Source: a virus. Taken from it: a stretch of DNA of 41,468 nt. The notes beneath the pieces are model-generated. The model was not told the origin of the DNA. It did no database searches and saw only the letters and a program-made list of their open reading frames with translations. A program made the position numbers and the translations under genes. Location: IMG/VR virus record IMGVR_UViG_3300045988_045315; one strand, written 5' to 3'. This document shows positions 1 through 41,468 of the stretch, one piece after another; the first letter of the stretch is position 1, and every line of letters starts with the position of its first letter.

Positions 1-63
1 CAAAACAGCACCGTAGCCGGGTGTCAAAACAGCACCGTAGCCGGGTGTCAAAACAGCACCGTA
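1..63. repeat. 24-bp tandem direct repeat CAAAACAGCACCGTAGCCGGGTGT (1-24, 25-48, partial 49-63); candidate origin iterons
   Basis: Two perfect units plus a 15-nt partial, read directly. The same units recur at 41414-41468 (terminal overlap). They are in frame with the wrapped initiator gene and encode QNSTVAGC repeats. Confidence 0.9.
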
Positions 64-471
64 AATAATAATATAGATAATAATATAGATAATGATAATA
101 TAAAACCCGGAAACGGATTTCCGGGACTTTTCATGGAAAAAGAAAAATCGGAAAATGCGCAAAAATTAAGAGGAACAACAGAACCTCATAAATGTTTGTT
201 TGCAAATAGTAGATTTTCAAAGTTTGAAGATTTTGAAAAATGCTTTGACAAACCGGAATTTGAACAAATAGATATTTTATACTATTATCATTCCGTCGCC
301 GATTGGAGCGCAAGCAAAGGCATAATGCAAAAAGATTGGATTGCACAAACGAGAAATTTTATACGAGGGGACAAAGAAAAAGGAAAATTGCATTTGAAAC
401 CGCAATACCAGCAAGGGAAAAAGGGTGTTGATATAAACGGTGCAATGGAATTTCTTAACAATGATTATTAA
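1..471 (+). CDS. Replication initiator / replisome-organizer-like protein, 3' portion (continues from 41123..41468 across the circular junction)
   Basis: Frame 1 is open from nt 1 to the TAA at 469-471. It is in phase with the ORF running off the window end once the 55-bp overlap is collapsed (combined about 253 aa). The ATG at 133 in the ORF track is internal. Confidence 0.7.
   Translation, partial: QNSTVAGCQNSTVAGCQNSTVNNNIDNNIDNDNIKPGNGFPGLFMEKEKSENAQKLRGTTEPHKCLFANSRFSKFEDFEKCFDKPEFEQIDILYYYHSVADWSASKGIMQKDWIAQTRNFIRGDKEKGKLHLKPQYQQGKKGVDINGAMEFLNNDY
64..105. repeat. AT-rich tract with 12-bp periodicity (ATAATAATATAG at 65-76 and 77-88, degenerate copy 89-100); candidate DNA-unwinding element
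   Basis: Only 3 G and no C in 42 nt. It immediately follows the 24-bp repeats. Confidence 0.8.
106..125. repeat. Inverted repeat CCCGGAAA-cgga-TTTCCGGG
   Basis: Perfect 8-bp arms with a 4-nt spacer, abutting the AT-rich tract. Confidence 0.8.
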
Positions 472-483
472 CCAATTCATGAT

Positions 484-1413
484 ATGAAAAATTTACCAAA
501 AAAAACAGATACGCAGAACGTTGCGTTGGCAATATATAATCCCAAGCCCGGAACAAAAGCTATTGAGATACGCCGACAAATGTTGCAATTGCCCGAGGTT
601 GCCAAATCGTTATCCGGGGTTGAAAAGTTTATTTTCGCCGCCTCAACGAAAATGCAAATTGCCGAGATTGACGATGGCACGTTGGTTGCGAAAACCGGGC
701 AAATGTTCCGGTTCATTGCAATGGACGTTGGATATATAATTCCGAACAATTCAGATGATTGGGCGTACACCTGTACCCGATTATTGGATATACTCAAAAA
801 ATACTATTCACATATGACATTGGCGGATATTAAGTTGGCATTTGAGTTGGCAACGACCGGAGAATTGGACGAATTTTTACCCCGTGACAGTCAAGGGAAC
901 CCGGATAAAAAGCATTACCAGCAATTCAACGCCGATTACTTTGCGAAGATATTGGGAGCATATAGGAAAAAACAGAATGAAGTAATTGGGAAAGCATATA
1001 AAGCGTTGCCGGAACCCGAAAGAGAAATGACGCCGGAGCAAAAGAGATATTACCACAACCGCAGGGAGGCAAGAAACAGAACTGTTTTTTTGCAATACAA
1101 ATACACTGGGAAAATATCGTTTGAATTTGGCGACGAAATGTTTTTGTATGACTGGCTGTTGAAATTTGGATTTGCTGACGAAGTGGAGGCAGACGAGGGC
1201 GACAGAAAACAAGCATTTGCAAAATATATGCACCGTGTGGCAATTGGATTGGTAAACCAATATACGGCGATCAACGTCCGGAAAAAGGGAATTGACAGTC
1301 CGGAAATTGATTTCATGGCGTACGAAGTTGCCCGGGAAAAGGAAATTCTACGAGCGTTTGACCGTATGATTGCAGAGGAAATACAGATTGATAACTATTT
1401 ATTTTTTATTTGA
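484..1413 (+). CDS. Hypothetical protein (309 aa), replication-module neighbour
   Basis: Long ORF packed tightly after the initiator gene. Its stop overlaps the next start. No motif recognised. Confidence 0.8.
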   Translation: MKNLPKKTDTQNVALAIYNPKPGTKAIEIRRQMLQLPEVAKSLSGVEKFIFAASTKMQIAEIDDGTLVAKTGQMFRFIAMDVGYIIPNNSDDWAYTCTRLLDILKKYYSHMTLADIKLAFELATTGELDEFLPRDSQGNPDKKHYQQFNADYFAKILGAYRKKQNEVIGKAYKALPEPEREMTPEQKRYYHNRREARNRTVFLQYKYTGKISFEFGDEMFLYDWLLKFGFADEVEADEGDRKQAFAKYMHRVAIGLVNQYTAINVRKKGIDSPEIDFMAYEVAREKEILRAFDRMIAEEIQIDNYLFFI

Positions 1414-2090
1414 ATATGTTAGTAGAACAATTTAATAAAATAACATTGATAAACGGGGATTGCATGGAGTATATGCAATCCCAAAAGAATAAATATTTTG
1501 ATTTAGCTATTGTTGACCCACCATACGGTATTGATGCGGGTAGTAATAAAAGAGCAGGCACTCAAACGGGTAAAAGTTTAGCTAAAAATAAAATATATCA
1601 TTCCGGGAATTGGGATAAAGATATACCACCTAAAGAATATTTTGAAGAATTGAAAAGAGTTACAAAAAATCAAATTATATGGGGCGGAAATTACTTTTTA
1701 GATTACCTTTCAAATACTCAATGTATGATTGTTTGGGACAAAGATAATGGAACAAATTATTATGCAGATTGTGAAATTGCGTGGACTTCATTTAATAGTG
1801 CAGTAAGAAAATTCCGTTGGCGTTGGCATGGATTTTTGCAGGAAGATAACAAAAATAAACAGCAAAGAATACACCCAACGGAAAAACCAATAGCCTTATA
1901 TGAATGGTTGCTGCAAAACTATGCACAACCGGGGCAAAAAATATTAGATACACACGGCGGAAGCATGAGCCATGCAATAGCGGCACATAGATTGGGTTTT
2001 GATTTGACAATCATAGAGAAAGACCCGGTTTATTATGCGCAAGCAAAGAAAAGATTAATTGAATTTCAAAGGAATTTATTTTTGTTTTAA
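1410..2090 (+). CDS. DNA methyltransferase, N6-adenine or N4-cytosine type (DPPY family, beta-class motif order)
   Basis: LINGDC near the N-terminus, catalytic motif IVDPPYGI, then C-terminal AdoMet region IHPTEKP...ILDTHGGSMSHAIAA. Appears intact. Confidence 0.9.
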   Translation: MNMLVEQFNKITLINGDCMEYMQSQKNKYFDLAIVDPPYGIDAGSNKRAGTQTGKSLAKNKIYHSGNWDKDIPPKEYFEELKRVTKNQIIWGGNYFLDYLSNTQCMIVWDKDNGTNYYADCEIAWTSFNSAVRKFRWRWHGFLQEDNKNKQQRIHPTEKPIALYEWLLQNYAQPGQKILDTHGGSMSHAIAAHRLGFDLTIIEKDPVYYAQAKKRLIEFQRNLFLF

Positions 2091-2091
2091 G

Positions 2092-2449
2092 ATGGAATTG
2101 AAAGTTTTCACGGCATTTAGCGGTTATGATAGTCAATGTATGGCATTAGATAGATTGGGCATTGATTATGAGTTGGTGGGATGGTCAGAAATAGATAAGT
2201 ATGCAATAATGGCGCATAATGCAGTTTTCCCGCAATATAAGAATAGAAACTTTGGCGATATATCAAAAATAGATTGGGGAAATGTACCTAATTTTGATTT
2301 GTTCACGTATTCGTTCCCATGTACCGACATATCAAGTGCGGGACAGCAAAAGGGATTGGAAGAGGGAAGCGGAACAATATAAAATGGCTGGTAATTCTAT
2401 TGTTGTAAGTGTGCTATATTATATATTTAAAAACCTATTTAATTTATAA
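2092..2449 (+). pseudogene. C5-cytosine DNA methyltransferase remnant with internal deletion and frame change
   Basis: Motif I FSGYDS and motif IV SFPCTDISSAG are followed by GSGTI-stop at 2380-2382. The +1 frame then reads QYKMAGNSIVVSVLYYIFKNLFNL-stop (2375-2449), a motif X-like C-terminus. Motifs V-IX and the target-recognition domain are absent. Confidence 0.75.
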
Positions 2450-2452
2450 TTT

Positions 2453-3007
2453 ATGAAGATTGATTGCATTATAGGAATTGACCCTGGCGCAAATGGGGGT
2501 ATTGTCAAATGGCGTCCAAATAAAAAAATAACGGCAATAAAAATGCCAAAGGATATGAATGAATTGTGTGATTATTTGGAATATCTGAAATCCATTTGTT
2601 CGCCGATTGTTTTTTTAGAGAAATTGAGCGTGCGCCCCGATGACATTGTGCCTGGTGCCGATGGTGTCAATATGGGCAAACTCTATCGCATCCAAAAAAT
2701 GCTTGCAAATTATGAACAGTTAAAAGCAACCATTGCGGTTTGCGATGTCCCGTTCGTCATGGTACACCCCATGAAGTGGCAAAACGAGTTGAAGTTGCGA
2801 GCCAAGACGACCCGGAAAAAGGAGGAAAAGAACGAGCGAAAGCGCAGATACAGAGAAATTGCCGGGAATTTATACCCAGAGTTGAAACCGACATTGTGGA
2901 ACGCTGATGCAACGTTGATAATGCACTTTGGAAGATACATTTTGCGCAACAATCCGGATTGGGTGCGAGAAAATTTGCCCGCCAAAATGTATGAACGCCT
3001 TTTTTAG
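2453..3007 (+). CDS. RuvC-like Holliday junction resolvase
   Basis: N-terminal IIGIDPGANGG, then an FLEK acidic residue and NADATLIMH near the C-terminus. This is the layout of RuvC-fold catalytic residues. Confidence 0.7.
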   Translation: MKIDCIIGIDPGANGGIVKWRPNKKITAIKMPKDMNELCDYLEYLKSICSPIVFLEKLSVRPDDIVPGADGVNMGKLYRIQKMLANYEQLKATIAVCDVPFVMVHPMKWQNELKLRAKTTRKKEEKNERKRRYREIAGNLYPELKPTLWNADATLIMHFGRYILRNNPDWVRENLPAKMYERLF

Positions 3008-3042
3008 CCTCGTAGAGCGATTTTATTTTATTAACCAATAAA

Positions 3043-3264
3043 ATGTATATGGAAACAGAAAAAGCCTTGCAAATCGAAAATTCGGATAAAATAACGTTGG
3101 AAGAGTTTGCAGAGTTGGTAAAACAGATGCGGCACAACCAACGCAGATATTTTGCACAGCGCAGACCGGAAATTTTGGAAACGTGTAAACGATTGGAACA
3201 TGAAGTTGATGCGATTGTTGCTAAACTGACAGACAAGCAGCTGTGTTTGTTTGATTTAGTATGA
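3043..3264 (+). CDS. Hypothetical protein (73 aa)
   Basis: ORF only; no motif recognised. Confidence 0.6.
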   Translation: MYMETEKALQIENSDKITLEEFAELVKQMRHNQRRYFAQRRPEILETCKRLEHEVDAIVAKLTDKQLCLFDLV

Positions 3265-3283
3265 TCCCGAGATTTTTTTTGCT

Positions 3284-3332
3284 AAAATAAAAGAAAAAAT
3301 ATTTGGTAATTAAAAAAATATACGTAACTTTG
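3284..3332 (+). promoter_or_regulatory. Early promoter block P1: AAAATAAAAG-N8-TTTGGTAATTAAAAA-N8-TAACTTTG
   Basis: TTTG (3302-3305) lies 19 nt upstream of TAACTTTG (3325-3332), fitting the Bacteroidota -33/-7 consensus. The 15-mer TTTGGTAATTAAAAA is identical at 37093 and 37835. Confidence 0.6.
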
Positions 3333-3391
3333 TGCCGTTGAGATACAACGAACCGACCGAGCGGGTCCTCGGTACAAAAAAGAAAATAAAA

Positions 3392-4265
3392 ATGAAAATA
3401 CTAAGTTTATTTGATGGGATTAGTTGTGGCATGGTGGCGTTACAGCGTGCCGGAATAGAAGTTGAAAGATATGATGCGTATGAGATAGAAAAAAGCGCAA
3501 TTGCAATATCTAAAAAGAATTATCCAAATATCTGTCATTGTGGAAATGTATACCGATGCGGACTTTTCAAAATACAATGATTTTGATTTGCTTATTGGTG
3601 GCAGTCCGTGTACGTATTGGAGTATTGCAAGAAAAGACAGAGAAACGACAAGTTCGGGTATCGGATTCAATTTGTTTATGCAGTTTGTAAAAGCAAAAGA
3701 ACAATCGGGATGCACATATTTTTTGTATGAAAACAACAATTCAATAAGCAAGGAAATTAAAGATGAAATTTCAAAATATTTGGGAGTTCAACCGATAATG
3801 ATAAATTCCGAACTTGTTTCGGCACAGAGTAGAAAACGTTGCTACTGGACTAATATACCAAATGTTACACAGCCAAAAGACAAAGGCATAAAATTAAAAG
3901 ATATTTTAGAGAATGGATGGGTTGACCGGGAAAAATCATTGTGTTTAACAAGAAGATATGCGGGCTTTACGGGTTCACAATCTTATTTGTGTAGGCGGTA
4001 TTTTGGTAAAAGCATGGGACAAGCTAAATTTGTTTCCGAAAAAAAATATATATCAGTAAAAAGTAAATGGAAAGAAAATAAGTATTTTGATTCTGACCAA
4101 ATCGAAATAGATAAACTTTCAATAACAGAAGTTGAACGGCTTCAAACTTTGCCCGATGGATATACTGAATGTGATGGCGTTTCTTATTCTCAAAGGGTAG
4201 AGGCTGTTGGAAACGGATGGACTGTTGACGTGATAGCGCACATATTAAGAGAACTGAAAAAATAA
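3392..4265 (+). pseudogene. C5-cytosine DNA methyltransferase interrupted by a frameshift near 3548-3554
   Basis: Frame A (3392-3580) carries motif I LFDGISCG and ...YPNICHCGNV. Frame B (from about 3546) carries DFDLLIGGSPC (IV), ENN (VI), QSRKR (VIII), RLQTLPDGY and GNGWTVDVI (X). The frames switch inside GTATACC. Confidence 0.75.
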
Positions 4266-4308
4266 TATTAACCGCCGGGGGCAACCTCGGCACAAACCGA
4301 GAGCAAAA

Positions 4309-5667
4309 ATGATAGTTAAGAAATTGGAATTAGTAAACTTTCAAGTAATTAAGGAGTTTAACGCAGATTTTGACGGTAATGTGTATTTCATTACTGGAGA
4401 CAACGAGTTGGGCAAATCGACCGTATTAAAAGCAATAGGGGCTTTATTGACTGGGAACCGTGATGCGGTATTAAGAAACGGCGAAAGCAAAGGTTTTGCA
4501 AAAATGATTGTCGGCGACGATGGCGAGGAATACGAGGTTGAATTGAGGTTTACAAAGGCAAATCCACGTGGCACGTTATCAATAAAATCAAAGGCAACTG
4601 GAATGAAAAGCGATAATGTTTCAATGTTGCAGAAGATTTTTGGTTATACAGATTTTGACGCCGTGGAATTTTCTCGTTGGTCGGAAACAGCCGAGGGACG
4701 CCGCAAACAAATTGAAGTTGTCAAGGCATTGTTGCCGGAAAATGTACGCAAAAGAATCGCCGAAATTGATACAGAGGTTGCTGGGTTGAAAACAGAGCGT
4801 ACAGGCGTCAACCGAGATTTGAAAACTTACAAATCCATATCAGACGCAGCCGGACAGGGATTGACAACAGAGGATTTGCAAACGCATGCCAAACCAAAGG
4901 ACATTACCGAACTAATGCGAGAACAGCAGGAAAACGCCCAATTGATTGAAAAAGCAAAAACCGTACGTTCAGCGTTAGCGCAGAGAACGCAGCAGTTGGA
5001 AGACATTCCGGCACGTATGGAAGCCGCCAAAGATTCATACGAAAAAGCGATTGAGGCGGCAAAAACGGCAATGGCGATGGCGGAACAAACCTACAAAGAA
5101 ACCGTTGCACAGATTGATGCAGAAAAAGCCGATTTTGAGAAACGCAAAGCAAATGCGGAAAATTGGTTGGCGAAGTATGAGGAAAACAACCCGGAAAAGT
5201 TAGATACAGCCGAGCAATTGAAGTTGGCTGAAGAATTTAATAAAAAGGTTGCAAAAGTTGCCTATTATCTGACAACGAAAAAGCAAGCAGACGAAAAGAG
5301 AGCAGAAGCCGAAAAGATGGATTCCGATATTGCCAAATTGTCGGCAGAGCGTGAAAAGCTAATTGCGACGTCAAAATTGCCAATTTCCGGGCTATCATTT
5401 ACGGACGATGGGTTGGTATTGAATGATGTGCCATTTGTTGCTGGAAAGGTTTCAGATTCGCAGATTATGGAAGTTGCCGCAAAACTTATCATTGCCAGCA
5501 ACCCAACCGTCAAAGTGTTCCGCATAGCGAGGGGCGAAAGTTTAGGCGAAAAGAGGTTGCAAGCAATTATTGATATTGCCCAAAAGAACGGTTTTCAAGG
5601 ATTCATTGAAGAAGTGAAGAGAGGGCAAGACGATTTGATTATTGAAGAATATACAGAAAACGAGTAG
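4309..5667 (+). CDS. SMC/RecN/SbcC-like ATPase with central coiled coil
   Basis: N-terminal KLELVNFQ...ITGDNELGKST Walker A. The middle is long, Ala/Glu/Lys-rich and heptad-like. The C-terminal globular part ends ...GFQGFIEEV. Confidence 0.6.
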   Translation: MIVKKLELVNFQVIKEFNADFDGNVYFITGDNELGKSTVLKAIGALLTGNRDAVLRNGESKGFAKMIVGDDGEEYEVELRFTKANPRGTLSIKSKATGMKSDNVSMLQKIFGYTDFDAVEFSRWSETAEGRRKQIEVVKALLPENVRKRIAEIDTEVAGLKTERTGVNRDLKTYKSISDAAGQGLTTEDLQTHAKPKDITELMREQQENAQLIEKAKTVRSALAQRTQQLEDIPARMEAAKDSYEKAIEAAKTAMAMAEQTYKETVAQIDAEKADFEKRKANAENWLAKYEENNPEKLDTAEQLKLAEEFNKKVAKVAYYLTTKKQADEKRAEAEKMDSDIAKLSAEREKLIATSKLPISGLSFTDDGLVLNDVPFVAGKVSDSQIMEVAAKLIIASNPTVKVFRIARGESLGEKRLQAIIDIAQKNGFQGFIEEVKRGQDDLIIEEYTENE

Positions 5668-5732
5668 TTGACCGGGGGGGGGCGGGTTCCCGTTCTCCCT
5701 TAATAGCAAAACAATGCAAAAGTTAATTGACG

Positions 5733-6164
5733 ATGAGAAAGCGAGAAATAACGGCAACGGGCAGAATCAACAACAAAGGCGGTTTGCAAATGTATATGGG
5801 CGAATTGAATCAGTTCTTTTCCATGCACAAAGGGAGCCGCATAATTGCACGTTTTATCGTTGCGTCTCCCGGCTCGTCGGAGGCGTTGAAAGGGTATTAT
5901 TTTAATTGCGTGGTACCAACGTTCCGGTCGGGTATATGGGAAGCTGGGGAGCGTCTGACAGAGGAACAAACAGAACGCCGATTACGTGAGCTGTCCCCGG
6001 TTATGTATGAGCAGACCCCGGATATTAATACGGGAAAATATGAAACTCGTTTGCGGACAATTGCAGAGTTGTGCAATGCGGAATTGATAGAACATATTGA
6101 GCATTTGAAACAGATTGCAGCCGAGGAATACAATACATATATTGATGACCCACGCAGCATTTGA
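5733..6164 (+). CDS. Hypothetical protein (143 aa)
   Basis: First ATG of the ORF; the track start at 5727 is TTG. No motif recognised. Confidence 0.7.
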   Translation: MRKREITATGRINNKGGLQMYMGELNQFFSMHKGSRIIARFIVASPGSSEALKGYYFNCVVPTFRSGIWEAGERLTEEQTERRLRELSPVMYEQTPDINTGKYETRLRTIAELCNAELIEHIEHLKQIAAEEYNTYIDDPRSI

Positions 6165-6200
6165 CAAAAGAAAGCAAAAAATAAAAAATCAGAAAATAAT

Positions 6201-7001
6201 ATGAAAAAAGGAACATTGACAGACAGCAAAGGAAATGAGATGAACGACATTTTGAAAGATGTTTTGACGTTTGATTGCGAAACAACTGGATTGCCAGCCA
6301 GGGGTGCAAAATGGGACGTTGATTTTGCAGAGTTCCCGAACATTGTGCAACTGGCATGGTCGGTAAACGAAAAGGAACGTTCATATATCATACAGCCGGA
6401 GGGGTGGGAAATTCCGGAAGCCTCAATTGAGGTACACGGAATTACAGCAGAGAGAGCAAACGCCGAGGGCGTCCCATTTGCTGACATTATAGACGAATTT
6501 TTGGATGATTGCAAAAATGCTCGTCTATTGGTCGGGCATAATATCTACTTTGACACGTCAATCGTAAAAGCAATGATATTGCGCATTATGGGGCGTGAAT
6601 ATTACGACGCAAAAGCGGATGACGCATTGTTCAAGGGCAAACGAATTGATACGATGATGAAGACAATTAGATTTGTCGGTGCGTTGTATGCAAATGGACG
6701 TCCGGGAAAATTTCCAAAATTGGAGGAGCTTTATAACAAGTGTTTTCCCGGCGAAACATTCCCAGCGCATGATGCTTTGGAGGATGTAAGGGCGTGCAAA
6801 CGATGTATTCCCGTATTGGTTGAAAATGGCATTATTGAAATGAAGCCAAAGGAATATCCGGCGGAGCAATTGAAGTTGGGACAAGAACCTGCAAAAACAA
6901 AGATGGTAAAACGTACTATTGAGTTCCACGACCCAACTCCAGTTGTTGGTGCGGAGCTGGAAAGTGAAGTGAAACAGATGTTGAACGAAACGGAATTTTA
7001 A
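6201..7001 (+). CDS. DnaQ-like (DEDDh) 3'-5' exonuclease
   Basis: Exo I FDCETTG, Exo II VGHNIYFD and Exo III AHDALEDV, in the canonical order. Confidence 0.85.
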   Translation: MKKGTLTDSKGNEMNDILKDVLTFDCETTGLPARGAKWDVDFAEFPNIVQLAWSVNEKERSYIIQPEGWEIPEASIEVHGITAERANAEGVPFADIIDEFLDDCKNARLLVGHNIYFDTSIVKAMILRIMGREYYDAKADDALFKGKRIDTMMKTIRFVGALYANGRPGKFPKLEELYNKCFPGETFPAHDALEDVRACKRCIPVLVENGIIEMKPKEYPAEQLKLGQEPAKTKMVKRTIEFHDPTPVVGAELESEVKQMLNETEF

Positions 7002-7003
7002 GC

Positions 7004-7135
7004 ATGGAAGAAAAGAAATTTTGTATTGATTGCGTTGATTACCCGGTTTGTATGTTGTCCGGGCGATGCGCTGACGATGAACCGTGTGACGATTACAAAG
7101 AAGATACCGACCCGGCGGAACCGGGAAACGATTAA
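7004..7135 (+). CDS. Small Cys-rich acidic ORF (43 aa)
   Basis: ATG lies 3 nt after the preceding stop. Sequence is MEEKKFCIDCVDYPVCMLSGRCADDEPCDDY... It fills an otherwise non-coding gap and is below the ORF-track cutoff. Confidence 0.4.
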   Translation: MEEKKFCIDCVDYPVCMLSGRCADDEPCDDYKEDTDPAEPGND

Positions 7136-7147
7136 ATATTTATTCTT

Positions 7148-7807
7148 ATGAGCGAAAAAAAAACAAATGTCATGCCGATCCCTACGAAAGAAAAGTTTTC
7201 ACTCTCAAAAGTGAAATTGTTGAAAGATGGCGGATTAGATGTTCACTATGAGGTGACGGAAGTTGTCGGAAACGAGAGCTACACAAACAAGTATCACGTA
7301 TTGAGTGCAAAGGACATACACCCGGATTTGCGAAAATTGTTCAAAGACCTTTGCCCAATCATGGGGCGTGTGTTCAATATCACGTCTTTTAAAAGCATGA
7401 TTGCAACCCCGGATTTCAAGGCGACGAAAAAACAAATAGAAATTGCCGATTCTTTTGCAAACGAATGTTTGGGAAACATTGAAGTAAGGGGCGTTTCTTT
7501 GTCCGGGCAAGATGATAATGTAGGCGTCGTTCTCACTGGATTGTTTTCTGTATCAAACAATCAGAAAACCGCAATCAACACCCCACGTATGAAATATGCC
7601 GTTGAAACGTTCGGTTTTGAGGAAGAGTTGGAAAACATTGTGTGCGACATTGAAAACGAGGTTTACGAATTTCTGTTTAATGGGAAGAGGGCGCAAATGG
7701 ATTTGTTCGGGGCTGATGGGGAGCTGAACCCGTTAGTTTACGGAAATGATGCAGACGACGAAAATGATATGTTCCCGGAGATGGGAGACCCAGCAGACGA
7801 TATATAA
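7148..7807 (+). CDS. Hypothetical protein (219 aa) with acidic C-terminal tail
   Basis: ORF in the recombination module. The tail DADDENDMFPEMGDPADDI resembles SSB-type interaction tails. No family recognised. Confidence 0.75.
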   Translation: MSEKKTNVMPIPTKEKFSLSKVKLLKDGGLDVHYEVTEVVGNESYTNKYHVLSAKDIHPDLRKLFKDLCPIMGRVFNITSFKSMIATPDFKATKKQIEIADSFANECLGNIEVRGVSLSGQDDNVGVVLTGLFSVSNNQKTAINTPRMKYAVETFGFEEELENIVCDIENEVYEFLFNGKRAQMDLFGADGELNPLVYGNDADDENDMFPEMGDPADDI

Positions 7808-8253
7808 TGGAGCCAATATTGTTGACCGAGCGTTACGAATATGAATATTGCGTCGCTCGTGGCTACGAGCCGTTATTGGATATTCGTAACTTTCGGTTAG
7901 ATATTCGGTTGCGGGTTGAGTTACAATGGGAATTGTTCGGGCATTGCGTTTTAGGACGTGGCGACATTCCCGTTGCCAACCAACGGTTTTTCCGGTGGGT
8001 TTGGGAGCATAAGCCACACAGATGCGAGGAAACGTTACGACCTTTGCACAATTTTTCGGCAACGTATTGTTCCCATATTTTACCCCGTGGAGCTTATCCG
8101 GAAATGGCGCATGACCCTCGGAATATCAATATACTTTGCTTTGAGATGCACAACCGTTGGGAGAATGGCGACCGTGAGAAAATGCGAATATATCCGGGTA
8201 ACGTCCGGATCATTGAATTGCTTAAAAACGAATATAGAAGTTTGAGAATATGA
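7807..8253 (+). CDS. HNH-like nuclease (tentative)
   Basis: CSHILPRGAYPEMAHDPRNINILCFEMHNRWE fits an H...N...H layout with flanking Cys. It overlaps the upstream stop (TAATG). Confidence 0.45.
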   Translation: MEPILLTERYEYEYCVARGYEPLLDIRNFRLDIRLRVELQWELFGHCVLGRGDIPVANQRFFRWVWEHKPHRCEETLRPLHNFSATYCSHILPRGAYPEMAHDPRNINILCFEMHNRWENGDREKMRIYPGNVRIIELLKNEYRSLRI

Positions 8254-8597
8254 GGACGAAAAAAAGGATAGTAGATTACGGGGCGATTTCCCGCCGCTCA
8301 ATCAAAAGTGATTTTAGACGAGTACAAACATACTCGGAAAGGGAGAAACGCCCACAAATTGAAAATCCGCCCGAAATAAATGCAGAAAGACGAGTTTTGT
8401 TTGTTGGCGAAAATTCAAGCTATTATAAACTGCGTTCTTTCATTGTTGGTAAATTGGTTCGACTGGTTCAAGAATCAAGCGTCGGCGGCTGGGTTTGCGA
8501 GTTCGTACATGACGACGACCGTAAAGCGATAAATAATGCCGCTGGGTGGTCGGACTGTAAGAAACAATATTTATTAGACTGCGTAAAATTCAAGTGA
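8250..8597 (+). CDS. Hypothetical protein (115 aa)
   Basis: ORF with overlapping start and stop relative to its neighbours. Confidence 0.7.
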   Translation: MRTKKRIVDYGAISRRSIKSDFRRVQTYSEREKRPQIENPPEINAERRVLFVGENSSYYKLRSFIVGKLVRLVQESSVGGWVCEFVHDDDRKAINNAAGWSDCKKQYLLDCVKFK

Positions 8598-8707
8598 TGA
8601 AAATAAAACCAAAAACCGGATATAAAATTGCGTTATACACGTTCGTGACGTTGACGGTTGCGTCTTATATGTGGGCGGTGTATAGTATCATTAGGTGGCT
8701 AATCTAA
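8597..8707 (+). CDS. Small membrane ORF (36 aa)
   Basis: ATGA overlap with the upstream stop. One hydrophobic segment, ALYTFVTLTVASYMWAVYSII. Below the ORF-track cutoff. Confidence 0.35.
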   Translation: MKIKPKTGYKIALYTFVTLTVASYMWAVYSIIRWLI

Positions 8708-8718
8708 AACATTAAATT

Positions 8719-9126
8719 ATGAGTGTAAACAAGGTTATTTTGATGGGGTATACCGGAAAAGACCCCGACGTCAAGACGTTTGATAATGGCGGAGTTGTCG
8801 CACAATTCACGTTGGCAACAACCAAAAGAGGATTCAAGACAAAAGACGGCAAAGAAATTCCGGAACGTACCGAGTGGCACAATATAGTATTGTCAAATGG
8901 ATTGGCGAAGATAGCCAGCCAGTGCGTTAAAAAGGGCGATAAATTATACATTGAGGGGGAATTGAGAACCCGCAGTTATGATAACAACGGCGTTAAACAT
9001 TTTATTTCCGAGGTTTACGGGTATAATATGGAGATGTTGACGCCAAGAAAAGACGGACAGAGCGTGGGACGGCAAGGAGCAGTTCCAACGCCACCAACGC
9101 CAAATCCGGATGATTTGCCATTTTGA
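8719..9126 (+). CDS. ssb: Single-stranded DNA-binding protein
   Basis: OB-fold signature NKVILMGYTGKDPD...TEWHNIV...KGDKLYIEGELRTRSY, and a C-terminal acidic tip PDDLPF. Confidence 0.9.
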   Translation: MSVNKVILMGYTGKDPDVKTFDNGGVVAQFTLATTKRGFKTKDGKEIPERTEWHNIVLSNGLAKIASQCVKKGDKLYIEGELRTRSYDNNGVKHFISEVYGYNMEMLTPRKDGQSVGRQGAVPTPPTPNPDDLPF

Positions 9127-9131
9127 AAATA

Positions 9132-9305
9132 ATGTTTGAAATTGAAATGAAAATCCCAGCGGGTTCCCGTCTGATTGGCACCAGGACAAAAGGAAATAAG
9201 GTTATTGCGGTTTGTGAGTTTATACAGCCGAAACAACCGGAGGAGCCAAGACGACCGATTGGTTATGCAGTTAGCCCGCTGGGAATTATAAAAAAAGAAA
9301 AATAA
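9132..9305 (+). CDS. Hypothetical protein (57 aa)
   Basis: First ATG of the ORF; the track start at 9123 is TTG. Confidence 0.5.
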   Translation: MFEIEMKIPAGSRLIGTRTKGNKVIAVCEFIQPKQPEEPRRPIGYAVSPLGIIKKEK

Positions 9306-9306
9306 T

Positions 9307-9816
9307 ATGCAGTACAGCAATAAGGATTACAACCCGGGAAAGCACGACCGATGGCATGCTCTGACTGTAAAGCAGCCGTACGCTAATTGCTTGGTAACGG
9401 AGGCTTACAAGGATGAAAACGGTATTGTTTACGGGGAAAAGTCAATTGAAGTTAGGAGCAAAAACACGTCATACCGTGGCGACGTGTTGATATGTTCCGC
9501 AGCGTCCCCGGCTTATCCGGGAATGGAAAGCGGCGTCACGTTGGGATTGGTCGAGTTGTACGACGTTAAGCCGATAAAAGAGTTCACGCCGGAGGATTGG
9601 GAAAACACCCGGATTCCAAAGGAAAAGAGGGCGAAAATAACAAAGGGTTTCGGATGGATGATGCGCAACCCAAGACGTGTTATTGAAATGCCGATAAAGG
9701 GGCAGTTGGGTATTTACAACTTAGTCTATACAAAGGGCGAAATACTCCAGTACTTCCGGAAAATGAAAATTGACAAAAAGGGCTGGGGACAGATAAAAAA
9801 ACAGATAGAGAAATGA
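9307..9816 (+). CDS. ASCH (PUA-like) domain protein
   Basis: ALTVKQPYANCLV...KSIEVRSKNTSYRGDVLICSA matches the ASCH N-terminal beta-barrel pattern. Confidence 0.65.
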   Translation: MQYSNKDYNPGKHDRWHALTVKQPYANCLVTEAYKDENGIVYGEKSIEVRSKNTSYRGDVLICSAASPAYPGMESGVTLGLVELYDVKPIKEFTPEDWENTRIPKEKRAKITKGFGWMMRNPRRVIEMPIKGQLGIYNLVYTKGEILQYFRKMKIDKKGWGQIKKQIEK

Positions 9817-10010
9817 AAACAATTGGATTTATTGGATGTATCGAGTTCCATTTGTATATACAAAGTCTGTGGAAGTATAAGCAGTTCTATTTGATGCCCG
9901 GAGTTATGGTTGAGGGCATAAAAGGACATGGCTTTTATTTTGAAATTAAATTTTTATGCCTTGCCGTTGGCGTCCGGCTGGTATGTATAAAAGCCCAAAA
10001 AAATCATTAA
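9813..10010 (+). CDS. Hypothetical protein (65 aa)
   Basis: ATGA overlap with the upstream gene. Hydrophobic. Confidence 0.5.
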   Translation: MKTIGFIGCIEFHLYIQSLWKYKQFYLMPGVMVEGIKGHGFYFEIKFLCLAVGVRLVCIKAQKNH

Positions 10011-10028
10011 CTTTGTGATGAATAAAAA

Positions 10029-10238
10029 ATGTTAGCAATGAAAGAAATAACAAAGATATTGCCATTGAACGAGGCGGCAAAGATACAGACAGCCGCAGGC
10101 GAATATGATTGCACAATTACAGAACTGGCGGTAATAGGCGGAGGAAAAGCGAGAATTGCAATTTCCGGGACGGAGGAAAATTTGGAATCCTTGCTTAATT
10201 CAATGGATGATGAGGATAAAGAAACCGCAACCGTTTGA
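10029..10238 (+). CDS. Hypothetical acidic protein (69 aa)
   Basis: ORF only. Confidence 0.6.
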   Translation: MLAMKEITKILPLNEAAKIQTAAGEYDCTITELAVIGGGKARIAISGTEENLESLLNSMDDEDKETATV

Positions 10239-10500
10239 ACCGGGGAGGCAATATAATCCCGGCGAACGTTCTGTTTACCGAGATTCTATTGTCGTTGCAG
10301 AAACATGGCTTACCTCAACAAAACGAATTGTTGAAAAGTTCGGAATGTCTCTGTATAGATGCGGATGTTGTGCAATCAAGGATGAGGATTGCCCGGCTGT
10401 TGGGTTGAGATGCCATTGCACCAGCCGAACAGATGGAAAGACGATATATTTTAGATTTGTACGTTTTATTAAAAATAGCAGAAATGGAAAAAAATATTGA
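10207..10500 (+). CDS. Hypothetical Cys-rich protein (97 aa)
   Basis: Only open frame covering 10239-10483. Internal ATG-ATG at 10207/10210. Contains YRCGCCAIKDEDCPAVGLRCHC. Its stop overlaps the next start. Confidence 0.45.
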   Translation: MMRIKKPQPFEPGRQYNPGERSVYRDSIVVAETWLTSTKRIVEKFGMSLYRCGCCAIKDEDCPAVGLRCHCTSRTDGKTIYFRFVRFIKNSRNGKKY

Positions 10501-11575
10501 TTTAATCAAAGGCAGATTAACCCCGTTTGATGTGGAAACAATTTTGATGATAAAGAGTGTGACCGGGCATGAACCGGAAATTACAGAAAAGGCAGAATCG
10601 TTTGAGCTGAAAATGTATGTTAAGGATAAAGACGAATATATTATAAAAGCCGCAATTGATGCGGTCATTGGTCGTTATGGATTGAGAATGCGAGCCGTTA
10701 AACATATTTGGGAACAAATGTTTTTGCGTGGGGCGACATTCTTTGTTGAGTACGAAAAAGGTGCGGAAAATTTGCCGGACGAAGTACATGCGGATAAGAG
10801 AGAGCCGAACGAGAGAGCCGGACATTTGTATTGCCGTAGATTGTTAGAAGTTAGAGCCGTTATTGTATCTCGTGATAATATTGAAAGACTGATTGATTTT
10901 ACCGGAGGCGGAACAATGGAGATACCAAGAAAGCCGGGCGGAATTGCTCAATATTCTTTCGTAACAGAAAATGGCGTTATTATGAGCGTTCCGGAAAGAT
11001 GGGCGGTTGTAAGGTTTCCGGATGGACGATTTGGGAAAATGGATTACAAAACATTTGTAGAAGAATTTGAAGAAAAGGAAGAAAACAACCCAGTATTAAG
11101 CTTTAGCGAAAAAAGGTTGTTTGCAAAAATGAATAATCTTTTCGGGAAGAACATACAACGCAGATTTTCCAAATTAACTGAGGAATACCACGAATTGTTT
11201 GTTGCTGCTGATGATATGTTGGTAAATGGGATAATACCGGACGATATGACGGAAATAATAGACGAATTGGCAGACGTGAACGCCGTTTTGTTCCATATGG
11301 CAGCATTGTTCGGGTATAGCCAAAAGGAATTGTTGGAAATGGCATACACAAAAATTGCAAGCAGAGAGAAAACCCCGGAGTTCATGCGGAAACACCCGCA
11401 CAAGGAACCGGAAAGTCCAGTTTGTGGGAATTGCAGTAACTTTGAAAATGAAGATGCGGAGGGCGGCGGATTTTGCAACGAGCAAAACAGAATGAGGCAT
11501 TGCAGTTGTATTGCGTGCAATCAATGGCAGGAAAGACAGACCGCCGAGGAATACAAACAATTTGAACAACGTTAA
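10484..11575 (+). CDS. MazG-like nucleotide pyrophosphohydrolase domain protein with unknown N-terminal half and Cys-rich C-terminus
   Basis: The region KLTEEYHELF...IIDELADVNAVLFHMAALFGYSQKELLEMAYTKIASR fits the MazG four-helix EExxE / DExxD pattern. The C-terminus is CGNCSNF...FCNE...HCSCIAC. The start is taken at the MEKNIDL ATG. Confidence 0.5.
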   Translation: MEKNIDLIKGRLTPFDVETILMIKSVTGHEPEITEKAESFELKMYVKDKDEYIIKAAIDAVIGRYGLRMRAVKHIWEQMFLRGATFFVEYEKGAENLPDEVHADKREPNERAGHLYCRRLLEVRAVIVSRDNIERLIDFTGGGTMEIPRKPGGIAQYSFVTENGVIMSVPERWAVVRFPDGRFGKMDYKTFVEEFEEKEENNPVLSFSEKRLFAKMNNLFGKNIQRRFSKLTEEYHELFVAADDMLVNGIIPDDMTEIIDELADVNAVLFHMAALFGYSQKELLEMAYTKIASREKTPEFMRKHPHKEPESPVCGNCSNFENEDAEGGGFCNEQNRMRHCSCIACNQWQERQTAEEYKQFEQR

Positions 11576-11587
11576 TACAATGAAATA

Positions 11588-11767
11588 ATGGCAAGCGTCA
11601 AGGAGTTGAAAGAAACAATTGAAAAAGCGATAATTGAATTTTCAAAGGAAAACGAAGTTGACAGTATGAACGTTCATGTTACAATACAGAAGAAAGTGAA
11701 ATGTAATATGGTAGGTTCTGTTTTGGATAGTTGGTTAGAGGCAGAAACAGAAATAAACATAAAATAA
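11588..11767 (+). CDS. Hypothetical protein (59 aa)
   Basis: Fills the gap between neighbouring genes. Below the ORF-track cutoff. Confidence 0.45.
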   Translation: MASVKELKETIEKAIIEFSKENEVDSMNVHVTIQKKVKCNMVGSVLDSWLEAETEINIK

Positions 11768-11768
11768 T

Positions 11769-12287
11769 ATGAAAAAGGATTTTATCAAAGAATTAGCCGA
11801 GTTGATTAATAAACACAGCTTGGAAAAAGAAATGAGAGATACCCCGGACTATATTTTAGCCCAAGTTTGCGTTGGTGCGATGGCGGTATTTTCGGAAGCA
11901 ATCGCCTGTCGTGATGAATGGCACGGATTCAGAAAGACAGACGAAAAGAACGCAGCGGACGCAAAAAGGGATGATTGCAATATTTGCAAAGACCGTTTCA
12001 AATGTGCCGATTACATAAGAACGCAGCCAATTTCAAGTTTGATTCAGCGTTGCAAGACCACAAAAGACAGAGAGGAAAAAGCGGCGATTGCCGGATTGCT
12101 TAAACAGATAAATGCCGATGCGTCCGTGGAGCCGGAAACGGATATTCCGGAGGCTGTGAAAGAAGTTGCCGAGATGTTGGGAAAGGTTTTGGGCGCACGT
12201 GTTGAGATACGACGCATTGAGGTACCCGAAAAGAAACGCAGAATCAGAAAGAAGCCAAGAAAGGAGGGTGGAAATGAAACCAGTTGA
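11769..12287 (+). CDS. Hypothetical protein (172 aa), basic C-terminus
   Basis: ORF only. Confidence 0.7.
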   Translation: MKKDFIKELAELINKHSLEKEMRDTPDYILAQVCVGAMAVFSEAIACRDEWHGFRKTDEKNAADAKRDDCNICKDRFKCADYIRTQPISSLIQRCKTTKDREEKAAIAGLLKQINADASVEPETDIPEAVKEVAEMLGKVLGARVEIRRIEVPEKKRRIRKKPRKEGGNETS

Positions 12288-12583
12288 AGAACAACAAAGA
12301 GTGATTGCAATGTTGGATAAGCTGAAAGAGCCAACGGCGGTTTGACAAGCAAAAAACGCCCCAGAATTTCAACTGAGGCTTTGCCGCATATAGACGGAAA
12401 GTAAAACGAGCTAAAATTAGCCCCATACAACGATGATAATTCAAAAGACGATAAAAGTATCAAGGAACAAACAAAACTCGCTCAAAACGAAAATTACCCG
12501 AAAATAACGAGCAAGGGGAAAGCGATGTTTTTGAGAGAGAAGCAAAGTAAAATGGCTTTACCATTATAAAAGGTTTGAAAAAA

Positions 12584-13267
12584 ATGGAAGCGAGTAAAAG
12601 ACAAAGGGGTAGACGCCCGAAAATGTGCAAACGTACAAAAGACCAAAGGGAGTTTGATTTGGCTTTTTGTTCAAATCTGTTTTTGCGTGGGTACACGTAT
12701 AGGGAGATTTCGGAAAGGCTGAATGAGGAAAATGCACGGCGTGGCGTGGGGTATACCATCACAAAACAAATGGTATACTGGGATATGCAACAGTTGCTAA
12801 TTGAGTGGAAACGTGAACGAATGGAAAATATAGACGATTACGTGACGCAAGAATTGCGAAAGTTGGATAAAATGGAGGTCGAATTGTGGGAGGCATGGGA
12901 ACGTTCAAAGACCGGGAAATTGAGAGAAAAAAGCAGACGAAATGCAAAGCCCCGGAAAGTGCTGGAAGATGGCGACAATCCGGAATATTATGGTTATGAG
13001 GAAGCCACCACGGAAACGTCCGCCGGAAATCCCCGATTTTTGGATTTGCTTTTAAACGTGCAGCAACGCCGGGCAAAGATGTTGGGATTTGATGCGCCGA
13101 TAAAAGTGGATATACCGGGGTTGAGTGAAAATATGAATAGCGATGCGCCGAAATATGATGTCGCCGCAATACCGGAAGATTTATTGTTTGCAGTCGCAGA
13201 CAAATTGCAATCGGCGGAGTACAAACGAGCGTTAGCAGAAAAGGGGGTAACGGATGGCGACACGTAA
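12584..13267 (+). CDS. terS: Terminase small subunit (putative)
   Basis: Sits immediately upstream of terL. It has a basic N-terminus, an HTH-like segment GYTYREISERLNEE, a coiled middle and ...QQRRAKMLGFDAP. First ATG; the track start at 12575 is TTG. Confidence 0.65.
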   Translation: MEASKRQRGRRPKMCKRTKDQREFDLAFCSNLFLRGYTYREISERLNEENARRGVGYTITKQMVYWDMQQLLIEWKRERMENIDDYVTQELRKLDKMEVELWEAWERSKTGKLREKSRRNAKPRKVLEDGDNPEYYGYEEATTETSAGNPRFLDLLLNVQQRRAKMLGFDAPIKVDIPGLSENMNSDAPKYDVAAIPEDLLFAVADKLQSAEYKRALAEKGVTDGDT

Positions 13268-13475
13268 GAAAACGGCAAGTCCGGCAAAGGAACTGGAGTA
13301 TAAGAATGAAATATGCGACAATTGCGAGTTGGCGACATGGGTAACGCATTTGCACCAGCATATAGATCACTGCGGGAAACCTATTTGTTTGACGTGTCCG
13401 AACAAAACGTATTTAATTGTACGAGGTTGTAAGGCGTGCCGATATTTTGTAAAGAGAAAGGAGAAAAAGCAATGA
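13254..13475 (+). CDS. Small Cys-rich (zinc-ribbon-like) protein
   Basis: CDNCE...HCGKPICLTC...GCKACRYF. It overlaps both the terS stop and the terL start. Confidence 0.55.
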   Translation: MATRKKTASPAKELEYKNEICDNCELATWVTHLHQHIDHCGKPICLTCPNKTYLIVRGCKACRYFVKRKEKKQ

Positions 13476-15028
13476 ATAATGAGGAATTGTTGAGAATGTA
13501 CGCCGCCATTAAAAGCAATCCGGGCGAAATAGTAAAAGAGGCGGCACGACATAGGTTGATAAACTTTGCTCGGTATATGCAACCGGATTTGACTTTGGAG
13601 CCATTCCACGTCGTCTACTATACGCTATTGGATATGTTCGCACACGGGAAAATACGAAAAATGATTGTGCAAATGCCGCCCCAGCATGGGAAAAGCGAGG
13701 GTTCAAGCCGAAAAACACCGTCTTTCATGCTGGGTTTGGACCCGGATAAAAAAATATGTATCGGTTCGTATGCGGCTACCATAGCGAGAGATTTTAACCG
13801 TGATGTTCAAAGGATAATTGATACCCCACGATACCAGGAATTGTTTCCGGAAACGTTTTTGAATGGTTCAAACGTTGTGACAATGGCTAACACTTATTTG
13901 CGAAATTCTGATGTTATAGAAATGGTTGGGCATAAGGGGTCATTGCGTGTCGTCGGTCGTGGCGGTTCTCTGACGTCAAAAACTGTTGATGTTTCCATAC
14001 TGGACGATGTTTATAAAGATTATGCCGAGGGGAACAGCCCGATTGTACGTAATGCGGCGTGGAGGTGGTACACGACCGTTGTACGCACTCGATTGCATAA
14101 TGATTCGCAGGAACTGATTGTTTTCACACGTTGGCATGACGATGATTTGATAGGACGTATCGAGAAAAGCGGAGAAACGGTTATTGATATAAGAAATTGG
14201 GACGATGTGAAGAATATCCCGGCGGGTGCATGGGTCCGGATAAATTTTGAGGGATTGAAAACCGGGGAACCAACAGAGATTGACCCGAGGGAACCAGGGG
14301 CGGCGTTGTGGGATAAACGACACAGCCGGGCGAAATTGGAGGGACAAAGAGCATTAGACCCGGTGCAGTTCCAATGCTTGTATCAAGGGAACCCCGGAAG
14401 CGCAGAGGGTAGATTGTACCGAAACCCATTCCGTACATACGTTGACAAATCAGAATGGGGAATGTATGTGCGTAGTGGAAATTATACCGATGTGGCGGAT
14501 GAGGGCGACGACTATACGTTTTCGGCGTGTTATGACGTGTACAAATCCGGTAATGAAGCATGGAACGAGCAAAAGAAAAGGTTTGAGCCAATACTGTATG
14601 CTTTAGTTACTGATATGGTTTACACGCAAGAAAACACAGATGTAACAGCCGTTACCGTCCCAGCAATGATTAACCGGAGTGGTACACAAAAAGCATGGAT
14701 TGAAAGCAATAATGGAGGTTCGGGATTTGAAAAGTTGATAAGGAAAAAGATAAAAGCGATTTCAGAACCATTTTATCAAGGTGCCAACAAGGAAAGCAGA
14801 ATTGTGACAAATTCGGCAAGCGTCAACGCCCAAATAATAATGCCATTAGACTGGGAAGAGCGTTTCCCAAAGATATACGAACACGTAACCGGATTTTTGC
14901 GAGATTTCTCGGCAAATGAACATGACGATATAGAGGACGGTTTGACCGGGATATATGAAAAGGAGATTGCAGACGGAAATATACTTCCATACGCACACGC
15001 AATCCGAGGTGTAAAAAGGCGGAACTAA
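13472..15028 (+). CDS. terL: Terminase large subunit
   Basis: Walker A-like MPPQHGKSE, Walker B-like VSILDDVYKD, and a C-terminal nuclease-sized domain. Size and position are typical. Confidence 0.85.
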   Translation: MNNEELLRMYAAIKSNPGEIVKEAARHRLINFARYMQPDLTLEPFHVVYYTLLDMFAHGKIRKMIVQMPPQHGKSEGSSRKTPSFMLGLDPDKKICIGSYAATIARDFNRDVQRIIDTPRYQELFPETFLNGSNVVTMANTYLRNSDVIEMVGHKGSLRVVGRGGSLTSKTVDVSILDDVYKDYAEGNSPIVRNAAWRWYTTVVRTRLHNDSQELIVFTRWHDDDLIGRIEKSGETVIDIRNWDDVKNIPAGAWVRINFEGLKTGEPTEIDPREPGAALWDKRHSRAKLEGQRALDPVQFQCLYQGNPGSAEGRLYRNPFRTYVDKSEWGMYVRSGNYTDVADEGDDYTFSACYDVYKSGNEAWNEQKKRFEPILYALVTDMVYTQENTDVTAVTVPAMINRSGTQKAWIESNNGGSGFEKLIRKKIKAISEPFYQGANKESRIVTNSASVNAQIIMPLDWEERFPKIYEHVTGFLRDFSANEHDDIEDGLTGIYEKEIADGNILPYAHAIRGVKRRN

Positions 15029-15078
15029 CAAAATATTTTATGATTGGAGGTGTTTTTGCTAAAAAGTGTTAATATTGT

Positions 15079-15124
15079 GCGTTTTGTTGCATATCTGACA
15101 CAAGGGCATTATCTTTGTGTCAGA
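15079..15124 (+). promoter_or_regulatory. Promoter with overlapping inverted-repeat operator (TCTGACACAA-N11-TTGTGTCAGA)
   Basis: The -7 box TATCTTTG lies at 15110-15117, with gTTG at 15086-15089 (20-nt spacer). A perfect 10-bp inverted repeat (15094-15103 / 15115-15124) straddles the -7 box. Confidence 0.55.
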
Positions 15125-15179
15125 AATAAAAACCAATAATTAACTAAACCGACCCGAGCAGGCGTTACTGTCAGAAAGA

Positions 15180-15386
15180 TTGGATTTGGTGGCTATAGAC
15201 GAGGCGAACGCAATAAACGAGGCGAAAGAACACTTTTATCTACTGCGAGAAGATGACGACTACAAAAACGCTGAAATAAAGAAAATGTACGCTATCGTAG
15301 ATTACCCGGAACCGGGAGTGACACATACACGAGGTTACTTACTTCTTGATAAAGATTGGGATGTAGAATTATTTTCGCTTTATTAA
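15180..15386 (+). CDS. Small acidic protein (68 aa, TTG start); anti-defence candidate
   Basis: The frame is open from 15144 with no in-frame ATG before codon 36. Very Asp/Glu-rich. No family recognised. Confidence 0.5.
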   Translation: MDLVAIDEANAINEAKEHFYLLREDDDYKNAEIKKMYAIVDYPEPGVTHTRGYLLLDKDWDVELFSLY

Positions 15387-15410
15387 TCTGACATAAAATT
15401 AATTGACAAA

Positions 15411-15656
15411 ATGGAATTGAATGAAACATTAAGAAACGAGCAAAACGAGACGGCACAAGTACGTATGCGCTTGTGCAAGGCGTTGAAGCGGGTAAGGACA
15501 GGTAAAGAAATGTCGCAAATGGTACTTAGCGAGAAAAGCGGCGTTGCACGGTCGAACATCGCAAGAATCGAGGGCGGAAACCTTAACACAGGGTTAGACA
15601 CAATCATTAAACTTTGTGATGCGCTTGGTTGCTCGCTTGAAGTAGTCCCCAAATAG
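15411..15656 (+). CDS. XRE-family helix-turn-helix regulator (81 aa)
   Basis: LKRVRTGKEMSQMVLSEKSGVARSNIARIEGGNLNTGLDTIIKLCDALGCSLEV is a canonical XRE HTH. Confidence 0.85.
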   Translation: MELNETLRNEQNETAQVRMRLCKALKRVRTGKEMSQMVLSEKSGVARSNIARIEGGNLNTGLDTIIKLCDALGCSLEVVPK

Positions 15657-15748
15657 CAAGACCACACCACACCGAAAGGGACTTTGGAAGAACTCACGAC
15701 CTTACTGCAATAAGGTTAGAGCGAAAAATTTATCAATTACTTTCACGG

Positions 15749-15775
15749 GGTTGCATTCTCTGCAACCTTTTTTTT
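15749..15775 (+). terminator. Intrinsic terminator
   Basis: GGTTGCA-ttctc-TGCAACC followed by T8. Confidence 0.75.
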
Positions 15776-15798
15776 GTTAAACATATCGTTGATTTTGT

Positions 15799-15838
15799 GC
15801 GTTTTAGTTTGATATGCAAAAACTTTGCATTAAATTTG
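15799..15838 (+). promoter_or_regulatory. Late (virion-module) promoter candidate
   Basis: TTTG at 15808-15811, a 19-nt spacer, then TAAATTTG at 15831-15838. It shares TTGTGCGTTTT and GCATTAnnTTTG with the promoter at 15079-15117. Confidence 0.5.
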
Positions 15839-15909
15839 CAATGAGTAATGGGGCAAAGGGTTAGCCCGTAAGGAAATAAAAAGAGTTTTAATATTAAAAA
15901 TTTAAGATT

Positions 15910-16560
15910 ATGGCTATTTGTAAATGCCCGGCAGCAGCAGCGTTGCCAAACATTCCCAATTTTACATGTGCAGAGAGTTTCGGACAGATTCAAAAAGTAG
16001 CGTTTCAACGTCTGTATAAAAGTGCGGGCGGGAAAAACTCATTTACAGCAGATGCTGGAATAGGCAAATTGGCGTCATGGTCGCCGTTATTGGCAGCAGA
16101 GGACGGCACGAAAATTGTCATTTCGCCGTATATCCAAGCACCGACAGCAGAAGCGGGCGCACCTCGTACGTTCGGCGGAGGAAATGAAACGTTGGGCGGT
16201 ATAGAAGAAATTATTGGTCGTGAACCAACACCGTTTACCGGAGTTATACGAAAAATGCCGCAATCATTAATCAAGGCATTAAAGGAATTGCAGTGCGAAA
16301 GCGATTCGCAGAATTTGGGCGTTTATCTGTTTGACGAAAACGGTTCAATTGGAGCATTGCAAGACCCGACAACGGCAACAACGTACTATCCGATTCCGAT
16401 TCGTTCTTTGTTCGTTGGGGATAAGACTTTGGGCGGACTGGAGGCACCGGATAGCAACGCCGTACAATGGTCGTTCTTACCCAACTGGTCGGACGATTTG
16501 GTTGTTTTGACACCGGAGGATTTCAACCCGTTAACAGACTTGAAAAATGCAGCGGGATAA
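15910..16560 (+). CDS. Virion-module protein of unknown role (216 aa)
   Basis: First gene after the late promoter. Gly/Ala/Pro-rich, beta-type sequence. No family recognised. Confidence 0.75.
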   Translation: MAICKCPAAAALPNIPNFTCAESFGQIQKVAFQRLYKSAGGKNSFTADAGIGKLASWSPLLAAEDGTKIVISPYIQAPTAEAGAPRTFGGGNETLGGIEEIIGREPTPFTGVIRKMPQSLIKALKELQCESDSQNLGVYLFDENGSIGALQDPTTATTYYPIPIRSLFVGDKTLGGLEAPDSNAVQWSFLPNWSDDLVVLTPEDFNPLTDLKNAAG

Positions 16561-16756
16561 GACAACGAAAGTGTTGTTGGAGTGCAAAGCATTAAACGCA
16601 ACACGTGAATTTGATGTATCACACGCCGAAAGGTTGTTGAGGATGCAGAAAAACGGCGGATGGCAGTTGCCGGAAAACTCAAAATTTGAATTTAGCAAAG
16701 AAAATGGGCTTAGATACAAGAGAAATAAGAAAGCAGATAACGGATCCACGGAATAG
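16547..16756 (+). CDS. Hypothetical protein (69 aa)
   Basis: ORF bridging 15910..16560 and the portal gene. Confidence 0.5.
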   Translation: MQRDKTTKVLLECKALNATREFDVSHAERLLRMQKNGGWQLPENSKFEFSKENGLRYKRNKKADNGSTE

Positions 16757-16757
16757 A

Positions 16758-18422
16758 ATGGCGATAAGTAGGGCGATTTACCACCAAAACCGCATACGAT
16801 TCCATGCGGAAAAGGCGTTGACGCCGTACATTACGCAACCCGTGACCGATTTTTTGGCTTATGTCTCAAACCTTATCCCCGCAGACAAATTCAAAGTGTT
16901 CAAAACATTGTTCCGTTACCCCGTCAAAACAAACGAGGTAACGGGCGTTTGTTTTGATAAGTTGAGCCGCATTTTTGACGGTCGTAACCCAGCGTTCAAT
17001 TATCAGTTCATGACCAGCGAGCAAAGGGACGATTGGGAGTATTACAGACAGGACGTATTGAAAGAACCCGAAATATGGAGTACCAAGGGATGGGAGTATT
17101 TTAAAACCGAAATCAACAGCATATTAATTGTTGATTTGCCAAAAGAGCAATCCCCCGGCGATAGTTACCCGGAACCATACTTTTATTGGTTGCCAATTGA
17201 ACACGTCATTTCATACGAGGCTGACAAGACAACGGGCGTCATGCGTTGGATAATATTTCGGCAGGACGACAAGCGTATTGCAGTAATAGATGATGAGCGA
17301 TACCGGGTATTTACCGAGGAAAAAGGCAATATTGGCGAATTGCTGATTGATAGCCCGCATGATTTGGGATATTGCCCAGCTCGGTTTTTTTGGGACGAAC
17401 CATTAAGTTTGAGAGAACCGGACGTCAAGGCGTCACCTTTGACCGACGAGTTGGAAAGTTTAGACTGGTTTCTTTTTTATCATTTGTCAAAGAAAAATTT
17501 GGATATGTACGGGGCTTACCCGATTTATTCCGGATATGAACAAAGTTGCGATTTCACGAACGGCGAAAACGGCGATTATTGCGACGGCGGATTTTTGAAA
17601 GACAAACAAGGCTTTTATAAATTAGACCAAGCGGGTTTATTGATGCGTTGCCCGAAATGTGGCGACAAGCGTATTGTTGGCGTTGGTTCGTTCGTGGAAA
17701 TACCTATTCCGGACGGCGACAAACAGCCGGATTTACGAAACCCGGTGCAAGTGCTGACCGTTGACCGCAATAGTTTGGATTATAATGTCGATGAGGAGGA
17801 ACGATTGCGTACAAACATAATTACGGCGGTCGTCGGTACCAATGAAGAGATAACGACACGGGACGCATTGAATGAACAGCAAATTAAAGCCAATTTTGAA
17901 AGCCAAAGCACTGTGTTAAACCGAGTGAAAAAAGGCTTTGAGGCGGCGCAGAAGTTTGTTGATGAAACGGTTTGCCGTTTGCGTTATGGCGATATGTTCG
18001 TGTCTGCAAAAATCAATTATGGCACCGAGTTTTATTTATCCGATGCAACCCAGTTGCGAGAACGTTATAAGCTGGCTAAAGAGAGCGGAGCAAGCGAGGG
18101 GGAATTGGATGCGCTACACAATCAGATTATCGAAACGGAGTACAGACACGACCCGATACAGAAACAACGGATGCTCGTGTTGGCAGAGCTGGAGCCGTAC
18201 CGACATTTGACACGTTCAGAGGTAATGGAGTTGTACGAGAAACAGCTAATTACGGAGGAAGAATTGCGCATTAAGTTGAATTTCGCTAATTTTGTGCGGA
18301 GGTTTGAGCGAGAAAATACAAACATTTTGGAATTTGGAAACCAAATACCTTTTTCCAAGAAAATTGAAGTAATAACAAATAAATTTTATGATTATGCGAG
18401 TGAAAACAGAAAAGGAGGGTAG
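16758..18422 (+). CDS. Portal protein (putative)
   Basis: About 555 aa, with the position expected for a portal. The ATG at 16758 lies 1 nt after the upstream stop. Alternative starts are 16704 (ATG) and 16686 (TTG). No motif-level proof. Confidence 0.55.
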   Translation: MAISRAIYHQNRIRFHAEKALTPYITQPVTDFLAYVSNLIPADKFKVFKTLFRYPVKTNEVTGVCFDKLSRIFDGRNPAFNYQFMTSEQRDDWEYYRQDVLKEPEIWSTKGWEYFKTEINSILIVDLPKEQSPGDSYPEPYFYWLPIEHVISYEADKTTGVMRWIIFRQDDKRIAVIDDERYRVFTEEKGNIGELLIDSPHDLGYCPARFFWDEPLSLREPDVKASPLTDELESLDWFLFYHLSKKNLDMYGAYPIYSGYEQSCDFTNGENGDYCDGGFLKDKQGFYKLDQAGLLMRCPKCGDKRIVGVGSFVEIPIPDGDKQPDLRNPVQVLTVDRNSLDYNVDEEERLRTNIITAVVGTNEEITTRDALNEQQIKANFESQSTVLNRVKKGFEAAQKFVDETVCRLRYGDMFVSAKINYGTEFYLSDATQLRERYKLAKESGASEGELDALHNQIIETEYRHDPIQKQRMLVLAELEPYRHLTRSEVMELYEKQLITEEELRIKLNFANFVRRFERENTNILEFGNQIPFSKKIEVITNKFYDYASENRKGG

Positions 18423-18897
18423 AACAAAGGACGTCGGATTGCTGGACGTTACCCCGGAAAATTTCATTGTGCCGAAAGGCGAAGAACATTTTTACCATTG
18501 TCGTATTGAGGTTGTGAAATTCAACCAAGAAACGGGCGAAAGAATTTCACGACCACGCATGCAAGTTTTCGGCAAAAAGTTTTTTGAGACGTTCGGATTG
18601 CACAATTTGCGAAAAATGGGTTATAGAGTTGACATTATGCACGACCCGAACGTGTGGGCGGCGGCGAACAAAGAAAAAATTGAAGCCAGCAACCAAGCAA
18701 AGGCAGAAGCAGCAGCAGAGGCAGAAGCGGCAGCAAAGGCGGCAGAACGTGAGCAAATGAAAGCCGAAATTATTGCAGAGCTGACAGCCACCGGAGTTAT
18801 ACCAGCAGAACCAAAGAAAGCCGGACGAAAACCAAAAGCCGAAAAAACAGCAGAGGAAGCGGCAGGCGATAGCCCGGAAAACAACGAGAATGTTTAA
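18388..18897 (+). CDS. Hypothetical virion-module protein with Ala/Glu/Lys-rich C-terminal half
   Basis: ORF overlapping the portal 3' end (alternative ATG at 18394). Low-complexity AEAAAEAEAAAKAAE segment. Confidence 0.7.
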   Translation: MIMRVKTEKEGRTKDVGLLDVTPENFIVPKGEEHFYHCRIEVVKFNQETGERISRPRMQVFGKKFFETFGLHNLRKMGYRVDIMHDPNVWAAANKEKIEASNQAKAEAAAEAEAAAKAAEREQMKAEIIAELTATGVIPAEPKKAGRKPKAEKTAEEAAGDSPENNENV

Positions 18898-18915
18898 CCA
18901 TTAAAAATTACGAAT

Positions 18916-19185
18916 ATGGCACAGATTGCACAGCAGGACAATTTAGTTATTGAAGTAGCCACGACCGCCGCAGCATTGGACGGCGACACAAAGAAAAAGT
19001 TGATTGAATGTATTGAGGGCGGAACAATTACCGACGTTATTTTGGTAACAAAAGAGGTTGAAAATAAAATCAGCCATGCTCGTGTTGTTAGTTGGTTGGT
19101 TGACACAACCGGGGATTCCCCAAAATACACAATTGATATTGTTAACGCAAACAGCGGAGCAGTAGAAGCGGTGGCACTTAATTAA
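18916..19185 (+). CDS. Hypothetical protein (89 aa)
   Basis: ORF only. Confidence 0.65.
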   Translation: MAQIAQQDNLVIEVATTAAALDGDTKKKLIECIEGGTITDVILVTKEVENKISHARVVSWLVDTTGDSPKYTIDIVNANSGAVEAVALN

Positions 19186-19204
19186 TTCAAAGGGTAAGAA
19201 TATT

Positions 19205-20152
19205 ATGTTGACGAGAGAAATTTTAATTGCAAATGCGGCTTTGTCGGGATTGTCTGACGAACAGATTACAGCGATAACAACATTGTCGCAAAATGACGAA
19301 AACAGCGTTATTGCCAAGAAAACGGGCGAAATTTACGGGGCTTTGGATGCCGATATTTTGGCGGTTTCCGGTATCGCTAAGAATGGTGTTGAAAAAACGT
19401 ATGATTACGCAAAACGTGTAATGGGAGAGATGAAAACAAAAGCCGATGGCGCAACTGGGTTGCAAACGCAGATTGATTCATTGACCAAGGAAAAAGCCCG
19501 TTTGGAAAAGGCAATTGCCGATGGTGCGGCAGATGCGGAAACCGTGAAAGCATTGAAGCAGGCAAAAGCGGATTTGCAGAACGTGACAACGCAGTACACC
19601 GAGTTGACAACCAAGTATGAGGCAGAAAAGGCAAACCACGAGAAAGAGTTGTTCGGGGAGAGAATTAATAACGCATTGCAGACAGCCGCCGCCGGGCTTA
19701 AATTCAAAGCCGGATTCCCGGAAAGTGTGACAAAGGTTATTTTGGCGCAGGCGACCGAAAAAGTAAAAGGAATGAACCCGGGATATATAGACGACGGAAA
19801 CGGCGGAAAGGTTTTGGCGTTCAAAGATGCAAGCGGCGCAATTATGCGCAACCCGAACAATCAGTTGAACCCATTCACGCCCGCCGAGTTGCTGACAAAA
19901 GAATTGGAAACGATGGGAGTGTTGGAACAGCAAAGAAAACAGCCGGGCAGCGGAACGGGTTCGCCCACAGGCGGTGCCGGAGGCGGCGGAATTACTTTGG
20001 ATGTAAGCGGAGCCAAAACGCAATCAGAGGCGTACGAACTTATTACGAAACAATTGATGGCGCAGGGCAAAACTGTAGGCTCCAAAGAGTTTGACGAAGC
20101 CATGAGAAAGGTTTGGCAAGAAAACAGTATCAACAAATTGCCGGAGAGATAA
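19205..20152 (+). CDS. Scaffolding protein (putative)
   Basis: Coiled-coil-rich 315-aa protein directly upstream of the capsid gene, with a Gly-rich C-terminal segment. Confidence 0.55.
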   Translation: MLTREILIANAALSGLSDEQITAITTLSQNDENSVIAKKTGEIYGALDADILAVSGIAKNGVEKTYDYAKRVMGEMKTKADGATGLQTQIDSLTKEKARLEKAIADGAADAETVKALKQAKADLQNVTTQYTELTTKYEAEKANHEKELFGERINNALQTAAAGLKFKAGFPESVTKVILAQATEKVKGMNPGYIDDGNGGKVLAFKDASGAIMRNPNNQLNPFTPAELLTKELETMGVLEQQRKQPGSGTGSPTGGAGGGGITLDVSGAKTQSEAYELITKQLMAQGKTVGSKEFDEAMRKVWQENSINKLPER

Positions 20153-20202
20153 CCGGGTAATGGGTAAACCCGCATTGACAATAAATTTAAATAAAAAAAA
20201 CT

Positions 20203-21315
20203 ATGAGTTTAATTGCAACAAGATTACAGAATTGGCGAGTAGAAAACCCGGAGTTAGACCGAAATATGACCCGCCCGTGTGAGTATGGCGCATTAGATTT
20301 TTTCATTGAACAGACTAATGCCGGAAATTCCATTTTGTCCCCACAATTGCGTGAACGTGCGTTTGCCTCAATCGGCAATACAGTACAGATTCCGGTTATC
20401 AATTACGATGGCGACGTTGCGGTTAGCAACGTTCGTACGTGTGTTATCCCGGATGATGAAAACACGGCCGCACTGTATACAGTAGTTTGGGCGACATATT
20501 CCGTCGGCTTTACAATGGTACCTCGCTTGTATATGAACAACGAAATTTCGTATGACCACGATTTCAACCGCAAAATGGAAAAGGTTTGCAGAGCGTTTGC
20601 AAATGCTTTAGACCAAGCCGCCGTTGCAGCGTTGGAGGCAGGGAAAACCCATGTGTTGAAAGACAAGTTGAATTACAATTTCGCTGGAAATGTTATTGAG
20701 GTCCCAACGCCGATGGCAACCGAAATAATGGGCGATGTCAATCCAATTATGCGTGCTAATTGCTATCCCGGTTTGGTTCACGTTGTAGGTAACGCCGGAA
20801 TTGATAGCATTATCAGAAAGTTGGCACAGCACGGTATCTACAACGACGTGAACAAGCGGATGGAGTATGAAAACAAAGTGTTCCATTACTCAAACAACGT
20901 TGTCAACGAGGCTGGCAAAAACGGTACATTCTTCGCCGTAGAGGATGGCAACGTTGGTGTTTTGACCCGTGTTGACCGTGAGGCGTTGAACCGCACACGT
21001 GCGAATTTCCACGAATGGGACGTTGTACGTTTGCCGTACATTGATTTGCCCGTTGGTTCTCACTATTATACAGCAGTTGGCGACCAGTCACAGACAGCAG
21101 GCGCAGCGAGTGACGACATGACCTGCAACGTAAAGGAATATTTCGGATTCAGCGCAGACGTTGCGTTTATAATTGCATACAACAGCGACCCGACAACCGT
21201 TGCAAATCCGATTATCAAAGCGCAGATTGCAGCACGTGCGGAAAATGTGCCATTGGGTACACCCGTATATGTTACCAATTCGCAGGATTCGCCGATTTAC
21301 ACACAGACCGTTTAA
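20203..21315 (+). CDS. Major capsid protein (putative)
   Basis: 370 aa, follows the scaffold-like gene and precedes a strong terminator. This is the typical position and size. Fold not verified. Confidence 0.6.
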   Translation: MSLIATRLQNWRVENPELDRNMTRPCEYGALDFFIEQTNAGNSILSPQLRERAFASIGNTVQIPVINYDGDVAVSNVRTCVIPDDENTAALYTVVWATYSVGFTMVPRLYMNNEISYDHDFNRKMEKVCRAFANALDQAAVAALEAGKTHVLKDKLNYNFAGNVIEVPTPMATEIMGDVNPIMRANCYPGLVHVVGNAGIDSIIRKLAQHGIYNDVNKRMEYENKVFHYSNNVVNEAGKNGTFFAVEDGNVGVLTRVDREALNRTRANFHEWDVVRLPYIDLPVGSHYYTAVGDQSQTAGAASDDMTCNVKEYFGFSADVAFIIAYNSDPTTVANPIIKAQIAARAENVPLGTPVYVTNSQDSPIYTQTV

Positions 21316-21340
21316 TTTCGGCTTCAAGATTAACAACAAG

Positions 21341-21370
21341 GGGGCGGGGAAAATCCCCCGTCCCTTTTTT
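21341..21370 (+). terminator. Intrinsic terminator after the capsid gene
   Basis: GGGGCGGGG-aaaatc-CCCCGTCCC (9 bp, one G-U pair) followed by T6. Confidence 0.75.
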
Positions 21371-21384
21371 AATTATCAGTAATT

Positions 21385-22725
21385 ATGTATCGGATTAAAG
21401 AAATACAAGACGCATTATTGCACGTGGTCGGCTGGGAACAATCATTTGACCCAACAAAGGCAATTGACAATTATATGACAGAAACGGAAAGCGGGTTGTA
21501 TTTTCAAGGTGCGCACCCGCTTTTGACGTTGCATAATATGGAGGGTATTATGCCGGATAATTGGGGGTTGCAATATCCGGAATGGAATATGATGTTGCCG
21601 TACAAAGCAGGACAGAAAGTAAGCCATAATGGTATTTTTTGGATTGCTAAAATTGACAACACCGGCGAGGAACCAACGGCAAGTGATTTTAATAATGATT
21701 ACAGCCGGGAGGATTACGGAAACCCATATTGGAAGCCATATAATATGTTGACGGACTTTTTGGAGAGAATGACCCGAAACGGAATTGCAACTGCAATACA
21801 GACGTTCACGCAGATTAAGCAGTTAGACAAAGAAACACGTAATTTGTTGGAGCGAAAAACGTTCTTTGATGGTGCCGGACGCATACGAGCGACGTTGCAA
21901 AACAACCACAAGTTGGTAGGATTTGAAATTGTCCCGGTCCGTGCAATGGGAGTGACGGCGAAAATTGAAAAGATAGGTTTGCAAATGACGGGGGGAACTG
22001 GGGTTGTCCGGATGTATTTGTTTCATTCGTCGCAGACAGACCCAATAAAGACGTTTGATTTGAATTTCACCGTTACAAATGGCGGTTTTCAGTGGTTCCC
22101 ATTAACTGATTGCTATTTGCCGTATATAAGCGACAAGAACAACGCCGGGGGTTCGTGGTTTCTTTGTTATAATCAAGACGAATTACCCGCCGGAATGGAA
22201 GCGATTAACGTGTCAAAGGATTGGAGCCGGGAGCCGTGCGGAACGTGCAATATGGGTTCTGTTGAGGTTTGGCGAGAATTGACAAAGTATTTGCAAGTGA
22301 CGCCGTTTATGTACCATGCAACGGAAACGTTTGCAGAATATCCGGAATTATGGGACATTGCGCAAACCTTATACACGAGAACACAGAATTACGGGTTGAA
22401 TTGCGAAATTACAATTGGATGCGATTTGACCGATTTTGTCATTTCGCAAAGGGCGATTTTCCAAACCGTGATACAACGGCAAGTTGCCGCAATTGCGTTG
22501 CGCACGTTAGCCATGAACCCGAATGTAAGGGTCAACCGTAACCAGTCAAACGCAAGCCGCACAGACATTCTGTATGAATTGGACGGGAACACGTCCGGCG
22601 TCAGACCGGGCGGGTTGGGGTATGACTTAAAAAAGGCGTATGAGGCATTACGGATTGATACGCAAGGATTAGACCGCATTTGTTTGAGTTGTAACAACAG
22701 AGGCGTGAAATACAGAACCGTGTAA
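21385..22725 (+). CDS. Virion-module protein (446 aa) with a CBM5/12-like insertion
   Basis: YKAGQKVSHNGIFWIAKIDNTGEEP resembles the Y-x-G-x-V-x-x-G-x-W-x-A-x-x-x-N-x-G-x-x-P carbohydrate-binding motif. Confidence 0.6.
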   Translation: MYRIKEIQDALLHVVGWEQSFDPTKAIDNYMTETESGLYFQGAHPLLTLHNMEGIMPDNWGLQYPEWNMMLPYKAGQKVSHNGIFWIAKIDNTGEEPTASDFNNDYSREDYGNPYWKPYNMLTDFLERMTRNGIATAIQTFTQIKQLDKETRNLLERKTFFDGAGRIRATLQNNHKLVGFEIVPVRAMGVTAKIEKIGLQMTGGTGVVRMYLFHSSQTDPIKTFDLNFTVTNGGFQWFPLTDCYLPYISDKNNAGGSWFLCYNQDELPAGMEAINVSKDWSREPCGTCNMGSVEVWRELTKYLQVTPFMYHATETFAEYPELWDIAQTLYTRTQNYGLNCEITIGCDLTDFVISQRAIFQTVIQRQVAAIALRTLAMNPNVRVNRNQSNASRTDILYELDGNTSGVRPGGLGYDLKKAYEALRIDTQGLDRICLSCNNRGVKYRTV

Positions 22726-22777
22726 TTATATAATTCAAAGGGAAAATTGTATATAATTTCATGCAAAAATTGTATTT

Positions 22778-23236
22778 ATGAAAAAGATAACCGATTTACG
22801 GAAAAGGGTTGCGGATTTCAACGAGGCTTTGACGTCCGGGCGGCTGATGCAGGATATTATATGGGATAATGACGCTTATATTATTGATATGAACGCCGAG
22901 GAACAATTGTTTGAGAGAGGCATTAACCGTTTGGGCGTGGAAATTATGGATTATGCGCCATATAGCCCAGTCACAATTGAAATTAAGGAGGCAAAGGGAC
23001 AGCCGACAAACCGGGTCACTTTAAGGGATGAGGGCGATTTTGAAAGTAGCTTTTTTCTGGAAGTTGGCGACAAGCAATTTGAAATAAAGGCGTCCGATTT
23101 CAAGACAGAGGATTTAATAAAGAAATACGGGCGTCAGATATTAGGATTGACGGACGAAAATATTGCCATACTGATATGGCAATACATATATCCGGATTTA
23201 ATGGACGAAGCAAAAAAACAAATTTATGGCAAATAA
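22778..23236 (+). CDS. Hypothetical virion-module protein (152 aa)
   Basis: ORF only. Confidence 0.7.
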   Translation: MKKITDLRKRVADFNEALTSGRLMQDIIWDNDAYIIDMNAEEQLFERGINRLGVEIMDYAPYSPVTIEIKEAKGQPTNRVTLRDEGDFESSFFLEVGDKQFEIKASDFKTEDLIKKYGRQILGLTDENIAILIWQYIYPDLMDEAKKQIYGK

Positions 23237-23804
23237 GGTAAAAGCCCCAGTTGTTGACAACCCGGAATTGTTAGACCGAATTATTGGGAGCATGCAAAAC
23301 GGATTGGTTGATAATTTGCCGTGGCTGGATTATGCGTTTGGCAGGGCGGAAAGGCTTGTTAAAATGAACGCAAACCAAAAACGCTATTATACGCCAAACG
23401 TGTATTCCGGGAAAAACGAATATATGGAAGTATGCCCCGATGCGGGTATCGGTAATTTCTGTTTCTTTTGGGTTGACGACCCGCAAAATATCAGTTGGGA
23501 ACCAGGAGTTGATATTGGCATAAAAACGGCGTTTTCAATCATCTTTTGGTTTGATTACAGAAAGATATACAACGATGCGAGTGCACGCAACAAAGAGGAT
23601 TTGAAGCGGCAAATATTGGACGTTCTGAACGGCGGTTTTTTGGTGCGAAATGGAAGTTACCGAATTAACAAAGTGTACGAATTGGCGGAAAATATATACC
23701 GTGGATTTTCGTTGGATGAAATAGAAAACCAATTTTTAATGCACCCGTTCGGCGGATTCCGGTTTGAGGGCGAATTGAGTATTAGCGAAACGTGTAAATT
23801 ATAA
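23226..23804 (+). CDS. Hypothetical virion-module protein (192 aa)
   Basis: ORF only. Confidence 0.7.
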   Translation: MANKVKAPVVDNPELLDRIIGSMQNGLVDNLPWLDYAFGRAERLVKMNANQKRYYTPNVYSGKNEYMEVCPDAGIGNFCFFWVDDPQNISWEPGVDIGIKTAFSIIFWFDYRKIYNDASARNKEDLKRQILDVLNGGFLVRNGSYRINKVYELAENIYRGFSLDEIENQFLMHPFGGFRFEGELSISETCKL

Positions 23805-23808
23805 GAGT

Positions 23809-24066
23809 ATGGAACAATTTATTTATTACATTATTCTTGTCGCATTGATGGCGGCATTTGTATTGACTTTGTTACGCAAATGGGGCGTAATTGAATGGGT
23901 ACAAGTTCATGGGAACGAATTTTTCGCAAAGATGTTCAATTGCGATTTTTGTTTGTCTTGGTGGGCGTGTGTGCTGATTTGCTTTTTTGCGTTTGTGTTG
24001 ACCGGAAACCCCGCATATTTGGGCGTTCCTTTCTGTAGTACAATGATAACACGTATTTTGTTATGA
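23809..24066 (+). CDS. Small integral membrane protein (85 aa)
   Basis: Two or three hydrophobic helices and a CDFCLSWW motif. Confidence 0.6.
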   Translation: MEQFIYYIILVALMAAFVLTLLRKWGVIEWVQVHGNEFFAKMFNCDFCLSWWACVLICFFAFVLTGNPAYLGVPFCSTMITRILL

Positions 24067-24836
24067 AAACGGTACAGATAAAAGGGATGAGCGTTGAAAT
24101 ATACGATTCAATCGAGGATTTGCCAATTCTGCGATTCCACAAGTACAATAAAATGTTGTTGGTTGACGCTGGGGTTGGTTCCGATTTGGCAGACTTTGAC
24201 CGCCACATTGAAAAGGCGATAAGATATGCAGCCAGCACGACGCCAAATTTGGCGATTGCGGAATTGCAGAATTTGCGCCAAAATGTGTATTTCGTTCAAT
24301 CGGAGATTTCCCCTCGGCATTTGGCTTTTGCCGTATTGGTAAAATCTGTAAACGGTACGCCGTTAAATGATTTGTCCGACGACGGATTGCAGAAAACAAT
24401 CAATCTTTTTTCAGATGTCCCACATTCAGAGATAACCGCCCAACTGGATGCGGTTAAAAAAAAAATAGACGATGAATTGCGTTTGTATTTTCCTCGGTTG
24501 TTTGACAATGCGATGTTGAAAGATTATTACGATAAATTGAAACAAAGAACGATTGTCGTATTGCGCACAATCATAGATGGTCGGACAACCGAGGCGGACG
24601 CAAAAGAGATTGACGACATAATGGTTGAGTTGATAACGTATTTCAACCCACAAGAATTTACCGGGTCGGATGGCGTGGAAATTAAGCATGACAGACAATT
24701 TGAGAATATGTGTTTGATTCTATCACAAAATTTGCACGTTGACCCGAAAAAATTTACCGTTTTGGAATATTACAACGCCTTTGAATACATTAAGGAGCAA
24801 GCGAAAAAAGCAAGCAGACTGAAAAAGCCAAAATAA
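24063..24836 (+). CDS. Hypothetical protein (257 aa)
   Basis: ORF only. Confidence 0.7.
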   Translation: MKTVQIKGMSVEIYDSIEDLPILRFHKYNKMLLVDAGVGSDLADFDRHIEKAIRYAASTTPNLAIAELQNLRQNVYFVQSEISPRHLAFAVLVKSVNGTPLNDLSDDGLQKTINLFSDVPHSEITAQLDAVKKKIDDELRLYFPRLFDNAMLKDYYDKLKQRTIVVLRTIIDGRTTEADAKEIDDIMVELITYFNPQEFTGSDGVEIKHDRQFENMCLILSQNLHVDPKKFTVLEYYNAFEYIKEQAKKASRLKKPK

Positions 24837-24939
24837 TGCGATTTAAGGCGTTTTATTTTTCAGACGATAATTTATATATTTGAGAAAAGAAAATTGATTG
24901 TAGGGCAAATTGCCCGAGAATAACAAAACAAATAGTCGT

Positions 24940-27900
24940 ATGGCAGACAACAATAACCCAATTAAATATTCGGATTTGGTAAGTCCCGATAATTCAATTA
25001 CTGATTTGATAAAGCAATTGGATGAGCTTTCGGACACATATACAAATGCGTTGAAAAATATTAGGACGGAAGCAATTCAGTTGGCGGCGGTTCTGCAAAA
25101 GGTTTCCGGAGCAACCGAGGACGGCAGAAATACAACCAAAAAAGCCGCAGACGATGCGGAACGTTTGGCTCGTGCGCAACGTGATTTGTCATTCGCCGAA
25201 AGCGAAAATGCAAAGAAGTTGGCGGAGTTAAAACTGGCACAGCAAGAAGCCAACCAAATAAACAAACTTGTTGTCAAAATCAATCAGTCAGCGGAGGGAA
25301 GTTACAATAAACTTTCAGCGCAATATTCTTTGAATAAAATCTATCTGAACAACATGACGAAAGCCGAGCGAGAAAATACCGAGGAGGGGCGGAAGTTGGT
25401 TGAGCAGACACGAGACATGTACGAAGAAATGAAGCGTTTGCAGGAGGCGACCGGGAAATATCAATTGAACGTTGGTAACTATACAGAAGCGTCCAACGCC
25501 ATAATTGCGTATGGCGATAAATTGAAACAAACGTTGGGGCTTAACAATTCATTCGGCGAAAGCCTTTTAGCCTTGGGTCGTGGCGGCACTGAAAGCAAGG
25601 AAGTATTTACAGCAATAGGCGATGGGGCAAAGGCATTGGGGAAAACTTTGTTGGGTTTGCTTTCAAACCCCGTATTTTTGGCAATTGCCGGGATTGCGGC
25701 GGCTGGTGCGGCGTTCAAGTGGTGGTACGATTACAACGCCGGATTAGTTGAGGCAACAAGGCTGACGCAACAATTTACCGGGAAAAGCGGCGATGATTTG
25801 AAAGCGTTTAGAAACGAGGTGCAAGCCGTTTCAGATTCGTTCGGCGCAGATTTCCAAGAAACACTGATTGCAACAAACGCATTGTCAAAACAGTTTGGTA
25901 TTTCTACGAATGAGGCGTTGGAATTGGTTAAAGATGGTTTTGTGTCCGGAGCAGATGCGAACGGGGAATTTTTAGACACGTTGAAAGAGTACCCGGCATA
26001 TTTTAAGGAGGCGGGAATATCCGCAGACCAATTTGTTGCCATTGTTGCCGAAACAAACAAAATGGGTATCTTCTCCGACAAGGGCGTTGACGCAATCAAG
26101 GAGGCGAATTTGCGTTTGCGTGAAATGACAACGGCGACGGCGGCGGCTTTGGACGGTATAGGCATTTCGTCGGAGCAAGTGCAGAAAGATTTGCAGACAG
26201 GAACCAAAACAACGTTTGATGTCATACAAGATGTTTCCGCAAAATTGGCAGAATTGCCGGATAATGCGGCAACGGTCGGGACTGCAATTGCAGACATATT
26301 CGGGGGTCCTGGAGAGGACGCTGGATTGCAGTATTTGCGTACACTCAAAGATATATCAACAAATATGGATGATGTGAAAGGGAAAGCTGGAGTTTTGGGG
26401 CAATTGCAAGAGGAACAATTGCAAAGCCAAATCGAGTTACAAAACGCATTGTCCGGGTTGTTTGATGCCACCGGAGGAAATTTTGAAACGTTGACAACGA
26501 AAGCAAAAGTTTTTGTGACCCAAGGATTGACGGCGATAATAAAAGGGGTTATTAATGTTATCAACTACTTTATTGAGCTATACAACGAAAGTGTTTTGAT
26601 ACGTGCGATTTGGAATGGAATTGTTACTGGATTCAAAAACGCATTTGATACGTTGGGAAATCTGTTTGGATTCTTTATTGATATAGTCAAAGCGACCGGG
26701 ACCGCATTAAAGGGAGCGTTCACGTTGAATTTTGACGACGTTAAAAAAGGATTGTCAGAGTATGCCGCAGCATACGGAAATTTGGTTAAAGCGCAAGTTA
26801 AAGACATGACAGAAAATTTCAAGGAGGGATTAGAGGGTATGCAGAAGAAAATAAAACCGTTAACAATCCCGGTTTCTGTCGGAGATGTCCCAACGCCCAA
26901 AACAGATAAGCCCGTGACGACGCAGAACCCAACCGTAACGAGGGGTAGAAACAAAACGAGAAAGACGGTAGGGCAGCAGACAAAGCAGATTGAAGCGGCT
27001 TATAGAAAGAATTTGGAAGCGACCCGAAAATTGCAGGACGCACAATTGCAGTTGGAAACCGACGAATGGGCAAAGCGTCGGAAACAAACGGAATATCAGT
27101 ATACACGGCAGATTGAGGATTTGCAACACCAATTACAGACCGAAAAGGATTTGAGCGAAACCGGGCGAGAGGCGATAAACGCAACGATTACGGCGTTGGA
27201 ACAACAGCAGACAAAGGCGTTGTTGAAAATAGAGCAAGAACGACAGTTGCAGGAATTGGCATTGCAGAAAGATGGCATTGAATTACGCTTGCAAGCGGTT
27301 AAGCAGGGAAGCGAGCAAGAACGACAATTGCGAATGCAGTTAATCGAGAATGAAAGGCAGACAGCATTGTTGCAGAATGCGCAAAAGCCGACCGGGCAAC
27401 AGCAGGACGTAGGAGTGATTAATGCTGGATTCGACGTTAAAAAAAGCGCAATCGCCGATGAATATTTGCAAGCGCAATTAAAGATCTTTGACCAACAGCA
27501 AGAATTGGCACAATCGGAATTTGATTTGTTAAGAAATTCGGAAGCACGGAAAACCCAATACCGTTTGCAAGCAGAAAAGGCACGTTTGCAAAAGGTTTTA
27601 GAATTAAACGAGCAAGCAGCGAATAAGTTGTCTGACATTGAGGTGCAAACAATCCAAAACACAATTAAAAAGATTGACCAAGAAATTGAACAGTCAAAAG
27701 GCGAGGAAAGAGGAACAGACATATACGGGTTATTCGGCTTGAATTTGGACGACGACCAAAAGGAAGCAATCAATACGTCAATGCAGTACGCATTGGATGC
27801 GCTAAATACATTTACGGCGGCACGTATTGCGGCGGCTGATGCAGCAGTTGAACAAGCAGACAAAGAAGTTTCCGCAGCACAATCGGCGTTGGATGCAGAA

Positions 27901-28587
27901 TTGGAAGCAAGGGCAAACGGGTACGCTAATAATGTAGCGCAGGCGCAAAAAGAGCTGGATTTGGCTAAAAAGAACCAAGAAAAGGCGTTGAAAGAACAGC
28001 AGAAAGCCCAAAAACAACAAGCAGCCATACAAGCGTTGCAGCAAATCGGAAATATGGTATCAGCAACGGCGTTGATTTGGTCGCAATTGGGTTTTCCGTT
28101 GGCAATCCCGGCAATTGCCGTAATGTGGGCAAGTTTTGCGGCGTCAAAAATCAAGGCGGCGCAACTGGCTAAACAGACCGGGGAGACTGGGGGGACGGAA
28201 ACGTACGGCGACGGAACGGTTGAATATTTGTCCGGAGGTTCGCACCAAAGCGGAAAAGATGTTGATTTAGGTACGAAGCCGGATGGCACCCGCAGACGTG
28301 CGGAGGGTGGAGAATTTTTTGCAGTAATAAACAAACGAGGTTCACGGCGTTTCCGAAAATTCATACCCGATATTATTAATAGTCTGAACCGAGGAACATT
28401 TGCCCAAAAATATCTAAATGCCTACAATCAAGACGGCGTTGTCATATCTGTTACCAATACCACGCAATCAATTGACGACCTTAAAAACGACGTAAGAGAA
28501 ATTAAGGAGCAGAACAAAAGACGGTATTACAACGACGGGACCGGGAAAGTTGTTGAAGTATATAAAAACCTAAAAAGACGTTATTAA
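24940..28587 (+). CDS. Tape-measure-like protein (or internal/ejection protein), about 1,215 aa
   Basis: Very long. It has extensive coiled coil and Gln-rich repeats plus hydrophobic segments (LLGLLSNPVFLAIAGIAAAGAAF; LGFPLAIPAIAVMWASFAA). First ATG; the track start at 24910 is TTG. Confidence 0.55.
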   Translation: MADNNNPIKYSDLVSPDNSITDLIKQLDELSDTYTNALKNIRTEAIQLAAVLQKVSGATEDGRNTTKKAADDAERLARAQRDLSFAESENAKKLAELKLAQQEANQINKLVVKINQSAEGSYNKLSAQYSLNKIYLNNMTKAERENTEEGRKLVEQTRDMYEEMKRLQEATGKYQLNVGNYTEASNAIIAYGDKLKQTLGLNNSFGESLLALGRGGTESKEVFTAIGDGAKALGKTLLGLLSNPVFLAIAGIAAAGAAFKWWYDYNAGLVEATRLTQQFTGKSGDDLKAFRNEVQAVSDSFGADFQETLIATNALSKQFGISTNEALELVKDGFVSGADANGEFLDTLKEYPAYFKEAGISADQFVAIVAETNKMGIFSDKGVDAIKEANLRLREMTTATAAALDGIGISSEQVQKDLQTGTKTTFDVIQDVSAKLAELPDNAATVGTAIADIFGGPGEDAGLQYLRTLKDISTNMDDVKGKAGVLGQLQEEQLQSQIELQNALSGLFDATGGNFETLTTKAKVFVTQGLTAIIKGVINVINYFIELYNESVLIRAIWNGIVTGFKNAFDTLGNLFGFFIDIVKATGTALKGAFTLNFDDVKKGLSEYAAAYGNLVKAQVKDMTENFKEGLEGMQKKIKPLTIPVSVGDVPTPKTDKPVTTQNPTVTRGRNKTRKTVGQQTKQIEAAYRKNLEATRKLQDAQLQLETDEWAKRRKQTEYQYTRQIEDLQHQLQTEKDLSETGREAINATITALEQQQTKALLKIEQERQLQELALQKDGIELRLQAVKQGSEQERQLRMQLIENERQTALLQNAQKPTGQQQDVGVINAGFDVKKSAIADEYLQAQLKIFDQQQELAQSEFDLLRNSEARKTQYRLQAEKARLQKVLELNEQAANKLSDIEVQTIQNTIKKIDQEIEQSKGEERGTDIYGLFGLNLDDDQKEAINTSMQYALDALNTFTAARIAAADAAVEQADKEVSAAQSALDAELEARANGYANNVAQAQKELDLAKKNQEKALKEQQKAQKQQAAIQALQQIGNMVSATALIWSQLGFPLAIPAIAVMWASFAASKIKAAQLAKQTGETGGTETYGDGTVEYLSGGSHQSGKDVDLGTKPDGTRRRAEGGEFFAVINKRGSRRFRKFIPDIINSLNRGTFAQKYLNAYNQDGVVISVTNTTQSIDDLKNDVREIKEQNKRRYYNDGTGKVVEVYKNLKRRY

Positions 28588-28588
28588 C

Positions 28589-31075
28589 ATGAAGAAGTAC
28601 AGATTCTTTTTTACAAATGCCTTTTGGAATTATGGCTATATAGTCAACAATTCCGGAAATTTTGTCGAATTGGCTAATTGGGCGTATTCTGATTTTATCG
28701 GCATTGAACGCTATGGGGGCAATATACTATTTTCGTATCTGTCAACAAGCGGAGGTTGTTTTTATGATGCGGATTACAAGTATATAAGCGGATTTGGCGG
28801 AAGCGGAACAAACGTTTCAATACCGATACCAAGCGGGGCGAAATATATGCGATGTAATATGCAAATATCGGATATTGCCAACGGCACAGCGTCAGCAGTA
28901 CAAGAGCTTGTTGGCGTAAATATGCTTGAACGGACAGAGTGTTTTCCAATTTATAAAGATGATTTGGCAAAGGATTATGAGTTGGAAACAAACCAAAGAT
29001 TTTACCGGGCGAAATTGTCCAGTAAAATAACCTTTATTAGAAATGATTGGCAGTATATCAAATTGAAACCGTTTGATAATGTTTTTAATTTGATTGTTGA
29101 AATAACGAATGATTACGGACAAACTTATGATCCTTATTATAAATGCCAGTTCATGAAAACCGATTGCACATTTAATGATGACGACAAAACCGTTGAAGTA
29201 CAGCTGGAAACAGTGGATGAATATAATAACGTATTGGCTGGTTTGGAAAAGGAGTATAATTTGATTGAGTTAGCCCCGGAAATTCAGTTTGTAAATATAA
29301 AAAAACGTCCTTTAATTCAAATATACGTCCCTGGTGATAGTATCGTTTCTTGTTTTTTGGGCGGGACAAATTGGGAGCAAGACGCAAACGCTGTCACAGA
29401 CCAAAACGCCTTAGTTCATACGTATTATTTCGCCTTGTGTAATGTCTTGAAAGAGATACAGATAACGGGAGACACGAACCCAAACGTAAACGGGTTATAT
29501 ACGGGTAGATTGACAGAGGCAGACAAACCCGGTTCATTAACGGGTAAATTGTATTCGCCTGATAACGACGATTACTATATTAATGTTATGCAGGGGAAAA
29601 TCCAAGGCACCCCATTTGGGGCTGTTTCCGTTGCGATAGTTAGAATTTCAGACGATAAGATTTTGTATTCTTGGACGAGGTTAACAACTGGAGAACCTTT
29701 TGATATTTTGGAATTTGATATTCCGGCAGCAGATGGAAGTGGCGCAACTGGGACAGCCCATGCGGATATGAAGAGCTATAACGTATATGCACGGTATTTG
29801 TGCGATGTTGACAAAATCGACGATTTGAATACATATCCGATACCAAGCAGTGATATTGTAGACAATAACAGGAATTATCATAGGGCGATAGGGTATGCAA
29901 TAGATGTTGCATATTTGTCAAACAGATATTCAGACGAACCCACGCCGTACGGGCGTGCTGATAATGATAAATATTTTGTTCCGCCATATTCTATATATGG
30001 ACAAAAGTTTTATCCAATTGCACGTTCAACGTGGCGTTATGCGTCGTTGTGGTTTGGATTTTATATGTTCGATTGGATAGAGGAGAAAAAAGCACGAAAG
30101 ACATACACGTTGCGTGACACATTCAGTTTAGCGTCATGTATAAATGTTCTGTTGCGGCAGTTCGCCCCGGAAATTAAGCATGAGGCAACACCGGAGTATA
30201 GCCAATTCCTTTATTCGTCGAGCAATCCAATATCAAATTGGACGTTTCGTTTGTTCATAAGCCCAAAAAGCAATATTGTAAACGGGGAATATCAGACCCC
30301 AGCGCAAAAGGCACCAATAACATTGCAGCAAATTACGAACATGCTGCGTGATACGTTCAAATGCTACTGGTATATCGAGGATGGCAAGTTTAAAATTGAG
30401 CAAATAAAGTGGTTCCTAAATGGTGGTTCTTATAGTTCAACGCCGATTATTGGTTATGATTTGACGGAATTAGAAAACGTCAGAAATGGGAAAAAATGGG
30501 CGTTCGCAACGTCAGAATATTCGTTTGATAAGGTAGATATGGCGGAAAGATTTCAATTTGAATGGATGGACGACGTTACAGAACCTTTTGAGGGGTTGCC
30601 AATTGAAGTTACATCTAAATATGTGACAGCGGGCAAAATCGAGGAAATAAACATATCAAATTTTACGTCTGATATTGATTTGATGTTATTAAACCCCTCC
30701 GCAATTAGTCCCGATGGTTTTGCGTTGTTCGCAGCCGTGCAAAACGGTACGACGTGGGAATTACCATTTACTAAACAAACCGTTGATGGGGCAGACTATT
30801 ATTTGCAGAATGGTTTTTTGGCTTATATCAACATACAGCCTATTTACTGGTTGTATGATATGCCAGCAAAGAATTTGATTATTAATGGAATAGGAAAATA
30901 TGCAATAAGTGTTGAACGAAAGAAAAAACAAACAATCAATTTCCCGGCGGGGAAAACAGAACCAAATCCCATGCAATTAGTTAAAACATTCATTGGGAAT
31001 GGGCAAGTTGACAAACTTTCAGTAAATTTGTGTAGTAGAAGTATTAAAGCAACATTGAAATATGATACAGAATAA
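28589..31075 (+). CDS. Tail/baseplate-associated structural protein (828 aa, putative)
   Basis: Position immediately after the tape-measure-like gene. No motif recognised. Confidence 0.5.
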   Translation: MKKYRFFFTNAFWNYGYIVNNSGNFVELANWAYSDFIGIERYGGNILFSYLSTSGGCFYDADYKYISGFGGSGTNVSIPIPSGAKYMRCNMQISDIANGTASAVQELVGVNMLERTECFPIYKDDLAKDYELETNQRFYRAKLSSKITFIRNDWQYIKLKPFDNVFNLIVEITNDYGQTYDPYYKCQFMKTDCTFNDDDKTVEVQLETVDEYNNVLAGLEKEYNLIELAPEIQFVNIKKRPLIQIYVPGDSIVSCFLGGTNWEQDANAVTDQNALVHTYYFALCNVLKEIQITGDTNPNVNGLYTGRLTEADKPGSLTGKLYSPDNDDYYINVMQGKIQGTPFGAVSVAIVRISDDKILYSWTRLTTGEPFDILEFDIPAADGSGATGTAHADMKSYNVYARYLCDVDKIDDLNTYPIPSSDIVDNNRNYHRAIGYAIDVAYLSNRYSDEPTPYGRADNDKYFVPPYSIYGQKFYPIARSTWRYASLWFGFYMFDWIEEKKARKTYTLRDTFSLASCINVLLRQFAPEIKHEATPEYSQFLYSSSNPISNWTFRLFISPKSNIVNGEYQTPAQKAPITLQQITNMLRDTFKCYWYIEDGKFKIEQIKWFLNGGSYSSTPIIGYDLTELENVRNGKKWAFATSEYSFDKVDMAERFQFEWMDDVTEPFEGLPIEVTSKYVTAGKIEEINISNFTSDIDLMLLNPSAISPDGFALFAAVQNGTTWELPFTKQTVDGADYYLQNGFLAYINIQPIYWLYDMPAKNLIINGIGKYAISVERKKKQTINFPAGKTEPNPMQLVKTFIGNGQVDKLSVNLCSRSIKATLKYDTE

Positions 31076-31916
31076 TAATACAAGCGTTTTGCCGTGGTAC
31101 ACGTCAATAGAACAGCAGAACCACCGGAAAAGTTACGCATACGGGCGAATATACCCATTGTTTGCCCCGGCAGACCGATTGTTGCCGTTCCAAATAATAA
31201 GAAAGACACGTGAAAATAATGTCACGTCGGTTGTCATGTACGATAAGACCGGACAACAAATTGCAGATATAATTTCAAACATGATTAATACCGGATTGCA
31301 AGTTGTCCGGTTTCAGTCATTGGGCTATGATGTCATACTATACCCGGCAATATTACCCATGCCATTAAACCAGCTTGACGGAATCTATTATTTGCGGTTA
31401 TCTGATGGCGTTCAGACATGGTATTCCGAAATGTTTACGGTTGTGCAAGACGTTTCCGGATATTTGAGAATTGATTGGTGGGACATTGAAAATTTAGTAT
31501 TTGACGCTGGGCAAATAGTGTATAGGAACCCGACTTTCAAAAATATCTTATATCTTTGCACAGAGTTAGGAAAGCCGGATTACGAATTTGAAGAGGACGG
31601 AGAAGAAAGGGATGGCTATTTTTTCCCGGAAAAACAAATATCTGTAAAGACGTTCAAATGTACTATATTGGCACCGGAATACTTATGCGATGTCATGCGA
31701 TTCATTCGTATGGCTGATTATATACATATAACGGATAAATACGGCAGGGAATACTATTGCGACACGTTCTTAATTACCCCAAAATGGCAGACGCAGGGAG
31801 ATTTGGCGAGCGTGGAAATAGAGTTTAAGACGGCAACCGTCGTTAAAAAGATAGGGCAATTGGTAGAGCCGATAAGCGGGGATTTTAATAACGATTTCAA
31901 TAACGATTTTCAATAA
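31062..31916 (+). CDS. Tail-associated protein (284 aa, putative)
   Basis: Position only. The C-terminus has DFNNDFNNDFQ tandem tetrapeptides. Confidence 0.5.
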   Translation: MIQNNNTSVLPWYTSIEQQNHRKSYAYGRIYPLFAPADRLLPFQIIRKTRENNVTSVVMYDKTGQQIADIISNMINTGLQVVRFQSLGYDVILYPAILPMPLNQLDGIYYLRLSDGVQTWYSEMFTVVQDVSGYLRIDWWDIENLVFDAGQIVYRNPTFKNILYLCTELGKPDYEFEEDGEERDGYFFPEKQISVKTFKCTILAPEYLCDVMRFIRMADYIHITDKYGREYYCDTFLITPKWQTQGDLASVEIEFKTATVVKKIGQLVEPISGDFNNDFNNDFQ

Positions 31917-31934
31917 CGATTAAAGCATTTAATT

Positions 31935-34346
31935 ATGACGAATTGGACTAAACTAAAGAAAGCGATTGCCGATGTGATTAAGACCAACGGCAACCGAGAG
32001 ATTACGGGCGCAATAATGCAGCATACACTGATAAGCATTGTTGATAACTTGGGCGACAATGCCCAGTTCGGCGGCGTGGCTGTGCCAAGCACGGTGCCGG
32101 CAGATACGGACGGCAGTCTGTTCTATCTCGCCGCCACACAAGGCACATACCCGAACTTCAACAACATCGAAGTCGATGCGTCCGAAATGGCGGTTTTCAC
32201 TAAGGACACAGCCGGAACGTGGGTCAAGGCAAGTTTGCCCATACAACATCCGACTATCAAAAAGCCCTTGTTGATGGGGGGTAATGTAGCCGCCGTTACA
32301 AAAGGTACAGGCGTGGTTCTTTCAGTGCCGACACTTAATGCCGACGGCACGGAAGCAGCTTCCGAATTGAGCATTGAAGCGGCGACACCAGCAAACAATG
32401 GTGCGATGACGAAAGAGCAAGTTAATACATTGAAAGAGGTGGACGACTTCTATACAAATATGACGGATTATGTTATCGGCGACAATGATGACGCAGCTTT
32501 GATAAACGTTGAAACTACACAGCAAGATGAAATAATCTTGAAATATAAAACACTTGATATCGTTAATGGCAGTAAAGCGGAAAAGACCAAGGCTATTCCG
32601 GCAGTTAGCCCCGGTAACGGTACAGCAGGAGCTGCGGGAATGAGCCTTGTACATGATATTCCTTACTTCTTTGATTTTTATGAATCCGGCTTTACATCCT
32701 TGCCGGACGGTTCGGATATAACCAAGGCACTTCTCCCGAAATTCCAAACAAGTTTTGATGTATTCGACGACTTATATATCGATGTCCCGGCAATACAGAA
32801 TAAAGTATTTGCCAATCCGAAAGCCGGGGACCGTATACTAATAGGCTCATTATCGGGAGTGCCTGTTCGTACTGCGCCACTGTGGGCTACTGTTACAAGT
32901 GCGCAACGCATAAGCGGTGTATATTCGGTTACTGTAGAATATGACGGCGATACTTATATTTTTGCTTATACTACATCTAACGATACGGCAACATTGGAAG
33001 TGCCGTGGAGCAAGGTTTCGCCGAAACGTAATATATATACAAGTGATATTAAAAGCCTCACGCCCGATTTGTCAGAAGCCAACATAAAAAATTTATTGAC
33101 ACCGAAGGTTTATAGGATGTACAGCGTGGTATACCCGGTAAAACCGCAAACCGGTGACTTAATGGAGGAAGTTACGGATGATGAATCAAGATTTATCACA
33201 ATCACCGCATTGCGCAACCAAGAGGATCCGGACGAATATACAGATATACTCATACCGGAATCCGGCACGGCTAATGCGTATACAAGAATAGTATTGAAAA
33301 ATGACCTTACTGCTGTAAAGAGTAATAATCCATACTATATACTCCAAACTTGTAAAAGAGAATACGATGGTGATTTATTATTGGCACTTGATACGGTAAA
33401 GGCTGTAACAATAGAAAATTCAATTACGGAGGCGTACTCGTTCTCTATTGCGGGAAGAAACACAGGATTAGCGGCGCAACTTCCCGAAGTGGGCGATTTG
33501 ATAACAACAGGAGGCTATCGGGCGCCTGTCTGTGACGTTTTTGTGGAGCCGCGCACCTTTGTACAGCACACGAGATGGTTCTCCAACGGCAAACTCTATG
33601 AGGTTCTTGTAACTACAGCATTAACACGTGTACCCGAAGACCCTAAGGTTATATATGATACCACCTTCGGCACACTCCGTGACTTGTACATCTCTGCGGG
33701 TGCGAAGTACAACGAGGCAACAGGGTACTATGAGTTGAACGGATTGACGGACATTACCGAGGAGGAAATGAGGGCGATATACACGCAATGGCAAAAAGAT
33801 GTTGGAACTGCGTCACATAATGCAGGATGGCTAACACTACCTCCGAAAATGCGTACAAATTTACCAAGTCTATATCGAGCAGATTTAATAAGCGCATTAT
33901 CTAACGGCATAGGCGGTTCATCTGTGGAAGTCCTCTGTATTGCGGAGCAATCGAACGATACCCGTGTTATGTATGTAGCTTCAACACAAGCTGTTGCACA
34001 AAAAGATATGCCGAAGTTAAGGAGAGTTATTGGGGTTTGGCGTTACAATGATAATAATCCGTCTAATTTCAATTTCTCCTATGGGCAACCGTTCGGCAAA
34101 TGCCCATTACTCGAAGAGATAAGAATGGCGAGAATCAACAAGTCACACACTTTTGCAGTGTCGCCCAATCTCAGCAAGGAATCAGTGTTGTATATGATAA
34201 CTAACGCCAACCCACCGAGCGGAGCGGCAGCAGGCAGCATAGCAATCACACTCCATCCCACCGCCTATGCCCGTCTGAAAGATGATGCCGACATAGTGGC
34301 GGCGTTGGAGGCAAAAGGGGGAATTGTAACATTAGTATCAGCATAA
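31935..34346 (+). CDS. Tail fibre / receptor-binding protein (803 aa, putative)
   Basis: Position, size and a beta-rich, repeat-like C-terminal half. Base composition switches sharply about 100 nt into the gene. Confidence 0.6.
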   Translation: MTNWTKLKKAIADVIKTNGNREITGAIMQHTLISIVDNLGDNAQFGGVAVPSTVPADTDGSLFYLAATQGTYPNFNNIEVDASEMAVFTKDTAGTWVKASLPIQHPTIKKPLLMGGNVAAVTKGTGVVLSVPTLNADGTEAASELSIEAATPANNGAMTKEQVNTLKEVDDFYTNMTDYVIGDNDDAALINVETTQQDEIILKYKTLDIVNGSKAEKTKAIPAVSPGNGTAGAAGMSLVHDIPYFFDFYESGFTSLPDGSDITKALLPKFQTSFDVFDDLYIDVPAIQNKVFANPKAGDRILIGSLSGVPVRTAPLWATVTSAQRISGVYSVTVEYDGDTYIFAYTTSNDTATLEVPWSKVSPKRNIYTSDIKSLTPDLSEANIKNLLTPKVYRMYSVVYPVKPQTGDLMEEVTDDESRFITITALRNQEDPDEYTDILIPESGTANAYTRIVLKNDLTAVKSNNPYYILQTCKREYDGDLLLALDTVKAVTIENSITEAYSFSIAGRNTGLAAQLPEVGDLITTGGYRAPVCDVFVEPRTFVQHTRWFSNGKLYEVLVTTALTRVPEDPKVIYDTTFGTLRDLYISAGAKYNEATGYYELNGLTDITEEEMRAIYTQWQKDVGTASHNAGWLTLPPKMRTNLPSLYRADLISALSNGIGGSSVEVLCIAEQSNDTRVMYVASTQAVAQKDMPKLRRVIGVWRYNDNNPSNFNFSYGQPFGKCPLLEEIRMARINKSHTFAVSPNLSKESVLYMITNANPPSGAAAGSIAITLHPTAYARLKDDADIVAALEAKGGIVTLVSA

Positions 34347-34358
34347 AAAACAAGAATT

Positions 34359-34682
34359 ATGATTACGAACCAGAACAACGAGATTTTCAGCACGGCGGGG
34401 AAGTACGTGCATATCATAGGAACAAACAATTATTTCAAACGGGGACTTGCTATCGGTCTGTCAGTAGAGCAGTGCGAGGAAGTGGATGAAATACCTAATA
34501 TTAGGAATGAAGAAGACTACGGAAACCAAGTGAATGACTTAATTAGACGTAGGTATTCTTTAAGTGAGGAACTGGGTATATTAAGACAAAAAGACGAAAA
34601 GCCCGAAGAATATCGGGTATATTTCGCTTTTTGCGAAGAATGCAAGGCTAAAGCCAAATTAGAATTGGGACAAAATAAGTAA
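34359..34682 (+). CDS. Hypothetical protein (107 aa), possible fibre accessory or assembly factor
   Basis: Position directly after the fibre gene. It shares the fibre gene's codon style (CTG/CTT Leu). Confidence 0.5.
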   Translation: MITNQNNEIFSTAGKYVHIIGTNNYFKRGLAIGLSVEQCEEVDEIPNIRNEEDYGNQVNDLIRRRYSLSEELGILRQKDEKPEEYRVYFAFCEECKAKAKLELGQNK

Positions 34683-34691
34683 AAAAATCGG

Positions 34692-34716
34692 GGGGAAATC
34701 ACGGGTAAATTTCCCC
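34692..34716 (+). terminator. Hairpin GGGGAAAT-N9-ATTTCCCC, weak terminator candidate
   Basis: Perfect 8-bp stem, but the downstream tract (TATTAAAATAAAAAA) is not U-rich. Confidence 0.3.
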
Positions 34717-34735
34717 TATTAAAATAAAAAAGAAA

Positions 34736-35260
34736 ATGATTGATAAATTGAATTTGGAACAATGGCGTATTATCGTCATTTCCACGGTTAGCCCGGTATT
34801 GGGGTATCTAACCCCCACAAAGGGTTTTGTCTATGCTTTGGTTGTGATGTTTGCGTTCAACATTTGGGCGGGAATGAGGGCGGACGGCGTGGCAATTGTG
34901 CGATGCAAAAACTTTTCGTTCCGCAAGTTTAAAAACGCATTGTGCGAATTGCTTTTGTATCTGTTTATTGTGGAGGCGATTTTTGTAATCATGAAGAATT
35001 GCGGCGACGACCAAGCGGCAATTGTCGTTGTCAAAACGCTAACGTATGTTTTTATGTATGTGTATTTACAAAATGCGTTCCGCAATCTGATTGTTGCCTA
35101 CCCCAAGGAATTGGCGTTACGTATTATATACCATGTTATAAGATTGGAATTTGCAAGGGCTTTGCCGTCGCATTTGCAACCGATAATTGAAAGGTTAGAA
35201 AAAGAGTTTGGGGACGACCCGGATAAAATTAAAAACGATAAAAAGAAAGGAGAAAAATAA
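34736..35260 (+). CDS. Holin-like membrane protein
   Basis: Three to four hydrophobic helices and a charged C-terminus, directly upstream of the amidase. Confidence 0.55.
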   Translation: MIDKLNLEQWRIIVISTVSPVLGYLTPTKGFVYALVVMFAFNIWAGMRADGVAIVRCKNFSFRKFKNALCELLLYLFIVEAIFVIMKNCGDDQAAIVVVKTLTYVFMYVYLQNAFRNLIVAYPKELALRIIYHVIRLEFARALPSHLQPIIERLEKEFGDDPDKIKNDKKKGEK

Positions 35261-35261
35261 A

Positions 35262-35849
35262 ATGAGTAAAGTTATAATTCTTGACAACGGACACGGAAAA
35301 GAAACAGCCGGGAAGCGTTCCCCGGTTTGGGGCGACGGTTCCCAGTTGTTCGAATGGAAGTTTAACCGTGACATTGTACGCCGCATTGCGGCGATGTTAA
35401 AAGCCGATGGCGTAAAGTTTGAAATTTTGGTGCCGGAACAAACCGACATATCATTGACGGAACGTTGCCGCCGTGCAAACGTTATCCACGCAGGTTGTGG
35501 CAACAATGCCGTTTTGTTCAGCGTCCACGGGAACGCCGGGGGCGGCACTGGGTGGGAATGCTATACCAGCGCAGGGCAAACGAAAGCGGATGCAATAGCA
35601 ACCATACTTTGTAAAGAGGCGGAAAAAGAGTTTGCCCCGGATGGTTGGAAAATGCGCTTTGACCATACAGACGGCGATCCGGACAAAGAAAGCCAATTCT
35701 ACATTCTACGCCATACAGCTTGCCCAGCGGTATTGTCCGAAAACTTTTTCTTCGATAATGAAAAGGATTGCCGTTTGATGCTATCGGATGCAGGGCGTGA
35801 GCGTATCGCAAAAATTCATTATTTAGCCATTAAAAAGATTTTGAAATGA
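35262..35849 (+). CDS. N-acetylmuramoyl-L-alanine amidase (Amidase_3-type endolysin)
   Basis: ILDNGHGKETAGKRS, FSVHGNAGGG and PAVLSENFFFDN match the zinc-amidase motifs. The ATG lies 1 nt after the holin stop. Confidence 0.85.
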   Translation: MSKVIILDNGHGKETAGKRSPVWGDGSQLFEWKFNRDIVRRIAAMLKADGVKFEILVPEQTDISLTERCRRANVIHAGCGNNAVLFSVHGNAGGGTGWECYTSAGQTKADAIATILCKEAEKEFAPDGWKMRFDHTDGDPDKESQFYILRHTACPAVLSENFFFDNEKDCRLMLSDAGRERIAKIHYLAIKKILK

Positions 35850-36235
35850 CAAAGCAGGAACAAAAACAATACTTGCAAACGTTCGTTGCAAGTCAAGGAA
35901 CCCAAGCCGGGTTAAATATAACGCCATTGCTCGAGGCGATAATAAACGGTAATGATGATATTTTCGTTGTTACGGTTGAGGATAACACCGAAAACACAAA
36001 GAAAGTAACCAACCCGCAGCGAGATATAGACAATTTCATTGCGGCGGCAAATGCAGACCCGTTGCACAACACGCCAAAAGTTTTCATTGATGGGGTTGTT
36101 TTGGCATTTACTCAAATTGAGTTGTCCGAAGATGAAATAAACGGATTGATTTTTGTTGATGGCGGCAAGTACCTATTGACGTTAAGCACGACAGAGGGAA
36201 ACAGCCATTTAGTTTATACAGCCAACCAGCCATGA
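35846..36235 (+). CDS. Hypothetical protein (129 aa)
   Basis: ORF only. Confidence 0.65.
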   Translation: MTKQEQKQYLQTFVASQGTQAGLNITPLLEAIINGNDDIFVVTVEDNTENTKKVTNPQRDIDNFIAAANADPLHNTPKVFIDGVVLAFTQIELSEDEINGLIFVDGGKYLLTLSTTEGNSHLVYTANQP

Positions 36236-36846
36236 GGAAGTATATAATAATAGCGGCGATTGCTTTGGCGGTTGCCGCCGTTGTCACTATATGTGTGCAA
36301 CGTTCCCGGATTGATACGTTGACCGGGGAAAGGGACAAATACAGGACCAACACGGAAACGCTATTGCAAGACGTTACCCAGTACCAAACGAAAGATAGTT
36401 TGAACGCCGCCAAAGTTGGGGTTTTGGAACTGAAATTGTCAGAGTTTGAAAAATACCGGACCAGCGATGCGGAGTTGATAAAGACTTTGCAGACAAAGAA
36501 CCGGGATTTGGAAGCTGTAACAACAGCACAGGTGGAAACAATAGCCAAATTGCGGGGAACCGTCCGGGACAGCATTGTATATTTGCCCGGAGATACAGTT
36601 GTTTTAAGATGCGTCGATATTTCCGACCCGTGGTTTTCATTGAAAGGATGCACGACGCCGGACGGGGAGTTTACCGGGACATTTATAAATCGTGATAGCA
36701 TTTTAATTGCGGAGACCGTACAATATCGGCGGTTTTTAGGATTCCTTTGGAAAACCAAGAAAATAAAGAGCCGGGAAATTGATATTATCAGCAGAAACCC
36801 GCATACAAAAATAATAGGGGTTGAATATATAGAAATTGAAAAATAA
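36232..36846 (+). CDS. Membrane-anchored coiled-coil protein, spanin-like (tentative)
   Basis: N-terminal TM segment IIIAAIALAVAAVVTICV followed by a helical region. Located in the lysis cluster. Confidence 0.4.
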   Translation: MRKYIIIAAIALAVAAVVTICVQRSRIDTLTGERDKYRTNTETLLQDVTQYQTKDSLNAAKVGVLELKLSEFEKYRTSDAELIKTLQTKNRDLEAVTTAQVETIAKLRGTVRDSIVYLPGDTVVLRCVDISDPWFSLKGCTTPDGEFTGTFINRDSILIAETVQYRRFLGFLWKTKKIKSREIDIISRNPHTKIIGVEYIEIEK

Positions 36847-36902
36847 CGATCTTTGTATCGAATTACATTTGACCACATAATTAAAGATTGTTTTCAAGGA
36901 TT

Positions 36903-36925
36903 AGCCGGGTTTTCCCCGGCTTTTT
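36903..36925 (+). terminator. Intrinsic terminator (first of a tandem pair)
   Basis: AGCCGGG-ttttc-CCCGGCT followed by T5. Confidence 0.7.
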
Positions 36926-36942
36926 CCGTTTTGCCCATTTTT

Positions 36943-36965
36943 AGCCCCGCAGAGGGCTTTTTTTT
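36943..36965 (+). terminator. Intrinsic terminator (second of a tandem pair)
   Basis: AGCCC-cgcaga-GGGCT followed by T8. Confidence 0.6.
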
Positions 36966-37074
36966 ATTCCGATGGATAAAGTTATACTACGGCAAAGAAA
37001 GTCCGTTAAAACGAAAATTCGCCAAAAATAACTATCTTTTGAACCAAAAGAAAAAATTTTTATGCGTTTTGCTC

Positions 37075-37124
37075 AAAATAAAAAGAAATTTTTTTGGTAA
37101 TTAAAAATAAAGGTTGTATATTTG
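37075..37124 (+). promoter_or_regulatory. Early promoter block P2
   Basis: AAAATAAAAAG, then TTTGGTAATTAAAAA (37093-37107), then TATATTTG (37117-37124), with a 20-nt -33/-7 spacer. Confidence 0.6.
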
Positions 37125-37177
37125 CATTGTCAAACAACAACGACGGGGCGTTTTCCTCGAACATAAAGAAAATAAAA

Positions 37178-37423
37178 ATGACAACAACAATTTACAACGG
37201 TTTGGAATATTCAACAAAATCAATCAATCGCAATTTCCGCATCAAGGTTAACGGAATGGTTGACGGAAACAAGATTAATAAGCTGGTCGGCGTAAAAGGA
37301 TTGATTGAATTGATTGGCGTTGAAATGGCAAACAAGATGTTGCGCCGTGCGTTCAATGGTAAGGACGGCAAAACCGTATGCAAATTGCGTCGTGGTATCA
37401 AAATTTCATTCTACAATAAATAA
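37178..37423 (+). CDS. Hypothetical basic protein (81 aa)
   Basis: The ATG is preceded by AAGAAAATAAAAATGA, the same leader end as at the 3392 gene. Confidence 0.6.
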   Translation: MTTTIYNGLEYSTKSINRNFRIKVNGMVDGNKINKLVGVKGLIELIGVEMANKMLRRAFNGKDGKTVCKLRRGIKISFYNK

Positions 37424-37457
37424 TATCCGACTGGGCGGGTTCCCGGAATAAATTCAA

Positions 37458-37634
37458 ATGAACATGGAAACAAAAACATATTTTTTAGAGTTGGTAAAAC
37501 AATTTGGAGAGTTCAATAATTGGAAAGGTTATATAGATTTGTATTTTACTGTAAAAGATATGCGAAAACTTAAAAAGTTAGGAGTAACAAAAAATAATAC
37601 AATAAAAGAAGCATACCAAATATTGAACAAATAA
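37458..37634 (+). CDS. Hypothetical protein (58 aa)
   Basis: ORF below the track cutoff that fills the gap after 37423. Confidence 0.4.
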   Translation: MNMETKTYFLELVKQFGEFNNWKGYIDLYFTVKDMRKLKKLGVTKNNTIKEAYQILNK

Positions 37635-37679
37635 CCGACGAAGCGTTTCTATTTCAAATTGGGTAAATTGTCTATCATT

Positions 37680-37758
37680 AAAAAACAACCCCGGAACATG
37701 GAATATATGTTGCTGGGGTTGTTTACGCAGTAACCGAGAGCGATATTTTGGTTTATGC
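37680..37758 (-). ncRNA. Predicted minus-strand small RNA (about 80 nt)
   Basis: A minus-strand promoter (see 37765-37795) is followed by a long hairpin. The outer arms are 37683-37692 / 37715-37724, with an inner AACAT/ATGTT stem. Only on the minus strand is the hairpin followed by a T6 run. Confidence 0.3.
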
Positions 37759-37764
37759 GGTACA

Positions 37765-37795
37765 CAAAAATATGATGTTTCCATGAAATTGCAAA
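37765..37795 (-). promoter_or_regulatory. Minus-strand promoter candidate
   Basis: Read on the minus strand: TTTG (37795-37792), a 19-nt spacer, then TATTTTTG (37772-37765). Confidence 0.35.
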
Positions 37796-37816
37796 ATCAG
37801 ACAAAAAAATAAATAC

Positions 37817-37865
37817 AAAATAAAAGTATTTGTTTTTGGTAATTAAAAAAATATTTGTATCTTTG
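37817..37865 (+). promoter_or_regulatory. Early promoter block P3
   Basis: AAAATAAAAG (37817-37826), then TTTGGTAATTAAAAA (37835-37849), then TATCTTTG (37858-37865), with a 19-nt spacer. Confidence 0.6.
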
Positions 37866-37971
37866 CAATAAACTTAAAGCCCACGCACGGGGATAGTGCG
37901 AAATATTATGATAGTAAGACAACAAAGCAATGAATTATCAATTGGAATATTAACCATTAAAAAATAAAGAT

Positions 37972-38217
37972 ATGAAATTAAGAGTGAATGAAGCAATTGC
38001 CCGTTCAGAGGCAAACGGAAAAAAGGTATTGAAAAAAGACATTGCCGCCCGTCTTTTTGAGGGTGCAAGCGAAAGCGCACAGCAAGTCAACATGACGAAT
38101 CTATGTAATGGAACGACCAAAAGAATCGTTCCGGAATGGGTCGTGATACTTTGTGAAATGCTGGATTGTTCAGCGGATTATTTATTTGGCATGGAGGACG
38201 GCAATAATGAAAAATAA
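37972..38217 (+). CDS. Helix-turn-helix DNA-binding protein (Cro/CI/XRE-like)
   Basis: KKDIAARLFEGASESAQQVNMTNLCNG...ILCEMLDCSADYLFGME shows an HTH with the typical ...DYLxG ending. Confidence 0.6.
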   Translation: MKLRVNEAIARSEANGKKVLKKDIAARLFEGASESAQQVNMTNLCNGTTKRIVPEWVVILCEMLDCSADYLFGMEDGNNEK

Positions 38218-38413
38218 GTTTATGAAATGGTTGGAATCCGTAACCGAAACTATGTTTACCGATTTGTTCCAAGCGAAAGCCATAATCGGTATATTTGGAG
38301 CATTGGGGGTATGTTGTTTGATTGGCGCATTTTGGAACCCGGGGCAATTGTTATTTGCTGCACTATGCGCTGTAATGGTTTTATGTGGAATTCCAGAATA
38401 TAAAAAAAAATAA
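38207..38413 (+). CDS. Small membrane protein (68 aa)
   Basis: Two hydrophobic helices. The start overlaps the upstream stop. Confidence 0.55.
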   Translation: MKNKFMKWLESVTETMFTDLFQAKAIIGIFGALGVCCLIGAFWNPGQLLFAALCAVMVLCGIPEYKKK

Positions 38414-38416
38414 ATA

Positions 38417-39805
38417 ATGAGAACCAAGAGCGATAAACCGGGCAACCCGGTAAAAGAGGTTGCGAGAACCGTCGGCAATGTTGCCCCGGATATGTTCCCG
38501 GAGGTTAACGAGGAACACCAAACGATTATTCCCTCACTTGTTGAGGTTCAACCGGAACAACCAACCGGAGTGTTTGAGATGATACCGGGCATGACGGTTG
38601 AGGAAATGACAGCAATGTTTTTTGATGGAGCGTTGATTGAACCGCCTTATAAAGTTTGGCAGCTAAACAGCAAAGGGCACCGCTACTATTACAAATTTGA
38701 CGACAACGGAACGCCGAAATTTTATCCGTCGGTTACAACCATTTTGTCGCAGACCATGCCACAATCGCCGTTTCTGATAAAATGGATTGCCGACAAGGGG
38801 ATTGACGAGGCGGAGCGATACAAGGCAGAACGGGCGGCGTATGGTACATTCATGCACGCCCAGTTTGAAGAACTTATAATTAACCGGGTTTATGATTTGG
38901 ACGGCTTGAAAGCCAAATTGAAAGAATATATTGATAACAACAAATTACCAGCCGATTTCATCTATTATGCGGACGATTTAAAAAAAGACGTTTTGGCGTT
39001 CGCTCAATTCGTGCTGGACTACGACGTGAAGCCGTTGGCTGTTGAAATAGCATTGGTAAACCCAGTTTATAATTACGCCGGAATGATTGATTTGCCGTGT
39101 ACGATGTTGACAAAGCCCGGTTCTGAAGATTACATAAACGCAATTGTGGATTTCAAAAGCGGACGAAAAGGTTTTCATGAGGAAGCGGAAATACAATTGC
39201 ATTTGTATAAAATGATGTGGAATGAAAATTTCCCCGACGTGCCGATTGAACGTGTGTTTAACTTTTCGCCGAAAGATTGGAGAAAGAAACCAACGTACAA
39301 TTTGAAAGACCAAACGGACAGCCCAAACGCACAGAAAATCACGTATCTGTTGGAATTGGCGGCAATTGAAGATGCCAAAAGGGACAACACGTTTACAGCC
39401 GTTTCCGGGGTTATATGTTTGGATGGGGAAACAGACTTGAACGACAATGTGACGTCGTTGACTTTGGCGGAACTGATAAAGAGTAAAGCCCCAGCAGAAA
39501 AGGAAAAGCCGGGACCCGACAAAGCCGTTGCCGTTGAGGATTTGAAACCGAAACCGGAGCAAAGCCAAAAACCAACGCCGGAGCCAGCGAAAGCCAAGAC
39601 AATAAAGAGAACCACACGAAAAAAAGGAAATGAGGCGGAAAACAAGCCCGTCAAGGCAAAAAGAACGGTAAAACGTACAATTGTGCCAAAAGAGAAAAAA
39701 ACGTCTGAAAACGCCTTAAAACAGCCTAAAAACGTGGGCGGTTCAGAAAAAAACGTTGTTAAGGCAGAAAAAACGGAGTTGTTAAACGATGAAATGGAAA
39801 TTTGA
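38417..39805 (+). CDS. PD-(D/E)XK (RecB/Cas4/lambda-exo-like) nuclease with Lys/Pro-rich C-terminal tail
   Basis: YPSVTTIL, GTFMH, GMIDL, IVDFKSG and QLHLYKMMW follow the order D...(D/E)xK...QxxxY of this fold. The last roughly 110 aa are low-complexity and basic. Confidence 0.7.
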   Translation: MRTKSDKPGNPVKEVARTVGNVAPDMFPEVNEEHQTIIPSLVEVQPEQPTGVFEMIPGMTVEEMTAMFFDGALIEPPYKVWQLNSKGHRYYYKFDDNGTPKFYPSVTTILSQTMPQSPFLIKWIADKGIDEAERYKAERAAYGTFMHAQFEELIINRVYDLDGLKAKLKEYIDNNKLPADFIYYADDLKKDVLAFAQFVLDYDVKPLAVEIALVNPVYNYAGMIDLPCTMLTKPGSEDYINAIVDFKSGRKGFHEEAEIQLHLYKMMWNENFPDVPIERVFNFSPKDWRKKPTYNLKDQTDSPNAQKITYLLELAAIEDAKRDNTFTAVSGVICLDGETDLNDNVTSLTLAELIKSKAPAEKEKPGPDKAVAVEDLKPKPEQSQKPTPEPAKAKTIKRTTRKKGNEAENKPVKAKRTVKRTIVPKEKKTSENALKQPKNVGGSEKNVVKAEKTELLNDEMEI

Positions 39806-39807
39806 GT

Positions 39808-40524
39808 ATGAAAGGACGTATAAACAGACCAACCCCCGGCGTTAAACGTGTCGTGTTGCCTCGTGTGGGGTTTGTTAAAGTGGGATTAAAAGAGGTCGGA
39901 AAGAATGGAAAAGAATATCCGAAAAGTGTTGATTACTTTATTCCAACTGGGAAATATGCCGGATTGTTTACACAAGCATACGGAGAAAAGCCGCAAACAA
40001 TCCAAATTGTTTTCCCGGACGATGACCCGGAAAAAGTATGCAATGAAATGTATGAATATAGTGATGACGACGGACGACGCATTGCATACGGCGATGGGGA
40101 AACGTTCTTTGTGTGGAATGGAAAACAGTATTGCCAATATAGCACAAAGGATTATCCCAATTTAATGGCAGGCGTTGCAGAAAAGCACCCGAACCGTTCT
40201 GTTTTGAAAGGTGGCGACGGTTGGGTTGTCACGTTGACCGTAACGTTTATTATTCCTTTGGTTCGTGGGGTCGCCGGGGTTTGGCAGTTCATAACAAAGG
40301 GTACGGCGTCAACAATTCCCAATATACGTGACACGTTCGATGCCATATTGCAGGAACGGGGGTTTGTCAAGGGGATAGTTTGGGACATGAATGTGCAATT
40401 TGCCGTTTCTCAAAAACCCGGAATCCGTTCTCGTTATCCAGTCGTTTCCATCGTCCCAAACGAAAGCGAGGGGAATTTGCGTAAAGTGACAGAAGCTTTT
40501 AAGCCCGTGAAGTTGTTGGATTGA
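39808..40524 (+). CDS. Hypothetical protein; N-terminus resembles phiC31 gp3-type (RDF-like) replication-module proteins (tentative)
   Basis: PRVGFVKVGLKE..GKNGKEYPKSVDYFIPT...YGEKPQTIQIVFPDD...YGDGETF. The resemblance is recalled from memory, not searched. First ATG; the track start at 39802 is TTG. Confidence 0.3.
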   Translation: MKGRINRPTPGVKRVVLPRVGFVKVGLKEVGKNGKEYPKSVDYFIPTGKYAGLFTQAYGEKPQTIQIVFPDDDPEKVCNEMYEYSDDDGRRIAYGDGETFFVWNGKQYCQYSTKDYPNLMAGVAEKHPNRSVLKGGDGWVVTLTVTFIIPLVRGVAGVWQFITKGTASTIPNIRDTFDAILQERGFVKGIVWDMNVQFAVSQKPGIRSRYPVVSIVPNESEGNLRKVTEAFKPVKLLD

Positions 40525-40535
40525 AATAAAACCGC

Positions 40536-40543
40536 TATATTTG
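40536..40543 (+). promoter_or_regulatory. Candidate -7 box TATATTTG
   Basis: Fits TAnnTTTG. The -33 element is only GTTG-like. Confidence 0.3.
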
Positions 40544-40605
40544 CGGTATGAAAATAAAATCAGTCGTCCGCTACCGACTGAACAATATATTGCTAATTTT
40601 AGCAT

Positions 40606-40656
40606 GCCCCGGGTTTGATGCGTAGCGGCTCAAATTGTGGGGCTTTTCTTTTTTTA
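40606..40656 (+). terminator. Intrinsic terminator / attenuator hairpin ending 3 nt before the next start codon
   Basis: GCCCC (40606-40610) pairs with GGGGC (40639-40643), with an inner TTTGA/TCAAA stem. The hairpin is followed by TTTTCTTTTTTTATTT. Confidence 0.5.
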
Positions 40657-40659
40657 TTT

Positions 40660-41136
40660 ATGAAATACAATGAGTATTTACAAAAAGGGTACGCAAAGTT
40701 ATGTTTCAACATTGTACCAAGACAATTGCACGTTTATTGGTTGTGCAATGATGTTTCAAATGAAATTATAAGGATAGGAATAACAAAGAACCCGTATTTG
40801 ATAGCGGCAAAAATACCCGATAAAACGCATTTAATTCTTTTCCAAGTTGACGACAAAGAAAAAGCCGAAATATTGGCTAATAGCATGATTTCGGATATTA
40901 GCCCAGCCGGGCAAAGATTGTTCAATGTATATACATTTGGGCAAGCAATTTACCGATTACGTGAGGTTTGCAATAATTATGATTTAGAAAGTATTATACA
41001 ATCATATAATGATGCAAACGAAGTGGCTCAAAAACTATTTTCATATCAAGGGAGAGAATGGATAAGTAAAAATGTTATTGATGATTATATCTCAATGGTT
41101 AACTATCTAAACAATAGAGAAAATGAAAGAAAATAA
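40660..41136 (+). CDS. AT-rich accessory protein (158 aa), weak GIY-YIG-like N-terminus
   Basis: VYWLCNDVSNEIIRIGITKNPYL loosely resembles GIY...YIG spacing. A 60-nt sample at 40741-40800 has 18/60 GC. The ATG at 40660 is preferred over 40615, which lies inside the hairpin. Confidence 0.3.
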   Translation: MKYNEYLQKGYAKLCFNIVPRQLHVYWLCNDVSNEIIRIGITKNPYLIAAKIPDKTHLILFQVDDKEKAEILANSMISDISPAGQRLFNVYTFGQAIYRLREVCNNYDLESIIQSYNDANEVAQKLFSYQGREWISKNVIDDYISMVNYLNNRENERK

Positions 41137-41468
41137 TTACATAACAATTCCCGGATTTTTACGTACACGATTAGATTTGAAAGGTAGTGAGTTGATAATA
41201 ACCGCACTTGTCTATGGATATTCGCAAGACGGCAATTCGTGGTTCATGGGAAAAACTGAATATATTGCAGAATGGACGGGAATTACTGATAAAAACGTTT
41301 TGCGTAGCCTTAAAAGTTTGACAGAAAAAGGAATATTGGAAAAAAAAGAAATATTTGTCAATAACAGGGCGAAACGGTGTTATTATAGATTCAACTTTGA
41401 ATGTTCAGAGTTCCAAAACAGCACCGTAGCCGGGTGTCAAAACAGCACCGTAGCCGGGTGTCAAAACA
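41123..41468 (+). CDS. Replication initiator / replisome-organizer-like protein, 5' portion (winged-HTH domain); runs off the window end and continues at nt 56
   Basis: LKGSELIITALVYGYSQDGNSWFMGKTEYIAEWTGITDKNVLRSLKSLTEKGILEKKE is typical of phage and plasmid initiator wHTH domains. No stop codon occurs before the window end. Confidence 0.65.
   Translation, partial: MKENNYITIPGFLRTRLDLKGSELIITALVYGYSQDGNSWFMGKTEYIAEWTGITDKNVLRSLKSLTEKGILEKKEIFVNNRAKRCYYRFNFECSEFQNSTVAGCQNSTVAGCQN
41414..41468. repeat. 55-nt exact copy of window positions 1-55 (terminal overlap)
   Basis: Two full 24-bp units plus CAAAACA, identical to the window start. Confidence 0.95.

What the first reader, a model, noticed from the sequence alone, without database searches (positions are those of the whole stretch)
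1..125. Lambda-O-style replication origin embedded in the initiator gene (iterons, AT-rich unwinding tract, palindrome)
The gene starting at 41123 encodes an N-terminal winged-HTH initiator-like domain. Its linker region is made of 2.6 copies of a 24-bp direct repeat. A 42-nt tract with only 3 G/C and 12-bp periodicity follows, and then an 8-bp-arm palindrome. All of this stays in frame and encodes QNSTVAGC x2.6 followed by NNNIDNNIDNDNI.

Phage lambda ori has the same organisation: iterons plus an AT-rich region inside gene O, between the DNA-binding and C-terminal domains. Here it would mark ori and imply that the protein binds its own coding sequence.
Basis: partly seen in the sequence, partly recalled or inferred. 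Interest (0 to 1): 0.7.

Follow-up and report, generated by a model that had tools for sequence, protein, structure and literature searches.

The report
Phage replication origin inside initiator gene
A gut Bacteroidales phage most likely carries its replication origin (binding-site repeats, an easily melted AT-rich stretch and a small palindrome) inside the gene for the protein that binds it; this layout is already known from phage lambda and some plasmids, so it is an ordinary but well-supported case.

Summary
The window is a circular assembly whose first and last 55 nt are identical. With that overlap removed, gene 41123..41413 + 1..471 encodes a 253-aa protein.

Its parts are:
- a winged-helix N-domain (Pfam HTH_36);
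- a linker predicted to be disordered;
- a small helical C-domain with no recognised relatives.

The linker DNA contains:
- 2.6 identical 24-bp repeats (1-63);
- the least stable 40-bp duplex stretch of the genome (64-105);
- an 8-bp-arm palindrome (106-125).

Comparative data support an origin of replication:
- Close relatives differ in length by 8-aa steps, which is repeat copy-number variation.
- Eleven N-domain clusters share this C-domain, and all but one have their own repeat unit at the same place.
- Several of those units have 22/23/25-bp periods, so successive copies are read in different frames. That points to selection on the DNA, not the peptide.
- Relatives with another C-domain keep the N-domain, repeats and AT tract.

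No helicase, primase or polymerase gene was found, so replication probably relies on host enzymes.

The closest analogues are lambda O/ori-lambda, pSK41 RepA_N, the pPR9 HTH_36 hybrid and SPP1 gene 38/oriL.

It is a new member of a known kind, unannotated in cultured Bacteroides phages. The copy number is unresolved because the assembly breaks inside the repeat. Binding and origin firing have not been tested.

The parts
41123..41413 (+). 5' part of the initiator gene, aa 1-97: the N-terminal winged-helix DNA-binding domain.
   Evidence: Pfam HTH_36 E 5.2e-7, 29.8 bits against a cut-off of 25. DnaD_N scores 22.6 bits, below its cut-off. PHROG replication initiation, O-like and DnaD-like families match. 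The AF2 model has helices and a beta wing at residues 8-97 with pLDDT 70-87. Foldseek finds MarR/TFE winged helices, DnaD-N (2v79) and RepA_N initiators (4pql, 4pt7, 5kbj).
41414..41468 (.). Assembly overlap: an exact duplicate of window 1-55. It is not extra sequence.
   Evidence: The first 55 nt equal the last 55 nt. The ORF is intact only when the overlap is removed.
1..63 (+). Putative iterons: 2.6 identical copies of CAAAACAGCACCGTAGCCGGGTGT. The conserved 15-bp cores lie at 1-15, 25-39 and 49-63. They encode linker residues QNSTVAGC x2.6.
   Evidence: TRF. The core occurs nowhere else in the genome: 5 hits including the overlap copies, against 0.21 expected. The core is unchanged in 64 copies from 16 loci, while the 9-bp spacer varies. 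Copy number ranges from 1.6 to 6.6 or more in relatives.
64..105 (+). AT-rich tract and putative DNA unwinding element: (AATAATATAGAT)-like 12-mers x2.8, encoding NNNIDNNIDNDNIK.
   Evidence: 3 G/C in 42 nt. It is the least stable 30/40-bp window in the genome. In relatives the residues change between D, N, Y, F, I and S, but the codons stay AT-rich. The exact 27-mer recurs in initiator genes of unrelated phages.
106..125 (.). Palindrome CCCGGAAA-CGGA-TTTCCGGG, encoding PGNGFPG.
   Evidence: It scores as terminator-like on both strands. Relatives have CCCGAAAA/TTTTCGGG, which is one G:C to A:T double change and is not statistically significant. Sequence-unrelated palindromes occupy the same place in other C-domain subtypes: 45 of 54 unique sequences against about 7 in shuffles.
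128..140 (.). Small second palindrome TTTTC-ATG-GAAAA, encoding (L)FME. The equivalent in other subtypes is TTGTTCC-C-GGAACAA.
   Evidence: The evidence is weak, and the LF dipeptide is also conserved at the protein level.
126..471 (+). Remainder of the linker and the C-terminal helical domain (aa 140-253). The stop codon is at 469-471.
   Evidence: The AF2 C-domain-only model has pLDDT 74 and pTM 0.63. There is no Pfam hit, no PDB sequence hit and no PDB fold neighbour. The domain is conserved across 11 N-domain clusters.
484..1413 (+). Conserved 309-aa gene next to the initiator gene. It is a candidate partner, for example a helicase-loading factor, but its function is unknown.
   Evidence: It matches phrog_34953 only, with no Pfam or PDB hit. 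It is syntenic in BKO1-3, PD491P1 and all family-A loci.

Best explanation
Positions 1-125, with the flanking gene 41123..471, are the phage's theta-type replication origin, embedded in the gene of its own initiator.

Proposed mechanism:

1. The N-terminal winged-helix domain (aa 1-97) binds the 15-bp cores CAAAAC(A/G)GCACCGTA. These are repeated every 24 bp, about two helical turns, so bound proteins would sit on one face of the DNA.
2. The resulting nucleoprotein complex melts the directly adjoining AT tract (64-105).
3. The C-terminal domain then brings in host replication proteins, alone or together with the conserved 309-aa neighbour. This step is needed because no helicase, primase or polymerase gene was detected in the annotated replication/recombination region.
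4. The peptide encoded by the origin DNA is only a flexible linker.
5. The palindrome at 106-125 is a third origin element that travels with the C-domain module. Its role is open; it could be a binding site, a cruciform or a loading/priming signal.

Shown here: the anatomy, the domain structure, the co-variation of repeats with the N-domain, and the copy-number variation.

Inferred: binding, melting, recruitment of host proteins, and firing of the origin.
For: - Anatomy.
- Initiator-type N-domain.
- Disordered linker: residues 97-156 have pLDDT 25-44.
- Copy-number variation: close homologues are 245, 253, 261, 269, 277 and 285 aa long, which is steps of one 24-bp unit.
- Module exchange, first direction: proteins with the same N-domain but an unrelated C-domain keep the repeats and the AT tract (P0083, P0100, L012-L017).
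- Module exchange, second direction: 71 ORFs share the C-domain and fall into 11 N-domain clusters. Each cluster has its own repeat unit at the same position, and 64 of the 71 have a TRF-detectable iteron-type repeat.
- Selection on DNA rather than peptide: several of these units have periods of 22, 23 or 25/47 bp, so successive copies are translated in different frames. Many units carry dyad symmetry, for example GGTTGGA-AAA-TCCAACC.
- AT tract: its residues vary chemically but keep AT-rich codons.
- Specificity: the iteron core is unique to this site in the genome.
- Dependence on the host: no replicative helicase, primase or polymerase was found. The genome does encode SSB, an exonuclease and a resolvase.
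- Precedents with the same layout: lambda (PMC7466680), pSK41 RepA_N and the pPR9 HTH_36 hybrid (PMC5703833), and SPP1 oriL within gene 38 (PMC6316719).
Against: - There is no experimental evidence of binding or of replication starting here.
- GC skew is uninformative.
- The synonymous-site test on the iteron core is weak. Only 12 of 24 four-fold sites vary in the N-domain of the same loci, so the relatives are too close to give power.
- Family-A iterons lack the conserved dyad symmetry seen in lambda and in sister families.
- Palindrome covariation amounts to one event and is not significant: 179 of 500 shuffles score as high.
- No DnaA boxes are present.
- The C-domain has no recognisable relative, so the recruitment step is pure inference.
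- Not every ORF was screened for replication genes.
Confidence: 0.8

Rival explanations
1. The repeats are only a slippage-prone, low-complexity linker with no function as DNA. The AT tract and palindrome are coincidental.
For: The region encodes a segment predicted to be disordered. The copies are 100% identical, as recent slippage would give. Copy number varies freely.
Against: All but one of the 11 N-domain clusters have their own repeat at the same place. Sister families use 22/23/25-bp periods, which give non-repeating peptides. The 15-bp core is constant across 64 copies while the spacer drifts. Repeats are followed by an AT-rich tract in family A, its distant N-domain relatives and most C-domain-sharing ORFs.
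Confidence: 0.04
2. The repeats are binding sites for the protein but act as operators, or as copy-control or exclusion sites, while replication starts elsewhere.
For: Iterons in plasmids also act in autoregulation and handcuffing. That point rests on general knowledge and was not tested here. Nothing in the sequence proves firing at this site.
Against: The sites lie in the middle of the gene, not at a promoter. They abut the least stable duplex of the genome. No other iteron-like array was found: the core occurs nowhere else, and the only comparable AT tract (2414-2454) has no repeats. Experimentally proven origins have the same layout (PMC7466680, PMC5703833, PMC6316719).
Confidence: 0.07
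3. This rival concerns the palindrome at 106-125 only. It would be an intrinsic terminator or attenuator inside the gene, acting at the RNA level, and not an origin element.
For: It scores as terminator-like on both strands, with a GC-rich stem followed by ACTTTTC. Relatives have hairpins followed by ATTTTTC or TTTTTTTC.
Against: Many equivalent palindromes in other subtypes have 1-2-nt centres or no T run, for example ACCGCCG-T-CGGCGGT, TTGTTCC-C-GGAACAA and GAAAATCCG-GA-CGGATTTTC. Those suit duplex DNA sites or cruciforms better than RNA hairpins. The T run also encodes a conserved LF/FF dipeptide. A terminator in the middle of an essential ORF would produce mRNA with no stop codon.
Confidence: 0.12
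4. The feature is an assembly artefact, or marks the physical genome end (pac or cos site, or a terminal repeat), because the contig ends fall there.
For: The window breaks inside the repeat with a 55-nt overlap. At least 8 related contigs also end in the repeat or the AT tract.
Against: Many independent contigs span the region internally (L001-L006, L012, L013, L016, L017). Cultured phages BKO1-3, PD491P1 and FCV-1 carry the same architecture far from their record ends. The contig ends fall at different points within the array, as repeat collapse would give. The terminase region, inferred from ORF size and the homology, lies more than 12 kb away.
Confidence: 0.03

Closest known systems
Phage lambda O protein and ori-lambda (lambdoid phages, including Stx phages)
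   Same: The origin lies in the middle of the initiator gene. Iterons are followed directly by a roughly 40-bp AT-rich stretch and then a palindrome, and they begin right after the N-terminal DNA-binding domain (PMC7466680). Iteron number varies between relatives and adds residues to the protein: 4 in lambda against 6 in Stx phages (PMC7466680). Replication depends on the host replisome.
   Different: No detectable sequence membership: there is no Phage_rep_O hit, and hhalign against lambda O gives probability 0.12. The window's iterons are exact 24-bp tandem copies without conserved dyad symmetry. The C-domain and the neighbouring gene are unrelated to O-C and P. The host is Bacteroidales.
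RepA_N plasmid initiators (pSK41) and the pPR9 hybrid initiator with a pfam13730 N-domain
   Same: A winged-helix N-domain binds repeats located centrally within its own gene. The origin-encoded central segment is a dispensable linker. The C-domain is host-specific and recruits a host replication protein. In pPR9 the N-domain (HTH_36) and the origin were exchanged together as a module of about 500 bp while the C-domain was kept (PMC5703833). The loci here show the same modular pattern. Foldseek lists the RepA_N structures 4pql, 4pt7 and 5kbj among the N-domain neighbours.
   Different: There is no RepA_N Pfam hit. The C-domain fold has no PDB neighbour, so it is not shown to be DnaD-like. This is a phage, not a plasmid, and its hosts are Bacteroidota rather than Firmicutes.
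Bacillus phage SPP1 gp38 (G38P) and oriL
   Same: Direct repeats plus an AT-rich unwinding element lie within the gene of the origin-binding protein (PMC6316719).
   Different: SPP1 encodes its own helicase loader and DnaB-type helicase and has a second origin, oriR. No helicase gene and no second repeat array were found here.

Membership tests
Iteron-type theta origin embedded in the initiator gene (functional class) | At least two direct repeats of about 17-24 bp, spaced at about two helical turns. | tested here: met
   24-bp unit x2.6. Relatives have 1.6 to 6.6 or more copies. Sister families have 21-25-bp units.
Iteron-type theta origin embedded in the initiator gene (functional class) | An AT-rich unwinding element directly beside the repeats. 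| tested here: met
   Positions 64-105 have 3 G/C in 42 nt and form the least stable 40-bp window in the genome.
Iteron-type theta origin embedded in the initiator gene (functional class) | The repeats are specific to the DNA-binding domain of the encoded initiator. | tested here: met
   The repeat unit follows the N-domain cluster, not the C-domain: 11 clusters among 71 ORFs, and the reciprocal C-domain swap. This is co-variation, not a binding assay.
Iteron-type theta origin embedded in the initiator gene (functional class) | The initiator binds the repeats and replication starts there. | not testable with these tools
   This needs EMSA or footprinting and a replication assay.
Lambda O family (Pfam Phage_rep_O) | Sequence match to the O N-terminal domain. 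| tested here: not met
   No Phage_rep_O hit at E <= 0.01. hhalign of A2 against lambda O gives probability 0.12. There are only PHROG 'O-like' family hits, with E from 3e-8 to 2.5e-4.
Lambda O family (Pfam Phage_rep_O) | Dyad-symmetric iterons. | tested here: not met
   The family-A core has only CACC-N7-GGTG, and this is not kept in variant copies. Sister families do have dyads.
HTH_36 (PF13730) winged-helix proteins | Score above the Pfam gathering cut-off. | tested here: met
   29.8 bits against a cut-off of 25, E 5.2e-7. Most homologues carry the precomputed PF13730 domain.
DnaD-like / RepA_N initiators | Sequence or fold match of the N-domain. | tested here: inconclusive
   DnaD_N scores 22.6 bits, below its cut-off of 27. 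Foldseek gives 2v79 at E 3.5e-3 and 4pql at E 6.9e-3, among many generic winged helices.
DnaD-like / RepA_N initiators | A DnaD-like C-terminal domain. | tested here: not met
   The C-domain model (pLDDT 74) has no PDB neighbour with E < 1 and no Pfam or PDB sequence hit.

The most novel reading that the evidence does not exclude
The AT tract may be more than an easily melted stretch. It could be a specific, conserved origin element. The same (AATAATATAGAT)n 12-mer array sits directly after the iterons in winged-helix initiator genes that otherwise differ in N-domain, iterons and C-domain. These genes come from phages or prophages of Bacteroidota, Bacillota and Actinomycetota. It could be a sequence-specific single-strand binding or loading site, comparable in role to DnaA-trios or the oriC 13-mers. 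Because it is shared, it could also be the crossover point that lets N-domain+iteron modules and palindrome+C-domain modules recombine.
Probability: 0.15. Interest if true: 0.6.

Novelty: new member of a known kind. Interest (0 to 1): 0.4.

Why it matters
It assigns an origin and an initiator to a common group of gut Bacteroidales siphoviruses. In the three cultured relatives inspected (two Bacteroidales phages and Flavobacterium phage FCV-1) this gene is annotated only as 'hypothetical protein'.

It explains why assemblies of these phages repeatedly break at this point.

It offers a large natural set of paired N-domain and iteron variants for studying DNA-recognition specificity. It also suggests candidate minimal replicons for building Bacteroides genetic tools.

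It does not reveal a new principle. The same layout is established for lambda, SPP1 and RepA_N plasmids.

Tried and rejected
- GC skew: monotonic because all genes lie on one strand, so uninformative.
- DnaA boxes: 7 near-matches against 12 expected, none near the site.
- Four-fold-site test for DNA-level constraint on the iteron core: the relatives are too close and the test is underpowered.
- Covariation count on the 106-125 hairpin: one double change, not significant.
- hhalign of the family profile against lambda O: no match.
- PDB sequence searches with the whole family and with the C-domain: only weak MarR/SlyA hits for the N-domain and nothing for the C-domain.
- Pfam on the C-domain: nothing credible.
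- Foldseek on a C-domain-only model: no neighbour.
- PDB search with the 309-aa neighbour: nothing.
- Does the neighbour gene change with the C-domain type, as it would for a lambda O/P-like pair? It does not; the same roughly 310-aa gene follows both C-domain types.
- Scan of bacterial genomes for the 27-mer, looking for a link to host oriC: only 2 of 10 hits were initiator genes, both in prophages, and none was an oriC.
- The second AT-rich tract at 2414-2454 as an alternative origin: it has no repeats.
- Literature search for iterons or origins in Bacteroides phages: no papers found.

Full report
**Observation**

The window is a circularly permuted assembly. Its first 55 nt are identical to its last 55 nt. 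Joining the ends naively puts a stop codon after 137 aa. Removing the overlap gives an intact 253-aa ORF, 41123..41413 + 1..471. Homologues of the same length exist at 94-98% identity.

- TRF finds a 24-bp unit x2.6 at 1-63 with 100% matches. This is the top-scoring tandem repeat in the window. It also finds a 12-bp unit x2.8 at 65-97.
- Positions 64-105 contain 3 G/C in 42 nt.
- By nearest-neighbour energy, 62-102 is the least stable 30- and 40-bp duplex stretch of the whole genome.
- The palindrome CCCGGAAA-CGGA-TTTCCGGG lies at 106-125. As single-stranded DNA it folds at -10.7 kcal/mol, z = -3.25.

An 8-bp-arm palindrome is not rare by itself. The genome has 7 distinct ones (9 overlapping calls), against about 3.8 in shuffles.

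The contig break falls exactly at the first full repeat, and at least 8 related viral contigs end inside the same repeat or AT tract. The copy number of 2.6 is therefore a lower bound left by the assembler.

**The protein**

- Residues 18-72 match Pfam HTH_36 (29.8 bits, cut-off 25). DnaD_N matches below its cut-off.
- PHROG families annotated as replication initiation, O-like and DnaD-like helicase loader match the N-terminal half.
- An AlphaFold model built on 26 homologues gives a winged helix at residues 8-97 (pLDDT 70-87), an unstructured stretch at 97-156 (pLDDT 25-44), and a helical C-domain. The unstructured stretch covers exactly the repeats, the AT tract and the palindrome.
- Foldseek neighbours of the N-domain are generic winged helices. 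They include the DnaD N-domain (2v79) and RepA_N plasmid initiators (4pql, 4pt7, 5kbj).
- The C-domain has no Pfam hit, no PDB sequence hit and no PDB fold neighbour.

**Genome context**

This is a Bacteroidales siphovirus. It is related to Bacteroides phage BKO1-3, Parabacteroides phages PD491P1 and PDS1, and Alistipes phage AS73P1.

Genes around the initiator encode:
- a PD-(D/E)XK exonuclease;
- a Gp3-like protein;
- a conserved 309-aa protein of unknown function;
- two methyltransferases;
- a Holliday-junction resolvase;
- an SMC-like ATPase;
- a DnaQ-like exonuclease;
- SSB.

No helicase, primase or polymerase was found. The phage presumably uses the host replisome, as lambda does.

**Comparative evidence, the core of the case**

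1. Close homologues are 245, 253, 261, 269, 277 and 285 aa long. The differences are whole QN(S/G)TVAG(C/Y) units, that is 24-bp steps.
2. Across 16 loci and 64 repeat copies the 15-bp core CAAAAC(A/G)GCACCGTA is constant while the 6-9-bp spacer varies. In one locus the unit is 21 bp.
3. Proteins 92-95% identical in the N-domain but with an unrelated C-domain keep the repeats and the AT tract. Similarity ends just after the tract (P0083, P0100, L012-L017).
4. A scan with the C-domain recovered 71 full ORFs that fall into 11 N-domain clusters. Ten of the eleven clusters carry their own tandem repeat at the same place, just 5' of an AT-rich tract. Examples are GGTTGGAAAATCCAACCACCCC (22 or 25 bp), GCGTTGCTGAAATAGCAACGGGG (22-24 bp), TACCCCTAAACGAAAGTTTAGGGC (24 bp), GTCCGAAAACGGACCGGCAAACA (23 bp), AAATCCCGTTGAAGCGGAAAA (21 bp) and TACGGAAAAACCGGA (15/30 bp).
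5. Related N-domain clusters have related repeats.
6. Periods of 22, 23 and 25 bp mean that successive copies are read in different frames. In cultured phage BKO1-3 the copies encode WLENPTTP, VEKSNHP, GCEIPPP and so on. What is conserved is the DNA, not the peptide.
7. Many of these units are dyad-symmetric, as lambda's iterons are.
8. In the AT tract, the residues in relatives switch among D, N, Y, F, I and S, but always with AT-rich codons. This again indicates a constraint on the DNA.
9. The window's iteron core occurs nowhere else in the genome.
10. The only other comparably AT-rich tract (2414-2454) is intergenic and has no repeats.

**The palindrome**

Within the window's own subfamily the stem differs by one G:C to A:T double change, and two sequences carry a mismatch at that pair. 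This is not significant: 179 of 500 shuffles score as high.

A broader pattern is more telling. A perfect palindrome with G:C pairs lies in the 95 nt after the AT tract in 45 of 54 unique sequences, against about 7 in shuffles. These sequences are related to one another, so the contrast is overstated. Even so, at least six unrelated palindrome sequences occur, and each follows a C-domain subtype:
- CCCGRAAA..TTTYCGGG;
- (A)CCGCCG-N-CGGCGG(T);
- TTGTTCC-C-GGAACAA;
- in the alternative C-domain family, AGATGCT-AA-AGCATCT and GAAAATCCG-GA-CGGATTTTC.

So the iterons travel with the N-domain, the palindrome travels with the C-domain, and the AT tract is the junction.

The window's palindrome also scores as terminator-like on both strands. 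Many of the equivalent palindromes have 1-2-nt centres and no T run, which fits a duplex-DNA site or a cruciform better than an RNA hairpin. Its function stays open.

**Comparison with known systems**

- **Lambda.** Its annotated record shows four iterons at 39034-39118, then an AT-rich stretch, then an imperfect palindrome, all inside gene O and starting after the N-terminal DNA-binding domain. Iteron number differs between lambda and Stx phages and changes the length of O (PMC7466680).
- **pSK41.** Its RepA_N protein binds four Rep boxes located centrally within rep. The origin-encoded central domain is a dispensable linker, and the C-domain binds host DnaG (PMC5703833).
- **pPR9.** Its N-domain (pfam13730, the family found here) and its origin were exchanged as one module while the C-domain was kept (PMC5703833).
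- **SPP1.** Its oriL consists of direct repeats plus an AT-rich unwinding element within gene 38 (PMC6316719).

The window works like these systems. It is not shown to be a member of the lambda O family: there is no Phage_rep_O hit, and hhalign against lambda O gives probability 0.12. Nor is it shown to be a member of RepA_N.

**Verdict**

Binding, melting and origin firing remain untested. The element is a new member of a known kind. It has not been annotated in the cultured relatives inspected, where the gene is labelled 'hypothetical protein', and no paper on iterons or origins in Bacteroides phages was found.

One point goes beyond the expected. The exact 12-mer array (AATAATATAGAT)n recurs after the iterons of otherwise unrelated winged-helix initiators from three bacterial phyla. 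It could be a specific origin element or a recombination junction. This idea remains speculative.

Noticed in passing
window 1-55 and 41414-41468: The first and last 55 nt are identical, which is an assembly overlap of a circular contig. The break lies inside the 24-bp repeat. At least 8 related viral contigs also end inside the repeat or the AT tract, so this locus is a recurrent assembly breakpoint and copy numbers are unreliable.
   Followed up: yes
window 484-1413: A conserved 309-aa gene sits immediately after the initiator gene. It matches phrog_34953 only, with no Pfam or PDB match. It is syntenic in BKO1-3, PD491P1 and all family-A loci, and it follows both C-domain types. It is a candidate replication partner of unknown function.
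   Followed up: partly
window 2092-2449: This is a remnant of a C5 DNA methyltransferase. It matches aa 1-95 and aa 350-374 (in another frame) of the intact 376-aa enzyme in locus L012, so about 255 aa have been lost by an internal deletion.
   Followed up: partly
L141 (Atopobium fossor), L143 (Coprobacillaceae), L028-L047 (viral contigs): The exact 27-mer AATAATATAGATAATAATATAGATAAT lies just after short direct repeats inside winged-helix initiator genes of phages or prophages from three phyla. The remaining hits are low-complexity N/I/D-rich coding regions in AT-rich genomes and giant-virus bins.
   Followed up: partly
L051 2780-2910 (Bacteroides phage BKO1-3 gp13) and loci of N-domain cluster 2: The iterons GGTTGGAAAATCCAACCACCCC repeat with alternating 22- and 25-bp spacing inside the ORF. 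Each copy is therefore translated in a different frame, and all three frames of the unit must stay free of stop codons.
   Followed up: yes
protein P0012 (337 aa): This natural variant carries a duplication of the AT tract, the palindrome and the first ~35 residues of the C-domain, that is, a duplicated right half of the putative origin. An assembly error cannot be excluded.
   Followed up: no
window 2414-2454: This is the second least stable duplex stretch of the genome. It lies just upstream of the Holliday-junction resolvase gene and has no flanking repeats. It is probably a promoter or other intergenic region.
   Followed up: partly
window 18696-18740 and 31881-31921: Two other short tandem repeats lie inside structural-region ORFs: an 18-bp unit x2.5 and a 12/13-bp unit x3.3. 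They were not examined.
   Followed up: no
window 106-125 and equivalents in related loci: Most of the post-AT palindromes contain CCGG or CCCGG, and the phage encodes cytosine-C5 and N6/N4 methyltransferases at 1410-2090 and 3501-4265. A link between methylation and the origin is conceivable but was not tested.
   Followed up: no

Follow-up and report, generated by a model that had tools for sequence, protein, structure and literature searches.

A decayed accessory cassette of a possible new anti-defence family in the terL-head gap of a gut Bacteroidales phage

The viral sequence IMGVR_UViG_3300045988_045315 (41,468 nucleotides, called the window below in its full length) carries a short unit between the large terminase gene (terL) and a head gene, composed of a promoter module, the remains of an acidic gene, an XRE-family helix-turn-helix (HTH) gene and a terminator-like hairpin (Table 1). 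Judged by sequence comparison, this unit is a real, self-contained insertion in a gut Bacteroidales phage. In phages BKO1-3, PDS1 and TCUEAP2 the terL and phrog_8193 genes are adjacent, with just ~105-125 nt between them, in agreement with a preliminary description, made from the letters of the window, which held that the unit breaks an otherwise contiguous block of packaging and virion genes. The cassette is absent from all of these phages and is therefore not part of the syntenic core of the B40-8/PDS1-like siphoviruses; the HTH gene near terL in TCUEAP2 is unrelated to that of the cassette. The terL of the window probably starts at the ATG at 13472, because the terL products of its relatives are 518 aa long. 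Exactly two exact copies of the border repeat GTTGATTTTGTGCGTTTT occur in the window, and TTGTGCGTTTT, from the upstream promoter module, is found again at 15795-15805. An Rfam scan of 14900-16000 matched no known RNA family.

Table 1. Features of the cassette and its flanks (window coordinates).
Feature	Position	Strand	Basis or remark
terL, left flank, outside cassette	13436..15028	+	phrog_38, E = 1.8e-74; Terminase_6N
Cassette, decayed copy	~15029-15810	.	
Upstream part of conserved promoter module (AAAAGTGTTAATATTGTGCGTTTTGTTG)	15062..15089	+	Same module in every related cassette
Perfect 10-bp inverted repeat TCTGACACAA-N11-TTGTGTCAGA, candidate operator	15094..15124	.	Arms 15094-15103 and 15115-15124
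-7 box TATCTTTG, Bacteroides TAnnTTTG type	15110..15117	+	Direct sequence reading
Rest of 5' leader; conserved leader hairpin CGACC-N6-GGTCG reduced to its 5' arm (CGACC, 15150-15154)	15125..15162	+	Comparison with L004, L005, L009, L012-L018 and others
Deletion junction, leader ...GCAGG joined to CGTTACTGTCAG of cargo gene; CGTTA is shared microhomology	15161..15167	+	blastn against L016
3' remnant of A-B cargo gene, residues 119-188 of ~188	15162..15386	+	tblastn E = 2.6e-30 to A-B residues 119-188
68-aa TTG ORF within the A-B remnant	15180-15386	+	Described earlier as a gene
Short spacer 5' of HTH gene; fourth heptamer (15387-15393) and conserved joint TAAAATTAATTGACAAA	15387..15410	+	Alignment A4
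81-aa XRE-family HTH gene, conserved terminal regulator, putative autorepressor	15411..15656	+	HTH_3, E = 4.8e-9
Intrinsic-terminator-like hairpin and T-run closing the cassette	15747..15775	+	Hairpin 15747-15769
Right border: second GTTGATTTTGTGCGTTTT copy and head-gene promoter	15788..15839	+	Direct repeat D4
Head-gene promoter -7 TAAATTTG	15832-15839	+	
phrog_8193 'major head protein'/MP-type gene, right flank, outside cassette	15910..16560	+	E = 3.8e-73

The unit has a promoter-like site of its own, as had been proposed: a -33-like TTG (15087-15089) stands 20 nt 5' of a -7 box that follows the Bacteroides consensus TAnnTTTG (PMC4747536, PMC12632263). Of 27 distinct related promoters, 25 keep this box; L012 and L014 deviate by a single base. 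The perfect 10-bp inverted repeat reported across the -7 box was also confirmed, and the repeat overlaps the likely start site (near 15121-15125) too. Perfect 10-bp repeats with spacers of <=20 nt are not rare here (four distinct ones occur in the window, scored as 6 matches versus 1.7 expected under a Markov model because one of them has 12-bp arms), and the right arm of this dyad corresponds to a generic Bacteroidota -7/+1 core, shared with unrelated promoters. Of the dyad axes compared in 19 related promoters, that of this repeat (15109) is the most strongly conserved, the match being perfect (10/10) in the window and ranging over 6-10/10 in 13 further promoters of this type; eight related promoters have a different dyad despite an identical HTH recognition helix. 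Covariation of the arms was rejected as proof of an operator, since cognate pairs scored 7.5/10 versus 7.48/10 for non-cognate pairs (permutation p = 0.53). No extended copy of the promoter dyad was found elsewhere in the window, and the 31-nt perfect dyad was not found in JGI metagenomes. For HTH binding, the most plausible site is the perfect dyad that spans the -7 box, and this dyad is accordingly a putative operator. A conserved leader hairpin was rejected in this role, because T-gene-first cassettes that lack the hairpin have the same HTH.

A cluster of the heptamer TGTCAGA/TCTGACA had also been linked to the unit. The heptamer is enriched (10 copies in the window versus 1.94 expected, a number reached in 0 of 100 shuffles) and the four copies in the unit lie where they were placed (15094, 15118, 15169 and 15387), but only the first two belong to the promoter dyad, the other two being incidental. 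The copy at 15169 sits in coding sequence (LLSE codons) that is conserved in all homologues, and the one at 15387 is retained in the nearest relative L010 alone, other loci with the same gene reading TCTGAGC or TCTGAAC at this site. A TGTCAGA regulon was rejected, because no flanking sequence is common to the remaining six copies in the window.

The two features that close the unit were recovered as first described, namely an 81-aa XRE HTH gene, identified by its HTH_3 match, and an intrinsic terminator consisting of a hairpin followed by a T-run; equivalent hairpins with altered stems are present in L009 and L010. Homologues of the HTH form 45 clusters versus 5-12 for the cargo gene, and the recognition helix is invariant, residues 43-54 (SGxARSNIARIE) being unchanged in 29 clusters save for one V45I. 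The window HTH is 93-96% identical to that of its closest relatives, with an unchanged recognition helix. The cluster numbers and the invariant helix, together with the independent cargo losses described below, suggest that the HTH is under selection separate from the cargo. Its PHROG matches are phage repressors and regulators, and its best solved relatives are the HigA antitoxin of S. pneumoniae (6af3, E = 5.8e-8) and the restriction-modification (R-M) controller proteins 2b5a and 1y7y; the PDB sequences matched at E <= 1, 43 in all, included no Aca chain. GTDB representative genomes contained nothing but distant relatives of the HTH (32-50% identity). We infer that the HTH is probably an autorepressor.

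The 68-aa ORF had been presented as a separate small gene, a view that the comparisons did not sustain: five homologous clusters were found with it, all five are longer, and residues 119-188 alone remain in the window. By blastn, positions 48-176 of L016 align to 15052-15167 of the window and positions 819-1331 to 15162-15680, which shows that the leader of the operon was joined to the A-B gene at codon ~119 by a deletion of ~0.64 kb that took away most of the cargo. The fusion point lies at 15162/15163 and the leader hairpin was lost with it; an in-frame TAA (15141-15143) is located 5' of the remnant, and similarity to strains L012-L014 and L018 restarts at 15393. The 25-mer spanning the junction was found neither elsewhere in IMG/VR nor in JGI metagenomes, and for this reason the junction looks recent and private to this genome. 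Homologues of A-B are 83-104 aa or 184-189 aa long, the full-length form of 184-189 aa being represented by 10 clusters. Because the deletion joined the leader to codon ~119 of the cargo gene, the 68-aa ORF is a gene tail, probably untranslated or non-functional. It was rightly described as acidic and without recognisable family (the remnant has a pI of 4.35 and no match in Pfam, PHROG, PADLOC or NCBIfam). Since the window copy has lost its cargo, the protein to test is not this ORF; the intact cargo of the relatives should be tested instead.

Intact cassettes consist of the conserved -33/-7 promoter module, one to four acidic genes, the terminal XRE HTH gene and an intrinsic terminator. The same promoter module occurs at 27 of 27 loci with upstream DNA available, and each match to the full module in an independent DNA-pattern search had cargo and then a terminal HTH gene behind it. 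At least six cargo families are present (K, A-B, T/T-long, a 145-aa protein, MATIT, either free or HTH-fused, and a 118-aa protein), and their members are uniformly acidic, with pI values of about 4.0-4.6 and 19-28% D+E. In L012, L013, L014 and L018 both flanks are 94-97% identical to the window, yet K and T replace the remnant. L010-type strains have K together with A-B. The slot, which the preliminary description had proposed to compare among related phages, is thus variable both in the presence of the cassette and in the cargo of near-identical strains, as expected of the autonomous accessory cassette suggested there. At least three settings host the cassette: the slot between terL and the head gene, the end of a prophage adjoining bacterial Crp-like and TonB-receptor genes, and a site beside a divergent HTH_3 gene. 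Repeated, independent loss of cargo with the HTH kept is seen not only in the window but also in L019 and in two kinds of in-frame fusion, P0043 (K'-HTH) and P0048/P0049 (T'-HTH). In L004 and L020-L033, an acidic domain of ~90 aa is fused N-terminally to the same HTH to give a 161-aa protein; the domain is also found free, as a 68-aa cargo gene in L017.

No cargo family could be linked to a known family, anti-defence or otherwise, in Pfam, PHROGs, PADLOC or NCBIfam, and A-B, T-long and K had no match among PDB sequences. An A-B profile run against 1.84 billion representative proteins gave 7 matches, all to the same family, the B domain had no match in IMG/VR, and K and T-long are restricted in IMG/VR to contigs with the cassette, plus one contig-end fragment. 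AlphaFold2 models of the B domain (6 sequences, pLDDT 58.9) and of the full A-B protein (17 sequences, pLDDT 51.8) were unusable, and a Foldseek search against the PDB gave no match at E <= 0.001.

Aca proteins are HTH repressors binding to inverted repeats in acr promoters, and a single aca gene is recombined with varying acr partners (PMC9765179, PMC9410906, PMC13551039). Membership of this class was judged by the guilt-by-association criteria of AcaFinder (PMC9765179). The remnant and the HTH gene lie on the + strand, 24 nt apart, and encode 68 and 81 aa; relatives mostly conform as well, the exceptions being T-long (240-248 aa) and the 161-aa and 189-192-aa forms of the HTH. The dyad of the window is an inverted repeat inside the operon promoter, and the cassette family pairs a conserved regulator with variable cargo in mobile elements. 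Homology to an Acr, known or predicted, was not found for any cargo family in searches of Pfam, PHROGs, PADLOC, NCBIfam and PDB sequences. Like the operons of Aca1 in Pseudomonas phage JBD30 and Aca2 in Pectobacterium phage ZF40, the cassette is a short same-strand phage operon, with a dyad at the core of a strong-type promoter, small acidic fast-turnover genes without relatives that precede a conserved terminal HTH gene, and one regulator that is paired with different cargo and stays after cargo loss. In contrast to them, its cargo has no homology to known Acr proteins, its HTH has no placement in Aca1-Aca14 (PDB chains compared), its host belongs to the Bacteroidales, with -33/-7 promoters, and the window copy is cargo-less. 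With interchangeable acidic cargo, the same promoter module, an invariant HTH helix and cargo loss with the HTH kept, the layout matches that of acr-aca operons, an architecture from which an anti-defence function may be proposed. The acr-aca reading put forward earlier therefore stands for the layout at the level of the family and fails for the 68-aa ORF, which is a remnant, while the cargo is without a known anti-defence match.

Other known systems share some of these features. The fusion of an acidic domain to the HTH in L004 and L020-L033 resembles the Acr-HTH fusions AcrIIA1, AcrIF24 and AcrIIA13-15, whereas the window HTH has the plain 81-aa form. HigA/HipB-type antitoxins and R-M C proteins, which include the closest solved relatives of the HTH, are small dimeric XRE autoregulators that act on promoter dyads, as is proposed for the cassette HTH, but the cassette has neither a toxin partner nor R-M genes, and family scores are below the cut-offs. 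Adjacent restriction or modification genes are absent, the flanks being terL and the head gene, and PADLOC Control_protein matches reflect HTH similarity alone. As in phage morons and accessory hot spots, an autonomous promoter-gene-terminator unit lies between conserved genes and varies in presence and content; unlike morons, the cassette has a dedicated conserved regulator and a promoter module common to unrelated phage backbones.

We favor, at a probability of roughly 0.6, the reading that the window cassette is a decayed copy of a mobile accessory operon in which the promoter-HTH-terminator loop is left, and that the cargo of intact copies may be anti-defence in an acr-aca-like manner. In the mechanism proposed, host RNA polymerase would fire the cassette promoter on phage entry, an HTH dimer would then bind inside the promoter module, most plausibly at the perfect dyad over the -7 box, and shut the promoter down, and the terminator would insulate the downstream head genes. 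The promoter-HTH-terminator loop is most likely the part that still works in the window copy, and the intact cargo proteins would be anti-defence inhibitors.

It is unlikely that the acidic 68-aa ORF on its own encodes a working anti-CRISPR or anti-restriction protein, translated from its TTG under control of the HTH. The ORF is open in frame and acidic (pI 4.35), differs from L010 by three synonymous changes and one non-synonymous change, and lies among an intact promoter, HTH gene and terminator, but it represents the C-terminal 37% of a ~188-aa protein, has no ATG, and is missing the conserved residues M104, C107 and E111 as well as the first predicted helix of its domain; the recent, private look of the junction (absent elsewhere in IMG/VR and JGI metagenomes) and the greater length of 5/5 homologous clusters point the same way. 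An equally improbable view takes the whole unit as a dead relic in this genome, neither expressed nor selected. The deleted cargo, the destroyed leader hairpin and the private junction agree with this, whereas the intact HTH ORF, with its 93-96% identity to the closest relatives and unchanged recognition helix, and the intact -33 and -7 elements and terminator argue against it.

The HTH could instead be the true payload, a repressor of phage development, of a competing phage (immunity or exclusion) or of host genes, with the acidic genes as unrelated morons on its promoter. This we consider rather doubtful, even though the HTH greatly exceeds every kind of cargo in conservation and distribution, is kept whenever cargo is lost and matches phage repressors and regulators among the PHROGs: the cassette is absent from BKO1-3, PDS1 and TCUEAP2 and so is not needed for phage development, the window holds no extended copy of the promoter dyad elsewhere, and retention is equally expected of an Aca-type repressor on a strong promoter. 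A type II toxin-antitoxin system of the HigBA/HipBA type, with an upstream toxin and the HTH as downstream antitoxin, is very improbable. HigBA gene order (a small ORF followed by an HTH), the S. pneumoniae HigA as best solved relative and weak matches to HTH_37, dnstrm_HI1420 and couple_hipB would fit such a system, but the HTH scores lie below the curated cut-offs (couple_hipB 38.0 versus 71.65, HipB 26.1 versus 79, dnstrm_HI1420 20.7 versus 53.7, HigA 17.2 versus 47.7), and the genes upstream are acidic and interchangeable, bear no relation to one another and are frequently disrupted, with 0 matching the RelE, HigB, ParE or HipA families.

The unit in the window is thus regarded as a decayed member of what may be a new family of anti-defence cassettes. 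More tentatively, and with the odds somewhat against it, the family may constitute an undescribed anti-defence hot spot of gut Bacteroidales phages, in which an XRE repressor of a new Aca type, with a common promoter module, governs six or more new families of strongly acidic inhibitors, some repressor-fused and maybe nucleic-acid mimics, that near-identical strains swap to match host defences; if so, the window would be a natural cargo-less variant and could serve as an isogenic control. Should the cargo proteins be inhibitors, they would count as some of the earliest examples for pairs of Bacteroidales phage and host and could explain strain-level host range, with a bearing on gut phage ecology and phage therapy. 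Gut Bacteroidota phages are heavily targeted by CRISPR spacers, yet prediction tools assign anti-CRISPR candidates to only a small fraction of these phages (Benler et al. 2021, PMC8008677). The conserved promoter and HTH offer a bait toward this gap, and one that already yields at least six acidic cargo families varying between strains of one phage species.

The window phage is a siphovirus of ~41.5 kb with all genes on one strand, and groups with a Bacteroides/Parabacteroides/Alistipes set that includes B40-8, B124-14, PDS1 and BKO1-3. As the preliminary description had stated, a self-contained unit interrupts its terL/head-gene block: terL and the phrog_8193 head gene are only ~105-125 nt apart in BKO1-3, PDS1 and the Elizabethkingia phage TCUEAP2, and by this comparison ~780 bp of extra DNA in the window are an insertion. 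An 18-nt direct repeat (GTTAATATTGTGCGTTTT and GTTGATTTTGTGCGTTTT, 16/18 identical) lies on both sides of the unit, each copy ~35 nt 5' of a TAnnTTTG -7 box; TTGTGCGTTTT has two exact copies in the window, both inside this repeat. Recombination between the repeats could provide a route to cassette gain or loss. In the promoter of the related locus L014, a 12-mer of the repeat is present as three tandem copies.

Related cassettes share a promoter module, AAAAGTGTTAAYRTTGTGCRTTTT ... GTTGCATAT ... TATCTTTGYRTCAGAAAT, found in 27/27 loci with upstream DNA available, and the full-module hits of an independent DNA-pattern scan of IMG/VR all continue into cargo and a terminal HTH gene; one of them, L050, has a second type of HTH (41% identity) with a similar recognition helix. 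The cargo families are K (70-85 aa), A-B (~188 aa), T (84 aa, or forming the N-terminal region of a 240-248-aa protein), MATIT (free, 68 aa, or the N-terminal domain of a fused 161-aa HTH), a 145-aa protein and a 118-aa protein, all strongly acidic (pI 4.05-4.6, D+E 19-28%). BLASTP between cargo sequences, excluding free MATIT, revealed no similarity; by eye, the C-terminal half of free MATIT resembles that of the 118-aa protein. The families have zero matches in Pfam, PHROGs, PADLOC, NCBIfam and PDB, and in IMG/VR, K and T-long (long T cargo) occur only on cassette-bearing contigs or on one contig-end fragment. At least three backgrounds host the cassette: the terL-head slot of the window siphovirus, a prophage end adjoining bacterial Crp-like and TonB-receptor genes, and other phage contigs, where it adjoins a divergent HTH_3 gene. 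The slot content does vary, as had been suspected: L012, L013, L014 and L018, which match the window at 94-97% identity in both flanks, carry K+T at the place of the window remnant, and homology stops at 15174 and restarts at 15393. In L010, to which the remnant is most closely related, the cargo is K + A-B.

This remnant includes the 68-aa acidic ORF that was initially taken for a gene of its own, an assignment that we now withdraw. Its homologues form five clusters only (83-104 aa), N-terminally extended by M[VI]ECDKQEDIYYLIYALLSE, and a search with a longer relative revealed that the complete form is the single A-B protein (10 clusters, 174-222 aa), of which residues 119-188 only are left in the window (tblastn E = 2.6e-30). 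Judged by this alignment, the ORF is a gene fragment. Its TTG at 15180 is a mere Leu codon of the parent gene, an in-frame TAA stands at 15141, and there is no ATG. The window follows the conserved operon leader to ...CCGACCCGAGCAGG, then runs straight into CGTTACTGTCAG within the A-B gene. Positions 48-176 of L016 align with window 15052-15167 and 819-1331 with 15162-15680; ~0.64 kb is therefore missing in the window, with loss of the first cargo gene(s), A-B codons 1-118 and one arm (3') of a conserved hairpin in the leader.

That hairpin, CGACC-N6-GGTCG, is found in the 5' UTR of cassettes with K or A as first gene, is missing where the first gene is T, and is destroyed by the window deletion. 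It recalls structured 5'-UTR motifs bound by Aca1 and Aca2 (PMC13551039). In some loci the A-B gene is split by an in-frame TGA or a frameshift; the TGA stands exactly at a Cys codon of the full-length relatives (L015, L016, P0051-P0060), and the half 3' of it is still well conserved. The gene may be a split one; alternatives are readthrough and re-initiation.

Coordinates of features in the window and, where a locus is named, in its relatives
Feature	Position	Strand	Remark
230-aa gene	12575-13267		directly 5' of terL
terL	ends 15028	+	left flank of cassette
Direct repeat, left copy	15068-15085
Dyad, left arm	15094-15103
-7 box	15110-15117
Dyad, right arm	15115-15124
Leader hairpin	15150-15154		half only
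Leader hairpin, relatives	L004 5386-5402; L005 5658-5674; L012 2926-2942		and others
In-frame TGA in A-B gene	L010 490-505; L009 ~455-470; L005 ~5950
81-aa XRE HTH ORF	15411-15656	+	HTH_3, E = 4.8e-9
Hairpin, then T-run	15747-15775	+	closes unit
Direct repeat, right copy	15788-15805
Head-gene 5'-UTR hairpin	15841-15870
Head-gene 5'-UTR hairpin, relatives	L001 ~2590-2612; L003 ~2590-2610; L002 ~3035-3060
phrog_8193 head gene	starts 15910	+	right flank
Portal gene	starts 16686
Other perfect inverted repeats	16924-16957; 1456-1482; 23161-23184		arms at least 10 bp

The perfect 10-bp inverted repeat noticed earlier is present, its arms TCTGACACAA and TTGTGTCAGA, 11 nt apart, straddling the -7 box TATCTTTG. 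This box fits the Bacteroides consensus TAnnTTTG, as used in PMC4747536 and PMC12632263, and a TTG sits 20 nt 5' of it. Four distinct perfect 10-bp repeats with a spacer of at most 20 nt occur in the window (6 hits scored) versus 1.7 expected under a Markov model; such a repeat alone is unexceptional, and the interest of the dyad lies in its position. One of the three other perfect repeats has 12-bp arms and lies within the portal gene. The 31-nt dyad has no match in JGI metagenome contigs and the deletion-junction 25-mer none in IMG/VR or JGI metagenome contigs; both look private to the window genome. The window has 10 copies of the heptamer TGTCAGA (1.94 expected), and the described cluster of four within 300 bp is real, but the copy at 15169 belongs to codons for LLSE that every homologue has and that at 15387 is retained in L010 only.

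Evidence on the dyad as an operator is mixed. It extends over the spacer as well as the -7/+1 region, where repressors classically bind. Of the dyad axes in 19 window-type promoters, the one at 15109 is best conserved (core CAAAG-N7-CTTTG plus T.TG/CA.A), and L021 has another perfect pair of different sequence, TCTGATACAA and TTGTATCAGA. On the other side, cognate arms matched no better than shuffled pairs (7.5 vs 7.48 matches, p = 0.53; 14 distinct promoters), the left arm varies at 2-3 positions between close strains with an identical recognition helix, and in eight promoters a 1-nt insertion accompanies a different dyad, its centre 6 nt upstream, with no correlation with HTH type. The right arm TTTGYRTCAGAAAT is largely generic promoter core because roughly a dozen unrelated AT-rich, promoter-like sites also contain it, and the exact 19-mer TTATCTTTGYRTCAGAAAT, found at IMG/VR loci L051, L060-L062, L064, L067, L069, L073, L074 and L077, looks like a strong -7/+1 core that is common among Bacteroidota and their phages. 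HTH autorepression somewhere within the promoter module is probable, with the exact dyad a tentative candidate for the binding site.

The 81-aa XRE HTH gene and the intrinsic terminator were both borne out. Cargo loss that spared the HTH is seen in the window, in L019 (47-aa T stub) and in the HTH proteins P0043 (K'-HTH) and P0048/P0049 (T'-HTH). The N-termini of these three proteins correspond to the leading 17-25 residues of K or T; they are in-frame deletion fusions and show that cargo was lost repeatedly while the regulator stayed. Cargo-HTH fusion has parallels in AcrIIA1 and AcrIF24, an analogy consistent with PMC9638941. The acr-aca reading of the locus held in part: the likeness covers the structural features sought by AcaFinder (PMC9765179), save the key one, a cargo homologous to a known Acr. 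Among AcaFinder's predictions are three Aca families from Bacteroidota, associated with AcrIIA7 and AcrIIA9 (PMC9765179). The cassette is not an established acr-aca locus but a probable new addition to that kind of system. Since most Bacteroidetes phages are CRISPR-targeted, yet few Acrs are predicted (Benler et al., PMC8008677), a promoter-plus-HTH bait with six acidic cargo families is a useful lead.

The best reading overall, with a probability of ~0.6, is an autonomous, early-expressed accessory operon that is repressed by its HTH and is cargo-less in the window. Host RNA polymerase would read the -33/-7 promoter on entry and acidic cargo would be made; the terminal HTH would then shut down the cassette promoter, while the terminator would shield the downstream head operon. 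Architecture, acidity, strain-level turnover and fusion to the regulator make the cargo proteins candidate anti-defence inhibitors. In the window genome, the promoter-HTH-terminator loop alone is likely still functional, and the HTH would be expected to outlast the cargo if a strong promoter does harm when left unrepressed, as Stanley et al. (2019, cited in PMC8008677) reportedly described for Aca1.

The HTH gene, with 45 clusters, is found far more widely than the cargo gene, which would also suit an HTH that is itself the payload; we consider this reading unlikely. The HTH is a generic small XRE protein. Its helix-turn-helix core S43-E54 is unchanged across 29 clusters, bar one V45I, and a dead relic is improbable. 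Equally improbable is a 68-aa ORF that still works as an inhibitor with the C-terminal part of A-B; it is not a candidate worth pursuing. The best solved relatives of the HTH are S. pneumoniae HigA (6af3, E = 5.8e-8), C.BclI, C.AhdI and HipB, with no Aca protein among 43 PDB matches; every NCBIfam antitoxin model scored under its cut-off, and a toxin-antitoxin pair is very improbable.

Elsewhere, two IMG/VR 3300037400 contigs (L058 and L071) have the generic core followed by small ORFs of 90 and 86 aa as well as a 58-aa ORF resembling a ribbon-helix-helix protein, another acr-aca-like layout in an unrelated phage. A conserved hairpin, GGGGCAAAGGG(N)AGCCCC, in the 5' UTR of the phrog_8193 head gene is common to the window phage, BKO1-3, PDS1 and TCUEAP2. 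The 230-aa gene beside terL matches phrog_645, whose label 'RNase E' conflicts with annotation of the PDS1 homologue as an RNA polymerase sigma factor; judged by its location, this gene may be the small terminase.
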